In this document: piece after piece, positions 1-64,000 of the stretch
Layout of the letters: each line of letters begins with the position of its first letter
Position numbering within the stretch: the first letter of the stretch is position 1
Source of the DNA: Isurus oxyrinchus
Taxonomy: Eukaryota
Assembly: GCA_026770705.1 (NCBI GenBank)
Contig: JANJGN010000010.1
Location: forward strand, 67,208,001-67,272,000
Length of the DNA stretch: 64,000 bases
Reading direction: 5' to 3'
Notes under the pieces: generated by a model
The model's input: only the letters and a program-made list of their open reading frames with translations
Told to the model about the DNA's origin: nothing
Databases searched by the model: none
Program-made: the position numbers and the translations under genes

Positions 1-29
1 CAAAATTTGTGAGAAACAAGCAAAACCAT

Positions 30-690
30 GGGCAGGATTTTTACCTCATTGGGCGGGCTCAGCGGGCATTCCCGGGAGCTGCTGCAAAGCCAGCTGCCGC
101 TTGCGATCTAGCCCCAACCTTGATTTCATGCTGGCTGGCCAATTAATGGCCAGCCAGCGTGAATCGCCGCTGCAACACTCAGCGCTCTTGGGTGGGGGGG
201 AGGGGAGGAGTGCGAGCACAGAAGTCAGGGCATGCACACAGGTGTGCCCACAGAAAGCTCCCTGAAGGCACAGAGGCTGCATCAGCGAGCTGAAGATTTT
301 CAACATTAAAAATAAACAATCATCCGTCACATGAGCAGGGACATATTAAAAATGAGTTTCAAAAGCCTTTCTTTTAAATCACTGGTCGAAACCTTATCCC
401 GCCCGTGGATGAGGTTTCACAAAAAATGCAAAAGTTGCTTGGCCTATTCGCCCGCCTACCAACCGAAATGTTGGACAGGCAGAGAAAAATTTCATTTAAT
501 CAATTGATTCAGGACCTTAATAGGCCTCTTATTTGTTGGCGGGTGCACTGCCACCCTTATGCGCGCCCGCTGAACAGAATATCACGAGAGTGCACGATGA
601 CGTCAGGACACTCTCCCAATGTCATTGCGCACTATTTTTCTCACATTTGGGTCGGGTGTGCGCCTGCCTAATGAGGGAAAATTCCTGCCC
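30..690. mobile_element. Harbinger-type MITE
   Basis: ~30-bp TIRs gggcaggatttttacctcattgggcgggc / gcctgcctaatgagggaaaattcctgccc, 3-bp flanks cat/tat, same termini as the autonomous element at 39448-47176. Confidence 0.8.
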
Positions 691-944
691 TATGATGCTG
701 TTGCACTAAATGTTCCATTCAAGTTCTGTAACACTTGAATATTGTGTTGCTTATAGCGTAAAATAATGAACATTTTTGAGATATCATCAATGTACTCAAT
801 CTTTTGTAATAGTATTTTGGTACGTTAGAAGAGTATTTTCTCTGTAATAATGTTAAAACATCTAAATTAGGATGTAATTTGCCCTTCATTGTTTTATGGA
901 ATTACTGATCCATTGCAATAGTCTGTGGATTTTTATTTTGAAAG

Positions 945-1310
945 TATCTACTTGGCTTAGTGGTAGCACTGTCACCTCTGAGTCAGAAGGTGTGGATTTG
1001 ATCATATATTCTTTGCTAATACTTAAGTCATTACTGAGGTGCTGCATTGTTGACCTTATGTTTTATGTTAAATCAAAGCCCATCTCCCAGTTTAGTGGGT
1101 GTAAATGGTGCGAAAAAGGCTAGGCAGTTCCTTTAGTAACCTGTTTGATATTCCACCCATGACTAACATTAGTAAAACAGATTATTCAGTTATTAAGCTT
1201 ATTTTCTGTTTATGGGATCTTGCCATTCACAAATTAGCTGCCATTTTTGTCTTGAAAATAACAGTGACTGCATGTTCCTGATGACATGAAATAGCACTGT
1301 ATATATGTAA
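945..1310 (+). mobile_element. Old tRNA-derived SINE, DeuSINE/SacSINE-like
   Basis: tggcttagtggtagcactgtcacctctgagtcagaagg head, then a degenerate ctgaggtgctgcattg and tgggatcttg body. Confidence 0.5.
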
Positions 1311-2414
1311 TTTCCAATTTTGTTTATCTCTCCAAACAGCTGCTCTACTGGTGACTCTTTTTTTCTCTTTTGTGAAGAACCTTCAGGCAGACTTTTTGTT
1401 TAAAGATGCAACACAGAAATTGTAGAATAATGGGTCTTGCCATAGCAATAATCAACCATAGCGAGGCAATAGCAACAAGTGTTTCAGCAAATACAAATTT
1501 TGTAACAGGCTTTAATATTTTACAAAAAGCAGGAAACCGATCAATTTTCAGGGCTATCTGTATGCATCAGGTATTTAACTAAAATAATCAGATTGAAAAG
1601 GCTAGTATTACATACCTTGCTCATTAGCATTATCAAAGCTCTGCAGATTTCATCTGTTAGATGACATGATCAGCTTTACTGTTTTATTATTTTTTGTGTT
1701 AGTGTAGGTGCTTTGATCATCTACTCAACTCGTTTCTATTAAAATATAAATGTTTTCTTGTTTAAATTCTTGTTCACGGAAAATTATTGGAAACACACCA
1801 GTGTAGTTAGGATTCATTTTATTCACACGTTTTCTCCTAATCAAAGTTTCCTTCAAAACACAGGAGGGAACTATTCGAGTTTCTGTAATGAACACAGCAG
1901 GAAACATCTTCATGTAGAGGAGACTTCCAGTTGTGATGATGCTGGACACATTGCATCAAAAGTAGGAAGAACAGGAGAGCAAGGGCTGGGTAATTTCAAG
2001 GGCAGTAAGAAATGGACAATTAGGACTCTCTACTACCCAATGTAGCAAGAGTAATGTGGGCAAAACTGCAGTGAAAAATCGTATATACAGAGACTGCTCC
2101 ACATTAGCAACACAGCTAATGAAGTTTGTATTCTAATTCATCCAGTCAAAAAGCAACATCCAGGCAGCACTAATGGCACAAATGAAAATGCTCACGATAC
2201 TAAACCACTATGCCACTGTAAATACACCATTGCTAGATTCAGTCAGTGTTCACCACTGGACCACAGAGGTAACAGATTCTCTATTTAAACATGGATCTGT
2301 GTATCTAATTTCAACTTTAGTTTGAGAGCAGAGCCAGTGTTCTGAGGCAAGTGACATTCCTGGCTACAGGGCGCCATTGATTGAACTCATATAAATAATC
2401 ATGTACATATGGAT

Positions 2415-3750
2415 AGGAACATAAGAATGTAAGAAATAGAAGCAGGAGTAGACCAATGGCCCGTTGAGCATGTTCCACTATTCAACATGATTATGGATAA
2501 TCTCCTGCTTTTATTCGACTTTCCTGCCTAGTCCCCATACCCCTTGATTCCCTGAGAAATCAAAGATTTGTCTACCTCAGCCTTAAACATAATTCACTCT
2601 CTCCGCTACCAGCGCACAGTGACAATAGTGTGCACCATGTATAAGATGCACTGCAACAACTCACCAAGTCTCCTTCAACAGAACCTTACAAACCTGTAAC
2701 CCCTCAAAGACAACAGATGCATGGGAATACCACAATCTGCAAGTTCCCCTCCAAGCCACACACCATCCTGACTTGGAACTATACTACTGACCCTTCACTG
2801 TTGCTGAATGAAAAACCTGGATCTCCCTTTCTAACAGCAATGTGAATATATCTACATGACATGCACTGCAGAAGCTCAAAGAAGCAGCTCATCTCCACCT
2901 TTCATGGGTAATTAAGCATGAGCAACAAATGCTGCCTTGCCAGAGACGCTCATGTCCCGTGAAAGAATAGGAAAAAAAACCTACCCAACCTTCTTCAATG
3001 ATTGTGCACATGTAATCCCTGGTTTCTCTGTTCCTGCATCCACTTTAGAATTGTTTTATATATTTTATATTGCCATTCCTCGTTCTTCCTAGCAAAATGT
3101 ACCACTTCACACTTCTCTGCATTAAGTTTCCTCTGCCACTTGTCCGCCCGTTCCATTAGCCTACCTATGTCCTCTTAAAGTCTAACACTATCCTCCTCAG
3201 TTCACAATGCTTCCAAGTTTTGTGTTATCTGCAAATTTTAAAATTGTGCCCTGCATATTATGTCTAAGTCATTATTATGCTTACAGAAAAGTGATGGTCC
3301 TAGAACTGACCCCTGGGGAATTGCACTGTACACCTTCTTCCAATCGGAAAAGCAAGTATTCACCACTACCCTGTTTCCTGTCACTCAGCCAACATTTTGC
3401 CTATGCTGCCTCTGTCCCCTTTACTCCATGTGCTTCAACTTTGCCAGCACTTTATCAAGCACCTTTTGGAAGTCCATATACAGGGTATCCCACATCAACC
3501 ACTTTACCCTCATTAATCATCTCTGTTACCTCAGCAAAAAACTTATTCAAGTTAGTTAAATATGATTTGCCTTTAACAAATCCATGCTCTCTTTCACTAA
3601 TTAATCCACACTTATCCAAATGACTATTAATTTTGCTTCATATTCTCATCTGCAAAAGATTTCCCACCACAAGGTTAAACTGACTGGCCTATAGTTGCCG
3701 GGTTTAACCTTACATTTCTTTTGAACAAGGGTGTAGCATTGTACATATCG
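2415..3750 (-). mobile_element. CR1 LINE fragments (mostly minus strand, with a + strand CR1 3' tail at ~2595-2980)
   Basis: Minus-strand KPGNYRPVSLT RT motif (ORF 3646-3834) and a gaacataagaa 3' microsatellite end. Confidence 0.7.
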
Positions 3751-3811
3751 AAAGTTGAAATGAATAAAGTTTGAAACCCATGCCTTACATTTAATTTCAA
3801 CTGCTTTACAG

Positions 3812-3949
3812 GTCCTTTCGTGGATAAGGCGCATTCAGTCTTAGACATGATCTCCACCACTCTGCTTCAGATGGAGGAAGAACTGAATGAACTGGATAGG
3901 GAAGCAGGAGATGGTGACTGTGGTGTTACACATGCAAGGGCAGCACAGG
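3812..3949 (+). CDS. TKFC: TKFC internal exon (start of DhaL domain): [46 protein letters not shown]
   Basis: Acceptor tttacag| and donor |gtcagt. LNELDR-AGDGDCG-TH is the DAK2/DhaL signature. The phase 1 end joins the next exon in frame. Confidence 0.95.
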
Positions 3950-4339
3950 GTCAGTTACTGAAAGAATGCAACTCTGAGAATTTGAAAATAATTGTTGGTA
4001 AAATGTTGGCAGTACCAATGGATGATTTAGGGATGTGGGACTGAAATGTCAACAATGTGTACCTTCAACTAAATTTAAATCATGCCAACTCACTGATTCA
4101 GTTCCTTCCTCGAGAGATATCTGTACAGTGACGAATCAGTGAGTAACTGATTCAGAAAGATCTCTGTATGGTAATGTCTTTCAGTTCCTCCCTTTGGTAC
4201 AATAAGGAAACTTCTGCACCCATGCTTTTTTCCCATTGAGTGATTGAATTGATTTAGCAATATTGTAGAGCATCAAATGTTTTTAAATTGCAATGAGAAT
4301 GAGACATTGCACTTGAGTCCATTTAATTCATAGGATGTC

Positions 4340-7300
4340 TATAATCTGTGTTGTGGACTGTACACAACCCTTTTAGCCTACTAACAACTTTCCTTTCCCA
4401 GAAGCTCAAGACAATCATTCTTTGCACAATATTTAAATGTCTCCACCTTTATTCCAAAACGTCGAGCTCTTTTTCAAAAATTATTTTTCCTTTTGCTAAA
4501 TACAGTTCTACAAGAGAATGGTATGCTGTTGAACCCACATATCCCTAAAAATCTCATGATTACTGGTTTTGTTATGGGAATGGGAAACTGTACAACTGAA
4601 TGTACCTTTGCTGCTCTAGGCAATACTTGTTCCTGACCCGCCACGTGGTAGGTCACCTGATCCTTAGCGAACTTGCTCTTTGCGAGATTGATCACTAGGT
4701 AAGCTGACTGTAATTTCTTGAAGAGGGCTTCCAGCTGCTTTCTGTGAGTTTTCCAGGTGTCACTGTACACTAGGAAGATGTGTAGGTACATTATACAGTT
4801 GGATAAGCCTGCCACTACCTGGTTCATAAGCCTTTGAAAGGTGGTTGAGGCATTCCCGAGTCCAAATGGCATGACTCGACACTGGTATAACCCATCCGGA
4901 ATCACAAAAGTGGAGATTTCCTTCGTGCGGGCAGTCAAGGGAACCTGTCCATATCCCTTGAGTAAACCTACCTCTGTAATGTAGGCTGCATTATCTACCT
5001 GACCTATGCAGTCTTCCAGGCGGGGAGTTGGCTCTGGTCACTATTAACCTTGCGGTAGTCAATGCAGAGGCTTGGGCACAAGCAAAATGGGGGACCTCCA
5101 TCTACTGCTGCTGGGCTCTGTTAGTTGGTGCTATAGCATGCAGTTAATCTCCTCCAGAACCCAGGCCAGCTTTTCTGGACCTAGACAGTAGGGATGTTGC
5201 CTTATGGGAGGGACCTCTCCCACATCCATATCATGTACAGCCGAAGTGGTTCAGCGTGGCTCACCTCTGCAGATGTTTTTAAATGCAGTGAGCAGCCTTG
5301 TCTGATGATCTCACTTTTCTGCACTTAGATGGGTGAATATGGTGTCCAGCTTCACTAAAATTTCTGTGTTTGCTAGCTGGATAGTAAGAGGTTCAGTGTG
5401 GGCCTCACCCATGTCTCCCTCCAATTCACCCTCTTTGTTCCTCTCGTCCTCCAGGTCTGTTGTTATTGGACAGACCGTATACCCGCTTCTCCCATTCTCG
5501 CTGTTGCTGACATGACACAAGCCTTTGCGTTTTCCTGTGGTCTGGTGTGTCAATTAGATAGTTAACCTTCCATAGCTTCTTTGCTATTCTGCATGGGCCA
5601 CTGAAACAGGCTTTTAGGGGTTCACCCAGTATTGGTAGGAGCACTAGTATGTTGTCTCCTGGCTGCAAGGTTTGTTTATCTGCCTGTATTTTCATAGCTG
5701 TTAGGGAGATTTTTCAGTGTTGTTGAACCATATCACAGGCTCTCGTGAGTCACTCATGGAACACAGGTACGTAGTTTAAAATGGATATTTCCAACTTCTG
5801 TTCTAAAAATCTCTCCTTGATTAGTTTCCAAAGATCTATCACTTGGTGTCCGTAAACCAATTCAAGTGGAGTAAAACAGGTGAACTCATTGGGTCAGTCT
5901 CTGTACCAAACAGAAGAAAACCTAGTCTTTTATCGTAGTCAAGTCATGAGGGTACTCATGGCAGTATGCCCTGATCATTGTTTTTAGGATCTGGTGGTAC
6001 CGTTCTAGTGCCCCCTGCGGCTGCACGTGATTTGCCTAAGCCTTCAGCTGGGTCACACCCAGGTTACCCATGACTTCCTGGAATATTTGGGACATGAAAT
6101 TTGAGCCCTGATCCAACTGGATCTCGGTGGACAGTCCGTACCGGGTAGAGGAATGTGTTAAGTCCCCCACTACTGTTTTAGCAGATAGGGTTCTCAGGGG
6201 AATGGCCTCTGGAAGTGGGTCGCCACATCCATGATGGTAAGGAAATACTGGTTTTGTTTTGCGCAGGGGTCCCAACCACACCTTACTGAATGCTTCCCCA
6301 AAAGCCAGCATGGGAATCATAGGTGCAGGTTTTTTGCAGCCTGGGGTTTTCCCACAGCCTGACAGGTGTGGCAGGATCTGAAAAACCTTACTACATCCTC
6401 GTGGAGGTGTGGCCAGTGAAAATGCTGGCTAATGTGAGATTGAGTTTTCCTTATACCAACATGCCCAGTCATTGGGATTTCAATTGCTAGTCTTATTATT
6501 TTCCCACGGTGCCTCAGTGGCACCACTACCTGATGGATCACTTTCCACTCCTCGTTTGTAGGTCTGTGAGGGGGCCCCCACTTCCTCATCAGCACATAAC
6601 TTTTACTGTATTAACATTCAGGGATTGCCTGTGTCTCCACTTCAGTTTGGGCAATCTGAGCTAAACTACAACCAAGGAAGACCCATTTTTAACCTCCTTA
6701 GGGTCCTCTAGGCTACCCAAAAAAGACCTCAGATAACCTGACAGGGTCATCTGTCTACAAGTGCCAATTCAGCTGCAAGTGATGGAGTTTGTCTGACCAT
6801 AGACCAGGTTACCACACAGTTAAGGAAAATGCCAAGCACTTTCTCCTGCAGCAGTTCTGTCTCCCTGACCTCAGTCAGCTTCTCTGAGACTACTGGGGAT
6901 GCTATCACTTTTGATCCTGCCAGGTCATTGCTGAGGAGCAGGTTGACCCCATCCACGGGCAAACTGGGGACGACTCCCATGGTTATAGGCCCTGACAAAA
7001 GGTTGCACTTCAGGTGCACTCAGTATAAGGGGATGGGTATGTACCTGCCTTCAACATCCTTTAACAGCACCTTGCCACTTATTCCACTATCTAGTGGAAA
7101 GGTCATGCCTTTTCCCAACAGTAGATTTCGGTTGGCACCTGTATCCCTCAGTATCACTGTAAGATTACCTACCTGGGAAAATGTAGCCACTCTTCTGTCT
7201 CATACAAAATCCTGTAACCCTCAGGGATTTTTAAAAATCTGCACTCACAGAGGTGTGCCTACAGGGATTCGCTGCCACTGTCAGAGCCATAGCCTGGTCT

Positions 7301-8893
7301 GCTATGCTCTCTGTCTGACTTCCATTTTCTGTGCAAAGTTTGTGTGCCCCAACAAATCCCAAGGGTTATTCCTGTAACTTTAGCTGTCAGCACGGAGGTA
7401 TCCTGCTTTGTGGCAGTTTAGACACACAGACTTCTTGGCCTCACTCCTCTTCTCAGCACAATCCCTCCTGGCTTGAGGAGGGCCCTCTTTGTTTTCAGGT
7501 GTCCCTTCTCTCCCATGGGTGCTCAGTTTCCTATCACTCTCCCACCTTCTATCCTTCTCAGTGGTTGGGGTGGCTAGGGAAAAGTTGCCTTTGGGATGAG
7601 TTTTTGTGAACCAGCTCTTAATCATCAGCCAGTTTTGCTGCCTGTCTGGCCCCTGTTACTCTCTGTTTCTCAATGTGAATTCTTTTCTCTATGTGAATTC
7701 TTATTGGGAGTTGTATGGCGGTTTTGAACTCCTCAAGGAGAATTATTTCACAAAGGTGTTTGGCAGTGGCCTCAATTTTATACGTCTGTATGCATGGTTC
7801 AAAAGTGAGCTGTTTAAACTGTTCAAATTTCAGGTATGTCTGGTCAGGCCATTTGCTGAGGTTACAGAATTTTTGATAGTACACCTCTGGCACTAATTGG
7901 TATGCACTTAAAATAGCCCTTTTTGCTTTCTTATAGATTGTTGCACTTTCCTCAGGCAAGAGGGAGTAAATATTGTGAGCTTTTCCTGTCAGCTTACTCT
8001 ATAACAGCAGGGACCAGTGTTGGGCTGGCCACTTTAACTGCTGTGCTAAACCTTCGAAAGAGATAAAGAAGGCATCCACCTTCTTTATTGTGAGCAATGA
8101 GGAGCCAAACAAATCAGGTTTTCTTGAGTTGAAGGAAGAGCAAATTCGTTAACCCCCTAAACCCAAGAAAAATAATAAAAGCACGACGTTTAGCATTCAG
8201 CCACATACAAAAGACACACACCCAAACACACACACACACACACCAGAAATAAGAGTTAGAGTCCGATAAAAAAGGTAAAAGAATATACAGTTAAGGTCCT
8301 ATGATTGTCCTTCAAGCGTAGATTTTAAACCTTGTGGCTGATTTAGGTTAGCTGGTTTCTTGGATGTAGTCAGGTATAGAGGATGTTGCAATTAATACGA
8401 GAACTCGGTTTGCTGGTAGATTTCTGATAGAGCTGGCTTCTCGAACTGGATGGCACACTTGTTCCAAAAGAGAGAGAGGGAAAGAGAGCAGCCGTCAGCT
8501 TGTTTCCTCTGCTGAAGACTTTCTTGACACTGCCTGTGTTACTTGCAGTCTGTCTTTCGTGGCTGGCAGCCTTGCCTTGAAATGCTTCACCCATTGTGTA
8601 TTTCCAAGAGATTTTGGGTGTGCATTTGATCGCCATTGTTTGAATATCCAGTACTTTGCATTTTTAATGTCTCTTCCATAGACAGTTAAGAGTTTTGATG
8701 GGTGTTTAGATTATAGGAAATGTCTCTCTCTTACTCCCCTGAGGGTAATTTGTTGGTTTTTCATGTCCACCTTGGAATGTGACCTTGCATTTTGGAGCCA
8801 TTTTCCCTGAATCATTTCAAATTGCAAAATTTCCAGTCAGTTGAAAGTTGAAAAATCATATTTTCAAAAATGAAGGTGCTTAGCCTTGTAACA
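4340..8893 (-). mobile_element. Decayed Gmr1-like Ty3/Gypsy LTR retrotransposon (gag/SCAN-like, CCHC, protease, integrase, RT) with a probable 5' LTR at ~8089-8893
   Basis: Minus-strand fragments: AILSAYQLVPE...ILLEEFK, CLNCHKAGYLRADS, GHVGIRKT...HFHWP...CHTCQ, IQLDQGSNF, MPFGLGNASTTFQRLM. Many frameshifts. Confidence 0.85.
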
Positions 8894-9027
8894 AAATAAT
8901 CTATGTCAGTGATTGCTAAGTTGACGATGTTGAGTATAGCTAATCTATCACATATCTTTTACAATAAGGAGTTGGGGTCTTGTTTGTAAAACCTCCTGAT
9001 ATCTGAGAATTTTTCTTTTTCACTCAG

Positions 9028-9134
9028 CCATTAAGAACTTGTTGACATCTGATGCAGTTCCTGGCAACGGTCACCAGCTCCTTTTGTGTCTAGGCAGGTT
9101 GACACGAGACCATATGGGTGGGGCATCAGGAGCA
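9028..9134 (+). CDS. TKFC: TKFC exon: AIKNLLTSDAVPGNGHQLLLCLGRLTRDHMGGASGA
   Basis: Pyrimidine tract plus cactcag| acceptor and |gtaagt donor. MGGASGA matches the DhaL MGGSSGA motif. Frame continuous with flanking exons. Confidence 0.95.
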
Positions 9135-10345
9135 GTAAGTCTAAATGATGATTCTATTTCTAACCAACATGTAGTGCGAAACTGTAGCAAAGAATAACCT
9201 GATAGTTGGGCTAAAAGAACCACAACAGACATTAATTTTATTTGTTTGTACACAATCAGTAAATCAGGTAACTCAGCCAAGCTTTTGGTAGCTTAAGGCA
9301 TGTAATGCTGAAAAGTGTATTCAGTTCACCTGTTTATTCTCAACTGTATATACATGATATGACACCCTTCTTGCTCCTGAAACCTAATTGTGCTGAAATG
9401 CAGATGTATTATGTCATTATCATCATATTTTCTCCTACTGCAACATATTTCTTCTGTGGAACTCAAAATTGGACTGTATGGCCTTGCTTTTCACTGTTGA
9501 ACTTTGGTTTATTAGTTTGGCTCAATTGGTATTATTGCCTCTGAGTCAAAGTGATCAAATCCCACTTCAAGATTTCAGCACATCATTTACACTGACACTC
9601 AGCACAGTGCTGAGGTTAAGTGTTGCGTTGACAAAGACTTTCGTTATTTATTTCTTCTCAGCATATATGTGACAATAACAAGGACACATTTATTGTCTAT
9701 CATAGTCTTTAGGAAGGTGCTATTGAACCTTTTTTCCTTGAATCACTACAGTCTTTGTCCTGATGGTACTCCCTTGATTTTGTAAGGTCGAGGATATTGA
9801 CCTAGTGACAGCAAAGGAACAGAGGTAAATGTCCAAGTTAGTTTAAACTGTGAATTACATGGCAAATTGGAGGTGATGGTATTCCCATGAATTTGCAGCC
9901 TTTGTACTTCTTAGTGATGAAGTGGTTGTGAGGTGCCCAGTTAGATTTGTTTCTGGAGGATTGGACATGCATCAATGATGTCCAGTACTGTCAAGTCGAT
10001 CGCAATATCAAAGCAGCAATGAAACTATCAGACAAGATGTTAAATCAAGGCCCTGAATGCCTGTTTAGATTGATATAAAAGATGTTATGGCACTATTTCA
10101 AGATCAGAGAATTCACCCAAGCATATACTACTGTCCTTTCTCTGTCACTCGATTAAAATCCTGGAATTTTTTTACCTAACCATCAGCACAAGGCTTATAG
10201 TGATTCAAAGAAAAGGACCAACAGCACATTCCTAAAGACTAAATTTGTCCTGGCCAGCGTCCTTCCCCCTCAACCCTTATCACTGGAACAACTTGACTAG
10301 ACATTTTTCTCACTGCTGTTTGTAAGTCCTACATAACTGCACTTT

Positions 10346-10700
10346 GAGGCAGTGGCATAGTGGCTTGGCACTGGACTGGTATTCTAGGGTAATGCTTTGG
10401 GGACCCAGGTTTGAATCCCGCCATGGCAGATGGCGAAATTTGAATTCAATAAAAATCTGGAATTAAAAGTCTGATGATGACCATGAAACCATTGTTGATC
10501 ATTGTAAAAACCTACCTGGTTCACTAATGTACTTTAGGGAAGGAAATCTGTCATCCTTACCTGGTCTGGTGTACATGTGACTCCAGACCCACAGCAATGT
10601 GGTTGATTCTTAACTGCCCTCCGAACAAGGGCAATTAGGGATGGGCAATAAATGCTGGCCTCGCCAACAACACCCACATCCCATGAACGGATTTTTTAAA
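10346..10700 (+). mobile_element. tRNA-derived SINE with CR1-type 3' tail
   Basis: A-box agtggcatagtgg, B-box ggtttgaatccc, tail gggcaattagggatgggcaataaatgctggcc...catcccatgaa. Homologous copies at 13160-13482 and 57336-57737. Confidence 0.8.
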
Positions 10701-10930
10701 AAGTGCATTGGGATGTTTCTGAACTATATAAACACAAATGATATTTCTTGGTCTCCTATTCTATAGCTTCGGACCCTTCATTTTAATTCTTCAAAAATCC
10801 AGAACTTTGAAACATAGGTAACCGAGAACCATGGTGTCAACAATATCAGTGATTGAAAAGTGGCACAGTGAGACATAGCAATGTGAGATCATACTGTGCT
10901 AGGATTTGAAAACAAACAATATCAAAGATA

Positions 10931-11719
10931 AACCGGAATTTTGCAGAGGCAGCAGACGTGAAGACACATCAGGACCAAAAGAAAGGGGCAGCTCCACCTC
11001 CATGGGTAACAGGACCCAGGGCTGCATTTTCCCAGTGGCAGCCTATTAAGTGGCTGCCACCATGGTTGCCCTCCTATTGATGGTGTACCTGTCCCAGCTT
11101 TGAGAAAGAGATCAAGAGCAGCCCAAGCTGAACTGCACTTTTTCCCTCTCTGAGGATATGTTTTTGGAATGATACAGACATGAATGGGAATTGGCACTAC
11201 CAGCAGTGGTCATTACTGGGGCTGCATCTGCCTAAATGAATACACATCAAGGGCCATGTGACCTTGAATACAGGTAAATGTGGTCTGGGGGCGCTAGGAT
11301 CAGGCAGATAGTCCCTGGCACGTTTGGGGTGAGGGATGATTGCAGAGGGCAGGCAGTATTGTTGCCATGGGGACAGTCATTGCTACCATGGAGTTGCTAG
11401 TGAGCCATAGAGTGCCAAAAAGGAAGGCCGCTCTCCCTTCAGAGCTTGCTGGGAGGCCACCAGGGTTTACCTGGAAGTATCTTTACATGATGGCAGGTCC
11501 TCTCAACACAGGCAAAATGCCGGAGGAGGTGGGCAGGTCCACTTAAGTGGCTCATTTGGGCTCTGGGCAGGTGGTTCGTCTGCCATTTTTTCCGCTGCTG
11601 CTGGGGAAATGGCATGGCAACAGGAAGATGTCGGGCATGCCACCCAATGTTTTCCCATACCATTTTGCCAACCTTGCTGCCTCACAGCCTGCTCCCAAAG
11701 GGCTTGTAAAATTCAGCCC
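10931..11719. mobile_element. Harbinger-type MITE, degenerate
   Basis: Right end gtaaaattcagccc matches the Harbinger TIR. Left end ccggaattttgc is degenerate. Confidence 0.5.
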
Positions 11720-11740
11720 ATGGTATTTGAGCTGAGATGC

Positions 11741-11876
11741 TAGTTCTGATGAAAGTTTATAAACCTGAAACATTAACTCCATTTCTTCCTACACAGGTGC
11801 TGTCAGGCCCACTAAGTAATCCCAGCCTTTTCTGTCTTTATTTCAGTTTCCAGCATCAGCAGTATTTTGCTTTTGT
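11741..11876 (+). mobile_element. Short PLE 3'-end fragment with a canonical hammerhead core (11742-11778)
   Basis: AGTT-CTGATGA-...-GAAA-CATT-AACT, followed by the PLE terminal sequence and tail ccagcatcagcagtattttgctttt. Confidence 0.7.
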
Positions 11877-12689
11877 AATATCAAACATGAGATTTTGCCA
11901 CCTCCCATTCATAACTGTATTGTTCCAAATCCTTGGGCTATTCTTGCTCTCTTTCTCAAACCTGAGTCAAGACGCACCATTTTAAGCCTGACTGCTTGAA
12001 AGCTTCAGATAGGCAAGTCAACAAGAACCCTTGAAATGATGGCTGAAAAAGCTTTTGTAATTTTTTCAGCATATAGGAAAATATAATCTGTTGAGAATTT
12101 ATTTTAAATCACATAAAGATTGGTTTTGTGGAAACTTCCAACAATTAGCATAGAACAAAGATACCTCTGGGATCTCAGCTCATTTCAGCTCGAGCTGAAC
12201 ATTTCCTTTCAGCTGGTATAGCCCTTTGTGAGGTGGGTTTATCATAGATTTTACCAGCATTGTCATTACTGTCTAACAGCCACTAAGGAATTTGAATTCT
12301 GCTTTACTTATCATTCTGGTCCTCTTGACTCTTTGCTCCCACCACTCATCTTCCTCATCTCCCTGTTCTCTCAGTTTAGACTGGTACTATTTCTGCCTCC
12401 TCCAGTTCAAGCTGTACTTCACTCCCTTAGTTAAATCTCTTGTTCCTTTTCTCCAACCCTATCTCCAAAGTTCAAACTGGCACCCTTTGTCTGTCCCTAC
12501 AGTTAATTATGGAACTCTTCTTTCTCCTCATTCTTTCTCCTCCTCACATAGTGCTACTAATGATTTTACTCTCTTACTTATCTGCACTCACCTCTTATGC
12601 TCTGCTTCTGTTGCTGTTCAAGTGATTGACACTGCTGCACACTGTAGAAATTACTAATATTGTAAGAGCAGTAAGGTTGAGGCAGAGTC

Positions 12690-13790
12690 AAGTCAATGCA
12701 GATTTTTTCCTCAGATAGGCAGGTTGTGTTCCCAAAATTATCCAAATCATGATGATATAGTTCCAAGTGAGGATGATGTGTGGCTTGGAGGGAACTTACA
12801 GGTGGTGTTCCCATGCACCTGCTACTCATTTTCTTCTAGGTGGTAGAGGTCTCAGGTTTGGAAGGTGCTGTTGAAGGAGCCTAAATGAGTTGCTGCAGTG
12901 CATTCTAAACAATGGGATGCTGCATGTCATGGTATGCCAGTGGTGGAGGGAGAGAATGTTTAGTATGATGGATGGGCTTTTATCCTGAATCATCCACCAA
13001 GTGGAGGCTATTCCATCACATTCCTGACTTGTACCTTGTAGCTAGTGGACAGGTTTTGGGGAGTTGAGAGGTACATTATTTGTCAAAGAATACCCATAGT
13101 GTTTATGTGACCCCCCCAGGATGTAATGATTGATGCAGCAATGTTAATATCAGTGTTTTGTTTTTGTTCATTCATGGGATGGAGGTGTCACTGGCTAGCC
13201 CATCCCTAAGTGCCCTTGAGAATTAAGTGGCTTGCTAGGAGAGTCAATTACATTGCTGTGGGTCTGGAGTTACATGTAGGTAGTAGATTTCCTTCCCTAA
13301 AGGATGCCAAATGTTTTTTTACGACAATCACCAATAGTTTCATGGATTCCAGATTATTTTTTTTCATTGAATTCAATTTTCACCATCTGCCATGGTGGGA
13401 TTTGAACCTGGGTCCCCAGAACATTACCCTGGGTCTCTAAATTACTAGTCCAGTGACAATAGCACTACACCACTGCCTCCCCTAATGATCTTACTTATCT
13501 GCACTCACCAATAGGAGATGGTTAGACAAGAAGTGGTCAATGCCTAGCACTTATTTGATGCAGATGTTACTTAGCCTGAATGTTGTCCAGATCTTGCTTC
13601 ATGCGGGCATGGATTGTTTCATTACCTGACGAGTTGTGAATGGAACCGAACACAACATAATCATCAGTGAACATTTGCACATCTGATCTTATGATGGAGG
13701 CATTGTATTGATGAAGATGGTTGGGCCTAGAATACTGCCCTGAGGAATTCCTGCAGCAATGTCCTGGGCTGAGGTGATTAGCTTCCAGCA
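12690..13790 (-). mobile_element. CR1 LINE fragments interrupted by a SINE
   Basis: Minus-strand SDVQMFTDD...MKQDLDNIQ RT remnant (ORF 13567-13791). Confidence 0.6.
13160..13482 (-). mobile_element. tRNA-derived SINE (same family as 10346-10700)
   Basis: Reverse complement of the SINE head and tail. Confidence 0.75.
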
Positions 13791-14341
13791 CTCATGAATT
13801 TGTTAGCACAGTTGTTATGTTACTGGACTAGAAATCCAGAAGTCTGGATTAATGATAGGAGGATTGAGTTCAAGTCCCACGATGACAGCTATAGAAATTA
13901 AATTCACAAAAGCTAGTATCAACAAATGTGACATGAAACTACCAGATTGTTGTTAAAACCCCATTCTAATCCTCTGAATCCATCCTGGTTTATATGTAAC
14001 TCCAGATTCAGAGCAATGGCTTTTAACTACCCTTCTGCTCTAGCTAGACATCCAGTTGTATCAAGTAGCTATGATAAAGGGTTTAATAAGAATGAAACTG
14101 GACGGACACACAGCATCACCCTAGACACTGGAAATATCAAGAGGACACCCAGCCCAGTCAACCCTACATTATCCTCTTCACTTATATCTGGAGATTTTTA
14201 CCAAAATCGAAGAGCTGTTCCACAGACTAGTCAACCAACAGCCTGGAAGAAGCACTTATTTATTGCCCATCCCTAATTGCCCTTGAGAATTGAGTGGCTT
14301 GCTGGGCCATCTCAGAGGCCTTTAAGAGTCAATCAACTCAA

Positions 14342-14448
14342 GGACTCGAAGTTCTGTCGAAGGGTCATGAGGACTCGAAACGTCAACTCTTTTCTTCTCC
14401 GCCGATGCTGCCAGACCTGCTGAGTTTTTCCAGGTAATTCTGTTTTTG
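14342..14448 (+). mobile_element. Short PLE 3'-end fragment with hammerhead motif (14350-14388)
   Basis: Essentially identical to 28581-28680 from the hammerhead onward. Confidence 0.9.
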
Positions 14449-14989
14449 ATCTGCTCACCATTGCTCAGTTTGTATTCTGCCAAGATAATCAGCTCCAGAA
14501 ATCATTACAGCCTTGGTCCAAACATGGACATAAGAGCTAAGTTCCACAGGTGAGGTGAGAGTGACTGCCCTTGACATCAAGGCAGAATTTGGCCAAGTGT
14601 GGCATCAAGGGGCCCTTGTAAAATTTGAATCAATCGGAATTCTGAGAAAGCTCTCCACTGTTGGAACCATACCTAGTGGATGAATCCTTTGAAATCAGCA
14701 GGGCTACCTCGGGTTGAACTCTCAAGAGTGGACAAGCGAGCATTTTCTGTAAAATGCATGAAATATAAATGGATAAAACTGCTAACTGAACAATTCTAAT
14801 GGGACAGATTTTGCATTCAATTGAAGAACCAAGTTCAGGAAAAGGTGTTCATGATCAAATTATTCTTAAAATTAGGTGGTGGATATTAAAATTTAAGGAA
14901 TTTCATATTTTTTACTGAATCTGAAAATTAACATGTAATGAGTTGGTATTAAGTCACAAATGACATCCCATGTGACTGTGACAAAGGTA

Positions 14990-16710
14990 AACATTCCCTC
15001 CTCCACCTTCTCTCAACCTGCCTTTGCCACTGTTGACAGTGTCATTCTCCTCCAACATCTCTCTACTGTCATCCAACTGGGTGGAACTGTTTTCATTTGC
15101 TTCCATTTTTACCCACCTAATCAGAGCCAGAAAATCACTTGCAATGGCTTCTCTTCCTGCTCCTATACAGTTACTGTTGGTGTTCCCCAAAGATCTATCC
15201 TTCACTGTCTCATATTTCTCATCTACAAGCTGCTCCTTGGTGACATCATCTGAAAGTACACTGTTAGTTTTCACATGTACACTGATGACATCCAGCTCAG
15301 ATGGATTTGGCATAAATGGGCATGGAGAGTGGGTGGGGCATGAGTGGGTGAGATAGGTAAGGGCTAGAGGGTGTAATGTTTAAGAAGAGAACTGGAATGA
15401 AGTTCCAGAGAACCAAGGTGGGCCATTTAAATAGCCTGCCTTGGCACTTGACAGCCCCTGTGACCACCTACAATCTGCATCTGGGGGCAGCAGTCCAGAC
15501 TCCATCCCGCAACCCAAACGAAGATCCCACCTTTTGTGTCGCTTTTCCTGAGGTGGGTTTCCCAGCTATCTGCATCCACCTCGGGAATGAAAATCCAGAC
15601 CTTGATCATGAAATATATTCGTGGCTAAGTTAGACAGATTTTTTCTCTACTAGGGAGTCAAGGGTTAATGGGGGGCCCAGCTGGAAAGTAGACTTAAAGA
15701 CCATAATCAGATCAGCTATGATCTTATTAAATGCAGAGCAGACTTGAGGGGCCGAATGACCTACTCCTCCTACTTCTTATGATCTAATGAATTTACCTCA
15801 TCACCACCTCTCTTGACTCCTCCACTGTTCCTAAATTATCAGATTGCTTATCCAATGTCCAGTACTAGTTGAGCAGAAATTTCCTCCAGTCAACTATTGG
15901 GAGGACTGAGCTATTGTTTTTGGTTCCTGCTCCAAAATCTATTCCCTAGCTACTGAACCCATTCCTCTCCATGGCAACAGTCTAAGATTAAGCCAGTCTG
16001 TTTGCAACTTTAGTGACACATTTGACCCCGTGATGAGCTTTCTAACTCATATCCGTACCAGCACTAAGAACGCCTATTTTCACCTCTGTAACATCGACCT
16101 ATTTTGCCTCTGTCTTAGCTCATTTATGTCTTCAATACCTCTGGATCTGATTATTCCAATGCACTCCTGACTGATCTCCCACATTCTCCCCCTCATAAAC
16201 ATGTGTCATTCATAAACGTGCATCTTGCTTTTGTCTTAACTCGCACCAACTCTTGTTCACCTTTCGCCCTCATGCTCGCTGACTGACATTGGCACTTGAT
16301 CAAGCAATGTCTTGATTTTAAAATTCACATCCTTGTTTTCAAATCCCTCCATGGCCTTGGCCCTCCCTTCCTCTATAATCCCCTCCAGCTCCACAACCCT
16401 TACAGATACTAGCACTCCTCTAATTCTGGCCTCTTGAGTATACGTGATTTTAATCACCCCACCTTCAATGGTCATGCCTTCAATTACCAGACCCTAATCT
16501 CTACAATACCTTCCTACACCTTTCAGCTTCTCTACCTCGCTTTCCTCCTTTAAGACACTCCTTAAAACCTACCACTTTGACAATGCTTTTTGACATCTGA
16601 CCTAATATCTTCTTGTCACTCTGTGTCATATTTTGTTTTTTAATGCTCCTGTGAAGTGGCTTGGGATGTTTTAGTACATCAAAGGTGCTAAATAAATATA
16701 AGTTGTTATT
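14990..16710 (+). mobile_element. L2-clade LINE 3' portion, interrupted by MITE and CR1 pieces at ~15290-15790
   Basis: VTVGVPQRSIL RT remnant and an L2-type end ctgtgaagtggcttgggatgttttagtacatcaaaggtgctaaataaatataagttgtt. Confidence 0.7.
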
Positions 16711-16846
16711 AATTTTATTTCAATTGGAGAGTCATTCCACTCCACTGAGTGTGAATGAGTTTATAATTACCTGTTTTGCTGTAGTCTGATATTGTGTTAG
16801 TGGATTGGAGCACTCCATCTATAATGAGATAATCTTTCTGTTGTAG

Positions 16847-16950
16847 CTGTACAGTATTTCCTTGATGGCAGCAGCACCAAGTCTGAAAGATAACAACAAT
16901 CCCTCTTCCTGGGCAGCGGCTTTGAATTCTGGAATTAAAGCATTGAAGAG
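16847..16950 (+). CDS. TKFC: TKFC exon: LYSISLMAAAPSLKDNNNPSSWAAALNSGIKALK(R)
   Basis: ttgtag| acceptor and |gtctgt donor. Aligns by eye to the vertebrate LYGLFLTAAA...WSAAMDAGLEAM segment. Phase 0 in, phase 2 out. Confidence 0.92.
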
Positions 16951-18829
16951 GTCTGTATGCCGTGAGATAGGTGGCTTAGTACGAAGAATTACTAAGAAAA
17001 TAATTTATGTGGCACGAATAGTCAATATGAAGCAGCAACTAGTTACTGGAGACATACTGGAGAAAGGTCACATGGTTCCCATTTCAGAAAGGATGGCATC
17101 ACCGATGTAGACAACTGCAGCCCATGGCCTTATTTCAGTATCATGTAAAATACTCAAATCACCTGTACACCTGTGAGTTATCTATAGAATAATAATCTGG
17201 TAAACTAACAGTTAGTAAGGATGTGGAAGAGGAAGTACCTGTAATACCAACCTCCTTGACCTTTTCATCGAACTCAAAAACCAACTGAACTGGAAAATTC
17301 ACAATTCTGTGTACTTAGACTTCCTAAAGGCATTTGCTGGAAGTTCTGCACAAAAATTGTTAGCTCAGCTCAAAGCTGTGGGAATTCAGATTAAATCTTG
17401 GAAGTATGTTTAAAAATAAACTGTCTGAAGAATAGAAATCAATGGGTGCTTTTTAGTGAAATTATATCAGAATGGTGGCCGAGAGAGAGTGTACCGAATG
17501 TGTGACCCAGGTTAGCTGGTTGGACCAGTACTATCTTTATTTTAATCATGACTTGGATTCAGAAACTCATTGCAAATTAGTCAAATTTATCACAGGGTTT
17601 ATGGTTACTATTCACCAGCACAGCTACTCACACTTTGGTGGGTCCAGTTATACATTTAGTTGATATTTTATCTGATGGCTCGCAGTTTACAAGTCAGCAA
17701 GACGAGGGTGGCAGGGACAGTTGTGGAGAGTCTGCATCGCAGGGTGCAATCCTTTTCAAGCTAGATCCAGCTGGACACAGATGCTGTCAAGAATAATCAT
17801 TAACAGGCAGCAGAAAATCCGTTGATATATGGATAAGCCTTCTACGTGCAGTGTGCATGATTACAGAGAGAATGGAAGAGTTCAGCTCAAGCATTAGCAT
17901 TATAAGGAAATCTATCGCCATGGATAGAGCAACCAATTTCATATAACATCAATGGCGGCAAGAAAATGAGTTCATGCAGGCCCTGACTTTGGCATATGGA
18001 CTCTGGATGCTAACATGTCTGGCACCTTAAGAACAATGACTGACACCTCAGCCTTGTCCTTACAACATATCATTAATCCGCAGCAAGTTACTCTCCAGCA
18101 GTATGGTAGCAGTGAATTGTTAGTGGCCCATGAGAAGGATGATGGTGAAAAGGCGTCATGGAGTTTGGGACTCCACTCAGTGCTCCCACTTTTCATGGCT
18201 GTTTTTCCTCTTCCCTTGTCGGTACCTGACTTGTTGCTCTCTCTTGCATGACCAAGTCTGCCCCACTTCGTTGAAGACAACCTAATTATTGTTGACTCAA
18301 AGCATTTTAGCAGTCAGAATAGGAATCTGAGCAACCTGCCATAACCTCTGCTGAAGCCACAGGTGTGGCAGCACTTAGGACTGGTAGGAAATGGAAGAGT
18401 AAAGCTTTGCATTTGCACAAGGATATGCAATATGGGTATGTGAGAAATTGTTATGTTGTTTTGTTTCCGTTCCTTAGTAGAATCTCAAAATGTATTAACC
18501 TTGTGTTACTTTTCAATGTTTCCTGCTCTTGGTTCTTGGGTGACAATTTACCTTTTTCAGTTTCTGATTGATGATTTAGAAACATGAATTAACAGAGACC
18601 AATGGACAATGTGCAGTGGAGGTTGGTTGCTTGCAGGATTGCTTTGTGCCAGTCAGACATATGTTGATGGAGGTTGGGGGTGTAACTGAGAGTTGCTATT
18701 GGATGTGGCTCTTGCATTGTTTCAGTGGTAGCAACAACTGAAGCTTAGAATTGTAGGAGAATCTCTGGTATTCTGATCAGCAGTGTGAGTGGCTGGTGAT
18801 GCATTGGGGTCACCATTTTCCTCAGATTT

Positions 18830-19200
18830 GTGTGCTTAGCGTCTTTTTACTCCTTGGCGGGCATGCTCGGCAGGGATGGTCGGGAAGCTGACCACCACCC
18901 GTGATCGGCTCCTCATCGCGTGGATTGCGAGCGGTAGTGCTGAGCGCTGCCTGTGCAAAGGGGAGGAGGATGGAGAGCCAGGCTTAGCGTGCAATTTGCA
19001 TATGTGTGAGAAAGAGCGCTTCAATCTCCCTAAGGCATGGAGCTGCCTCAGGGAGATTGAAGCGCTGTGTATAAATAGAATGAAGAGAATAAAAATTTAA
19101 TAAAATATGTCCTCTAATGTGACTCTGTCACATGAGCTGGGATATATTTTTAATTCAAAAAAAAGTTTTTATTTAACGTTTATTTGCTTTAGGAAACCTC
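18830..19200. mobile_element. Harbinger MITE left part
   Basis: Homologous to 30-420 and 47334-47740. Confidence 0.65.
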
Positions 19201-19833
19201 GTAAAAGAGAATTCGGGCCTCAAGGATAGCTAGTTATCATTTCTACCTGGATACAAGGTCTGTGTGATTCATGTTGCCATGGCGATAGGCTTTGAGAGGA
19301 GAAAGGTTTCCAAGGTTCCCTGAAACTCTCAAACAAGTAAGCCTGCCAGAATCTGGGAGAGGAATGGATATGGAAGCATGCGCTCAGATTGAAAAGACCA
19401 AATTCATGAGAAGTTAAAACGAGGCTGGAAGATTCATCTAATTTGCACAAGGGGAAGAATCACTGGGGGGATAAAAACCTCACTGTGAAAGATAGTTCTG
19501 AGATTAAAATTTCCCAGGCTGATAAAGGAGAAGAATAGAAGCAAACCCTTGGGAGCTAACAAGCAGCTTGAACTGGTACGAGTAAAATTGAATGTCTACT
19601 TAAAGGGCAGTGTAAAGTATATCTTTGAAGAGTGTTTTCAGTTGCACTAAAAGAAAAAGGGGCATGTTCTGTTTTGTGCTTTAAAGTATAAGTTGTCTAC
19701 AAAGAAGTTTAGTCACTGCTTTTAGTTTTGTTGCAGTAGAAGTCTTAAATGTGGAATCTTGTGTCAGCCTCTCAGCTATTAACTGGAAGTTTTAATTTTT
19801 TTTACATTTATCGGTCTCTACGGAGATCATAAC
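19200..19833 (+). mobile_element. LTR fragment or solo LTR
   Basis: Ends in ...gatcataaca (CA terminus) and abuts a CR1 fragment. The left boundary is uncertain. Confidence 0.4.
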
Positions 19834-19834
19834 A

Positions 19835-20480
19835 GTATAACAAGTGATTAGGAAGGCAAATGGAGTGTTGGCCTTTATTGCTAGGGGGATGGAGTATCAA
19901 AGTATGGAAGTCTTGTTACAAATGTACAGGGCATTGGTGTACAGTTTTTGTCTCCTTACTGAATGAGGGATGTACTTGTATTGGAAGCAGTTCAGAGAAA
20001 GTTTACTCGGTTGATTCCTGGAATGAAGGGATTATCTTATGAGGAAAGATTGAGCTGGTTGGGCCTGTACTAATTGGAGCTTAGAAGAATGACGTGATCT
20101 TATTGAAACAAATAAAATTCTGAGGGGTTTGACAGGGTAGTTGCTGAGAGGATATTTCCTCTCAAGGGAGAATCTAGAACCGGGCACACTGTTTAAAAGT
20201 AGAGGGTCACCCATTTAAGACAAAAATAGGAAATTTCTTCTCAGAGGGTCGTTAGTCTTTGGAATTCCCTTCCACAGAGAGCAGTGAAAGCTAGGTCATT
20301 GATATGTTCAAGGCTGAATCAGACAGATTTTTGATCTACAAGGGAGCAAAGGTTATGGGAAACAGGCTGGAAAGTGGAGTTAAGGCCACAGTCAGATCAG
20401 CCATGATCTTATTGAGTGGCAGAGCAGGCTCGATAAGCCGAATTGCCTACTCCTGTTCCTGTTCTTTCTGATCTTATTAA
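19835..20480 (+). mobile_element. CR1 LINE 3' end
   Basis: ggaaggcaaatggagtgttggcctttattgc ... gatcagccatgatcttattgagtggcagagcaggctcg CR1 3' region. Confidence 0.75.
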
Positions 20481-20982
20481 GATTGATGTGCATGGACTGT
20501 TGAAGAAACTTTGTTCTCATGTCACTTTGACTTATTTTTATCCCCCCCCCCCCCCGCCGCTTGTTAGAAGATACTGGCCTGGATCTTCCACTGGATTGCA
20601 CTGTATTTTTGGCACTGTTCCCCTGTTACACCATATCCACTGCAAAAGATTGCTGCATTATAAGTGCAAATTGCACATAGTGCAACTCAGGTTTCCAAGG
20701 CCTTTTGTGCCAGTCATAAAAACATTGCAGTAAAAGAATGCCCCACCCATAAAACAGGCCACACCCCCAAATCAGTTAATCTCCATTAGGCATTTTGCTT
20801 ATAGCGCTCAGTTGTAGGTTTTCAAGGAGTCTGCAAAGATTAAGCTAGGATTCTTGGAAACAAGGACACTAATCATTATGCTTTGAAAAGTTTTGAATGC
20901 TATTTTTATAAAATTTATTAAGGAAATGACTACTGCACCTCTACTGAACTTGAAAATAGATTTTTTTAAGTATTGTTATAAT

Positions 20983-21660
20983 AGGCAGAATTTAGCCCTT
21001 GGCTGGTGCGGGCACCTGAACCCCGCCGCTGAAATGGAGTTCACTGCCATTTTGAGTGGGCAGTAATTAAGGCCCGCCCAGCAGCCTGCCCGACAGAAAG
21101 CGCTATGCCATTCCTGTTCTGCGGGGGAGGGAATCCCCAACTGTCAAAGTGCGCTCTTTCGTGCATGCATGCGAAAGAGCACACTGCTCCCTGAGGCAAA
21201 GTCCTGTCTCAGGGAGTTTAGTGAAAGATAAGTAAAGTCAAAAAATAAAGACATTTTAAAATTATTAACATATCCCCCTCATGTGACAATGTCACACGAG
21301 ATGGGACATGTTGATAACAAACTCAAAATTTATTAAATTTTTACAAAATGGTAATGAAACTTCATCCCGTCAGTGGATGAAGTTTCATTAATAATCTACA
21401 GGCCACTGGGGCTCCTGGCCTGCCAGCCAGCCTTAAGGTTGGCCGGGCAGAGCATTTAACTATCTTAATGAGCCTGTCAATGGCCTTAATTAGCTATTGG
21501 CAGGTCAGCCGGCGGACAGCTGATTTCGCTGTCCGCCCGCCTTCCTTAAGATTTAAATGGCCCGAGATGATATCAGGGATTCCTCCCGACGTCATCCCGC
21601 ATCATTTTCCCCTCGGTGAGCAGGCCCCGCCCCCAAATCGCTGAGGGCAAGATCCTGGCC
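20983..21660. mobile_element. Harbinger-type MITE
   Basis: TIRs aggcagaatttagccct / agggcaagatcctggcc, 3-bp TSD AAT, internal palindromes shared with 30-690. Confidence 0.8.
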
Positions 21661-22248
21661 AATGTATATATTTTTATATTTTAAAATTATCTTGCTCACT
21701 GTGGTGGATTGACATTGTGATTTTAAATGCATATTTTTTGTGATATTGTTCACCCATTTTCAGCTCTACTAATCAAATTTTAACAAGTTGACGCCATTGA
21801 GTATATCGAGGAATATTTAGGAATGCAATTTTTTTTTAAGCTTTAAAACTGACACATGTCAGCTTTTGTTTTTGGTAACATGCAAATGATTTGAATGGAA
21901 ACAGAGGGTTGGAGGGAAAAAAGTGTATCAAAGTGGATGCAGTTTATGGCACAATTTGTGCCAAAATCACCAATTGTGCCCAAGTCAGATACTCTACTCC
22001 AAAGAACAGGATTTTTACTGGTACAATTTGATCTCTAGACAAATGTCATACCGCCATTTTGCTATACAGAGATAGATGACTACCACACCAATAGTCATTA
22101 GGGCTGGACTTTCTAACAGTCGTTGTTGCAGTGAGAAATAGCACAGAGTTTTGCTTGAATTTTTCCATTCTCTTTTTGTTCCAGAGTGCTGATGTGAATT
22201 GTGGTGTTTGCTGACAGTTGTTTAATTAAGTTATTTTTTGTTGCACAG

Positions 22249-22282
22249 ATATGGAGGTGCGGAGCTAGGAGATAGAACCATG
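22249..22282 (+). CDS. TKFC: TKFC 34-nt exon: (R)YGGAELGDRTM
   Basis: ttgcacag| acceptor and |gtgagt donor. The YG-A-xGDRTM motif of DhaL. Phases match neighbours. Confidence 0.93.
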
Positions 22283-23231
22283 GTGAGTCTATATCCTTAC
22301 ACTTGAGCAGCTCCAATTGCAGCTAAGTGGTGAAAGAAATGGGTATAACAGATTCTTAAAGGGTATTTAATCTAGCCTATCACTTTTACATGGTCTTGGA
22401 AGAATGTTATGTGGCATGTGCTACTCACTGTAGTACTGAGTTGTACAGACCAGGAGGGTCCAAAGCTTAGTAACAATTTTGAACCCTGACTTATTCTGAA
22501 TTTGGGAAACCTCAACATAAACTTGTTGGATTCACTCAGTCTAGCTGCCAAGAAAATGCAAGGGTGGTAGGGATATTTGCCCTGTTGGTGTAGCTTTCTT
22601 CCCTTGGTCCATGTTTCTGTCTATTGAATTCTTTTTTTTTTCCAGACAACATTAAGCTTCTCATGCTTCTCCTTGTGCCTGTAACCTCTTCCCTCCGACA
22701 GTTGTTATCAGTTTCTTTAGTGAAGAAATTCAGGCAGAGATGATGTTTATTACAACTGAACCAACAATGAAGATTTACTTATTAAAGGGCCACTATTATA
22801 TGAAAAAAACTATTACTTGGGGAGGGGATTTAATTATGAATCATTTGGATAATTATATCATCATGTGTGGGTGGGAAATGAACAGCTTGATTTTAAAATT
22901 CTCATTCTTGTTTTCAGTTCCCTTCATTGCCTCATCTCTCCCAAAATGTTAACCTCTTTCAACCCTCCAAGAACTGTCTTCCTTCTACTTTGGCCAACTT
23001 GGCCCTCCGACTCCCGTTACCACTCAATTTGCAAATGGTCCATCAGGTGAATAGGCCCTAAGCTCTGGAATTCCTTCCCTAATGTCTCCACCTCTCTTCC
23101 TTTAAGAACTTGCTTAAAACCCATCTGTAATGAAATCACCCATCCTCATTTCTTCTTCTTTAACTATGTGTCATTTTTGTCTGATTATGCTCCTGTGAAA
23201 TGTCTTGTATTTTCTTCTAGGGACTAGACAC

Positions 23232-23507
23232 TGTTGTAAAGTTTTGGGTGTAGTTCAGTAAGTCTTATTAAGGTTTTGGTAGCCTTAAGTAGCTCAACAG
23301 GAAGTATTTATTAACCATTAGAAACTATATAATAGGTACAGTAAAGGTCCAAGCTCGGAGCTGTCTCCATGCTTGCTTCTACATAAGGTTCTGTACAACA
23401 AAACGCTGACCCCTAGGTGTGGGTCATGTGTTCTCATATATCACTGTGTGGGCAGTACTGTACTCAGTCCCACATTAACCCTTTATGTGCAAGACCTTTA
23501 TGCTACA
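23232..23507 (-). mobile_element. Solo LTR
   Basis: TGTTGTA...TGCTACA termini, flanks gacac/ggcac (5-bp TSD, one mismatch), minus-strand AATAAA. Confidence 0.6.
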
Positions 23508-24165
23508 GGCACACGCTAGTGATGTTATGCTCTTAAATGAAAACATCTCCTTTAAATGTGATTGAGATCCAAATTGTAGAGAGCAGTTGCTTCTGGGCTT
23601 CAGGATTGGTTTTCTTTAATGTTTATTTTTCTGGACATATCTCCATGGATGAGGTAGGCTGCATACTAACTTAAAACAAAAACAGAATTACCTGGAAAAA
23701 CTCAGCAGGTCTGGCAGCATCGGCGGAGAAGAAAAGAGTTGACGTTTCGAGTCCTCATGACCCTTCGACAGAACTTGAGTTTGAGTCCAAGAAAAAGTTG
23801 AAATATAAGCTGGTTTAAGGTGTGTGTGTGGTGGGCGGAGAGATAGAGAGAGAGAGAGGTTGGCGGGGGGGTTGGGGGGTGGGGGGTTGGGGGTATGGTT
23901 GTATGGATAAACAAGCAGTGATAGAAGCAGATCATCAAAAGATGTCAACGACAATGGTACAATAGAACACATAGGTGTTAAAGTTAAAGTTGGTGATATT
24001 ATCTAAACGAATGTGCTAATTAAGAATGGATGGTAGGGCACGCAAGGTATAGCTCTAGTGGGGGTGTTTTTTTTTTAGAATGGAAATAGATGGGAAAAGG
24101 AAAATCTTTATAATTTATTGGAAAAAAAAGGAAGGGGGAAACAGAAAGGGGATGGGGGAGGGAGC

Positions 24166-25392
24166 TCACGACCTAAAGTTGTTGAATTCAATATTCAGTC
24201 CGGAAGGCTGTAAGGTGCCTAGTCGGAAGATGAGGTGTTGTTCCTCCAGTTTGCATTGGGCTTCACTGGAACAATGCAGCAAGCCAAGGACAGACATGTG
24301 GGCAAGAGAGCAGGGTGGAGTGTTAAAATGGCAAGCGACAGGGAGGTTTGGGTCATTCTTGCGGACAGACCGCAGGTGTTCTGCAAAGCGGTCGCCCAGT
24401 TTACGTTTGGTCTGTCCAATGTAGAGGAGACCACATTGGGAGCAACGAATGCAGTAGACTAAGTTGGGGGAAATGCAAGTGAAATGCTGCTTCACTTGAA
24501 AGGAGTGTTTGGGCCCTTGGACGGTGAGGAGAGAGGAAGTGAAGGGGCAGGTGTTACATCTTTTGCGTGGGCATGGGGTGGTGCCATAGGAGGGGGTTGA
24601 GGAGTAGGGGGTGATGGAGGAGTGGACCAGGGTGTCCCGGAGGGAGCGATCCCTACTGAATGCCGATAAGGGGGGTGAAGGGAAGATGTGTTTGGTGGTG
24701 GCATCATGCTGGAGTTGGCGGAAATGGCGGAGGATGATCCTTTGAATGCGGAGGCTGGTGGGGTGATAAGTGAGGACAAGGGGGACCCTATCATGTTTCT
24801 GGGAGGGAGGAGAAGGCGTGAGGGCGGATGCGCGGGAGATGGGCCGGACACGGTTGAGTGCCCTGTCAACGACCGTGGGTGGAAAACCTCGGTTAAGGAA
24901 GAAGGAGGACATGTCAGAGGAACCGTTTTTGAAGGTAGCATCATCGGAACAGATGCGACGAAGGCAAAGGAACTGGGAGAATGGGATGGAGTCCTTACAG
25001 GAAGCGGGGTGTGAGGAGCTGTAGTCGAGGTAGCTGTGGGAATCGGTGGGTTTGTAATGGATATTGGTGGACAGTCTATCACCAGAGATTGAGACAGAGA
25101 GGTCAAGGAAGGGAAGGGAAGTGTCAGAGATGGACCACGTGAAAATGATGGAGGGGTGGAGATTGGAAGCAAAATTAATAAATTTTTCCAAGTCCCGACG
25201 AGAGCATGAAGCGGCACCGAAGTAATCATCGATGTACCGGAGAAAAAGTTGTGGAAGGGGGCCGGAGTTGGACTGCAACAAGGAATGTTCCACATACCCC
25301 ATAAAGAGACAGGCATAGCTGGGGCCCATGCGGGTACCCATAGCCACACCTTGTATTTGGAGGAAGTGAGAGGGGTTGAAGGAGAAATTGTT
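24166..25392 (-). pseudogene. 5'-truncated inverted copy of the PLE ORF (RT C-terminal half plus GIY-YIG)
   Basis: The 393-aa ORF is nearly identical to the C-terminus of ORF 26258-28192. Confidence 0.92.
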
Positions 25393-25442
25393 TTTTTTGT
25401 TTTTATCTCTGTGTTTAATTGACTGCCACTGCTCTTCAAGAA

Positions 25443-28192
25443 ATGCCTACCTCCTTGAAGAAGTTCTGTTCCTCTCTGCGACAAGATTTCCGTATCTCTC
25501 TATTGCCTAATTCACCTTTGCTTTCCATTTCCCTCCTGGTGTTTGATAAGGTGTTTACTAAAACCCGCTTTCACAGCCATATCTCCTTTCTCAGTGACTG
25601 TCTCCGTCTCCGACTTACCCCACGTGGATTTCAACTGAAATTCCACCCCTCATGTTTCGAACCCACCCAGGATTACCGGTATCTCCGGGACATAAAACGT
25701 TTCTCGGACTGCTGTTCCCGTCACATTCTGAAATCCACACTCAGTGCCATGCGCCGCCATATGAACACACTCGACCTCTCCCTCCAGCAGCACCGCCGTA
25801 CCCTTTTTCAAAGCTGCGCGTGCCCCCAGTTTCATTTTATCCTTCGGCTCATCCGACGCCTCAACAAGAAACTTTTTCTCTTTCTTTCAAGTGCTAAGGA
25901 ACACAAGCTCCAACAACTCATCGACACCATCACCCATCTAGGACCCTCCACCCCTGCCTGTCCCTCCGTCCCCACCCTTTCTTCCAATCCCAACCCCAGC
26001 CGTGTATTCACTATACCCCCTGACCTTCCCCTCTCCGATGCTGAACGTTCAGTGCTCAGCAAAGGACTTAGTTTCATACCCTTACGCCCTCACCTCAATG
26101 AATCTCGGGCTCTGCATGATACTGAACTCTTCTTCCACCGTCTTCGTCTCCGGGCTCACTTCTTTGGGCAGGAGTCCTCCCAGTTCAACGGATCCTTTTA
26201 CCCATCTCCAATATTCTCCCTCCACCTGGACCCCTCCCTCTGGATTCTTACCTTCTCTTGATCTTTTCATTGAGAACTGTCGACGCGACATTAGTCGTCT
26301 CAATTTCTCTGCTCCTCTCACCCATTCTAACCTGTCTCTCTGAACTTACTGCACTCCATTCTCTCAGGTCCAACCCTGACATTGTCATCAAACCCGCTGA
26401 CAAGGGTGGTGCTGTTGTTGTCTGGCGCACTGACCTCTACCTCGCGGAGGCTGAGCGTCAACTCGCAGACACTTCCTCCTACCTCTCCCTGGACCATGAC
26501 CCCACCACTGAACATCAAGCCATTGTTTCCAGGACTGTCACTGACCTCATCTCCTCTGGGGATCTCCCTCCCACAGCTTCCAACCTGATAGTCGCCCAAC
26601 CTCGGACGGCCCGCTTCTATCTCCTACCCAAAATCCACAAACAGAACTGCCCCGGTAGACCGATCGTCTCAGCTTGCTCCTGCCCCACAGAACTCATTTC
26701 TCGTTATCTTGACTCCCTTCTCTCTCCCCTTGTCCAGTCCCTTCCCACTTACATCCGTGATTCCTCTGACACCTTACGTCACATCAACAATTTCCAGTTC
26801 CCTGGCCCCAACCGCTTCGTCTTCACCATGGACGTCCAATCTCTCTACACCTCCATCCACCACCAGGTTGGTCTGAGGGCCCTTAGCTTCTTCCTCGAAC
26901 AGAGGCCCGAAAAATCCCCATCCACTACTACTCTCCTCCGTCTGGCTGAACTTGTTCTCACGCTGAACAATTTCTCCTTCAACTCCTCTCACTTCCTCCA
27001 AATAAAAGGTGTGGCTATGGGTACCCGCATGGGCCCCAGCTATGCCTGTCTCTTTATGGGGTATGTGGAACATTCCTTGTTGCAGTCCTACTCCGGCCCC
27101 CTTCCACAACTTTTTCTCCGGTACATCGATGATTACTTCGGTGCCGCTTCATGCTCTCGTCGGAACCTGGAAAAATGTATTAATTTTGCTTCCAATCTCC
27201 ACCCCTCCATCATTTTCACGTGGTCCATCTCTGACACTTCCCTTCCCTTCCTTGACCTCTCTGTCTCAATCTCTGGTGATAGACTGTCCACCAATATTCA
27301 TTACAAACCCACCGACTCCCACAGCTACCTCGACTACAGCTCCTCACACCCCGCTTCCTGTAAGGACTCCATCCCATTCTCCCAGTTCCTTCGCCTTTGT
27401 CGCATCTGTTCTGATGATGCTACCTTCAAAAACGGTTCCTCTGACATGTCCTCCTTCTTCCTTAACCGAGGTTTTCCACCCACGGTCGTTGACAGGGCCC
27501 TCAACCTTGTCCGGCCCATCTCCCGCGCATCCGCCCTCACGCCTTCTCCTCCCTCCCAGAAACATGATAGGGTCCCCCTTGTCCTCACTTATCACCCCAC
27601 CAGCCTCCGCATTCAAAGGATCATCCTCCGCCATTTCCGCCAACTCCAGCATGATGCCACCACCAAACACATCTTCCCTTCACCCCCCTTATCGGCATTC
27701 CGTAGGGATCGCTCCCTCCGGGACACCCTGGTCCACTCCTCCATCACCCCCTACTCCTCAACCCCCTCCTATGGCACCACCCCATGCCCACGCAAAAGAT
27801 GTAACACCTGCCCCTTCACTTCCTCTCTCCTCACCGTCCAAGGGCCCAAACACTCCTTTCAAGTGAAGCAGCATTTCACTTGCATTTCCCCCAACTTAGT
27901 CTACTGCATTCGTTGCTCCCAATGTGGTCTCCTCTACATTGGACAGACCAAACGTAAACTGGGCGACCGCTTTGCAGAACACCTGCGGTCTGTCCGCAAG
28001 AATGACCCAAACCTCCCTGTCGCTTGCCATTTTAACACTCCACCCTGCTCTCTTGCCCACATGTCTGTCCTTGGCTTGCTGCATTGTTCCAGTGAAGCCC
28101 AATGCAAACTGGAGGAACAACACCTCATCTTCCAACTAGGCACCTTACAGCCTTCCGGACTGAATATTGAATTCAACAACTTTAGGTCGTGA
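25443..28192 (+). pseudogene. PLE RT plus GIY-YIG endonuclease ORF, probably Neptune clade, with two frameshifts (~26180 and ~26340)
   Basis: LSKGLSFIP, KPADKGGAVVV, FYLLPKIHK, GRPIVS, MDVQSLYT, GVAMGTRMGPSYA, RYIDD, CPRKRCNTC linker, LVYCIRCSQCGLLYIGQT...RFAEH. Spread over ORFs 25419, 26002 and 26258. Confidence 0.92.
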
Positions 28193-28581
28193 GCTCCCTC
28201 CCCCATCCCCACCCCCTTTCTGTTTCCCCCTTCCTTTTTTTTCCAATAAATTATAAAGATTTTCCTTTTCCCATCTATTTCCATTCTAAAAAAAAACACC
28301 CCCACTAGAGCTATTCCTTGAGTGCCCTACCATCCATTCTTAATTAGCACATTCGTTTAGATAATATCACCAACTTTAACTTTAACACCTATGTGTTCTA
28401 TTGTACCATTGTCGTTGACATCTTTTGATGATTGCTTCTATGACTGCTTGTTTGTCCATACAACCACACCCCCAACCCCCCAACCCCCCCACAACCTCTC
28501 TCTCTCTTCTCTATCTCTCCGCCCACCACACACACACCTTAAACCAGCTTATATTTCAACTTTTTCTTGGACTCGAACTCA

Positions 28582-28620
28582 AGTTCTGTCGAAGGGTCAT
28601 GAGGACTCGAAACGTCAACT
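28582..28620 (+). ncRNA. Minimal type I hammerhead ribozyme motif in the PLE 3' region (core variant CUGUCGA), predicted cut after GUC at 28616
   Basis: Stem I AGTT/AACT, CTGTCGA, stem II GGGTC/GACTC, GAAA, palindromic ACGT in place of stem III. Copies at 23737-23775(-), 44136-44174(-), 46371-46409, 51822-51860, 58804-58842, 63011-63049(-). Confidence 0.75.
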
Positions 28621-28721
28621 CTTTTCTTCTCCGCCGATGCTGCCAGACCTGCTGAGTTTTTCCAGGTAATTCTGTTTTTGTTTTGGATTTCCAGCATCCG
28701 CAGTTTTTTTGTTTTTATGCA

Positions 28722-28728
28722 TACTAAC
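28722..28728 (+). promoter_or_regulatory. Probable splicing branch point (TACTAAC) for the TKFC exon at 28782
   Basis: Perfect U2 branch consensus. No AG dinucleotide lies between it and the acceptor AG at 28780-28781. Confidence 0.65.
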
Positions 28729-28781
28729 TTAATTGTTTTGCCTGGATCCCAATCTGCACTATGTTATGCCTTTTATCCTAG

Positions 28782-28871
28782 CTTGATTCACTGTGTCCTG
28801 CTGAGGAGGAGTTAAGTAAATTGACAGATGAAGATAGCAATGAACTGCAAGTGCTGGCTGAGGCTGTACAG
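28782..28871 (+). CDS. TKFC: TKFC penultimate exon: LDSLCPAEEELSKLTDEDSNELQVLAEAVQ
   Basis: ttttatcctag| acceptor and |gtaggg donor. LDSL completes the GDRTMLD motif. 90 nt, phase 0-0. Confidence 0.93.
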
Positions 28872-29564
28872 GTAGGGAACAATCAATACATGAGTGTGGG
28901 AGGAAAACATCAACTGGAGCTGTTGTTCCTGATCTCTATCCAGAAATGCTGCTGGTGCATGTGTACAACGATGACCAGTGAGGGCAGGATTGGACTGGAT
29001 ATTGATACCCTTCACATTTGACTAGCTTGTTAACACTCACTGTCTGAGGTAAAAGAAAAAGAATGATGACTTGGACCAAATATCTGACAAGGATTTCTGC
29101 TTTTGGAGCTGTGGGCCAGTAAAAATAATCTCAGCAGCTTCAAAAGAAGTTATGGAGTGTGCAATTTCTCTATCTTGCTAATGAACCCCTACTTGTTTAA
29201 TATTCTTTAGCATTGGATTAATATCCATGAGTACCCAACTCATACACTGGCAGAACACAATAATGGATTGCTTCTAGTAGCGTCCTGTAATATTCAGAAT
29301 TTTTTAAGCTTTGCTTCATGCCAAAATAAGTGACATGATTATCTCTGGTGTACATATGTCTAGCTCAAGGTTAATAATTATTTGGACATCGGTGCTCCAG
29401 TCAGAACTAAACACAGCACATGATGCAGGGGACCTAGCATTTGCTGCATGTGTTATAATGCAGGCTATGTTACACTGATCTCAGGACCAGAATGGCAATG
29501 TGGGTTGAGACTCCTTTGTGGGATTGAGGACTGTTGACATTTCATCTTCTGTCTCTGTTTCCAG

Positions 29565-29738
29565 AAAGCTGAAGCAGGTGCAGAAGCCACCAAGGATATG
29601 ATAGCAAAGGCAGGACGGGCAAGTTACATCTCTTCCGCTCAGCTCACCCGACCCGACCCAGGTGCCGTGGCCTGTGCTGCCATTTTGAAGGCCATCTTGA
29701 CAGCTCTTGAACAGCCTACTCCAGAAGGGCAGGAATAA
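29565..29738 (+). CDS. TKFC: TKFC last coding exon: [57 protein letters not shown]
   Basis: tctgtttccag| acceptor, GRASY and PDPGA motifs of DhaL, TAA at 29736-29738. Confidence 0.96.
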
Positions 29739-29899
29739 AGAGCTGCTTGAGGCAGGATAGTCTATCTTCTTGTTATATGTGTATGTTTTTTGCTTGAGCT
29801 CCTTAGCTCCAGTAACCCCTTATTATTGGCAGTAACTGTGCTGTAGGTGCTTGGAAAAAGCTGGAAATAGTATATTTGGAACTATTACAATATGTTAGT

Positions 29900-30480
29900 A
29901 TGTTCATTAGTTTACTTTCCTGTAATTCGCCAACACTCAATTTGCACCCCACACATGCTGATGGCTACTTTGCTCACTTTATGTTCACTGATATGGATGG
30001 TGCACTATCATTGTACACCCCGCAGTCACTAACAGTGTCTATACACCCAACACCTATTCATCTTTATTCTTTACACGCTATTACCCACAGTATACCATGC
30101 CTGTACTGATGCCAACTGTACGCCCAACACTTATTGATACACAATATGCACCATATACCTACTGTCCCTCAGTTGCAATCTATACCCCTGAAGTTCTTGT
30201 GCACTGCATACGTATTAGCACTCACTATGCCCATTGCACCCACTGACCCTCATTTACTCCTGCACTCACTGATTATGAGTGTGTGACTGATCAGTACTCT
30301 TTGTGCATCTTATGCAGATTCACAATCACTGTGCACCACTCTCACTGATATTCACTGTGCATCCTATACATAATACGCCTACTGAATACCCTGCACCCAT
30401 CATTACCTAACGTGGACGCTAAACCTGCAGTGTACTGACACTGATCGCTAATGCACATCCTACACCCACCAGTACCCATC
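29900..30480. repeat. Degenerate CA-rich tandem-like repeat in the putative TKFC 3' UTR
   Basis: Recurrent cactcactgat / ctgtgcaccc / actgat words. Confidence 0.45.
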
Positions 30481-30871
30481 TTCAATCAATATCAACCTCT
30501 CAACCTGAAAATTGATAACTAGCCCCAAAGAGATCAGTTTGTAATACAATTTGGAAAATGCAGATTCCTTTCAATTTTTTTAAGCATTTGAACACTTGAT
30601 TGTGATATGTTTGATTGGGGGATAACCATATCAACATCGAGCAACCCCCATTTATTTGTTACATCCATTTCAGACATCACCCAAAAAGACTGAAGCCAAG
30701 TGGTGATTATATGAAAGCTGATGCAGAAGGGTAAGAGGCCAAGATGAAGGGGAGATGAGGAGGTGGATGTCCAAGCAAATATTAATACACATATCAGAAC
30801 AAAGGACTGCAGAACTTTTGTAATCATTGATCGACTGTGAATTCCTTATCAGCAATGTAAAGATCATACTC

Positions 30872-30877
30872 AATAAA
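30872..30877 (+). terminator. Candidate TKFC polyadenylation signal AATAAA
   Basis: AATAAA about 1.1 kb after the stop, followed by a GT/T-rich stretch. Another AATAAA overlaps the stop codon. Confidence 0.3.
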
Positions 30878-31809
30878 GGTCCAAATGGTCATTGTTTAAT
30901 ATTTTTGTTGGCTCGCAGCTGTTCCTATCTACGCTATTATTTCTGAAAGGGGCACTTCAGGACTGGAGCTTCCTCAGGTAAATCCTTCAATTAATTATTT
31001 AAAAATAAACTTTGAAGAGTTTTGAAAGATATTATCAGAGGGAAGATAAACTTATGAAGGAGCTGACATGCTCAGAGTGTCAGAAACTGGTTTTAGAAAC
31101 TTGCCCTCTTGCCAAGGTTTACTTCCAAGCAGCTTCTTCCTCAGTTCATGACCCGTATGAATGCCCTCATCCTCGCGCATGCTGTTGCCCTTAACATAGC
31201 GGAGTAAATCTTTCCCTCAGAAGTCACATTCTCAATGCCGTGATCAGCCTTCTGCTAAAATTTGTAGGTGCAAGCTGCTAACTGAGGCTGCTGCCTCAAC
31301 CAGTAATTCTCTCAGTTACAAAATGTTGACTAAGGCCCTGATCAAAGCAGCTTTGGACATGAAAATATTGCTGAAATACAGCTTAATTTCAATCGTCAGC
31401 CACAACTGAGAAGGCATACAGACAGAGATCATTACTTGGGTAAGATATTGAAGGAAGACCTCCTCAAGTAAAACTTTCATGATGAAAGGCTCCGGCAGAT
31501 TTTCTTGCCCCCTCCTCCCATTCCAATGCTGGACAGAAGCACCATTCCCTAAAGTGGCTGACTAAGCTCAGGAGTGCCAGGATTTCACAGTCTGGGTGTA
31601 ACCTCAGCACATGCTTAAATACTGGCAGGGCTCAGTACCAGGAAGGTGGGACATAGCTATGTGTTGGACCTCCATGATCAGGAGCTGCTAGCTGTTGATA
31701 GAGATGTACAAATTGAGAGTTTACCAATAACATGCTTTGTGCACCCTAGAACCATTGATACCTAATGTGTATCCTACATTACCAATACCCATTGTGTACA
31801 TTATAACAT

Positions 31810-32400
31810 AAACAAGAAAAGTCCCATTTATATAGCACCTTTTTCATAGAGAAATGTTCCAAGGCATGTCACAGAGACACTCAGATAAAATGGGCACTTA
31901 GACAAAGAAGGAGATATTAGAAGTGGTGACTAAAAACATGTTCAAGAAGGTGGCTTTTAAGGAGGAAAGGCTGAGGTTACTGAAGGGAATCCTTGAGCTT
32001 GAAGTCTTAGTTGCTCAAGGCATGGGAGCCAATGGTAGGTCAAAAAGAGGAAGCATGTTTACAGGTCCAGAGTCAGAGGAATGGTTGAAGGGGGAGGCAG
32101 GTGGTTATGTCTGTGGAGGTTATTGAGGAATGGAGCAATGAGACCACAAAGGAACCGAAACATCATGTAAATCTTAAATGAGAGGAATTAGGGAACCAGA
32201 AGGCAATGCAGATGAGAAAAGACTGGGGTGATAAATTAGCATGATATGGCAGGGGATAAATTTCGGATGAGCCAAAGTTTATGGATTGTGGTGGATGTGA
32301 TGCCAGACTGTGGAACAGTCAAGTCTGCATGGATTAGGGTTTCTGAGGCAGGGAGCAAGGCGGACAGTGTTAGCAAGGTGAAAATGATTGTAAATTGCAC
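31810..32400 (-). mobile_element. L2-clade LINE 3' fragment
   Basis: catttatatagcaccttt...ccaaggca is the reverse complement of the L2 end seen at 16650-16710. Confidence 0.55.
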
Positions 32401-32900
32401 AGCAAGTATAATTATTAGAGAGCCATGGGGTATTCATGAGTGCAGGTGCTCTTTGTGATGGAGAGTGTATGTGGTCAGAAGCCCAGGTCAGGATGTCATA
32501 TTACGATTTGCATGTGAATTCCTGGAATATGTCCATATTTGCACGGAGCCACTCAAGCATCTTAGTAGGCCAGATCTTGCTCTGTTACATTGTTACAAGT
32601 CCAAAACAGGGACTTGCCCTTAGCATCCCTGTAATTTTAAAGAACTTGTTGGACTTGCACATTAATGGCCATTAAACTTGTCACGGAAAGTTAGGGATAA
32701 AACTTAATAGCATATTTTTTTAATGGCATCATAATGTTTAATACAATGCCAATCAACCTTTCTAGCTCAGAAGAGGAACAATTTAAATTGTTCAATCTTA
32801 TTCCTACATCTAGTAAATTATTGTTAGAGATTTTAAATTTTTAATTTGACTTTAATTCACCACCCACCCCTCATTGCTCCTCTTTCTTTCTCCATCCTAG

Positions 32901-33990
32901 AACTAAGCCAATTTTGAATCCACCTTATCACGTGGGATACAGGGTAATTTGATAAGGTGGATTCAAAATTGGCTTAGTTGTAAGAGGCAGAGGATGATGA
33001 CAGAAGGATGCTTTAGTGACTGGAAGCCGGTATCCAGTGGCGTACCACTATTATTTGTCATTTACATAAACGACATAGATGACTATGTGGGGGGTAGGAT
33101 TAGTAAGTTTGTGGATGACACAAAGATTGGCCGGGTGGTTAACAGTGAGGTTGAGTGTCTTGGGCTACAGGAAGACATAGATGGTCAAATGGACAGATAA
33201 GTGACAGATGGAATTTAACCCTGAAAAGTGTGAGGTGATACACTTTCGGCATGGCTCTTGAAAGTTCTGAGGAACAAAGGGACCTTGGCAAGTGTGTCCA
33301 TAGATCTCTGAAGGCAGAGGGGCACGTTAGTGGGGTGGTGAAAAGGGCACATGGGACACTTGCCTTTATCAGTCGAGGCATAGATTACCAAAGTAGGGAG
33401 GTCATGTTGGAGTTGTATAGAATCTTGGTGAGGCCACAGCTGGAGTACTGTGTGCAGTTCTGGTCACCACATTATGGGAAGGATGTGATTGCACTGGAGG
33501 GGGTGCAGAGGCGATTCACCAAGATGTTGCCTGGGATGAAACATTTAAATTATGAAGAGAGGTTGGATAGACGAGTTGTTTTCGTTGGAGCAGAGAAGAC
33601 TGAGGGGCGACCTGATCGAGGTGTACAAGATTATGAGGGGCATGGACAGGGTGGATAGGGAGCAGCTGTTCCCCTTAGCTGAAGGGTCAGTCAGGAGGGG
33701 ACATAAGTTCAAGGTGAGGGGCTGGAGATTTAGGGGGGATGTGAGGAAAAACTTTTTTACCCAGAAGGTGGTGACAGTCTGGAATGCACTGCCTGGGAGG
33801 GTGGTGGAGGTGGGTTGCCTCACATCCTTTAAAAAGTACCTGGATGAGCACTTGGCACGGCATAACATTCAAGGCTATAGGCCAAGTGCTGGTAAATGGG
33901 ATCAGGTAGATAGGTAGGTCAGGTGTTTATCACGTGTCGGTGCAGACTCGATGGGTCAAAGAGCCTCTTCTGTACTATGTTTCTGTGATC
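32901..33990 (+). mobile_element. 5'-truncated CR1 LINE with a 30-bp fold-back at its 5' junction, inserted in a probable MITE remnant
   Basis: WIQNWL...LFVIYIND...SKFVDDTK and LVRPQLEYCVQFWSP motifs, plus a CR1 3' UTR. Confidence 0.9.
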
Positions 33991-35292
33991 CTTAAATCCC
34001 ATTGGTTAAAGAGATGCACTGTTGGTCTTGACAATATCGATATAAGCTCATGCTTATAATCATGGCAGAAAAAAAATTTGAACTGAAGGATACAGGAAAA
34101 AAATCTAACAGCTTACAGCACTCCAGCAAGATCTACCACCCCCCCGCCACCCCCCCCCCCCCCATTAATTCCCTGGAAATGTGTCGATATTTGCAAGCAG
34201 TCCCCAGAAATGTGTTAGTATCTGTATGGGGTCTGCTAGAGTTACTTTTATTCTTTTGTGAGATGTGAATGTCACTGGCAAAGCCAGCATTTGTTGCCCA
34301 TCCCTAATTGCCCTTGAGAACGTGTTTTAGAGCTGCCTTCTTGAACTACTGTAGTCCATCTGGTATAGATACACTCACAATGCTTTTAGGAAGGGAGTTC
34401 CAGGTTTTTGATTCAGCAACTGAAGGAACAGTGATATAGTTCCAGGATAGGATGGTGTGTGGCTTGGAGGGAAATTCACAGGGCTTGGTGTTCTCATTTG
34501 TCTTCTTCACTTCAAGGTGGTAAATGTAGTGAATCTGGAAGATGCTGTAAAAGGAGGCTTGGTGAATTGCTGTATATGATAGACACTGCTGCTACTCTCC
34601 AGTGGTGAAGGGAGTGAATGAATGAGGTAGTGGATGGGATGCCAATCAAGTGCACTGCTTTGTTGTTGGTGGTTGAGCTTCTTGACTGACTTACACTCAT
34701 CCTGGCACGAGGAAAGTATTTGAACACAGTCCTGACTGTGCTCTGTAGATGATGGACAGACTTTGGGGAGACAGGAGGTAAGTTACCTGCTGCAGAATTC
34801 TAAACCCTTGACCTTTTGTAACCACAGTATCTATATGGCTGATCCAGTTCAGTTCCTGGTCAATGGTAACCCTGAGGATGTTGATAGTGGGGGATTCAGC
34901 AATGGTAATGTCATTGAATGTCAAGGGAAGATGGTTATACTCTCTCTCTTGTTGGAGGTAGCCATTGCCTGGCACGTGGTGGCCCAAATGTAATGTATCA
35001 TTTATCAGTGTAGATCTGATTTTTTTCTCTCAGTACTCAAGTCCTGAATGGTACTTAACAGTGTGCAATTATCAATAACATCTCCACTTCTGACCTTATG
35101 ATGCAGGGAAAGTCATTAATGAAACAGCTGAAGATGGTTGGGCCTAGCACATTACACTGAGGAACTCCTAGAGCGATGTCCTGAGCATGAGATAGTTGGC
35201 CTGCATCAACCACAACCATGTTCCTTTATGCTAGGTATGACTCCAACCAACAGAGAGTTTTCCCTGATTCCCATTGACTTGAATTTTAGAAG

Positions 35293-35980
35293 GATCTGAA
35301 TTTCACGCTCCGTCGCTGGTGGGTTTTTAGGCAGGCAGGGAGTGTGAAATTGAGGAATGAGATTCCCTCTGGCTTCCTGCCCACCCTGATGTTGCAGTGA
35401 TTTTACGCTGGGGTGAGCAAGGCCTCAGATGGGTCAGCCACCCTTGCTCCACTTGAGGCCCTTACACTTGAGGGCTTTTTCCTGCCCTGCCTCAAGTTTT
35501 AGGCCGGCAGAAGGATTTACCTGGCATGGAGGAAACCAGAAAAAGAACAGGCTTAGATCTCAGGTGGGAAGCTGGGATGTAGGCAGGGGTGGGGGGTGGT
35601 GGGGTGGGGATGCCTCCTTCAGAAGCACCCTTTTTAACTGCGGGCGCTCCCCCCCCCCCCCCCCCAAACCCTTGGTTCAGTGGTCGATGGACCTCCCTTT
35701 CCCCTCCCCCCGGCCTCTTCCCCCAACAGCCAGATCATTCCCTTAGCCACCCCAGGCCTTGTCTACCCTTCCTGCCCTGGGACCCCTTAAACTTACCTTC
35801 TTCTCCGGGACTTAGGCTTAAGCATCTTCCTGAAGTTCCTCTTCAGTCCACTGCAGCTCCTGTGAGGGACGGAAGTCCTCCCTGAGGCCAATTGATATTC
35901 ATTCAAGCATTAAATGGCTGCAGGGCACTAGGACTCAGCAGGGCAAGAAGGGAAACCCTGCAATCTGAAAAATTTAGACC
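35293..35980. mobile_element. Harbinger-type MITE
   Basis: Termini gatctgaatttc / gaaaaatttagacc; it interrupts the CR1. Confidence 0.55.
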
Positions 35981-36626
35981 TAGAGCTTCTTGGTGCCACA
36001 CTCAGTCAAATGCTGCCTTGCTGTCAAGGCCAGTCCCTCTCACCTCACCTCTAGAATTCAGCTCCTTTGTCCATGTTTGGATCAAGACTGTAATGAGGTA
36101 TGGAACTGATTATTCCTGGCAGAACTCAAACTGAGCATCAATGAGCAAATTATTGCTATGTAAGTGGTGCTTGATAGCACTATCAACAACACCTTCGATC
36201 ACTTTGCTGTTGAGCGAGAGTAAGCTATCATGGCATTAATTGGCTGGATAGATTTGTTCTGGTTTTTTTGGACAGGATGTAGTTTGGCAATTTTCCACAT
36301 TGGCAGGTAGATGTCGGTGGTGTAACTATACTGGTAAAGCTTGGTTAGGGGTGCAGCCAGCTCTGGGGCACAAGGCTTCATTACCACAGCTGGAATGTTG
36401 CCAGGGTTTTGCTGTATCAAGTGCCTTCAGCCATTTCTTGATGTCATGTACAGTGAATCAAATTGGCTGAAGACTAATGCTAGGGACCTCGCGAGGAGCC
36501 TGAGATGGATCATCCACTGACAATGTTGGCTGAAGATGGTTGCAAATGGTTCAGCCTTGTCTTTTGCACTGATGTGCTGGGCTCCCCTTTCATAGCAGGT
36601 TCACCAGGTTAGTATCCCATTTTTAG

Positions 36627-36856
36627 ATAAAAGCAAAATACTGCGGATGCCGGAAATCTGAAATAAGAACAGAAAATGCTGGAAAAACTCAGCAGATTTG
36701 CCAGCATCTGTGGAGAGAGAAACAGAGTTAACCTTTCAAGTCCGTATGAAATATATGGCTCTAAAGAAGAGCCATACAGACTCAAAACATTAACTCTTGT
36801 TTTCCTCTCCACAAATGCAGTCAGACCTGTTGAGTTTTTCCAGCATTTTCTGTCAT
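36627..36856. mobile_element. Miniature inverted PLE insertion: two 3' ends pointing outward
   Basis: Minus-strand end with tail (36627-36749) plus plus-strand end with a degenerate hammerhead (36757-36853). Degenerate 14-bp TSD tatcccatttttag (36613-36626) / tacctcatttttag (36857-36870). Confidence 0.75.
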
Positions 36857-37417
36857 TACCTCATTTTTAGGTTTGCCTAATGCTACTCCTGGAATGTTCT
36901 CCTGCACTATGCATTGAACCAGGTTTGATCACCTGCCTTGATGGTAATGGCAGAATGTGGGATATGCCAGTCCATGAGGTTACAGATTGTGGTTGCCTTG
37001 CCAATGAGTACATCAATCCATGGAAGCCTAATTTTGAGCTGCCAAGTCCTAATTCATTCCATTTAACACGGTTGTAATGCCACACAACATGATGAACAGT
37101 ATCCTCAGTGTGAAGATGGGACATTTATCTCCACAAGTACTGTGCAGTGGTCACGCCTACCAACACTATCATGGACAGATGCATCTGCGAAAGATAGATT
37201 GGTGAGGGTGAGGTCAAGTAGGTTTTTCCTTCTTATTGGTACCCTCACTGCTTGTTGCAGTGCCAATCTGGCAGATGATGTTCTTCAGGACTCAGCCAAC
37301 TCAGTCAGTAGTGGTGCTTCTGAGCCGCTCTTGGTAATGAGCATTGAAGTCCCCCACCCAGAGTACATTTCTGTGCTCCTGCTACCCTCAGTGCTTTTTC
37401 TCAGTGGTGTTCAACAT

Positions 37418-38359
37418 TGTTATGATGTGGCAGATGATGTGTGCCAAACGGACCAAATCCACGAGGGAAACTTGGTTGCGTTATCACAATGGTTTTGCAA
37501 TCTGTATTCCTTACGAGATGTGTGCACTAAATTCAAAAGTAATGAGTCCACCAAGATCTTTAGTAATTTTAAAAATTTAAATTAAATTATTTATTAACAA
37601 AATAAACATTGTCAAGCACATACATAAGATTACAATTACTACTATAATAACTCCGAAACTTCTTAATTAACCTGACTCCCAGTTACAATCCCTTAAGGCA
37701 ACGGTCCACAATAGATTTTAGATTTAAAACAAACTCAGCAAGTTAACACAATACCCTGGACAGTCGAATTCCAAATGTCTTTTCTCCAGCTTCCATTTCG
37801 TTAGAAAGCAGACTTATGCACAAATGCTGGAAGCTTTATTCAGGCTATTTCATGCACTCCTGTTCGACCTTACATGGCGTTCTGACATATAAAGGAGAAT
37901 TAAAAATTATATGTTTCTCTCTTTTATTAATATGTAAATTCTATTGTTCCATATGTCTTTGAAACTGTATCTACCTCATAATATAAAAACTCTCATGTTG
38001 CCAATATATATTGTCAGTAACAGTTGGGAAGAATAAACATTCCTTAGCTTTGCTTATCTGGCTTGTTGTAGACAGACTAAGATCCCTTTGAAATCCAAAT
38101 ATCCCTTCATGTATCTAAAAATGCAAATTCCCTTCACACCTTATATACTAAGCCAGCATCTTTGTTCACTTATTAGCATGTCAAGCACCTAGCTTCTTTT
38201 GATGATTTGAAGCCTGCAGTCTGCTTGACTACAAACGGTTTGTGATTCAATTGCAGAATGTAATTAAATCACACACAGATCCAACCTTACTTACCCCCAT
38301 AAACCTACTTCACAATAAACCAGAAAAATATTATGAAAAGGTATATTAGTTTCATGACA
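37418..38359. mobile_element. Solo LTR, 942 bp
   Basis: TGTTATGA...TCATGACA termini and an exact 4-bp TSD ACAT; it interrupts the CR1. Confidence 0.85.
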
Positions 38360-38704
38360 ACATGGAGGAATACTGAGGGAATCAGCTGTGGGAAGATGGT
38401 AGATGGTAATCAGCAGGAGGTTTCCTTGCCCACCTTTGACCTGAAGCCATGTGTTGGCAGAGTTCTCAGGAGTATGTCAATATTTGCAGAGGCTTTTCAA
38501 GAATGTGCTGGCATTTTCATTGTGGCCATTCTCAGTAAATATTTTCAAAACATGCCCTCAAGTGCATCAATAGTTTTAAGGAGTTCACAAAACTATCAGT
38601 GCTGCAAGGGATCCTCTAGGATGTGTCAATATACACAGCATGTCCTGAGATTGTACCAATGTTTGCTGTGGTGCAGTGACTGGAGGTGGAATCTTGGGAT
38701 TGTT

Positions 38705-39447
38705 CATAAGAACATAAAAAATAGGAGCTGGAGTAGGCCATTTAGCTGTTCAAGCCTGCTCTCCCATTAAACAGGATCTACCACAACTCCACCTTCTATT
38801 GTAACTCCATCTTCCCGCACTATCCCCATATCCCTTAATGATCTTCATACCAAAAAAAAGCTAATTAACCCATACCTTGAGCATTCACAGCTCTCTGGGG
38901 CAGAGATTAGCAATACTTTGAGTGAAATTTTTCCTCACCTCAATCTTAAACAGCCGATCCATTATTCTGAGACTGTGACCCCCATGTTCTAGTATCCCCA
39001 GTCAGAGGAAGCATTTTCTTAGCATATACCCTGTCAAGTATCTTAAGAGTTTTATGTTTTAATTAGATCACCTCCCATTCTTCCAAACTTCAGGGAAACA
39101 AAGCTCAGTCTGCTCAATTTCTCCTCATAGGACAATTCCCTCACCCTAGGAACCAGTCTAGTGAATGTTTGTTTGGCAAGTATGCCCTTTATTAAGTAAG
39201 AAGAGCAAATCTGCACACTCTAGGTATCCTAGGTGTGACCTCGCCAATGCCTTGTATAAATGTAAGTCTTCTTTAATCTTAAATTCACATTCTTTTTGAC
39301 CGATCCTTCCTAATTGTTTTCTGTACTTGCATTTGAGTTTTTGTCATTCATATACAAGGGCACCCAGGTCCCTCTAAATTCGAAATTTTCCCAGTGTCTC
39401 ACCATTCAAAAAAATTATGTTTTTTTATTTTCCTTAGCAAAGTGGAT
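38705..39447 (-). mobile_element. CR1 LINE 3' end (target of the Harbinger insertion)
   Basis: cataagaacata tail and ataggagctggagtaggccatt 3' UTR. Resumes briefly after 47176. Confidence 0.7.
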
Positions 39448-39669
39448 GGGCTGAATTTTGCGTTTGTTGGGTGGGTGGGCGGGCCCAACCAAATCAGTGG
39501 GGGGTGGGGAGCCAATCCCCGCCACCGAAATGGGCCGCACTGCCATTTTGCACGGCGGGCCGATTAAGGCGTATTTCAGACTCCCGTGTTCAGCGGGAAA
39601 ATTAAATTGGCGGCGGGTGTGTTCAGACCGAGAGTTCCAATGGGCAACCGGCAGTTTAGGCTGCTGACC

Positions 39670-42600
39670 ATGGCCAGAAACTGGGCACCACGAGGTGAGG
39701 GCAGAGGAGGAGGAGGGAGGCAGGCTGCAAGGTAGGCCAGTGGGGGGCCACTTTGCCCCTCAGTTCTCTGATGCCTGCCTTACTGTCCTCCTGGAAGAGG
39801 TGTCCAACCATCTTGTTTCCAGAGGATGGGAGGAGAAGGGCCCCCACGTGACCAGGCAGGTGTAGCAGGAGGTGGCGGAGGCTCTCAAGATGGTGTGTGG
39901 CGCACAGGAGCACAGTGCCGCAGGCGCTTTGATTAATTGTTGCGCTCTGGAAGGGTGAGTACCATATCATCCTTGGCCATTTTACCCAGCAGGTAGCCTT
40001 AGCCTTTGAGGCCGCCGCCCCCCCCCCCCCCACCCCCCCTCCAACATCCTAGTGCCGTTACTGCATTGGGCATTTGGTTCACACTGGGTGGGCAAACAGA
40101 TAGTGACCATCCTTACATCAGCCTTAGTGGTTGAGGAGAAGATGGGTTCTCCCCCCAGCATATGTTGGTGTTTGTTGCATTTGAGTATTCTGGGGGCAAC
40201 CTGCAGGGGAGGCAGCTAGACACATACTCAGAACTCCAACACCTGTCTTATTGATGGTGATGAGGTGGTGGAAGGGGAGCCTTAAGGTGTCGTGGCCAAG
40301 AACCATCTGCTGGCCTCGGCGCCGCACCTAGTTGTGCCTCCTTGTCATGGATGCTAAGACCCGTGTGTTATTCAAATTGATGGATGCCGATTGTGTCCAA
40401 GGTGGCCATTGGGGAAGGGGGTTGGGAGCAGCCATACTATCTTCTGGGAACTGATCACCAGTAGTGTGGACAAGAGCCGCTGGAGGCCTCAGATGGGCCA
40501 CTGTGGTTGGGGTGCGGTGTGCGCGTGCAAAGTACATGAGCGATCAGCCCCAATAAATGCTCTTCTCTGTTCTGCAGGCACAAACTGAGAGCAATATCTG
40601 GGAGCGTCAGTGGACTGATGGTGGGCATGCCGTGCTGCAGCACCTCACCACTTATGAGGAGCAGGCCATGGAGCTGGAGAGGAGGCAGGCGGACAGGTTG
40701 GCAGGTGTCGGCGAGGCTGGGGTGCAGCGGCCAGGTATTTGAGGGCTACAGTCCCATCCACTCTGTCACCCCACCATCCAAAGCACTGATGATTGCTGCA
40801 ATCATTAATGCAGCAACACTGCTCGTTCACGGACTGATACAGTCAGACATGTGGGTCATACACAAAGATCCCTTGGCTCCTTGAGGATGCGCGCCTCTAG
40901 CACCTTCCAAAGTTGCCTTATCCCATTTGTGACCACTATCCCCATAGCCTAACATGCCATGGCATCACTGCTGCACATCCAAAGACTTATTGCATCTTAG
41001 GAGGGTTTGTACCTCCACCACCCTTTCAGCCAGTGTGTCCCACATTACTCTGTCCAAAAGGTTCTCAGCACCTCACCTGTCAACCTCATGGCACTCAACT
41101 TAAATAAATGCCATCACGTTAGTCATCCCTGCGCCAAGGGGAAATGTTGCCTTCTATCCACCCGTTCTATGCTCCTCATAACGGTATGAAGGTCAATAAT
41201 GTGACCTGTCAATCTCCTGTGCTCCACAGCAAATGTTGCAAGTGTATGCAATGTTTCCTCATAGCTCCAACTCTCCAGGTTGGCATGCATCCAGGTCAGG
41301 AACCTCTGCACTCTCCCCACTCAAATGCCATCCCTCCCATGAAGCGCAGGTCACAAGTGAATGCAAAAGTGTAGATGTGGCCTCGACAGCGGTTGACATG
41401 ACCTCCCTTTTCCTACATTCTATTCCTCGGCAAGTCTGGCTTCGACCTTGTTAAACACCTTATGTTCCTGTTCTGCTACCTTAACTGGTCTGCCTAGCAA
41501 GGTCCCTGTAATTGTTGTGACTTCCCACGGTCCTACCATTACTCACATATTCCTGTACCTTGCTTGTCTTGCCCAAGTGCTTAACCGCACACTTATCCAC
41601 ATAACATTCCATGTGGCATTCCTTAGGCCATCTGACCAGCCTGTCTGTATGCGCGTGTAATGTTTGGGCCTCCTCTTGACAATTTATCACCCCACTAATG
41701 TTCATCTCCTTAGGTTCTGGTGAGCGACTTATGAGGCTGGGTGGGAAAGGGATGAAAGGTGTTACTGACTGAATGCTAACTGATGCACTGTCCATGTTGT
41801 TAATTTCAGCATCACCACCCCATGGCCGCCACCAACAAGTCCAGAGCCCCCCTCTCCATACCTGAGGGCCAACCCTTGCAACTTGCGTCACATCCTTTCA
41901 GCGAGCCAGGCACCAGCGCAGCGACAAACACTTCAGTGGGGATTATGATGTCGACTAGTGTCCTGGGGCACAGTGGAGAGGGCACTTCACAATCGCTGGA
42001 GGAGATGGCATGGACAGAGACTTCCGATGGCGCCAGCAGCCAGAGGACTGCAGGGGACCAGGCACGTGCTGAATCCAGCAGTGATGATGTGCCTCTGGAG
42101 ATGTCAGCCATGCAGCAGCTGCAGGACAAGCGGCAGGGTCCTCGGGAGCATCTGACAGGGTTGCATGAAGGTGTACTTCACTTGGTCTCTGTGGTGGAGG
42201 AGTCCAGGCAGAGTGTCAGTGATGGCATGAACTTCAGTACAGAGTTTCAGGCTTCCTCCATTGAGAGATTGGCGACTCTCATGGAGCAGGGCTTCCAGCA
42301 GATTGAGAATGTTCTGACTGGGTTACTCTCTGACCTGCAAGCCCTCACAGTGGTACTGGCTACAGGTGGTCATTCGCAATGTGGGAGATGTTCTGGGCAA
42401 CAAGTGTCGCCGCTCGGTGCCCATCCATCTGCGATGAGCAGGGATGTCCAATATGACTTCACTATGACTTCACGTTGGCGCAGCAGGTGCCAGTTGTCAC
42501 TGCAAGCTCCTGTCAGGGCGCTCCGGATGAGGGCAGCAGCTGCTCAACCCCTCTGTCAGTACCGTTGCATCAGTGGAGGCTGCGATAACTGGAGAGGTGC

Positions 42601-42782
42601 CAGTTCTGCAACTGGCCACTCCCTCCGAGGTGGGGCCAGCACAGGCTCCACGGGCCAGAGAACGGCCGCCAAGATCATCGAAGCCAACAGGATAGCAGAG
42701 TCAGGCTGTCTTACAAGCCACTCCGAGCGATGGGGCGGCACCTAGACGCAGCACCCGCAAATGTAAGCATAGGGCACATTAG
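39670..42782 (+). pseudogene. Harbinger Myb/SANT-like gene (exons ~39670-39954, 40578-40734, 41810-42782), with a CR1 fragment in intron 2
   Basis: APQFSDACLTVLLEEV...LFPEDG start, ERQWTDGG...LTTYEEQAMEL exon, GT-AG boundaries. Contains stops and frameshifts. Confidence 0.7.
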
Positions 42783-43088
42783 GCACTCCACGAGTTTGAC
42801 ACTGGTGATTTTGTGCTGGCCCTAGATTAGGGAATATATCATGTACATCAGAGCAACATTTGTGCTTTATTTTGGTGGCAATAAAGCCCACTTTTCTGAC
42901 TATGGCTGAGGGTGTTTCCTTTGTGCTGCATTTGTATGTATAACAGACTTATCGTGATTGTTTGAGTGGACATTGATGTTTCTGTATTCAGCCCTTAGTT
43001 GCAGCTGATGAGGTTGAAGATGTCGCACCTAAGTGCCACGTGTGGAAGCGCCAGGCAATGCTGGTCCTGCTGATCCATGTGTTTGGAG

Positions 43089-46000
43089 CTAGCTGAAGGT
43101 TCATTGGATTAAAGTGTCCTGGATGTCCCTGCCTCCTTGGTGTAGTAGCGGGTCGGCGTGCTGTCCCTCATCATTGCCCTGTGCTTCCTCATCCTCTGAG
43201 CCACTGCTGGATTCATCATGTGCAGCCTCACCTATTGATTCAAGGCCTTCATCGTCAACTGCGTCCCCCCTTCCCAGCGCAAGATTGTGCAGAGCACAGC
43301 CTGCTACCACTGTCACAGAGACGCGATCTGGGCGCTACTGGAGTGTACCCCCTGAACATTCCAGGCAACGGAAGCGCATCTTGAGAAGACCAATGGTTCT
43401 CTCCACCACAGCCCTTCTGGTGCCATGGCTCCTATTGTAGTGCTCCTCAGCTTCTGTTCTTAGATGGCAGAGAGGCGTCATGAATCATCTTCTGAGGGGA
43501 TAGCCCTTATCACCCACCAGCCAACCATCCAGTCGAGCCGGAGCACTGAAGAGCCCCGGCATCTGGAAGTGTCTGAGGATATAGGCATCGTGGGAGCTGC
43601 CTGGGTACCTTGCACAAACTTGCAGAATCTGCATTCTGTGATCACACACTATCTGCACGTTCATGGAGTGGAATCCCTTCCATTGATGAAGGCACCGGGC
43701 ACACCTGCTGGTGCCTTGATGGCCACATGTGTGCAGTCTATTGCACCCTGGACACGGGGGAAGCCAACAATGGCCAATAAGCCTCTGGTTAGCTATGCCT
43801 GACTTGCCTGGTCACAGCGGAAGTGGATGAAGGTCAATGCACATCTGAACAGAGCGTCTGTAACCTGCTTGACACAAGTGTGGACAGTTGATTGGGAGAC
43901 ACCGCAAAGATCACCCACCGAGCCCTGGAAGGAGCCAGAGGCATAGAAGTGGAAGGCAACTGTGACTTTCAGAGCCACTGGCATGGGGTATCCACCCACA
44001 CAGTTGGGGGATATCTCCCAGCCAATTATCTGACAGATATAAAAGCAAAAAATTGCGGATGCTGGAAATCCAAAACAAAAACAAAAATACCTGGAAAAAC
44101 TCAGCAGGTCTGGCAGCATCTGCGGAGAGGAACACAGTTAACATTTCGAGTCCAAATGACCCTTCAACAGAACTAAGTAAAAATACAAGAGAGGTGAAAT
44201 ATAAGCTGGTTTAAGGTGGGGGGGGACAAGTAGAGCTGGACAGAGGGCCAGTGATAGGTGGAGATAACCAAAAGATGTCATAGACAAAAGGACAAAGAGG
44301 TGTTGAAGGTGGTGATATTATCTAAGGAATGTGCTGATTAAGGGTAGAAAGCAGGACAAGCAAGGTACATATAGCATGGTGGGGGTGGGGTGGGGTGAAG
44401 GAATCAAAAAAGGCTAAAAGATAGAGATAAAACAATGGATGGAAATACATTTAAAATAATGGAAATAGGTGGGAAAAGAAAAATCTTTATAAATTAATGG
44501 AAAAAAGGGGGTATCGGTGTGGGGATGGGGGAGACAGTTTATGATCTAAAATTGTTGAACTCAGTATTAGTGCGGAAGGCTGTAAAGTGACTAGTCGGAA
44601 GATGAGATGCTGTTCCTCCAGTTTGCGTTGAGCTTCACTGGAACAATGTAGCAAGCCAAGGACAGACATGTGGGCATGAGAGCAGGGTGGAGTGTTGAAA
44701 TGGCAAGCGACGGGGAGGTCTGGGTAATGCTTGCGGACAGACCAAAGGTGTTCTGCAAAGTGGTCACCCAGTCTGCATTTGGTCTCTCCAATGTAGAGGA
44801 AACCACATTGGGAGCAACGAATGCAGTAGACTAAATTGAGGGAAGTGCAAGTGAAATGCTGCTTCACTTGAAAGAAGTGTTTGGGCCCTTGGACGGTGAG
44901 GAGAGGGGAAGTAAAGGGGCAGGTGTTGCACCTTCTGCAGTTGCATGGGAAGGTGCTGTTGGAGGGAGTTGCAGTGTCGGGAGTGATGGAGGAGTGGACC
45001 AGGGTGTCCCGGAGGGAACGATCCCTGCAGAATGCCGCCAGGGGGGTGAAGGGAAGATGTGTTTGGTGGTGGCTTCATGCTGGAGTTGGCAGAGCTGGCG
45101 GAGGATGATCCTTTGAATGCAGAGGCTGGTGGGGTGATAAGTGAGGACAAGGGGTCTCTATCGTGTTTCTGGGAGGGAGAGGAAAGTGTGAGGGCGGATG
45201 CGCGGAAGATGGGCCGGACACAGCTGAGGACCCTGTCAACCACCGTGGGTGGAAAACCTCGGTTAAGGAAGAAGGAAGACATGTCAGAGGAACTGTTTTT
45301 GAAAGTGGCATCATCAGAACAGATGCGACGGAGGCGAAGGAACTGAGAGAATGGGATGGAGTCCATACAGGAAGCGGGGTGTGAGGAGCTGTAGTCAAGG
45401 TAGCTGTGGGAGTTGGTAGGCTTGTAATGGATATTGCTGGACACCAGAAATTCAGACAGAGAGGTCAAGGAAGGGAAGGGAAGTGTCAGAGATAGACCCT
45501 GTGAAAATGATGGAGGGGTGGTAATTGGAAGCGAAATTAATAAATTTTCCCAGAGTGTATGAAGCAGCACCGAAGCAATCATCGATGTACCAGAGAAAGA
45601 GTTGTGGGAGGGGGCCAAAGTAGGACTGGAACAAGGAATGTTCCACTTACTCCATAAAGAGATAGGCATGGCTGGGGCCCATGCGGGTACCCATAGCCAC
45701 ATCTTTTATTTGGAGGAAATAAGAGGAGTTTAAGGAGAAATTGTTCAGTGTGAGAACAAGTTCAGCCAGACGGAGGAGAGTAGTGGTGGATGGGAATTGT
45801 TCAGGCCTCTGTTCGAGGAGAAAGTGGAGAGCCCTCAGACCATCCTGGTGGTGGATGGAGGTGTAGAGGGATTGGACGTCCATGGTGAAGAGGAGGCGGT
45901 TGGGGCCAGGGAACTGGAAATTGTTGATATGATGTAGGGTGTCAGAGGAATCACGGATGTAGGTGGGAAGGGACTGGACAAGGGGAGAGGGAATGGAGTC

Positions 46001-46749
46001 AAGATAGCAAGAAATGAGTTCCATGGGGCAGGAACAGGCTGACATGATCGGTCGGTCTGCCGGGACAGTCCTGTTTGTGGATTTTGGGTAGGAGGTAGAA
46101 GCGGGCCATCCGAGATTGGGAGACTATCAGATTGGAAGCTGTGGAAGGAAGATCTCCAGCCCTACTAGGGCTATCTGTACCTTGCTTGTCTTGCTTTCTA
46201 CCCTTAATTAGCACATTCCTTAGATAATATCACCACCTTCAACACCTCTTTGTCTTTTTGTCTGTGACATCTTTTGGTTATCTCCACGTACCACTGGCCC
46301 TCTATCCAGCTCTACTTGTCCCACCCCCCTTAAACAAGCTTATATTTCACCTCTCTTATATTTTTTACTTAGTTCTGTTGAAGGGTCATTTGGACTCGAA
46401 ATGTTAACTGTGTTCCTCTCCGCAGATGCTGCCAGACCTGCTGAGTTTTTCCAGGTATTTTTGTTTTTGATCTGACAGATATAGTTGACTGTCCCCCTTG
46501 ACAGTCAGAACCTCCTTCAGCACTACACCTCAGTCATATTGAGGTAGCTGCTTCGCCACCTGTATACCCTGGCAGCAGGATAGTGGCGTCTTCTTTGACA
46601 ACCTCTTGGCCCTGCACCCCTTGTGCCTGCGCCTGGCCTCCCAAAGGTGTCTCCCCTGGAGGCTGATAGTCCACTCCTGGTGTCCTCCTTATTCTATCCC
46701 TCCCTTCCTGCTCAGAGGAGCTGCCTCCAGTGGAGATGTCAGAACCCAT
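43089..46749 (-). pseudogene. Harbinger (HARBI1-like) DDE transposase split by a PLE insertion
   Basis: LKVTVAFHFYASGSFQ, IDCTHVAI, GFHSMNVQ, YPGSSHDAYIL, LVGDKGYPL, CALHNLAL motifs. The reading continues across the TSD (YICQI). Confidence 0.9.
44042..46469. mobile_element. PLE insertion: 5'-truncated minus-strand copy (44042-~46159) plus inverted 3' arm (~46160-46469), 14-bp TSD
   Basis: TSD atctgacagatata at 44028-44041 and 46470-46483. RT and GIY-YIG remnants in ORFs 44487-46214. Confidence 0.93.
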
Positions 46750-47333
46750 ACCCAGGCTAAACGGAGGCCTCTGGAAAGCTGCAGGCCCGATAAAGATTAC
46801 TGTCTGCAGACTGCTGAGCTGAAGCTTCAAAGTACAGCGAAATCTATTGGAAATCAATCTGAACTGCTAACAATCGCACAGGCAAATTTAAAACACTTTC
46901 TGCATTAAATACTTCAGAAAAAAACATGAACAACCCCTCTGAGCCCACATATCCCCCCCGTGGATGAGGTTTGTTAAAAAATCAGTTACCTGCCTGCCCA
47001 TTGCGCCCATGCATCAAGGCAAAGATCGCACGGACTCCTTAAAATCGGCTTCAATTTCCGAGTTAAGGGCCTTAACAAGGCCTTTAATTAATGGTGGGCA
47101 CGCGTTGTGCTTCATAGCGCACGCACCCACCTAAATATCGCGATGCCGCGTGCACGTCAGCCATAAAATTCTGCCCGATATCTTCAATATCATGTGTCAA
47201 TTTCTGCAGGCGTTCCCTGGAGTGTGTTTCTCCAAGCAGAAAAAAATTAACTTGTTAATAACAAAGCCCCTTTATTGCAGTACTCTTCTCAAACAGAGTT
47301 CATTGATTTGAATGCATTGAGCAAAAGAATGTA

Positions 47334-47995
47334 GGCCACTATTTTGCCCTCGTTGCGCGGGCTTGGCGGGGTGGGTGGGAGCGGTTGGGAAGCCGATCGC
47401 AGCCCGTAATCGGGCTGCAATCACGATTTCACGCTAGCGGGCCATTTAAGGCCCGCTCAGCATGAAACACATGCTGCAGTGCTCAGCACTGACTGTGTTG
47501 GTGAGGGGAGGAGGGCAAGCGGGGAACTTCACTCATGCGCGCAGCAAAAGCTCACTGTGGCATAGAGCTGCCTCAGGCGGATGAAGATATAAATGACCAA
47601 AAATAAAGAATGTAAAAATGTTAAAAAACATGTCCCCTCATGTGACTCTGTCATGTTCAATTGTCACATGAACAGGGACATGTTATTAATGAAAATTAAA
47701 ATTTTTATTTTATTTTTAATTGCTGTTGAAAACCTCATCCTGCATGTAGATGAGGTTTCCTAAAAAGTGTAAATGCCGCTTGTTCTTTTCACCTGCCCGC
47801 CAACTGTAAGGTTGGATAGGCAGTGAAAAATTACATTTAATTGGGACTTTAGTGGCCATAATATGCCTATTAATTATTGGCGGGCCTGCTGAGCGTGCGC
47901 AATGGTATTGGGAAGCTCGCCTGATGTCACCACGCATCATTTTACACTGGTTCGGGTGGGGTGCACACCCGCCCAACAAGCTAAAATTTCTGGCT
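47334..47995. mobile_element. Harbinger-type MITE
   Basis: Homologous along its length to 30-690; degenerate TIRs. Confidence 0.75.
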
Positions 47996-48720
47996 ATAGA
48001 GAAGATTGAAATAAGAAAAAATAATTTGGATAGCTCTGAGGAAGAAAGGAATACAGTAGAAAAAGACATTAGAAAACTTGTAGACTGGGCATTTAAATGG
48101 AAAATGAACATTAATATAAATAAGTATGAGGTGGTGCACTTTCTAGGAAAAGCAGAAACTGCACCAATACCTTAGAAAATAAGAAACTGAATGTAGTCAG
48201 AAGGCAAAGGGATCCAGAGTACAGTTGGAAAAAATTAATTAAATCAGTATCACAGGTTAGCAAAATTATTAAAAATGCTAACAAACTACTGGATTTTATT
48301 TCTAAGAATATAGAACCTAAAGGTAGTGGAGCTATGTTAAACTTATATATCTGACCCTCGTCAGGTCATACTAGTGTAGGCTTCTGATCTTCGTACTATA
48401 TAAAGGACATAGATGCACTGGGAAAAATACAAAAAGATTTACAAGGGTGGTACCAGGACTGAGAGAATACAGCTATTAGGAAAAATTGAACAGGTTGGAA
48501 CTTTTGCTTTAGAGTAAAGCAGACTTTGAGGTGACCTGATTGAGATCTTTAAAATTATGAATGGGTTGAACAGGGTAGATTTGGAGAGATATGTGGACAA
48601 TCCCAAATTAGTGGCAATCAACACAAGTTAGTTAATTCCAGAATAAGGAGAAATTTCTTTACTCAGAATGCTTAGAACGTGAGCTCATTACCACAGGAAG
48701 TTTAGTGTTGTAGAAGGATT
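47996..48720 (+). mobile_element. Old CR1 RT fragment
   Basis: LVDWAFKWKMNININKYEVVHF motif. Confidence 0.6.
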
Positions 48721-48769
48721 TGTAAACTAAACAAAGCCTGACAGGGACTGCCACATGAACAATTTTTCT

Positions 48770-49170
48770 GAGCCCCCCCACCCCCATGTCCCCAAGTTAC
48801 ATCAAGAGTGGAATGGACAAAACACATCAATGACCCTCTCTTTCAGAAAGCCATCAACAAAGAAGTTGTAGTTGAGGGGCAGCTTCCTACGCACTGTCCA
48901 GCCCTAGGCTGTAACCCCCACAGCTGTTCCCTTGCTCATTGGTTAACACATCAACAGACAAAGGTTCACGAGTTGTCTAATGACCCAAAGGAATTGCTTC
49001 TGCCAGGACCCAATAAAATATGGCCGACTTGGCTTTGTCTCAATTGCCTCAGGACTGGTGTTGGTTACTGCAAAGCCCTTTCACAGAAGTGTGGATTCAG
49101 CCAAGCATGTTGTTTACTGTGACTGGATAGACATCCCAAACAATGAAAGGTATATAAGAATGCCTTCTGC
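48770..49170 (+). mobile_element. Non-LTR retrotransposon C-terminal fragment (Vingi/ingi-like)
   Basis: WLCLNCLRTGVGYCKA...KCGF resembles the W..LNRLRTG.G.C....KWG C-terminal motif. Confidence 0.4.
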
Positions 49171-51369
49171 TAACAGAGGCCATCCAGCCCTGAAGATCTC
49201 AAAGTCTTCAACTCTCAAGCTAGAGCTTGCATGGAACAATGGGAGGGAAAGTGTCGAAGAATTACAAAAAGTGATTGAAGCTGGTTGCTTAGATGCTTTC
49301 AAAAAGAAATTAGATGTGTACTTGAGAGAAAAGGGAATAGAAAGATATGCTAAAAGGCTGAGACAGATGGAACCAGGGGAGTGTAAACACCAGCACAGAC
49401 TAGTTGGACCCTATGGCCTGTTTTTAAACTGCCTGTTTTTGAACTGTATATTCTGTGTGGCAAGCCTGTTCCTTTCAGCCTGTGCAAGACAACACCAAGA
49501 CAGATTTGCGCTTCCCCCACCATACTCTGCATAAACCTTGTGAGTAAGACACTTCTAATATTTCTGAGACTTTCAATGTTCTTTTTTGACAGGTATTCAC
49601 CTAGTTTTATTCTAAAATGTCTCAATTAACCCAGAATATACTTCTTCTCATAGTCTGTTCCATAAACCCACTCATCAATTTTTGACGGCCATGGTGTCTC
49701 AGACAGTGCCTCAGAAAAAGTGTTTCCTCTTCATCACTTCCAAACAAAATTCCTTCCCTGTTTTAGAGGCTCTGAGGAAAATTGTCCCTTATCCAGCACA
49801 GACTGAGATGAATCTGCTCTATATTTCTCAGCTCTTCACTTAGTAATCAAAGAATTGACTTCTAAGACTAGAACTGCTATTTTATGTTTTTCCTTTTATA
49901 ATTTACAAGTCTTTGCCACCCAATCTTTGCTTCACATTAGCACTGTTTCTTGATTTAACTCATTATCATTCCTCCATTAGATTGATGGTTTTCTGTAGCT
50001 TTGAGCCTTGAATTCCTTCCATCCCATTCTGCTATTGCATATGCAGTGGAATGGGACTTCTGGCTAGCTGTCAGTTGCAATCATGATCCTGCCTTAATTC
50101 CCAGATTTAGGGCCAGTAACATTTTGAGCATGGGAACTAGGTCCATGTACTGTACTGCTGCATCACCTTTGTCAGCTGGGCGATATCACAAAGTGTAGGA
50201 TAATTTGCCCTGAGGTACCAACAGAAAATAAAAAAGAAAAGAGATGCTGACATTTTTTTTGTGATTCAGGGCATTCAGCAAATCCTATTTAAAATGTAAA
50301 ACTCTCCCAGTGGCCAGACTCTGTGCAAATGACAGGAAATGCATTATGTAGTATCATCCCATTATTTGCCTCCCATTATAATATGCCAATACCGCTTCTG
50401 GTAGAAAATCCCAGGAGTGGCATTGAGAGAAAGTCTCCCAGTGGAATGACTCCCTGACCAATTTCCCTCCCTTACCCATCCAAACTCTGTAACTTTCTTG
50501 GCATCATGTATCGGAAATTTGAAGCTGAGACCCTAAATCAAGGTAGCTCAATGGAAAAATACACATCTTGAACTTGCATGCATTGTTGTTATTTTTAATG
50601 CAATCAGGATTTTATATCTTGTGTCTATTAACAAGTACATTTGGGGGGCGGTGGGGGGGTGGGGGGGGGTTATGAGGGGGGAGTGGGGGAGAAGGCGTTT
50701 GGTATATGGAGACAAGTGTATCAGGTTGCTGCATGTATCCCAGAATAAGTAATTAGTGCTAGCAACAGGTGTTTTAGCATTGAACATTTCTCTTATAAGG
50801 CAATGTGTTTGGAGCATTTTCCTTCCCTGGAGTGTGCAACAGAAGGGCTTCTTCCTTGAGTTTCTGCTATGTTGTCATTCCATGCAGCTGGTTATAGTAC
50901 CACTTGCTCCCTCTGGGACCTACCATTAGAGTAATAGCCACACATACAACCTCTAAAAAATGCAAACAGCTGATCCAGGCATAGAGGGTGAACTTAGCGT
51001 CGTGGAAAGATTTTTGTTTCTATCTTTGGGGCTGGTTACTAAGAAGTCAAAGTCTTAAAGCAATGTTCAACCCATTAGCATTCTGTGATCTGGGAAAAGC
51101 AGCTCATGTGGCAGGAGATGGGATTTGCTGTTGGATCCTGTGATTTGCTTTGCTCCTGATACAGTTTCATTACAAATTCAATAAATGATCCATACTTCTG
51201 CTGAAAAAATACACAGGTAAATGGGGAGGTAAAGGATTCAGTCATAAAAACATTCTTTTGATACACCCTTCTCAAACTGAGTGTCAACTTTAATTGTGAG
51301 CAGGGCATTGCTGCATGAGAATAAATGACAAAAAAATGTAGAAGTCATGTAAAATGGAACATATTCTTA

Positions 51370-51505
51370 TGGCAGATGATTGCTACCCTCGAGATTATGG
51401 GCACCTATGACAGATGCTTGCTATACTTGAGATTATGGACACCTATGGCAGGTCCTTACTACACCTGAGATTATGGGCACCTATAGCATATACTTGCTAC
51501 ACCTG
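51370..51505. repeat. 38-bp minisatellite, about 3.6 copies
   Basis: Unit tggcagatgattgctaccctcgagattatgggcaccta repeated with substitutions. Confidence 0.85.
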
Positions 51506-51659
51506 TGTTTATGAATGTGCATGACAATGCATGTCATTTAATCCACTACCAAATCTATCAGAAATATTACACTCCTGGTCTATGCCTATCTTACACAATA
51601 AGCATTTCCTTCTATTCCTTTCTCCCTCATGCATTTATCTATATAATTATCTTAATTAA

Positions 51660-52130
51660 GATGGGTGAGACACACAGGAAGAATGAATTGATACCTGGGA
51701 ATAAGTTACACAGAGAATAATGAATACCCAAGAGCAATTTACACAGACCATTTGGTCCAGGAAGTGAATTACAGATAGAGAATTGGGTATCTGCAAGTGA
51801 TTTAGATAACCTTGAACTTCAAGTTCTGTCGAAGGGTCATGAGGACTTGAAATGTCAACTCTTTTCTTCTCCGCCGATGCTGCCAGACCTGCTGAGTTTT
51901 TCCAGGTAATTCTGTTTTTGTTATAGAGAATTATGGGTTCCCGGGAGAGAGTTAAACAGTGTGTGATGAATAGCCAGTAAGTGCTGCATACATGGGAGTG
52001 AATTTCACAGAGAATGATCAATGTCCAGGAGTGAGTTACACAGAATGCTAAATACCACAATAGAAATACTGAATGTGACTATCTATGAGCAAGTTACACA
52101 GTGCTGAATATGTAGGAGTGACTCACACAG
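51660..52130. repeat. Degenerate ~33-bp tandem repeat interrupted by a PLE fragment
   Basis: Recurrent gagtgagttacacagagaat...ccca words. Confidence 0.55.
51813..51922 (+). mobile_element. Short PLE 3'-end fragment with hammerhead motif
   Basis: Near-identical to 28580-28682. Confidence 0.9.
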
Positions 52131-53322
52131 AAAGTACTGGATAAATGGTCCCATGGTGATATCCTAGGAAGTGCAGAGGAGTTCTCCTGGTGTAGCAAAA
52201 ATAAAAATCACAGAAACAGTAATGAGATAAAAGGGAAATCTGTTTTTCATTGTGTTGGTTGAGGGAGAAATATTGATACTGGGAGAACTCCCTTGCATTT
52301 CTTTGAATAATGCCATTGGATCTCATACATTCAGCTTAACAGACATAGTACAGCACCGCCAACAATGCACTACTCTGTTAGTACATAATTAATAGGATCA
52401 ATTTTAATTCTTAGTGGAGTAAAAACACTGTTCATGATTGTTAGGACTCGCCTGATTTTTCTTTCTATTGAAGCCCGTGGAAATCCTTCACTGCCTGCTT
52501 TCCGCCAGCATCAAAAATTGGCCCAAAAGTGCTATGAGCTTTGTGCTCAAGTGCTACAATATGGCTTAAAGCAGTCACCGTCTGACTTGGAGACAGAAAC
52601 ATTACTACCGAGTCAAGGTAACACTTGAAAAAGAATGCAGGGGAATCTAGAAGACAGGGGATCATTGAAAGCAAAGAGCATAATAAGAATGTGAAGCAAC
52701 CACAAAGGCACAGATCGACCTGGGCAGTTTTGGAGCAGCAAGAAGGATACAGAGAGTTGTGAGTCGACCCATCAGTGCTGAACTTATCATTTAGCTGCAA
52801 AATGCAAACTGCTGAACAAAGCATCTTTGAAGTAAGTGAATAACCCACAGGAGGACTGGACATTTATAGAATTTTAGCTCATGTGCCAAATTAGTTATGT
52901 TTCCCGAGCGTGTATGCCTGTCAGAGATCGGGGCTGTCAGATCTCCCAATGATTTCGCCAGAGCAGCTACACAGCCTATAACTGCTCTGACCTCAGTTCG
53001 GAACTGGACACCACAGCACCAGGTAAGCTCTCTTTCCCCTGTTTTTTATTTCTAACTAAAAGTTAAAATAAAAATAAGAAATGTGAAATTATTTAAAGTA
53101 TCATTCAAAATAGACCTTAAAAACAGATCTGCCTCTAAAATGAGGTGTAACACATTTTAGGAATGTTTGGTCTTTAATCTAGTGGGGTTGGATGTTTCAT
53201 ACTCTGACATCAAAAATTAAAAAGGGAAGCAAAGTTGTAATTTGTTTATGAATATTCCATAGCTCTGTACTTTGGAATATTCAACATTGGCTTTAAACAG
53301 TTTTCCAATCTTATATGCCCCA

Positions 53323-54242
53323 CTTGGCCAGACCCCCGTGTGGTTGATAAGATTCTGTTAGGGACCAATAACATTTTGTTTAAAGTAGACAAAGTTTGAA
53401 ATCTAAGACACTTGCTCAGTGAATAAAGCAACAAGATTCCACAGGTTTTGAACAAACAAAAATAATAGAAGCTATCTCATTACTATATGGGAAAGTCCTA
53501 TGAATTTATGTGGATTATAGTAAATTATGTGAAGAGGAAAGAAAGAAAACTGGGAATGTATTATAAATTAGACATATGTAACAAAAACAAAACAAAATAC
53601 AAGTTGAAAGAATCAAAGAAAAATAACTTAAAGAGAATGATAGCCACCTTTTAGGCATAACGGTATGTGTCTGAGTCAGTATTCATTGTCATGTGTGAAG
53701 AATGCATTCGTTGGACATTGCGATGCTGAGTGCGTCTGGATATCCAGAAAGAATGATGAGTGTCAAGAGTGGTGCCGTGAATGCCTGGTCTGTGGTGCAT
53801 ACTTGGGCATCAGGCAGTTCCTGATCTGTGCAGCAGCCAGAGTTTTCAAATGAACCTGATGTGTCGCACTCTCTAAAACAGATCAGAAATGTCCGGTCTA
53901 TTGATTGCAGTCAAAGAGTCAGCATAATCTGGTCTGTGGGTTACACGAAGGAGTGTCCAGAACATCTGGAGTATCAATACCTCTAGACTGAGGCACATTG
54001 AGAGGTATCAAGGACAACAGTTTGTAAAGTACATGTGGGATGTCAGATATTTCAGGTCTGTTGAGCATGTCTGATCTGCAGATTGTTATTATCCTTGGCC
54101 AGACCCCCGTGTGGTTGATAAGATTCTGTTAGGGACCAATAACATTTTGTTTAAAGTAGACAAAGTTTGAAATCTAAGACACTTGCTCAGTGAATAAAGC
54201 AACAAGATTCCACAGGTTTTGAACAAACAAAAATAATAGAAG
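53323..54242. repeat. Identical 149-bp direct repeat (53323-53471 and 54094-54242)
   Basis: Base-for-base identity read by eye. Confidence 0.9.
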
Positions 54243-54289
54243 GTATCTGGCGTATATACCAACATTCAAGTTAAGTATGAGGTACTTTT

Positions 54290-54615
54290 TAAAATTCATT
54301 TACGGGATGTGGGCATCGCTGGCTAGGCCAGCATTTATTGTCCATCCCTATTTGCCTTTGAAAAGGTGGTGGTGAGCAGCCTTCTTGAATTGCTGCAGTC
54401 TCAGTGGTGTAGATACACCCACACTGCTGTCAGGGAGGGAGTTCCAAGATTTTGACCCAGTGACAGTGAAGCAAAGGCAACATATTTCCAAGTTAGAGTG
54501 GTGAGTGGCTAGGAGGGGAACTTCCAGGTGTTGGTGTTCCCACTTAACTGCTGCCCTTCTAGATAGTAGTGGTCTAGGGTTTGGAAGGTGCTGCCTAAGG
54601 AGCTTTGGTGTACAG
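54290..54615 (-). mobile_element. CR1 LINE 3' end
   Basis: gggatgtgggcatcgctggctaggccagcatttattg tail; SKSWNSLP...LQQFKKAAHHHLFKG. Confidence 0.75.
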
Positions 54616-56290
54616 CTTGCTGTAACTACTAAGGTGCACCAACCAGGGCCCTCTATTGGTAATGCCACGGTATGGGTGCTACGCACCAACTCTACCATAT
54701 ACCAGAACTGAAAGGAATTCCACTATCTCAACAGCCAGCAGGTGTGTGACCATATTCAGTATATTAGGCAATTAATGTCCAATATCCTGAGAGCTGTTAT
54801 GGTGCCTTATTCTGCGGCAATCTGCTGTGCTGCTTGCAGTTGAACCACCATAATAAACCAGAGGGTGGCTACTGGACAACAGTGTGAAGCAGCAGACCAC
54901 TGACATGCTGAAACAATATGCCTGCTGCCTGGACCACTCTGGAGGAACCCTGCAGAACTCAGCAGAGTGGATGTCAAGATTTGTGGTGGTGTGCTGCATG
55001 CTCCACAACCTTGCCATCATGAAGGACAGTCCTTGCCACCACCTATACAGTGAGCAGCTGAGGAGCAAATACTTGATGAAGAGGAGAAGAAGGGAGGAGT
55101 CAATCAATGCATCCCCTTCCTGCTGGGGCTGTCTGTGAAGTACTCTTCTGAGTGCAATATCAGTAAGCAAAACCCCAATTCCCCATTCACCAACAGTCCT
55201 GCACCTTCCCTTCCCTGTCATTAACTGTCACTGCATCTGTTTGGCTACAATGCAAAAGTGAGAGTCACCAGAGGAAAAAAAATTACAAACCATATTTATA
55301 AACAAAAACATGCCATATGGAATACAAAAGAAAATAATTACTCCTGCATATTCCCTCAGTACATGTCTTCTGTTTTAGTTCTTCTGTAGGCTGTTCCATC
55401 AAATCCTATTTGAGTCCTCTGCAGCATAATCTGTGTGTAGCTTCATTTTCTTGCAAGCTGGCATTCTGCTGTTGTTGCCCTCTGCCCTAGCTGCAACTCA
55501 CTCATGTGCAGTGTCTCACAATGTGCAGATCCTGCTTTTAAGATACTTGAAAAGTCAGTATCTAAGCTGGTGGCTGCAAGTGAGGAATCAAGTGCTGTAC
55601 TGTACCTTCATCATCACTCTCTTAGTGTTTCTCTGCTACCTGACCAGGTTGCACCTCCTAAATATTAGAAAGGAACAATGCAAAAATGTAAGGCTGTGGT
55701 ACAGGAGGCAGGGTAATCTGCAGCTTGTAAATCAGAAGAGAGTTTGTGATAAGAGGGAAGTGAAATACACTTGAAGGAGAATTAGGTATGAGGATATCAT
55801 CATCCTCGATGGTTTCAGCCCTGCCACTGGCCACAACTTCAAAATAGCTGTCCCAAAAATTGCCAGCACAGTTTCCTCCATGGTAGTTAGGGCATGTAGG
55901 TGTGCCTGTCTCCATCCCCAATGCCTTTCTCCCCACCAGCCCAGTTAGTTCTTCCTGCCTCCATGAATGCACCATCTTATCCTGTAAGAGAGAGGAAAAT
56001 TATCAGTAAGTTTTGTGCATCTGTTCGGATGCTATGGTTGAATAGTTTGCAGTGTGGCAAGCTATGAGATGTGGCTGTGAAGTTTGCAGCAGTGCTAAGT
56101 GTGTGAGGGTGTAGTGGAGCTTATGAATATCTGGTATAAATCTGATTGATAATAATTGTAGGTGAGTGATGGGGGGTGCTGGGTGGGGTGTGATGAATTG
56201 AGTAGTGTCTGAGGCTATTCATGCAGTTGGTAGAAATGGCTTTTGAGGATGCATTTATTGACCTTGACCATGACCACATGTAAGGTCACG
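54615..56290. mobile_element. Decayed Harbinger internal remnant (transposase on +, probable Myb part on -)
   Basis: CLDHSGGTLQ...FVVVCCMLHNLAI transposase C-terminal motif (ORF 54884-55138). Confidence 0.65.
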
Positions 56291-57335
56291 TGGAAGAGAG
56301 TGGGTTATTATGTTTATCATCCACTGTTTTATTTTTTCGACTCAGATGGGATCATATCAATGGCAACTGTATTTTATGAACTAGGGATATCCCTTGGACA
56401 AAGGTCATAGGGACTTGAAGCAGAAGGAAGGCATCTTTCTTCCTCTGTTCCATGGCTACCCCTAAGCACAGGACTAGAATCCCTGTGTTAGAAAAGTCTG
56501 TGTACTCCGGGCGTACAAAGGCATCTTTATCTGCTTTTCCTGATCATTGTGCCTGAGGAATGTGTGTTTCTTGGGCACTGACCCTCGGAACACAGTTCTG
56601 TGTTCTTAAAAAGTCAAAGTCTACGTGAAGTTGGGTTTATTGAACAAATTAATATGACAGTCAGAAGCTGCGAATTTCTATCTCAAACCATTTCACTTTA
56701 GCTGGTTACCTAATCCAATTTGTAAGGTGTATTTTGTGCTTTAAATACATCAATTGAATACAATTTGTATGCAAACCAAGTGGTGGTCAGATATATCAAA
56801 TATAGTTTGTAAATTTGGTTTAGATCGGCAACATATAATCTAAGTAGGTGGCACACAGCATCTGCAATTCAATGAAATAGCAGTGTGGCTGTGCAGATGT
56901 TGTTTTGGTTTCCTAGTTAATTCTAAACATATTGAAATGGTGCGTAAATGTTTAGATGAACAAACTATATTGATGGTGTTTGATTGATAGATGAAAATAT
57001 ATCATCAACTGGTATGTCACAGAAAAATTTTCATCCAAAAGTCTGCAACTGTACCTGATTTCAATTTTGGCTTCAGGAACTCAGGCATTCCTTCTTGAAC
57101 TAAGGTATGGATAGTTTTGTTTATTCTATGGTCAGTTAAAACTTATTTTCGTGGAACAGCAATGAGAGATGCCAAGAATATTTTCTACATGCATGTTGAG
57201 CCAAACACCCCACAGAGATGATTCATAGAATCAGTGAATGATGCAGATGTTACAGCACAGAAGGAGTCTTTTTGCAAGTCCCACTCCCCGGTTCTTTTCC
57301 CATAGCCCTGTAAATTGTTCCCCTTCAAGTATTTA

Positions 57336-57737
57336 GGGGGAAATGGTGGTGTAGCGGTAATGTCACTGGACTAGTAATCCAGAGGCCCAAGCTAATTTTC
57401 TGGGGACAAGGGTTCAAATACCACCAGAGCAGATGCTAGAAATTGAATTCAGTTAATGATCTGGAATTGAAAAGCTAGTCTCAGTACCGCTGACCATGAA
57501 ACCATTGTTGATTGTCATAAAAACTCATCTGGTTCACTAATGTCCTTTAGGGAAGGAAATCTGCTGTCCTTACCTGGTCTGGCCTCCATGTGACTCCAAA
57601 TCCACAACAATGTGGTTGACTCTTAAACAGCCTCTGAAATGATGTGGCAAGCCACTTGGTTCAAGGGCAATTAGGGATGGGCAACAAATGCTGGCCTTGT
57701 CAACAATGCCCACATCCCATGAAAGAATTTTTTTAAA
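57336..57737 (+). mobile_element. tRNA-derived SINE (same family as 10346-10700)
   Basis: tggtggtgtagcggtaatgtcactggactagtaatccagag head and CR1-type tail. Confidence 0.8.
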
Positions 57738-58055
57738 AGTCCAATTTCTTTTGAAAGTCAGTGAGAAATTCATTTTCTTCTCTGACCTGCAGAAACCACA
57801 TTCCAGAATTCCTATCTCGAGTCAAAATCTGCACAATTAGAAACCTCTGGCTGTTCAGTCTTCAACTCACTTTTGTTAATTCATCATCCCACCCATGAAC
57901 TTGGTGCAAAAACACAGAACCTCTTGATTGCTGAGACCACATCAACAATGTCAACCCATTGATCAGGGCCAGATTATGTTGTTGCAGCAAATGTTATATT
58001 CTTTGACCAAAATTACTTAGTCTTTTACCTCCAAATTAGACTTGGATCCAGCCAT

Positions 58056-58697
58056 AAAAAAAAGTGAAGCAGCATTTCACTTGCATTTCCCCCAACTTAG
58101 TCTACTGCATTCGTTGCTCCCAATGTGGTCTCCTCTACATTGGAGAGACCAAACGTAAACTGGGTGACCGCTTTGCAGAACACCTGCGGTCTGTCCACAA
58201 GAATGACCCAAACCTCCCTGTCGCTTGCCATTTTAACACTCCACCCTGCTCTCTTGCCCACATGTCTGTCCTTGGCTTGCTGCATTGTTCCAGTGAAGCC
58301 CAACGCAAACTGGAGGAACAACACCTCATCTTCCGACTAGGCACTTTACAGCCTTCCGGACTGAATATTGAATTCAACAACTTTAGGTCGTGAGCTCCCT
58401 CTCCCATCCCCACCCCCTTTCTGTTTCCCCATTCCTTTTTTTCCCAATAAATTATATAGATTTTTCTTTTCCCACCTATTTCCATTATTTTTAAATATCT
58501 TAAAATCTTTTATGCTCTCCCCGCCCTCACTAGAGCTATACCTTGCGTGCCCTACCATCCATTCTTAATTAGCACATTCGTTTAGATAATATCACCAACT
58601 TTAACACCTATGTGTTCTTTTGTTCTATTGTTGTTGACTTCTTTTGATGATCTGCTTCTATCACTGCTTGTTTGTCCCTACGACCACACCCCCCCCC

Positions 58698-58734
<37 letters not shown>

Positions 58735-58904
58735 TCTCCGCCCCCCCCCCCCCACACACCTTAAACCAGCTTATATTTCAACTCTTTCTTGGACTCGAAC
58801 TCAAGTTCTGTCGAAGGGTCATGAGGACTCGAAACGTCAACTCTTTTCTTCTCCGCCGATGCTGCCAGACCTGCTGAGTTTTTCCAGGTAATTCTGTTTT
58901 TGTT
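58056..58904 (+). mobile_element. 5'-truncated PLE (GIY-YIG plus 3' UTR plus hammerhead), 14-bp TSD
   Basis: ORF 58064-58393 is the endonuclease domain. TSD ttggatccagccat at 58042-58055 and 58905-58918. Confidence 0.93.
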
Positions 58905-60454
58905 TTGGATCCAGCCATGCTTGAATTCAACTGATCACCCTTAACTTTAGCCTCACACCACAGAATATTGTTGCGAACATATCTTGACCCTCTGTATGAA
59001 GTTTTTATCCATATCCATGAACAATGCCAAATGCTTTGAAAAGGCCAGGGAATGAGACCTATAATGCCAAGTAGCAGAGAAGAAATGGATGGAGGTCCTC
59101 ACAACTACCATCTGCAGCTGAATGTAGTGCATTTCATATTTACTTCACAAATTTCATCCCTCAAGGCATTGAATGCTAAAGAGGCTATGTACAGAGGAAT
59201 AAACAGCCATACATGTTCTGGTCCTGCATCCTCTTTCACCCATTTTGGACCTTTGAAATATTTCATTGCCCAATATCTAATTAAATGAAAGCTTGATTTT
59301 GAATCAAAACACAGAACACTCATTTTCCAAAACTGAAGTTAGCAGCATGAATTAACAGCATCACCTAAAGCTGTTGAACATCACAAGTTCTGCTCAACAC
59401 CATAGGTTTGTGTCTGCAGTTCTCCCTCACTGTGTTGCTGATCTGTGTGTGCTGTTATGAGGAATATGTTGGAAACACACCACAGAATAGAATGGAGATA
59501 TTACAGTGAAGACTAACGTTGATGTCCTAGCCATTGTTGTAGTGGGAAAGTGCTTTACTAGAATGAGAGCCTTCTTTAAATAGTTAAGGAGAGCATGTTT
59601 TGCTGCTTGAGCGATGCTAACATCTCAATCCACTCCTTATTTATCTGTCCATCTGTTGTTTTGGCAAACATAGAGGTCTCTCTGTCTATTCCCATTACAG
59701 GGTGGTTTATATTCCTTTTGTGTTTTGAGGATTGAGACATCCATTTCTTATTCTCAGATCAGTAACTGCTAACATCAACCTAACAACCAGACTGCACTTC
59801 AGGACAAGTCTTGAAGGCCATCCACTGAAAGACAATAAACATTTCAGGCAGGAGGCAGAGATCTACCAGCTGTTACAATAAGACACCCTGCATTTTCAGA
59901 ATTTGTGTTTCCCATTCTTAAGACATACAGTATTCCCCACTTTCTCCAAAAGTTATTAACTCCTTCCTGGTTTACAGCTATATGAGTATACTTCCACCAA
60001 GTGGCCACTTTTTGTGTGAAAGCCTAGACCCACTAAGACGCTGGAGCCTCATCTGCCAAAGGCAGAATGGAATGAAGTTGAATTGACTCTGCTTCAGTTA
60101 CCTGTTGATTTTTCAGTAATGTGAAATTCTTCAGTTATTATCATTTCAAAATGGGTGTTGATATAAATACTGAGTGCACAAACCATGCTGGGAGGGTACA
60201 GTTGCATGGCACACTGGAGTGCTAACTTTTTCTGTACTATTTTTGAAGAAATTGACAGGTGGTGACTGACCTTTGAACGGAGCTATGTGAAACATAACAT
60301 TTTTAAAATTAGTTTTCTCATTAACTTCTGTGGTTATCAAGCTGTTAGTTCTGAGAATTAGAGCAATCTTCCCATTCTGGATATCCCAGGAATGGATTTT
60401 CTGACTTCTGTCCCTTGCAACACTCCTTTTTCCAGCACAAATATTAGAAATAAG

Positions 60455-60565
60455 GAACAAAAACTAAAATTGCTGGAAAAACTCAGCAGATCTGACAGCA
60501 TCTGCAGAGAGGAAGACAGAGTTAACGTTTCAAGTCCTCATCAGACTCTTCATTAGAAATAAGTA
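60455..60565 (-). mobile_element. Short PLE 3'-end fragment with hammerhead motif
   Basis: Reverse complement ttCTAATGAagagtctgatgaggacttGAAAcgttaact, followed by the PLE terminus. Confidence 0.75.
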
Positions 60566-60959
60566 CTGTAAGGTAGGGAGTTCCAGAATTTTGACCCAGT
60601 GTTGGTGAAGGAATGGTTACATAATTTCTAAAACAGGATGTTGTATGACTTGGATGGGAATTTGTAGATGGTGGTGTTCCCATGTGTCCTTGTTCTTCTA
60701 GATGGGAAAGATTGTGGATTTGGAAGGTGCTATCGAAGAAATCTTGGCGACTTGCTGCAGTGCATGGGTTAGTTGTAGAATAAAACTTCCTTTACAGGAA
60801 GCACATCCATATCAGATGCAGCTAGATGGGGGGAGGGGCACCAGCATATAGAAGTAGAAAAAAGGAATAAGACACAAAAAGAAGTGAGAGTACGTATTAG
60901 ATAGTACTAAAGAAGGAAGTGGTATCAAATTAAATTAAAGAAGACTATGAAGAGTACAA

Positions 60960-62130
60960 AGACAGGTTTACAATGCATGTATGTAAAAACACAAACTGTG
61001 ATGAATAAGGTGAGCTAAAAGCACATTTAGTCTTGTGAGAATTTGATGTAGTAACAATAGCGGAAATGTGGCTTAAAAATGATGAGGACTGAGTGCCTAA
61101 TATTCACGGATACAAAGTGTTCAGAGAAGTAGGGAAGGAAAAAAGGGATGGCAGCACTAATTAGGGAAGATATTGTAGTGCTGGAAAGAGATGATATCCT
61201 TGAGGGGGCAAGGACAGAATCTATTTAGTTAGAATTGAGAAGCAAAAGGGTATGATCACACTTCTGGGGGTATTATATAGGCCTACACTTAGTGATCGTG
61301 AGGTAGTGGAGCAAATCTGCAGGGGATTCATAGAGATGTGCAAGATGTGGTGATACTGGAGGACTTGAATCATTCACATATCGATTAGAGGAAAGAAAGG
61401 AGGGGGAGAAACTTCTTAAATGTGTTTGGCAGAGCTCCTAGATCAGTATGTTCTCAGTCTAACAAGAAGGAGGCATTCCTGAAGCTGTTGCTGAGGAATA
61501 GGTGGGAGAACACTTGGGTAAGAGTGAGTAAGGTATCATAGGAAAAGAGCAAGGAACAATCTAAATTAGGACTTCTAAATTGAAAGAGGGCTAACTTCAA
61601 TGGGATTAGAAGGGATCGAGACAAGGTAAAACAGGAAAAACTGACAGAAAAATGGGTGATACTTAAGGAAGCGGTATTTCAGGTACAGTCTAGGTAGATT
61701 TCAACAAGAAGAAAGGCAGGGGAGGCAAAGCAAGGGCCAGAGAGACAGAGAATATGATGAACTATAGAAGACAGTGTATGATACATGTCAGATGAATTCT
61801 TCAAGCAAGAGCCAGACCAAATGTAGTAAGTTGGGAGGGGAAATGAAGAGGAAAATAAGACTGACAAAGAGAGAACATGAGAATAGAATGGCAATTAACA
61901 TAAAAGCAAACCCAGAAATCTCCTGTCATGTAAATAGTAAGCAGATAGTAAGAGACGGGGTGAGGTCTATCAGGGACAAGGTGATATATGCTTAGTTGCC
62001 CAAGGCAAGACTAGAATACTTAATGAATACTTTATATTGGTGATTACTAAGGTAGAGGATACTGACAAAATATAGGTAGGAGCGGTAATGGTAGAGGTAA
62101 TGGATGGGGTGAAAATTGCTAGGCAGGATA
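60960..62130 (+). mobile_element. Decayed CR1 ORF2, APE endonuclease region
   Basis: DVVTIAEMWL, GVLYRP and VVILEDLN remnants of the ETWL / YRPP / GDFN motifs. Confidence 0.65.
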
Positions 62131-62951
62131 TGCAGTGCACAGAGGGAACATGAAGAGAGGAGGTATCTTGGACCCATTTTCTCTGGATGAGCTGTAGACT
62201 CCAGCTCCCATGAGATGTCGTCCCCATATTACAGTTGCTCCACAATTCCCCACCTTTCAATTCACCTACTACATACCATCACAGCAATCTCTTCTCCAAA
62301 ATCCTGAAATAAAAGCCACTGACATAAAAATTCCACAAAAATTTTATCCTACAATACCTGCAATAAAATACAAAAAATGGAGCTATTTCCCCTCTTTACC
62401 TACTGCCTTCCCTTAGTGCCTGTATTATGGTTGCCTTTGCCTGTCCTCATGCTCCTAAGTAGTGCTACCCCAGTGGTTCTAGTATCGCTGGTGGAAGGCT
62501 GCTGTCTTTCAGTGGGGGAGTCTACAATGGCCTTGTAAGATGCCCTTGAGCAGCTCCAGCCTGAGAAAACCTGGCATCAGACTACATCTTACATTTCCAG
62601 ACAGCAGTTCTTGGCTACCCGAAAGCCTCTGACACGGCTGGCTGAGAAGCGGTTCAAGAAAGCAGTTCAACTTCTCAAAGACAATTAGCAATGGGCAATA
62701 AATGCGGGCCAAGCCAGCAACACCCACATCCCATGTACAAATAAAACAACAAAGGTGACTGGCGGAATGACTGTGGTAGGAGCATGTGGGAGAGGACAGC
62801 AGGTTCATGCTCCATGAAGCCACTGGCAAGCTCCTGGAGCTTTGTCTCAGCAATCCTAGTAAACTGTCAGAGGGTATGTTACTGGACTGCTGTGAAGCCT
62901 GTATTCGCAGCTATGATGAGCTTGCATAGCAGCAAGTATAGATACCATGAT

Positions 62952-64000
62952 AACAATAAAAATACCTGGAAAAACTCAGCAGGTCTGGCAGCATCTACGG
63001 AAAGGAACACAGTTGATGTTTCGAGTCCGTATGACTCTTCAACAGAACTAAGTAAAAACAGAAAAGAGGTGAAATGTAAGCTGGTTTAAGGGGAGTGGGT
63101 GGAGGGGGGTGGTGGTGGGACAGGTAGAGCTGGGTAGAGGGCCAGTGATAGGTGGAGATAGCCAAAAGATGTCATAGACAAAAGGACAAAGAGGTGTTGA
63201 AGGTGGTGATATTATCGAAGGCATGTGCTAATTAAGGGTAGAAAGCAGGGCAAGCAAGGTACAGACAGCCCTACCGGGGGTGGGATGGGGTGAAGGGAAG
63301 GGATCGAAATAGGCTAAAAGGTAGAGATAAAACAATGGATGGAGATACATTTAAAAATAATGGAAATAGGTGGGAACAGAAAAATCTATATAAATTATTG
63401 AAAAGAAGAGGGAGATTGGAAAGGGGGTGGGGATGGAGGAGAGAGTTCATGATCTAAAATTGTTGAACTCAGTATTCAGTCCGGAAGGCTGTAAAGTGCC
63501 TAGTCAAAAGATGAGGTGCTGTTCCTCCAGTTTGCATTGAGCTTCATTGGAACAATGTAGCAGGCCAAGGATGAACATGTGGGCATGAGAGCAAGGTGGA
63601 GTGTTGAAACGGCAAGTGACAGGGAGGTCTGGGTCATGTTTGCGCTCAGACTGAAGGTGTTCTGCAAAGCGGTCACCCAGTCTGCGTTTGGTCTCTCCAA
63701 TGTAGAGGAAATCGCATTGGGAGCAACGAATGCAGTAGACTAAATTGAGGGAAGTGCAAGTAAAATGCTGTAAAAGTTGCTCCAACAACTCATCGACATT
63801 AACACCCATCCAGAACCCTCCACCCCTGCCTGTCCCTCTGTCCCCATCATGTCTTCCAATCCCAGCCCCAGCCATGTATTCACCATACCTCCTGACCTTC
63901 CCCTCTCCGATGCTGAACGTTCAGTGCTCAGCAAAGGACTTAGTTTCATACCTTTGTGCCCTCATCTCAATGAATTTTGGGCTCGACATGATGCTGAGCT
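62952..64000. mobile_element. PLE insertion: inverted 3' arm (62952-63770, minus) joined to a plus-strand copy (from ~63779) that runs out of the window
   Basis: The minus arm has GIY-YIG plus hammerhead. The plus part matches 25907-26130 (...PLSDAERSVLSKGLSF). Confidence 0.9.

Follow-up and report, generated by a model that had tools for sequence, protein, structure and literature searches.

Short target site duplications and one-sided tails in inverted, tail-out insertions of a putative Neptune-type Penelope-like element of Isurus oxyrinchus

The 64,000-nt stretch of Isurus oxyrinchus DNA analysed here (the window) contains four insertions, I1 to I4, in which a copy of a Penelope-like element (PLE) is paired with an inverted one, raising the question of how two copies come to share one insertion with both 3' ends facing outward. 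The formation of such insertions is stated to be unresolved in an excerpt of Craig 2021 (PMC8557442), and the later insertion steps were left unvalidated in Frangieh 2024 (PMC11167929).

The element carries an ORF (25443..28192, +) with an N-terminal domain, a reverse transcriptase (RT; DKG and YIDD motifs), a C-x4-C-x2-C linker and a GIY-YIG endonuclease, interrupted by one or more frameshifts somewhere in ~26170-26340. In Pfam, RVT_1 exceeded its cutoff (E 5e-7), and GIY-YIG fell slightly below its own (E 6.5e-4; 20.4 bits, cutoff 22.6). The N-terminus was alignable with relatives, 1109 of which have the same layout, one ORF combining an RT with a GIY-YIG endonuclease at its C-terminus. KPADKGG and LVYCIRCSQCGLLYIG in the translation were both kept across alignment A1, in which the three cysteines of the linker finger, CPRKRCNTC, were of the invariant class. 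Judged from its sequence, with this ORF, a hammerhead motif and the tail, inverted copy and target site duplications (TSDs) described below, the element is classed as an EN+ PLE. The linker finger would place it in the Neptune/Nematis clades; a Penelope/Poseidon assignment was rejected, as it would require the finger to be missing. Neptune and Poseidon were the only PLE clades reported from the vertebrates sampled in a 2026 preprint, and we classify the element as putatively Neptune-type. The family is highly abundant, with 382,611 contigs of run X1 aligning to the element.

I1 (23675-28717) lies between exact 15-bp TSDs (23660..23674 and 28718..28732, both +), a sequence with no further occurrence in the window. 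Its inverted arm (23675..25392, -) is a 5'-truncated, tailless copy of 1.7 kb whose outer end lies at what we call start site 1; it matches 26966-28682 at 97.6%, and the two arms diverge by 1.3%. At the inner junction (25390..25406, +), a 3-nt overlap is followed by the last 15 nt of the tail, with which the forward arm begins. The forward arm is exactly one unit long and ends ~20 nt short of the site at which the other arm starts. Additionally, the arms have in common 8 of 15 alleles that are in the minority in run X1.

I2 (44042..46469) consists of a 2.1-kb arm with tail (-) and a 0.3-kb tailless arm (+), flanked by an exact 14-bp TSD (44028-44041 and 46470-46483). It splits a HARBI1-like (Harbinger) gene, in which the only repeated codons are the duplicated ones, indicating that I2 arrived in one event. 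Both flanks align without a gap to the same four residues in the alignments of four of six homologues. I3 (36627..36856) is an old miniature two-armed insertion with the tail on its left arm. Its degenerate TSD was borne out by eye, with 12 of 14 positions matching between 36613-36626 and 36857-36870, consistent with arms 15.7% apart; a blind search yielded only a 9-bp exact core, which 18 of 2986 random pairs equalled. I4 (62952..64000) comprises a 0.82-kb tailless inverted arm and a forward arm starting from the equivalent of 25907, and continues past the window end.

Five plain copies were also found. The 5'-truncated, tailless copy at 58056..58904 (+) has an exact 14-bp TSD (58042-58055 and 58905-58918), as an earlier sequence-only reading had proposed, and the first 6 bases of this TSD equal the next 6 of the element. 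The element itself could have supplied up to 6 bases of a TSD, and the actual stagger may accordingly fall below 12-15 bases. Three tailless stumps differ in their flanks: that at 60456..60565 (-) has a 12-bp TSD (60443 and 60552), that at 51811..51922 (+) a 10-bp match (51775 and 51923) with ~35 nt of filler, and that at 14344..14448 (+) no TSD found at its flanks. An old stump at 11742..11875 (+) carries the tail, and its TSD is not resolvable. Four of the five end at start site 1, so this site is used without any inverted arm.

Two-armed insertions with short TSDs, as that reading had claimed, are thus real in exact form in I1 (15 bp) and I2 (14 bp), and none of 2986 random pairs of equal-sized regions reached score 12. 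Its observation that the outer junctions are element 3' ends held throughout, all four pairs being tail-out. Its length of 14-15 bp suits I1, I2 and the copy at 58056, but the range is wider once the stumps are counted. The tail does sit at one end in all three complete pairs, and the arm at 62952 is tailless, although three cases are not significant (P 0.05-0.125). The tailless ends scatter over 28679-28682 (I1 coordinates, used for all end positions here), and the right arm of I3 stops around 28675, where its sequence is an older variant that departs from TGTTTTTG. Divergence between arms inside an insertion (1.3% and 3.7%) was lower than between separate copies (5.1-13.0%). Microhomology at seven junctions totalled 12 nt against 2.7-3.5 expected (P 0.0006-0.002), a conservative total because the I3 left junction was entered as 0 rather than the 5 seen by eye.

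The ends fall into two classes. Seven of the 12 element ends in the window lie at 28679-28682, within start site 1 (28679..28684, +), which was defined from window ends together with X1 contig ends; four carry the 35-nt tail (28683..28717, +), whose 3' end is start site 2. Run X1 had loose ends behind 28684 in at least 253 contigs, behind 28709 in at least 346 and behind 28718 in at least 454; these are counts of contigs among the top matches with insertion ends unpaired, and they give no unbiased measure of how often each site is used. Among the matches listed, the two clusters appeared genome-wide in runs X1 and X17, and the element was almost absent from raw-read run X21 (11 reads aligned). 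The final 15 nt of the tail (28704-28718) recur at 25392-25406, followed by the 5' leader (25407..25442, +) and the ATG, and genomic ends at 28718 frequently read on into the first letters of the leader. Because the tail runs directly into leader and ATG, both start sites are predicted to be internal, ~37 and ~72 nt before the ATG. The earlier placement of priming near the RNA 3' end is therefore abandoned in favour of one toward the RNA front.

The pLTR contains a minimal type I hammerhead motif (28586..28616, +), detected with a custom pattern. Its predicted cut, after 28616, would put the start sites ~66 and ~101 nt downstream. All nine window matches of the pattern lie within element ends (9 of 12 ends), and Rfam models found no hammerhead in the element sequence. 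The region from hammerhead to tail folded no better than shuffled sequences (z 0.84), which gives no support for a stem-loop at either start site. We also considered an intron in the leader that would cover the two start sites, but it found no support: none of the 15 joints listed, of 965, was a spliced joint removing part of the leader, and the candidate donor is missing in the older copies I3 and 60456..60565.

This architecture has close relatives. In excerpts of Craig 2021 (PMC8557442) and Arkhipova 2013 (PMC3846280), a typical EN+ PLE insertion has an inverted 5'-truncated copy at its 5' side, a 30-40-bp tail often at one end only, a short TSD and junction palindromes, all of which recur here. 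The tail-out inverted layout is thus already described for PLEs, and the window adds no new system. What it adds are 12-15-bp TSDs, against 8-10 bp in the rotifer PLE examples of these excerpts, primer microhomology above chance, and a one-unit forward arm near its partner's start in I1. Moreover, the tail here lies entirely before the ATG, whereas in rotifer Pen2a, as described there, it overlaps the ORF start. In the Drosophila virilis group, excerpts of Schostak 2008 (PMC2377424) describe a Penelope with a 34-37-bp repeat at the ORF start and the 3' end, most frequently in an inverted-terminal form; its solo ORF between two repeats resembles the I1 forward arm, but it belongs to a different clade and has a confirmed 5' intron. 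The Anolis element PAc, studied in vitro (Frangieh 2024, PMC11167929), likewise starts RT at two internal sites, which flank the tail and lie downstream of a hammerhead; it cuts and extends both strands. PAc is of the Poseidon clade and has its start sites within the ORF, whereas here they lie in the leader. According to parts of that paper, the PAc start site is the same for both strands and not homologous to the cut DNA, and inverted products fall outside the main text. Because PAc shows no start-site difference between strands, the one-sided tail is unexplained by the in vitro work. Our literature search, mostly without subscription papers, found none that dealt with the ends of PLE insertions in sharks or with PLE TSDs of 12-15 bp, and by title nothing on PLE mechanism under Penelope and twin priming.

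In our preferred reading, which we consider probable, a Neptune-type PLE has the two strands nicked ~12-15 bases apart and each 3' end priming at one of two fixed internal sites. The observations behind it are one TSD per two-armed unit, two end classes, a tail continuous with the leader, and near-identical arms; we infer the steps from these end products and not from intermediates. The element protein would nick both strands, giving a single target duplication, and each freed 3' end would prime reverse transcription at one of the two sites bounding the 35-base tail in the 5' leader of the RNA, a few bases of primer-template pairing likely adjusting the exact start. The two cDNAs may then stop early and be joined 3' end to 3' end by a short overlap, snap-back or filler, which would leave both element 3' ends facing outward; in plain copies only one nick would prime. 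With both sites so close to the start of the transcription unit, an arm of more than ~140 nt would have to come from a tandem or circular RNA or involve a template jump. The earlier proposal of a staggered cut with both 3'-OH ends priming survives in this form, apart from the RNA 3' end; it is plausible, fits the geometry and the anole PLE in vitro (PMC11167929), and is largely in print already.

The main competitor, possible though unlikely in our estimate, is a fold-back in which priming at a single nick, from site 2, gives the long arm with its tail. The inverted arm would then be made by self-priming, either of that cDNA or of an antisense template, and resolution of the intermediate by the endonuclease at site 1 would account for the missing tail of the second arm. 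This scheme comes close to antisense self-priming (Arkhipova 2013, PMC3846280) combined with endonuclease-mediated resolution (Craig 2021, PMC8557442), both as presented in excerpts. In I1 and I2, the two complete pairs whose arms clearly differ in length, the longer arm carries the tail; the short I4 arm is tailless, and palindromes occur at two of the four inner junctions, with a 7-bp stem in I2 (46158-46172) and a 9-bp stem at the centre of I3, reached by 1.2% and none, respectively, of 2000 element-body positions. Both the tail placement and the palindromes count against two-ended priming and fit fold-back, with which the arm divergence, being compatible with identity at birth, also agrees. 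However, no palindrome exceeding chance lies at the inner junctions of I1 and I4, four of the five plain copies end at site 1 although they lack an inverted arm, and in vitro RT starts at both sites with both strands extended (PMC11167929). Separate insertion of the two arms at a favoured site, or their joining by later recombination, appears very improbable: the abundance of the family and the ability of PLEs to nick their own sequence (PMC11167929) would favour it, but both arms lie inside one TSD, the HARBI1-like gene is collinear across I2, the arms are each other's closest copies, and all 4 of 4 pairs are tail-out. Still harder to credit is an assembly artefact. Inverted repeats do trouble assemblies (Craig 2021, PMC8557442, in excerpt) and no read was seen to cover an insertion from end to end, but against an artefact stand the differences between arms (1.3-15.7%, with indels), the TSDs and the collinearity of the host gene.

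L1 twin priming uses the two ends of a staggered cut as cDNA primers and yields an inversion within one TSD. The arm adjacency of I1 is what twin priming on a multimeric, tandem or circular RNA would give, and is the adjacency expected in tandem-unit coordinates. The sharp contrast with L1 drawn earlier was thus overstated, the arms of I1 lying ~20 nt apart if the RNA is of this kind; such adjacency was not seen in I2, I3 and I4. Unlike in L1, there is no poly(A), both primers are at fixed sites, and sequence is duplicated between the arms, which calls for two units or two RNAs. A strict version of two-ended priming, in which one protein complex, using one tandem or circular RNA, primes from site 1 on one strand and from site 2 on the other in a form of twin priming, seems doubtful to us. 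If it were true, every two-armed insertion would have the tail on one arm and not on the other, full-length arms would end shortly before the point where their partner starts, as that of I1 does, and each family would have its own stagger, 12-15 bp in this one; the antisense self-priming model would give way to it, and the inverted structure of PLEs would be explained.

Three complete insertions are too few to tell two-ended priming and fold-back apart; a genome-wide record of arm lengths, arm alleles and the side of the tail in this family would do so. Very abundant and fairly young, with long, easily scored TSDs, the family is good material for this. In addition, a dimer prediction for residues 1-170, run without an alignment, scored 0.00 and gave no answer. 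Pattern scans detected no element copy in viral, metagenome or GTDB contigs. A coral metatranscriptome containing 0.51 of the words was excluded from the analysis, and a metagenome protein scan returned two distant loci.

Self-comparison and a profile search located 12 element 3' ends in the window. Seven of these belong to the two-armed Penelope-like element (PLE) insertions I1 (23675-28717), I2 (44042-46469), I3 (36627-36856) and I4 (62952 to the window end), not eight, because the right end of I4 lies outside the window; the other five belong to the plain one-armed copies P11, P14, P51, P58 and P60 (at 11742, 14344, 51811, 58056 and 60456, respectively). When the boundaries were screened blind for direct repeats, exact target-site duplications (TSDs) turned up at I1 (15 bp), I2 (14 bp) and P58 (14 bp); a score of at least 12 was reached by 0 of 2986 random region pairs. 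P60 carries a TSD of 12 bp. For I3, the blind search recovered an exact core of only 9 bp, which occurred by chance in 18 of 2986 pairs; by eye, 12 of 14 flanking bases are identical, an imperfection that fits with the 15.7% divergence of its arms. At P51 (51775-51932), a 10-bp target match is displaced by ~35 nt of filler lying between it and the element. No duplication was seen at the boundaries of P14 (14258-14609), which is flanked by fragments of two different repeats, an arrangement that suggests an insertion accompanied by a deletion. P11 has decayed too far for a TSD to be read.

In I1 coordinates, a 35-nt tail (28683-28717) is present on four of the 12 ends, while seven stop at 28679-28682 and one near 28675. 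Each complete pair (I1, I2 and I3; 3/3) carries exactly one tail, for which the probability is 0.05-0.125 under independent site choice. The typical PLE insertion has been described as an inverted 5'-truncated copy with a 30-40-bp tail, often on one end only (Craig et al. 2021, PMC8557442). Arkhipova et al. (2013, PMC3846280) reported inverted pLTR (pseudo-LTR) units whose TSDs measure 8-10 bp, with junction palindromes and, on one unit, an optional tail of 31 bp, and the inverted form is the most frequent one of Penelope in D. virilis (Schostak et al. 2008, PMC2377424). According to Frangieh et al. (2024, PMC11167929), who studied the anole PLE in vitro, both strands are cut and extended, two internal start sites flank the tail, and a dimer is predicted. 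The insertions are real, well-formed, ordinary examples of a described kind: published work already covers their structure as well as the chemistry of two sites and two strands. The literature searched, which did not extend to key older papers, contained no explicit two-ended model uniting these features and no PLE TSDs of 12-15 bp.

The forward arm of I1 contains a single ORF starting at 25443 and broken by one or more frameshifts between ~26170 and ~26340. The ORF encodes an N-terminal domain, an RT with DKG and YIDD motifs (Pfam RVT_1, E 5e-7), a C-x4-C-x2-C linker and a GIY-YIG endonuclease (E 6.5e-4; 20.4 bits against a cutoff of 22.6). The named relatives with the highest identity (64-74%) are from cartilaginous fish, which makes a shark or ray the likely host. 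Such a linker is assigned to Neptune and Nematis, not to Penelope/Poseidon (Craig et al. 2021, PMC8557442). A minimal hammerhead pattern of our own construction matched nine of the 12 element ends and nothing else in the window, where the Rfam models missed the motif; such motifs are reported for PLEs, fish Neptune included (Cervera and de la Pena 2014). Separately, Rfam gave a CPEB3/HDV-like ribozyme match at 48712-48788 on the minus strand (31.3 bits, E 2.2e-4, below the gathering score of 35), which may be part of another retroelement. The coral metatranscriptome X20 contains 0.51 of the element's sampled words, most simply read as contamination.

The I1 forward arm opens with the final 15 nt of the tail, followed by the leader and the ATG, and its length equals one 3312-nt unit plus ~15 nt. 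Among the matches listed, loose contig ends in the public run X1 gather behind 28684 (253 contigs), 28709 (346) and 28718 (454), those behind 28718 in contigs of the public runs often continue into the leader's first letters, and the tail-to-leader joint is present in contigs of run X15. The sequence-only reading had placed both priming sites near the RNA 3' end, whereas the continuation of the tail into the leader and the loose-end clusters place the start sites internally, near the front of the unit, ~72 and ~37 nt upstream of the ATG; measured from the predicted hammerhead cut, they lie ~66 and ~101 nt downstream. In six short arms or copies (P11, P14, P51, P60 and both I3 arms), the 5' end falls within a cluster at 28572-28597, the hammerhead's upstream edge, as expected if synthesis from these sites ran off at an RNA 5' end or met a structural stop. 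At 25479-25480, early in the ORF, three of 15 listed X1 joints exit the element and re-enter the pLTR at 28551, 28570 and 28683; this position may be a third end site, or one at which the element targets itself.

Across the seven junctions that could be scored, the bases with which the target begins agree with those that come next in the element over 12 nt in total, versus 2.7-3.5 expected (P 0.0006-0.002, with one junction scored too low). This leaves the origin of some TSD bases ambiguous, and the real stagger could be shorter than the TSD. Supplementary figures of Frangieh et al. (2024) may be relevant to this homology.

I2 sits inside a decayed HARBI1-like (Harbinger) transposase gene on the minus strand, splitting it into 43401-44041 and 46470-46660. 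When searched separately, the two flanks aligned without gaps to a shared set of residues surrounding the duplicated codons in four of six homologues; the right flank had no match in the remaining two. These collinear flanks stand in for an empty site and show that I2 landed in a single event. Arm divergence within an insertion is 1.3% for I1 and 3.7% for I2, against 5.1-13.0% between separate copies, and the I1 forward letter is the minority in X1 at 15 of 18 listed overlap positions, with the same letter in the inverted arm at eight. The low divergence and the common minority letters point to a common source lineage of the arms, or to later homogenisation.

We consider it probable that both strands were nicked to leave 3' overhangs, that each overhang would prime cDNA at site 1 (the tailless ends, 28679-28684) or site 2 (the 3' end of the tail), and that the cDNAs would terminate early and then be joined to each other. 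The inner junctions comprise a 3-nt overlap in I1, palindromes with a 7-bp stem in I2 (1.2% by chance) and a 9-bp stem in I3 (0/2000), and ~8 nt of filler in I4. The main alternative, less likely, is that a single primed cDNA folded back and was resolved by the endonuclease at site 1; this would put the tail on the longer arm, where it sits in I1 and I2, but four of the five plain copies stop at site 1 without a second arm. The I1 forward arm ends ~20 nt short of site 1, the other arm's starting point, and truncation inside the tail would be expected ~1% of the time if uniform. This adjacency is what would result if twin priming took place on a tandem RNA, or with a single circuit of a circular one, but it is a single case, and solo ORFs bounded by two tail repeats occur in Drosophila (PMC2377424). 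A strictly asymmetric twin-priming reading seems fairly improbable, and is cheaply checkable on an assembly.

Elsewhere in the window, palindromes at 32886-32998 (arms of ~40 bp) and 19015-19066 are unrelated to the PLE ends. ORF fragments at 4474-7998 on the minus strand resemble gag, RT and integrase sequences, presumably those of a Gypsy-type LTR retrotransposon. A 155-bp direct repeat (53323-53477 and 54094-54248) shows 99.4% identity at a spacing of 771 bp.

Follow-up and report, generated by a model that had tools for sequence, protein, structure and literature searches.

Among the typical features of Penelope-like elements (PLEs) are a 5'-truncated copy in inverted orientation at the 5' end and, at one end, a tail of 30-40 bp (PMC8557442), and the PLEs of rotifers have the same inverted, tailed and duplication-flanked form, for which self-priming was proposed (PMC3846280). 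Solo Penelope ORFs lying between two direct 34-bp repeats have also been described (PMC2377424). For a Poseidon element of the anole, PMC11167929 reports that both target strands are nicked and extended, that reverse transcription begins internally at two sites delimiting the tail, that the product is unchanged when the RNA is ribozyme-dead, and that RNA-seq reads starting or ending at the hammerhead cut are absent. Circles made by the ribozyme were proposed as PLE templates in 2014, without in vivo evidence (PMC4209133), and the idea is repeated in PMC6765202. The origin of inverted and tandem PLE copies is not yet settled (PMC8557442, PMC11167929). Both the structural pattern described below and the circle hypothesis are already in print.

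The locus analysed here lies in a 64,000-nucleotide stretch of the Isurus oxyrinchus genome (contig JANJGN010000010.1), referred to as the window, and all positions are those of the window. The segment 23673-28718 is a single 5.05-kb insertion, consisting of two head-to-head arms within one 15-bp target-site duplication. Its features are as follows, with positions past the predicted hammerhead cut given as cut+n.

23660..23674, + strand: left copy of the target-site duplication, TGCATACTAACTTAA, the last 2 nt being common to the end of the inverted arm
23673..25392, - strand: inverted 5'-truncated arm with part of the RT, the GIY-YIG endonuclease, the 3' UTR and the hammerhead; it has the short-site end (cut+68), without the tail
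25390..25392, no strand: head-to-head arm junction with GTT microhomology
25392..25406, + strand: the 15 nt left of an upstream tail, from cut+88 to cut+102, a putative vestigial 5' pseudo-LTR
25407..25442, + strand: 36-nt leader from the tail end to the ATG, to which the loose-end consensus after 28718 is compared below
25443..28192, + strand: PLE ORF with an N-terminal region, DKG motif, RT (YIDD), CX4CX2C linker and GIY-YIG endonuclease
28193..28579, + strand: 3' UTR containing simple repeats
28580..28622, + strand: minimal type I hammerhead-like motif, read by eye against the description in PMC4209133
28685..28718, + strand: 34-nt tail, from the short end site (about 28680-28684) to the long end site (28718)
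28718..28732, + strand: right copy of the target-site duplication

A preliminary description of this DNA had reported a 15-nt terminal redundancy and had seen in the main copy a single, circularly permuted unit made by copying in one round. The redundancy was confirmed, as TTTTTTTGTTTTTAT forms an exact repeat at 25392-25406 and 28704-28718, spaced 3312 nt apart, and matches no other site in the window when up to one mismatch is tolerated; by chance 0.05 matches were expected, and two copies were reached in none of 100 shuffles. The length of the repeat is uncertain by 1-3 nt, because GTT is common to its 5' side and the inverted arm, and its last T is the first base of the target duplication. 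The view of a single unit was not supported. The DNA to the left of 25392, on which the preliminary description was silent, does not belong to the host: it is a 1.72-kb arm of this element in inverted orientation (23673-25392), copying 26966-28684 with 97.6% identity over 1729 columns. Both arms are enclosed by the 15-bp direct repeat at 23660-23674 and 28718-28732, which has only these two occurrences in the window; in a control with 2000 random pairs of 48-nt windows set equally far apart, one pair had at least 14 nt in common. Within its one target duplication, the insertion comprises about 1.5 units, divided between two arms of opposite orientation. At the junction of the arms (25390-25392), there is a GTT microhomology of 1-3 nt and no palindrome. 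Head-to-tail multimers of exact units were not found at the locus, the arms being head to head and 5'-truncated, and truncated arms are joined head to head at three further places in the window. The TTTTTTTGTTTTTAT repeat was also considered as a target-site duplication and rejected, as the true duplication flanks both arms externally.

Four public runs were aligned on 25300-28800; X15 and X18 are RNA by guess only, and the contigs reveal no RNA ends, while X21 is a raw-read DNA run from which 18 reads matched. Among the best 18 of about 5150 loose ends, the top piles in X1 were at 28684 (320 contigs), 28709 (498) and 28718 (489), the pile at 28709 being a sequence variant that continues to the same long end as 28718, and the top piles in X18 and X15 were at 28709 or 28718. 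The consensus of the 489 X1 contigs leaving after 28718 begins CTCTGT, like the sequence from 25407 onward, with an agreement of only 0.38, and across the runs the resemblance to the leader at 25407 is weak (agreement 0.38-0.44). One X15 contig connects 28716 back to 25394 with 7 letters in between. The earlier proposal that the tail is in fact the sequence upstream of the ORF is supported by this contig and, weakly, by the consensus. A simple 28718-to-25407 join was not among the best 15 of about 1400 joints, where its absence proves nothing, the 22-nt leader pattern had no match in metagenome contigs, and no tandem source copy of this PLE family was seen among the material examined. Interior direct repeats around the ORF were present in two of 79 related loci (L016, 1335 bp; L035, 376 bp), as judged with a filter of 20 nt that a 15-nt repeat would escape, and with repeats at contig edges (L006, L014, L050 and L057) left out as possible assembly effects.

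The inverted and long arms differ by 24 substitutions, 5 of them at CpG, plus several indels, and derived changes are found on both arms. The copy has aged. When 18 of the 19 variable places shown for the shared region were compared between the arms (the other, within a run of A, was excluded), both arms carried the window's letter at 11 of the 18. These 11 include 27434, 27944 and 28562, where more than 90% of the X1 depth has another letter, and the difference at 27167 is also variable in the family, possible by chance. Because rare letters are common to both arms, the arms derive, on the evidence of their sequences, from one source lineage. A single full-length arm was available (n = 1).

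The ATG at 25443 lies 36 nt after the 5' copy of the repeat; in alignment with a full-length homolog, it falls on residue 1. It opens a single ORF with an RT (Pfam RVT_1, E 6e-7) and, at the C-terminus, a GIY-YIG domain (E 7e-4, just under the curated cut-off), which is disrupted by two frameshifts, near 26180 and 26335. The product is 45-55% identical to 16 RT and GIY-YIG homologs, and the closest named proteins are those of cartilaginous fishes (65-74% identity). PADKGG, YCIRCSQC..YIG, AEH and HF are found in the translation and are conserved across the homolog alignment (motif definitions from PMC8557442), and a CCHH-type motif is also present. The linker between the RT and the endonuclease, CPRKRCNTC, has the CX2-5CxxC pattern given for the Neptune or Nematis clade (PMC8557442). 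The tandem or inverted arrangement, the 30-40 bp tail at one end and the target-site duplication that characterise EN+ PLEs were all found. As judged by its motifs, the element is a Neptune/Nematis-type PLE. No upstream host exons were found, with one weak, unrelated Pfam match among 76 open stretches, and no intron is shown in this element.

Like the Neptune/Nematis-type PLEs in PMC8557442, the element has a single ORF for RT and C-terminal GIY-YIG with the DKG motif and CX2-5CxxC linker, an inverted 5'-truncated copy at its 5' end, and a tail of 30-40 bp that is confined to one end. Unlike these, its upstream direct pseudo-LTR is reduced to 15 nt. In the Drosophila virilis group, the solo Penelope ORF is flanked by 34-bp repeats (PMC2377424, Fig. 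1A legend), comparable with the 34-nt tail here, and inverted terminal arms, there of variable size, are likewise present (PMC2377424, Fig. 1C legend). Unlike in that group, the 5' end here, beside an inverted arm, has no more of the tail than its final 15 nt.

The 12 hammerhead-bearing 3' ends in the window were aligned. By automatic alignment, six of the 12 ended at cut+64 to cut+68 and four at cut+99 to cut+102. The remaining two, placed automatically at cut+79 and cut+49, were assigned by eye to the short class, as the alignment of the first continues into the target duplication of that copy, the true end being at cut+68 to +72, and that of the second breaks off where the subfamilies differ and corresponds to about cut+64. 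None of the 12 ended at the hammerhead cut itself. The main copy ends at cut+102, in agreement with the preliminary description, in which its 3' end was placed about 100 nt beyond the predicted cut (28616) and the template was held to be continuous across the cleavage site. Continuity through the cut was indeed found, but it is true of all 12 of the 3' ends in the window and is already known for PLEs. The three complete two-armed insertions all have one long and one short end within the duplication:

23673-28718: long end at cut+102, short end at cut+68, 15-bp duplication
44039-46469: one long and one short end, 14-bp duplication
36627-about 36861: one long and one short end, 9-bp duplication, a length also reached by 29 of 2000 controls

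The two classes of 3' end, together with the inverted arm, are the known tail and inverted-arm signature of Penelope elements, which is accounted for by reverse transcription beginning internally at two sites of an unprocessed RNA (PMC11167929, PMC8557442). As in the Poseidon element PAc of Anolis carolinensis, two 3' end sites past the hammerhead bound the tail, the target is AT-rich, and the template is unbroken over the cut (PMC11167929). PAc belongs to another clade and is described without a linker zinc finger (PMC8557442); its ORF begins inside the ribozyme, and its start sites are found 111-118 nt inside the ORF at an AC-rich stem-loop (PMC11167929), whereas the start sites here are in a U-rich stretch ahead of the ATG. 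The in vitro support for internal priming comes from this Poseidon element, and hence from another clade, which is a point against the mechanism favoured below.

The hammerhead-like motif has the core CUGUCGA, in which U replaces A6, an unpaired A before stem II, GAAA, and a palindromic ACGU, and the predicted cut after C28616 was taken from the motif as read by eye. U was found at core position 6 in all eight young copies, and the canonical core in only one old copy, while five relatives (L002, L016, L019, L028 and L062) have a canonical hammerhead core. An A6C change in the hammerhead is reported to reduce activity (PMC3088659). Rfam gave no match anywhere in the window, hammerhead included, a free-energy fold of the region did not recover the hammerhead, and the hammerhead and tail region folds no better than shuffles (z 0.25; z -1.09), so that no tail structure is claimed. 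Stems I and II are preserved, with a compensating change between subfamilies, and given these preserved stems the ribozyme fold may still be under selection.

We consider it fairly probable that the locus arose as one two-armed PLE insertion, in which both nicked strands primed internally on an uncleaved, longer-than-unit linear RNA. The single duplication around both arms, the letters common to them, and the long and short ends of all three complete two-armed insertions speak for it. In AT-rich DNA, the endonuclease would have nicked the two strands at points about 13-15 bp from each other. One nick would then have primed reverse transcription at the long site, with 3.3 kb copied, and the other at the short site, with 1.7 kb copied, and the two cDNA ends would have been joined via the GTT microhomology. 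Linear uncut RNA is favoured because of the in vitro result for the anole element, the non-canonical core, the presence of the 1.72 kb twice, and the long interior repeats of relatives. The 15 nt are best read as what is left of an upstream pseudo-LTR that stood on a linear, tandem transcript. A single tandem RNA, comprising a 1.7-kb partial copy and a full copy and primed at both tails, would be slightly favoured as the template, and two separate RNA molecules of one source would fit too.

Set against this mechanism are the preserved stems I and II, the failure to see a tandem source copy of the family in the material examined, the single full-length arm, and the position of the 5' end, which is at cut+88, inside the 34-nt tail and no more than 15 nt away from one exact unit. 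From the fall in X1 depth, the truncation rate is roughly 1 in 1000 per base, and a stop within the 34-nt tail would occur in about 3% of cases, a rough figure from a test made after the fact, in which contig depth is not copy number. As random truncation alone gives only about 3%, the position is probably fixed. It is likely that something fixes it; a circle would do so, as would two primings on a tandem RNA, and an RNA start just upstream would also explain a 5' end inside the tail.

Priming at two tails of one RNA can be likened to L1 twin priming. With two primings on a tandem RNA, the 5' end of the long arm falls within the tail; here the long arm would end 19 nt before the upstream short site at which the second priming would have started. 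Twin priming of tandem RNA at its two tails, such that full-length arms of inverted insertions end within the upstream tail, is put forward tentatively, as a possibility that is rather less probable than not. Among the papers listed by a literature search, none was on twin priming for PLEs, as judged by titles and the openings of abstracts.

Of the two templates that the preliminary description had offered, the uncleaved tandem transcript fits better, and the circle is less favoured and regarded as doubtful. For the latter, hammerhead cleavage and ligation would give a 3312-nt circular RNA, and reverse transcription from the long site would proceed once round, displace 15 nt and stop, and the inverted arm would stem from another priming event, either on this circle or on a different one. 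This would account for the length of the long arm, which exceeds one unit by 15 nt and so ends where random truncation would stop in about 3% of cases, and it has parallels in Drosophila texana and montana, where 34-bp tail repeats flank solo ORFs on both sides (PMC2377424). Circles have, furthermore, been proposed for PLEs (PMC4209133) and reported for related small retrozymes (10.64898/2026.07.22.740005). However, the 1.72 kb occurs twice, so that a monomer circle would have to be read 1.5 times or two circles used; cleavage was unnecessary in vitro for the anole element, and the anole reads are reported to be without ends at the cut (PMC11167929); and the core is non-canonical in 8/8 young copies. 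The unbroken sequence over the cut is equally expected from an uncut tandem and does not separate the two, because a ligated circle and an uncut tandem have identical letters there. The papers listed by a literature search on PLE circles with RNase R were general circRNA papers. A circular template is unlikely for this insertion.

It is also improbable that the locus once had an inverted arm followed by a longer direct pseudo-LTR, the ORF and a pseudo-LTR, and that it was cut down to 15 nt afterwards, either by a deletion or by another insertion landing in the tail of the first. The form with the longer pseudo-LTR is the typical one (PMC2377424, Fig. 1C legend; PMC3846280), the copy is aged, with its 24 inter-arm substitutions and several indels, and there is short microhomology at the junction. 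A second insertion is, however, at odds with the single intact duplication around both arms and with their common rare letters, and a later deletion is unnecessary, given the truncated head-to-head arms at three other sites in the window.

Self-priming, as proposed for rotifer PLEs, in which the inverted arm would arise by fold-back on an antisense template with the 15 nt as a by-product, is very unlikely: it was put forward for head-to-head inversions with palindromic junctions (PMC3846280), whereas the arms here begin about 1.6 kb apart in the element and their junction is without a palindrome, and the arms at 46156 and 63770 likewise begin at unlike positions. There is similarly little probability that the upstream hammerhead cut, or a start nearby upstream, determined the 5' end of the RNA and that a near-complete long arm lost about 87 nt. 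In favour of this, an RNA beginning at the upstream cut would be expected to give a 5' end no more than 102 nt from it, and D. virilis transcription begins inside the upstream pseudo-LTR (PMC2377424), but the observed end is at cut+88, not cut+1, and an RNA beginning at the cut could not provide the 1.72-kb arm from the same molecule.

The locus is a clean example of a known PLE architecture, in which the two-site tail rule, shown in vitro for a Poseidon element, appears also in a Neptune-type family of a cartilaginous fish. If true, either a circle copied once round or a tandem RNA primed twice would leave a record of the mechanism in the position of the 5' end, and either would account for the inverted and tailed structure of PLEs. 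One copy alone is insufficient to choose among the mechanisms. The family is very abundant and shark-type, and genome-wide counts of 5' ends could separate the circle, twin priming and plain truncation.

Non-LTR retrozymes are short, non-coding and tandem, with circles reported (10.64898/2026.07.22.740005), whereas the unit here is a 3.3-kb coding one. They have a type I hammerhead related to PLE pseudo-LTRs (10.64898/2026.07.22.740005), comparable with the hammerhead-like motif of this element.

The related locus L016 carries, at positions 685-5674, a 1.3-kb partial upstream copy that extends across the hammerhead and the tail and leads on into a long ORF. This arrangement is the type of linear tandem source inferred for the main PLE insertion. 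In a tandem, an 87-nt leader intron composed of 28666-28718 and 25407-25440 could span the junction, bounded by CAG/GTAATT at window position 28666 and by a branch-like TTGAC and an AG just before the ATG. The GT of this putative intron is missing in older copies, and no spliced join matching it was found among the contig joints listed (15 of about 1400).

In contigs from the public sequencing runs X1 and X15, only the ORF's initial stretch of 40-100 nt precedes a direct fusion to the 3' UTR or the hammerhead. These joins connect window positions 25479-25547 to 28443-28683, and three of those among the joints listed lie at 25479/25480. They may represent non-coding derivatives that are short, about 200-400 nt in length; alternatively, they may mark a third 3' end site.

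The depth of X1 contigs showed an about threefold peak at 28576-28692, and short hammerhead/end-region copies are therefore very common. Solo PLE units of ~110-140 nt, consisting only of the hammerhead and end region, are present in the window:

11740-11874, solo hammerhead/end-region unit
14336-14448, solo hammerhead/end-region unit
51811-51922, solo hammerhead/end-region unit
60456-60565, solo hammerhead/end-region unit

In young subfamilies (window 28587-28593 and seven other copies), core position 6 of the hammerhead motif is U, with the stems kept; the canonical A is retained in invertebrate-type relatives.

Besides the main insertion, the window includes three further head-to-head PLE insertions, all of older subfamilies:

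36627-36861, with a duplication and one long and one short end
44039-46469, with a duplication and one long and one short end
62952-64000, continuing past the end of the window, with a short end on the inverted arm

The terminal part of a Dak2 domain is encoded at 29568-29738 (Pfam E 1e-11), and this stretch is likely the last exon of a host gene of triokinase/FMN cyclase-like type. Upstream exons of this gene were looked for in the window and not found. The main PLE insertion may be situated in its last intron.

Elsewhere in the window, a 155-nt direct repeat (53323-53477 and 54094-54248) was observed, with 99.4% identity and a spacing of 771 nt.

Follow-up and report, generated by a model that had tools for sequence, protein, structure and literature searches.

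Minimal hammerheads of Penelope-like elements were uncut as monomers and weakly cleaving as dimers in the report by Cervera and De la Pena, whose 56 representatives (Figure S3) all carry A at core position 6, include no cartilaginous fish and were collected with a descriptor that fixed the core (PMC4209133). A natural hammerhead with A6C cleaves slowly in Mg2+ and functions in Mn2+ (PMC3088659, PMC7151607), with a rate there of 0.18–0.31 per min (PMC7151607). Single mutants of the CUGA turn have low activity, and second mutations brought no rescue except for a C3–G8 swap (PMC9901934). As for the elements themselves, hammerhead mutations left the in vitro insertion of an anole element unaffected, and the anole RNA data contained no reads starting or ending at the cut site (PMC11167929). 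Naiad elements spread without a hammerhead, and an inverted truncated partner is an arrangement described for Penelope-like elements in the same source (PMC8557442). A preprint of 2026 on retrozymes in animals included a single cartilaginous fish and applied canonical and minimal models (10.64898/2026.07.22.740005). No natural A6U hammerhead appeared among the literature matches listed (the largest variant survey, Lunse et al. 2017, lay outside their scope and could contain one), and no measured A6U cleavage rate was met in the literature examined.

We analysed a stretch of 64,000 nucleotides of the shark Isurus oxyrinchus (the window), in which a hammerhead motif carries U at core position 6. 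The U6 variant is real and heritable, and apparently unreported in the literature examined; it is a one-base variant of a known, possibly dispensable motif.

Motif copies and the element that carries them

The focal copy (28582–28620, +) is a minimal type I hammerhead motif with stem I AGTT/AACT, the core CTGTCGA, an extra A, a 5-bp stem II, GAAA and a palindromic ACGT; U replaces A at core position 6 (28589). The hammerhead consensus places the predicted cleavage nucleotide H17 at C28616, the site after which the first-pass annotation had put the cut. That annotation had also listed eleven such motifs, and a copy is present at each of its coordinates, with those at 23737, 44136, 60520 and 63011 being minus-strand copies quoted by their low coordinate; a twelfth, rearranged copy (36631–36778, -) had been missed. 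An nhmmer profile of the motif with its adjoining tail recovered these 12 copies at E ≤ 8e-27 (next match, E = 0.058), with an uninformative distribution of 7 on the plus and 5 on the minus strand. A relaxed descriptor (at most one mismatch in the 5' core) gave 10 matches in the window versus 2 in 20 block shuffles and recovered 10 of the 12 copies, and an Rfam search of the window returned 6 matches to E = 1, none to a hammerhead family.

Core position 6 is U in eight window copies, about one per 8 kb, A in three decayed ones and rearranged in one. All eight copies of subfamilies A, B and C are U6, and their cores are the two that had been ascribed to the least decayed copies. Five read CTGTCGA and form subfamily A: the focal motif, an identical one in an inverted 5'-truncated copy (23737–23775, -), a solo copy lying sense in an intron of the host gene TKFC (14350–14388, +), a solo copy with two CpG-type changes (51822–51860, +) and a copy (58804–58842, +) 3' of an endonuclease fragment (58062–58915). 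The other three read CTGTTGA: two of subfamily B, one 3' of a decayed RT-EN copy (44136–44174, -) and the other its inverted partner (46371–46409, +), and a single subfamily C copy with A-U in stem II, again 3' of an endonuclease fragment (63011–63049, -). The A6 copies comprise one at 11742–11778 (+), 61–65% identical to other copies, whose core is canonical CTGATGA as had been claimed; one that has lost G5 (CTAATGA; 60520–60560, -); and one that has lost G5 and G12 (CTAAAGA) and has a broken stem I (36757–36795, +). The twelfth copy, with a rearranged 5' core, is the inverted partner of the last.

All eight U6 copies keep the remaining ten core letters, and the consensus CUGANGA...GAAA...UH is departed from at A6. 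Stem I, stem II with G10.1–C11.1 and the extra nucleotide after A9 are all present, and the palindrome reads ACGT in 4/8 copies, ATGT (wobble) in 3/8 and ACAT (broken) in 1/8. A register shift restoring A6 was sought by eye in the motif and none was found, nor did we find a compensating change travelling with U6 inside the motif. The compatible variation of stem II that had been noted holds among U6 copies as one-sided changes, G.U to A-U (63049) and G-C to G.U (51822), and the window copies contain no two-sided change. Over motif and tail, subfamily A copies are 98–100% identical to each other, A and B 89% and A and C 82–84%; the A6 copies are 61–85% identical to any other copy, and a tree of motif plus tail sets U6 apart from A6 copies with support 0.92. 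The window copies belong to one element family and are not 11 independent motifs.

The link to Penelope-like elements drawn in the first-pass annotation was borne out by the surroundings of the focal copy. An ORF with a reverse transcriptase (RT), a CX4CxxC linker and a GIY-YIG endonuclease (26126–28192, +) ends 390 nt upstream and is followed by the 3' UTR (28193–28581, +). It is preceded by a 5' leader and the N-terminal part of the ORF (25393–26261, +; first ATG at 25443), with two frameshifts before the RT frame, and by an inverted 5'-truncated copy that is 97.6% identical (23673–25392, -). Domain matches in the ORF were RT at E = 6e-7 and a weak GIY-YIG at E = 7e-4, the latter scoring 20.2 bits, under the Pfam cut-off of 22.6 bits. 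Full-length relatives align over 25398–28186 in three frames, which makes the focal copy a nearly complete one carrying two frameshifts. The locus thus has the traits of Penelope-like EN+ elements: a C-terminal GIY-YIG after RT in one ORF (with two frameshifts in this copy), a pseudo-LTR, an inverted 5'-truncated partner and a variable tail. The linker, CPRKRCNTC at residue 554, points to Neptune or Nematis as the probable affiliation; related locus L047 and other relatives carry the hammerhead that Cervera and De la Pena give for an Acropora digitifera Neptune element. Among the 120 protein matches listed, the named ones with the highest identity came from cartilaginous fish (64–74%).

3' of the hammerhead lies a conserved tail (28621–28718, +) whose end varies among copies and is continuous with the 5' leader of the element. 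Its end, at 28718, has a match where the ORF-bearing copy begins (25393–25406), and loose contig ends after 28718 begin with CTCTGT in three sequencing runs, the same letters as at 25407. From these matches we infer that in a tandem source element the predicted cut site would lie about 138 nt 5' of the first ATG. A splice-donor-like CAG/GTA (28663–28672 and equivalents) occurs in all 8 U6 copies, the other 4 copies having CAGCA or CAGCC; in a tandem element this donor could open an 87-nt intron ending just 5' of the ATG at 25443. A reading of the copies as a non-LTR retrozyme was rejected: there are no tandem short-repeat units, and the copies are dispersed or inverted, five of them behind RT/EN sequence.

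The host gene is TKFC (triokinase/FMN cyclase), whose last exons lie within the window (3808–29738, +) and whose best-aligned exons are 93–100% identical to shark proteins. One exon (28797–28871, +, ends approximate) begins about 180 nt 3' of the focal hammerhead, and further exons lie near 3808–3948, 16847–16950, 22241–22297 and 29566–29735 (+); residues ~415–450 of the shark protein were not located in the window. The intron that precedes the exon near 28797 is largely filled by the element, which ends 78 nt short of that exon. Copies 11742, 14350 and 28582 are sense to the TKFC pre-mRNA, and the intact U6 copies lying sense in TKFC introns number two.

Elsewhere in the window, a single-copy match to the CPEB3 ribozyme model (48712–48788, -; Rfam, 31.3 bits against a gathering threshold of 35, E = 2e-4) has P1 and P4 that can pair by eye, two mismatches in P2 and a broken P3; no CPEB exon was found among 130 frames scanned from 28782 on, and the match would be either a decayed HDV-like ribozyme or chance. 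A near-perfect, MITE-like inverted repeat with arms of ~35 bp (32880–33009) gave chance plant-miRNA matches in Rfam. A DDE_Tnp_4 transposase fragment (43488–43811, -; E = 4.5e-12) and a nearby frame of 313 aa without a Pfam match (41804–42745, +) may be parts of a Harbinger-type element, and frames at 4474–7998 (-) and 33239–33917 (+) resemble what we take to be broken LTR-retrotransposon pol/gag and LINE 3' ends.

Conservation of the motif and the state of position 6

Subfamilies A, B and C, the last a single copy, were each represented by one sequence in a comparison of substitutions. Of the 39 positions of the motif, seven vary: N7, two in the loop, H17, the middle two palindrome bases and the stem II pair that goes from G.U to A-U. 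Variation thus falls on 6 of 9 positions that the hammerhead leaves free and on 1 of 30 core or stem positions, where it is pair-compatible (p = 2e-4); without CpG columns the counts are 2/4 and 1/27 (p = 0.037). Because the changes sit at free positions and not in core or stems, the hammerhead fold looks conserved among the U6 subfamilies. The motif class was confirmed by a set of 18 aligned motifs (6 from the window, 12 related), in which 91% of cells are paired in the hammerhead structure with 59 two-sided changes, a level that 0 of 500 shuffles reached; this signal comes mostly from invertebrate-type motifs, themselves picked by a pairing descriptor.

The same comparison bears on a different account, in which the U6 motif has lost its ribozyme function altogether and its sequence persists for a different role that the terminal repeat plays (as promoter DNA or protein-binding RNA) or simply reflects a recent split of the subfamilies. 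We regard this as possible, if somewhat unlikely. It draws on the tail being about as conserved as the motif, both standing above the 3' UTR (A–B identity 89% for motif plus tail vs 66–67%), and on the borderline difference between constrained motif positions and the adjoining tail (1/30 vs 11/60, p = 0.055; p = 0.093 at non-CpG positions). A dead core would leave unexplained why changes concentrate on N7, loop II and H17, the places where a hammerhead tolerates them (p = 2e-4 as above).

We then asked what position 6 looks like beyond the window by comparing the stretch 28520–28760 with public sequencing runs X1 and X15 (organism A) and X11 (organism B), counting variants at a threshold of 3%. 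Matching contigs numbered 100,524 in X1, 45,505 in X11 and 3,773 in X15 (the last RNA by guess only). No row for T>A at 28589 was present at this threshold in X1, X15 or X11. The variable motif positions were 28590, 28613 and 28614 only, with N7 read as T at 27% of depth in X1, 11% in X15 and 29% in X11, and as G at 3.5% in X1. G8, C11.1 and G12 are embedded in CpG yet have no entry at the 3% threshold, and in X1 and X11 four other CpGs varied at 3–20%; this also speaks, weakly given contig effects, against a dead core. These counts come from contigs, which drop variants, and X1, which was flagged for an incomplete count, could be the very sample that gave the window. The two matching raw reads of run X21 both fell on the tail and were therefore silent on position 6.

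By these data U6 is the prevailing state of the lineage in both organisms. The proposal that the family consensus itself is non-canonical was upheld over CTGANGA, U6 standing in 8/8 A/B/C copies and being the majority letter in the contigs of both organisms. The broader claim that young families are U6 stands within the window; A6-type families were clipped at 28628 in the contig count and are thus absent from the position-6 tally, so young A6 families elsewhere in the genome are possible. A6-type tails are abundant among the loose ends of the same runs. That abundance would suit an account in which U6 copies are substrates only, cut in a mixed dimer by the A6 core of another Penelope-like family with the same stem I and palindrome, and U6 and A6 copies do have in common stem I and an ACGT-type palindrome. 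We consider it very unlikely: it leaves the conserved 5' core, stem II and GAAA of the U6 copy unexplained, and the mixed dimer would be held by 4 + 4 base pairs only.

The polarity of the change was read from related elements at 89 loci (the best 80 of 386 metagenome stretches encoding one, and all 9 of those from genome contigs). With the relaxed descriptor, 37 matches turned up in 31 of these loci, 30 of them distinct, compared with 1 match in 10 shuffles. In the 30 distinct motifs, from invertebrate-type elements, position 6 is A in 29, G in one and U in none. As A6 is found in 29/30 related motifs and in 56/56 published representatives, U6 is by this comparison the derived state. An exact scan for the shark-motif pattern in metagenome contigs gave 0 matches, a protein search with the frame across the motif (31–102 residues as query) yielded no candidate for position 6 in other sharks, and viral contigs gave 34 pattern matches with 0 relatives.

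Other core variants occur among the relatives. A U4C subfamily (core CCGACGA) accounts for 11 matches, 6 distinct, at 10 loci (L081:2611–2646+, L070, L063, L082, L084–L086, L089, L004 and L017), alongside canonical CTGACGA siblings of an Acropora-type family; in several of these loci the motifs lie about 110 nt 3' of Penelope-like ORFs. The presence of this subfamily beside canonical siblings suggests that uncompensated core changes can spread repeatedly in these elements. The single G6 motif is in L005, and U3–A8 occurs in L022 and L059. Loci L081–L089 are animal-type Penelope-like elements in two bacterial MAG records and likely represent host DNA.

Predicted folding and the capacity to cleave

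In the bare 39-mer, stem II is predicted with a probability of 0.96–1.0, which falls to 0.06 or less with 25 nt of downstream sequence in six of six copies tested. The folding predictions argue against an easy monomer. In subfamily A the 3' arm of stem II has in addition a second copy upstream (28569–28578, +), whose predicted pairing partner is the core's 5' half, with U6 contributing. At ±25 nt the predicted stem II probability in this subfamily is 0.00 for the native sequence and 0.94 for an in-silico A6 control, which would fit a core that is ribozyme-dead. This trap is missing in B and C, where the A6 control is predicted to fold no better than the native sequence, and in subfamily A the control also misfolds at ±50 nt (0.01 native vs 0.09). 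A dead core would agree, too, with the poor cutting of canonical minimal motifs and with the anole RNA reads, none of which is bounded at the cut site (PMC4209133, PMC11167929). A pairing of loop II with bases after stem I, sought by eye, had no register common to A, B and C and was discarded. The dimer energy of -11.9 kcal/mol covers the nested part only, the cofold minimum being -18.2 kcal/mol, and was not used as evidence.

The explanation we favour, at roughly even probability, is a shark Penelope-like lineage with an inherited U6 hammerhead that likely folds as a dimer and cleaves at a much lower rate than an A6 core would. Its starting points are observations: the anatomy of the element, the U6 state and its spread over subfamilies and two organisms, the polarity and the substitution pattern. 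A6U would have arisen once in the shark element lineage, before A, B and C split. Two motif copies would swap the ACGU palindrome to build helix III; cleavage 3' of C17 would trim the RNA of the element. The change would have lowered the rate of a ribozyme already weak and dimer-dependent, and it may have been carried along because insertion can proceed without a fast cut and a slow ribozyme may be less harmful to host transcripts; residual cutting, or the fold itself, could still be under selection. Attenuation is favoured since known position-6 mutants are slow and Penelope-like insertion occurred without cleavage in vitro.

A more generous view holds that U6 is a tolerated, working core, fast enough to be useful in the cell because its metal preference has shifted, as with A6C and Mn2+, or because a protein of the element assists it. 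The ten intact core letters in 8/8 U6 copies and the very high copy number in X1 and X11 are consistent with it, as is the rate that A6C retains in Mn2+ (PMC7151607). We nevertheless think it distinctly unlikely, given that U6 is found in 0/30 related and 0/56 published motifs, that CUGA-turn mutants were unrescued apart from the C3–G8 swap (PMC9901934) and that the motif holds no compensating change that we could find. Only a small chance attaches to a further proposal, that A6U is a working natural core selected for conditional cutting, dependent on Mn2+, on an element protein or on escape from the upstream trap. Were it true, these elements, together with the U4C subfamily, would tune cleavage through core substitutions, and the family would be invisible to CUGANGA searches.

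On the slow-dimer reading that we prefer, as on that of a dead core, the family would show clearly how a ribozyme decays while its lineage amplifies, a matter mainly for specialists. A successful family with an uncompensated core change is a natural test of whether Penelope-like elements need hammerhead cutting. Position 6 has been treated as fixed and hard-coded in genome searches, which would miss lineages such as the shark U6 one.

Comparison with described hammerheads and elements

The motif descends from, and would work like, the minimal Penelope-like hammerheads. We class it as a variant and refrain from calling it a proven ribozyme, because its core departs from the consensus at A6 and its cleavage is a prediction. 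With the hammerheads of Cervera and De la Pena 2014 it has in common the place in a terminal repeat, a 4-bp stem I, the extra nucleotide after A9, G10.1–C11.1, a palindromic remnant of helix III and an occurrence mostly as solo truncated copies (PMC4209133). It differs in U6; the core variant reported there is a compensated U3–A8.

The nearest likeness at position 6 is the Bcep176 A6C hammerhead (Perreault 2011, PMC3088659; Naghdi 2020, PMC7151607), also a natural pyrimidine in an otherwise intact core. Bcep176 has C at a single phage locus with measured activity, whereas the shark motif has U throughout a retroelement lineage and is a putative ribozyme. The element itself resembles the EN+ members of the Neptune clade in RT, a CX2-5CxxC linker, a C-terminal GIY-YIG, an inverted truncated partner and a variable tail (Craig 2021, PMC8557442); a Neptune affiliation is suggested by the linker, common to Nematis as well, and indirectly by the Acropora hammerhead. 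It also recalls PAc, a Poseidon element of Anolis, in the hammerhead at the junction of repeat and ORF and in the internal-initiation tail (Frangieh 2024, PMC11167929). PAc belongs to another clade, and its hammerhead is canonical, active and overlaps the start codon (PMC11167929).
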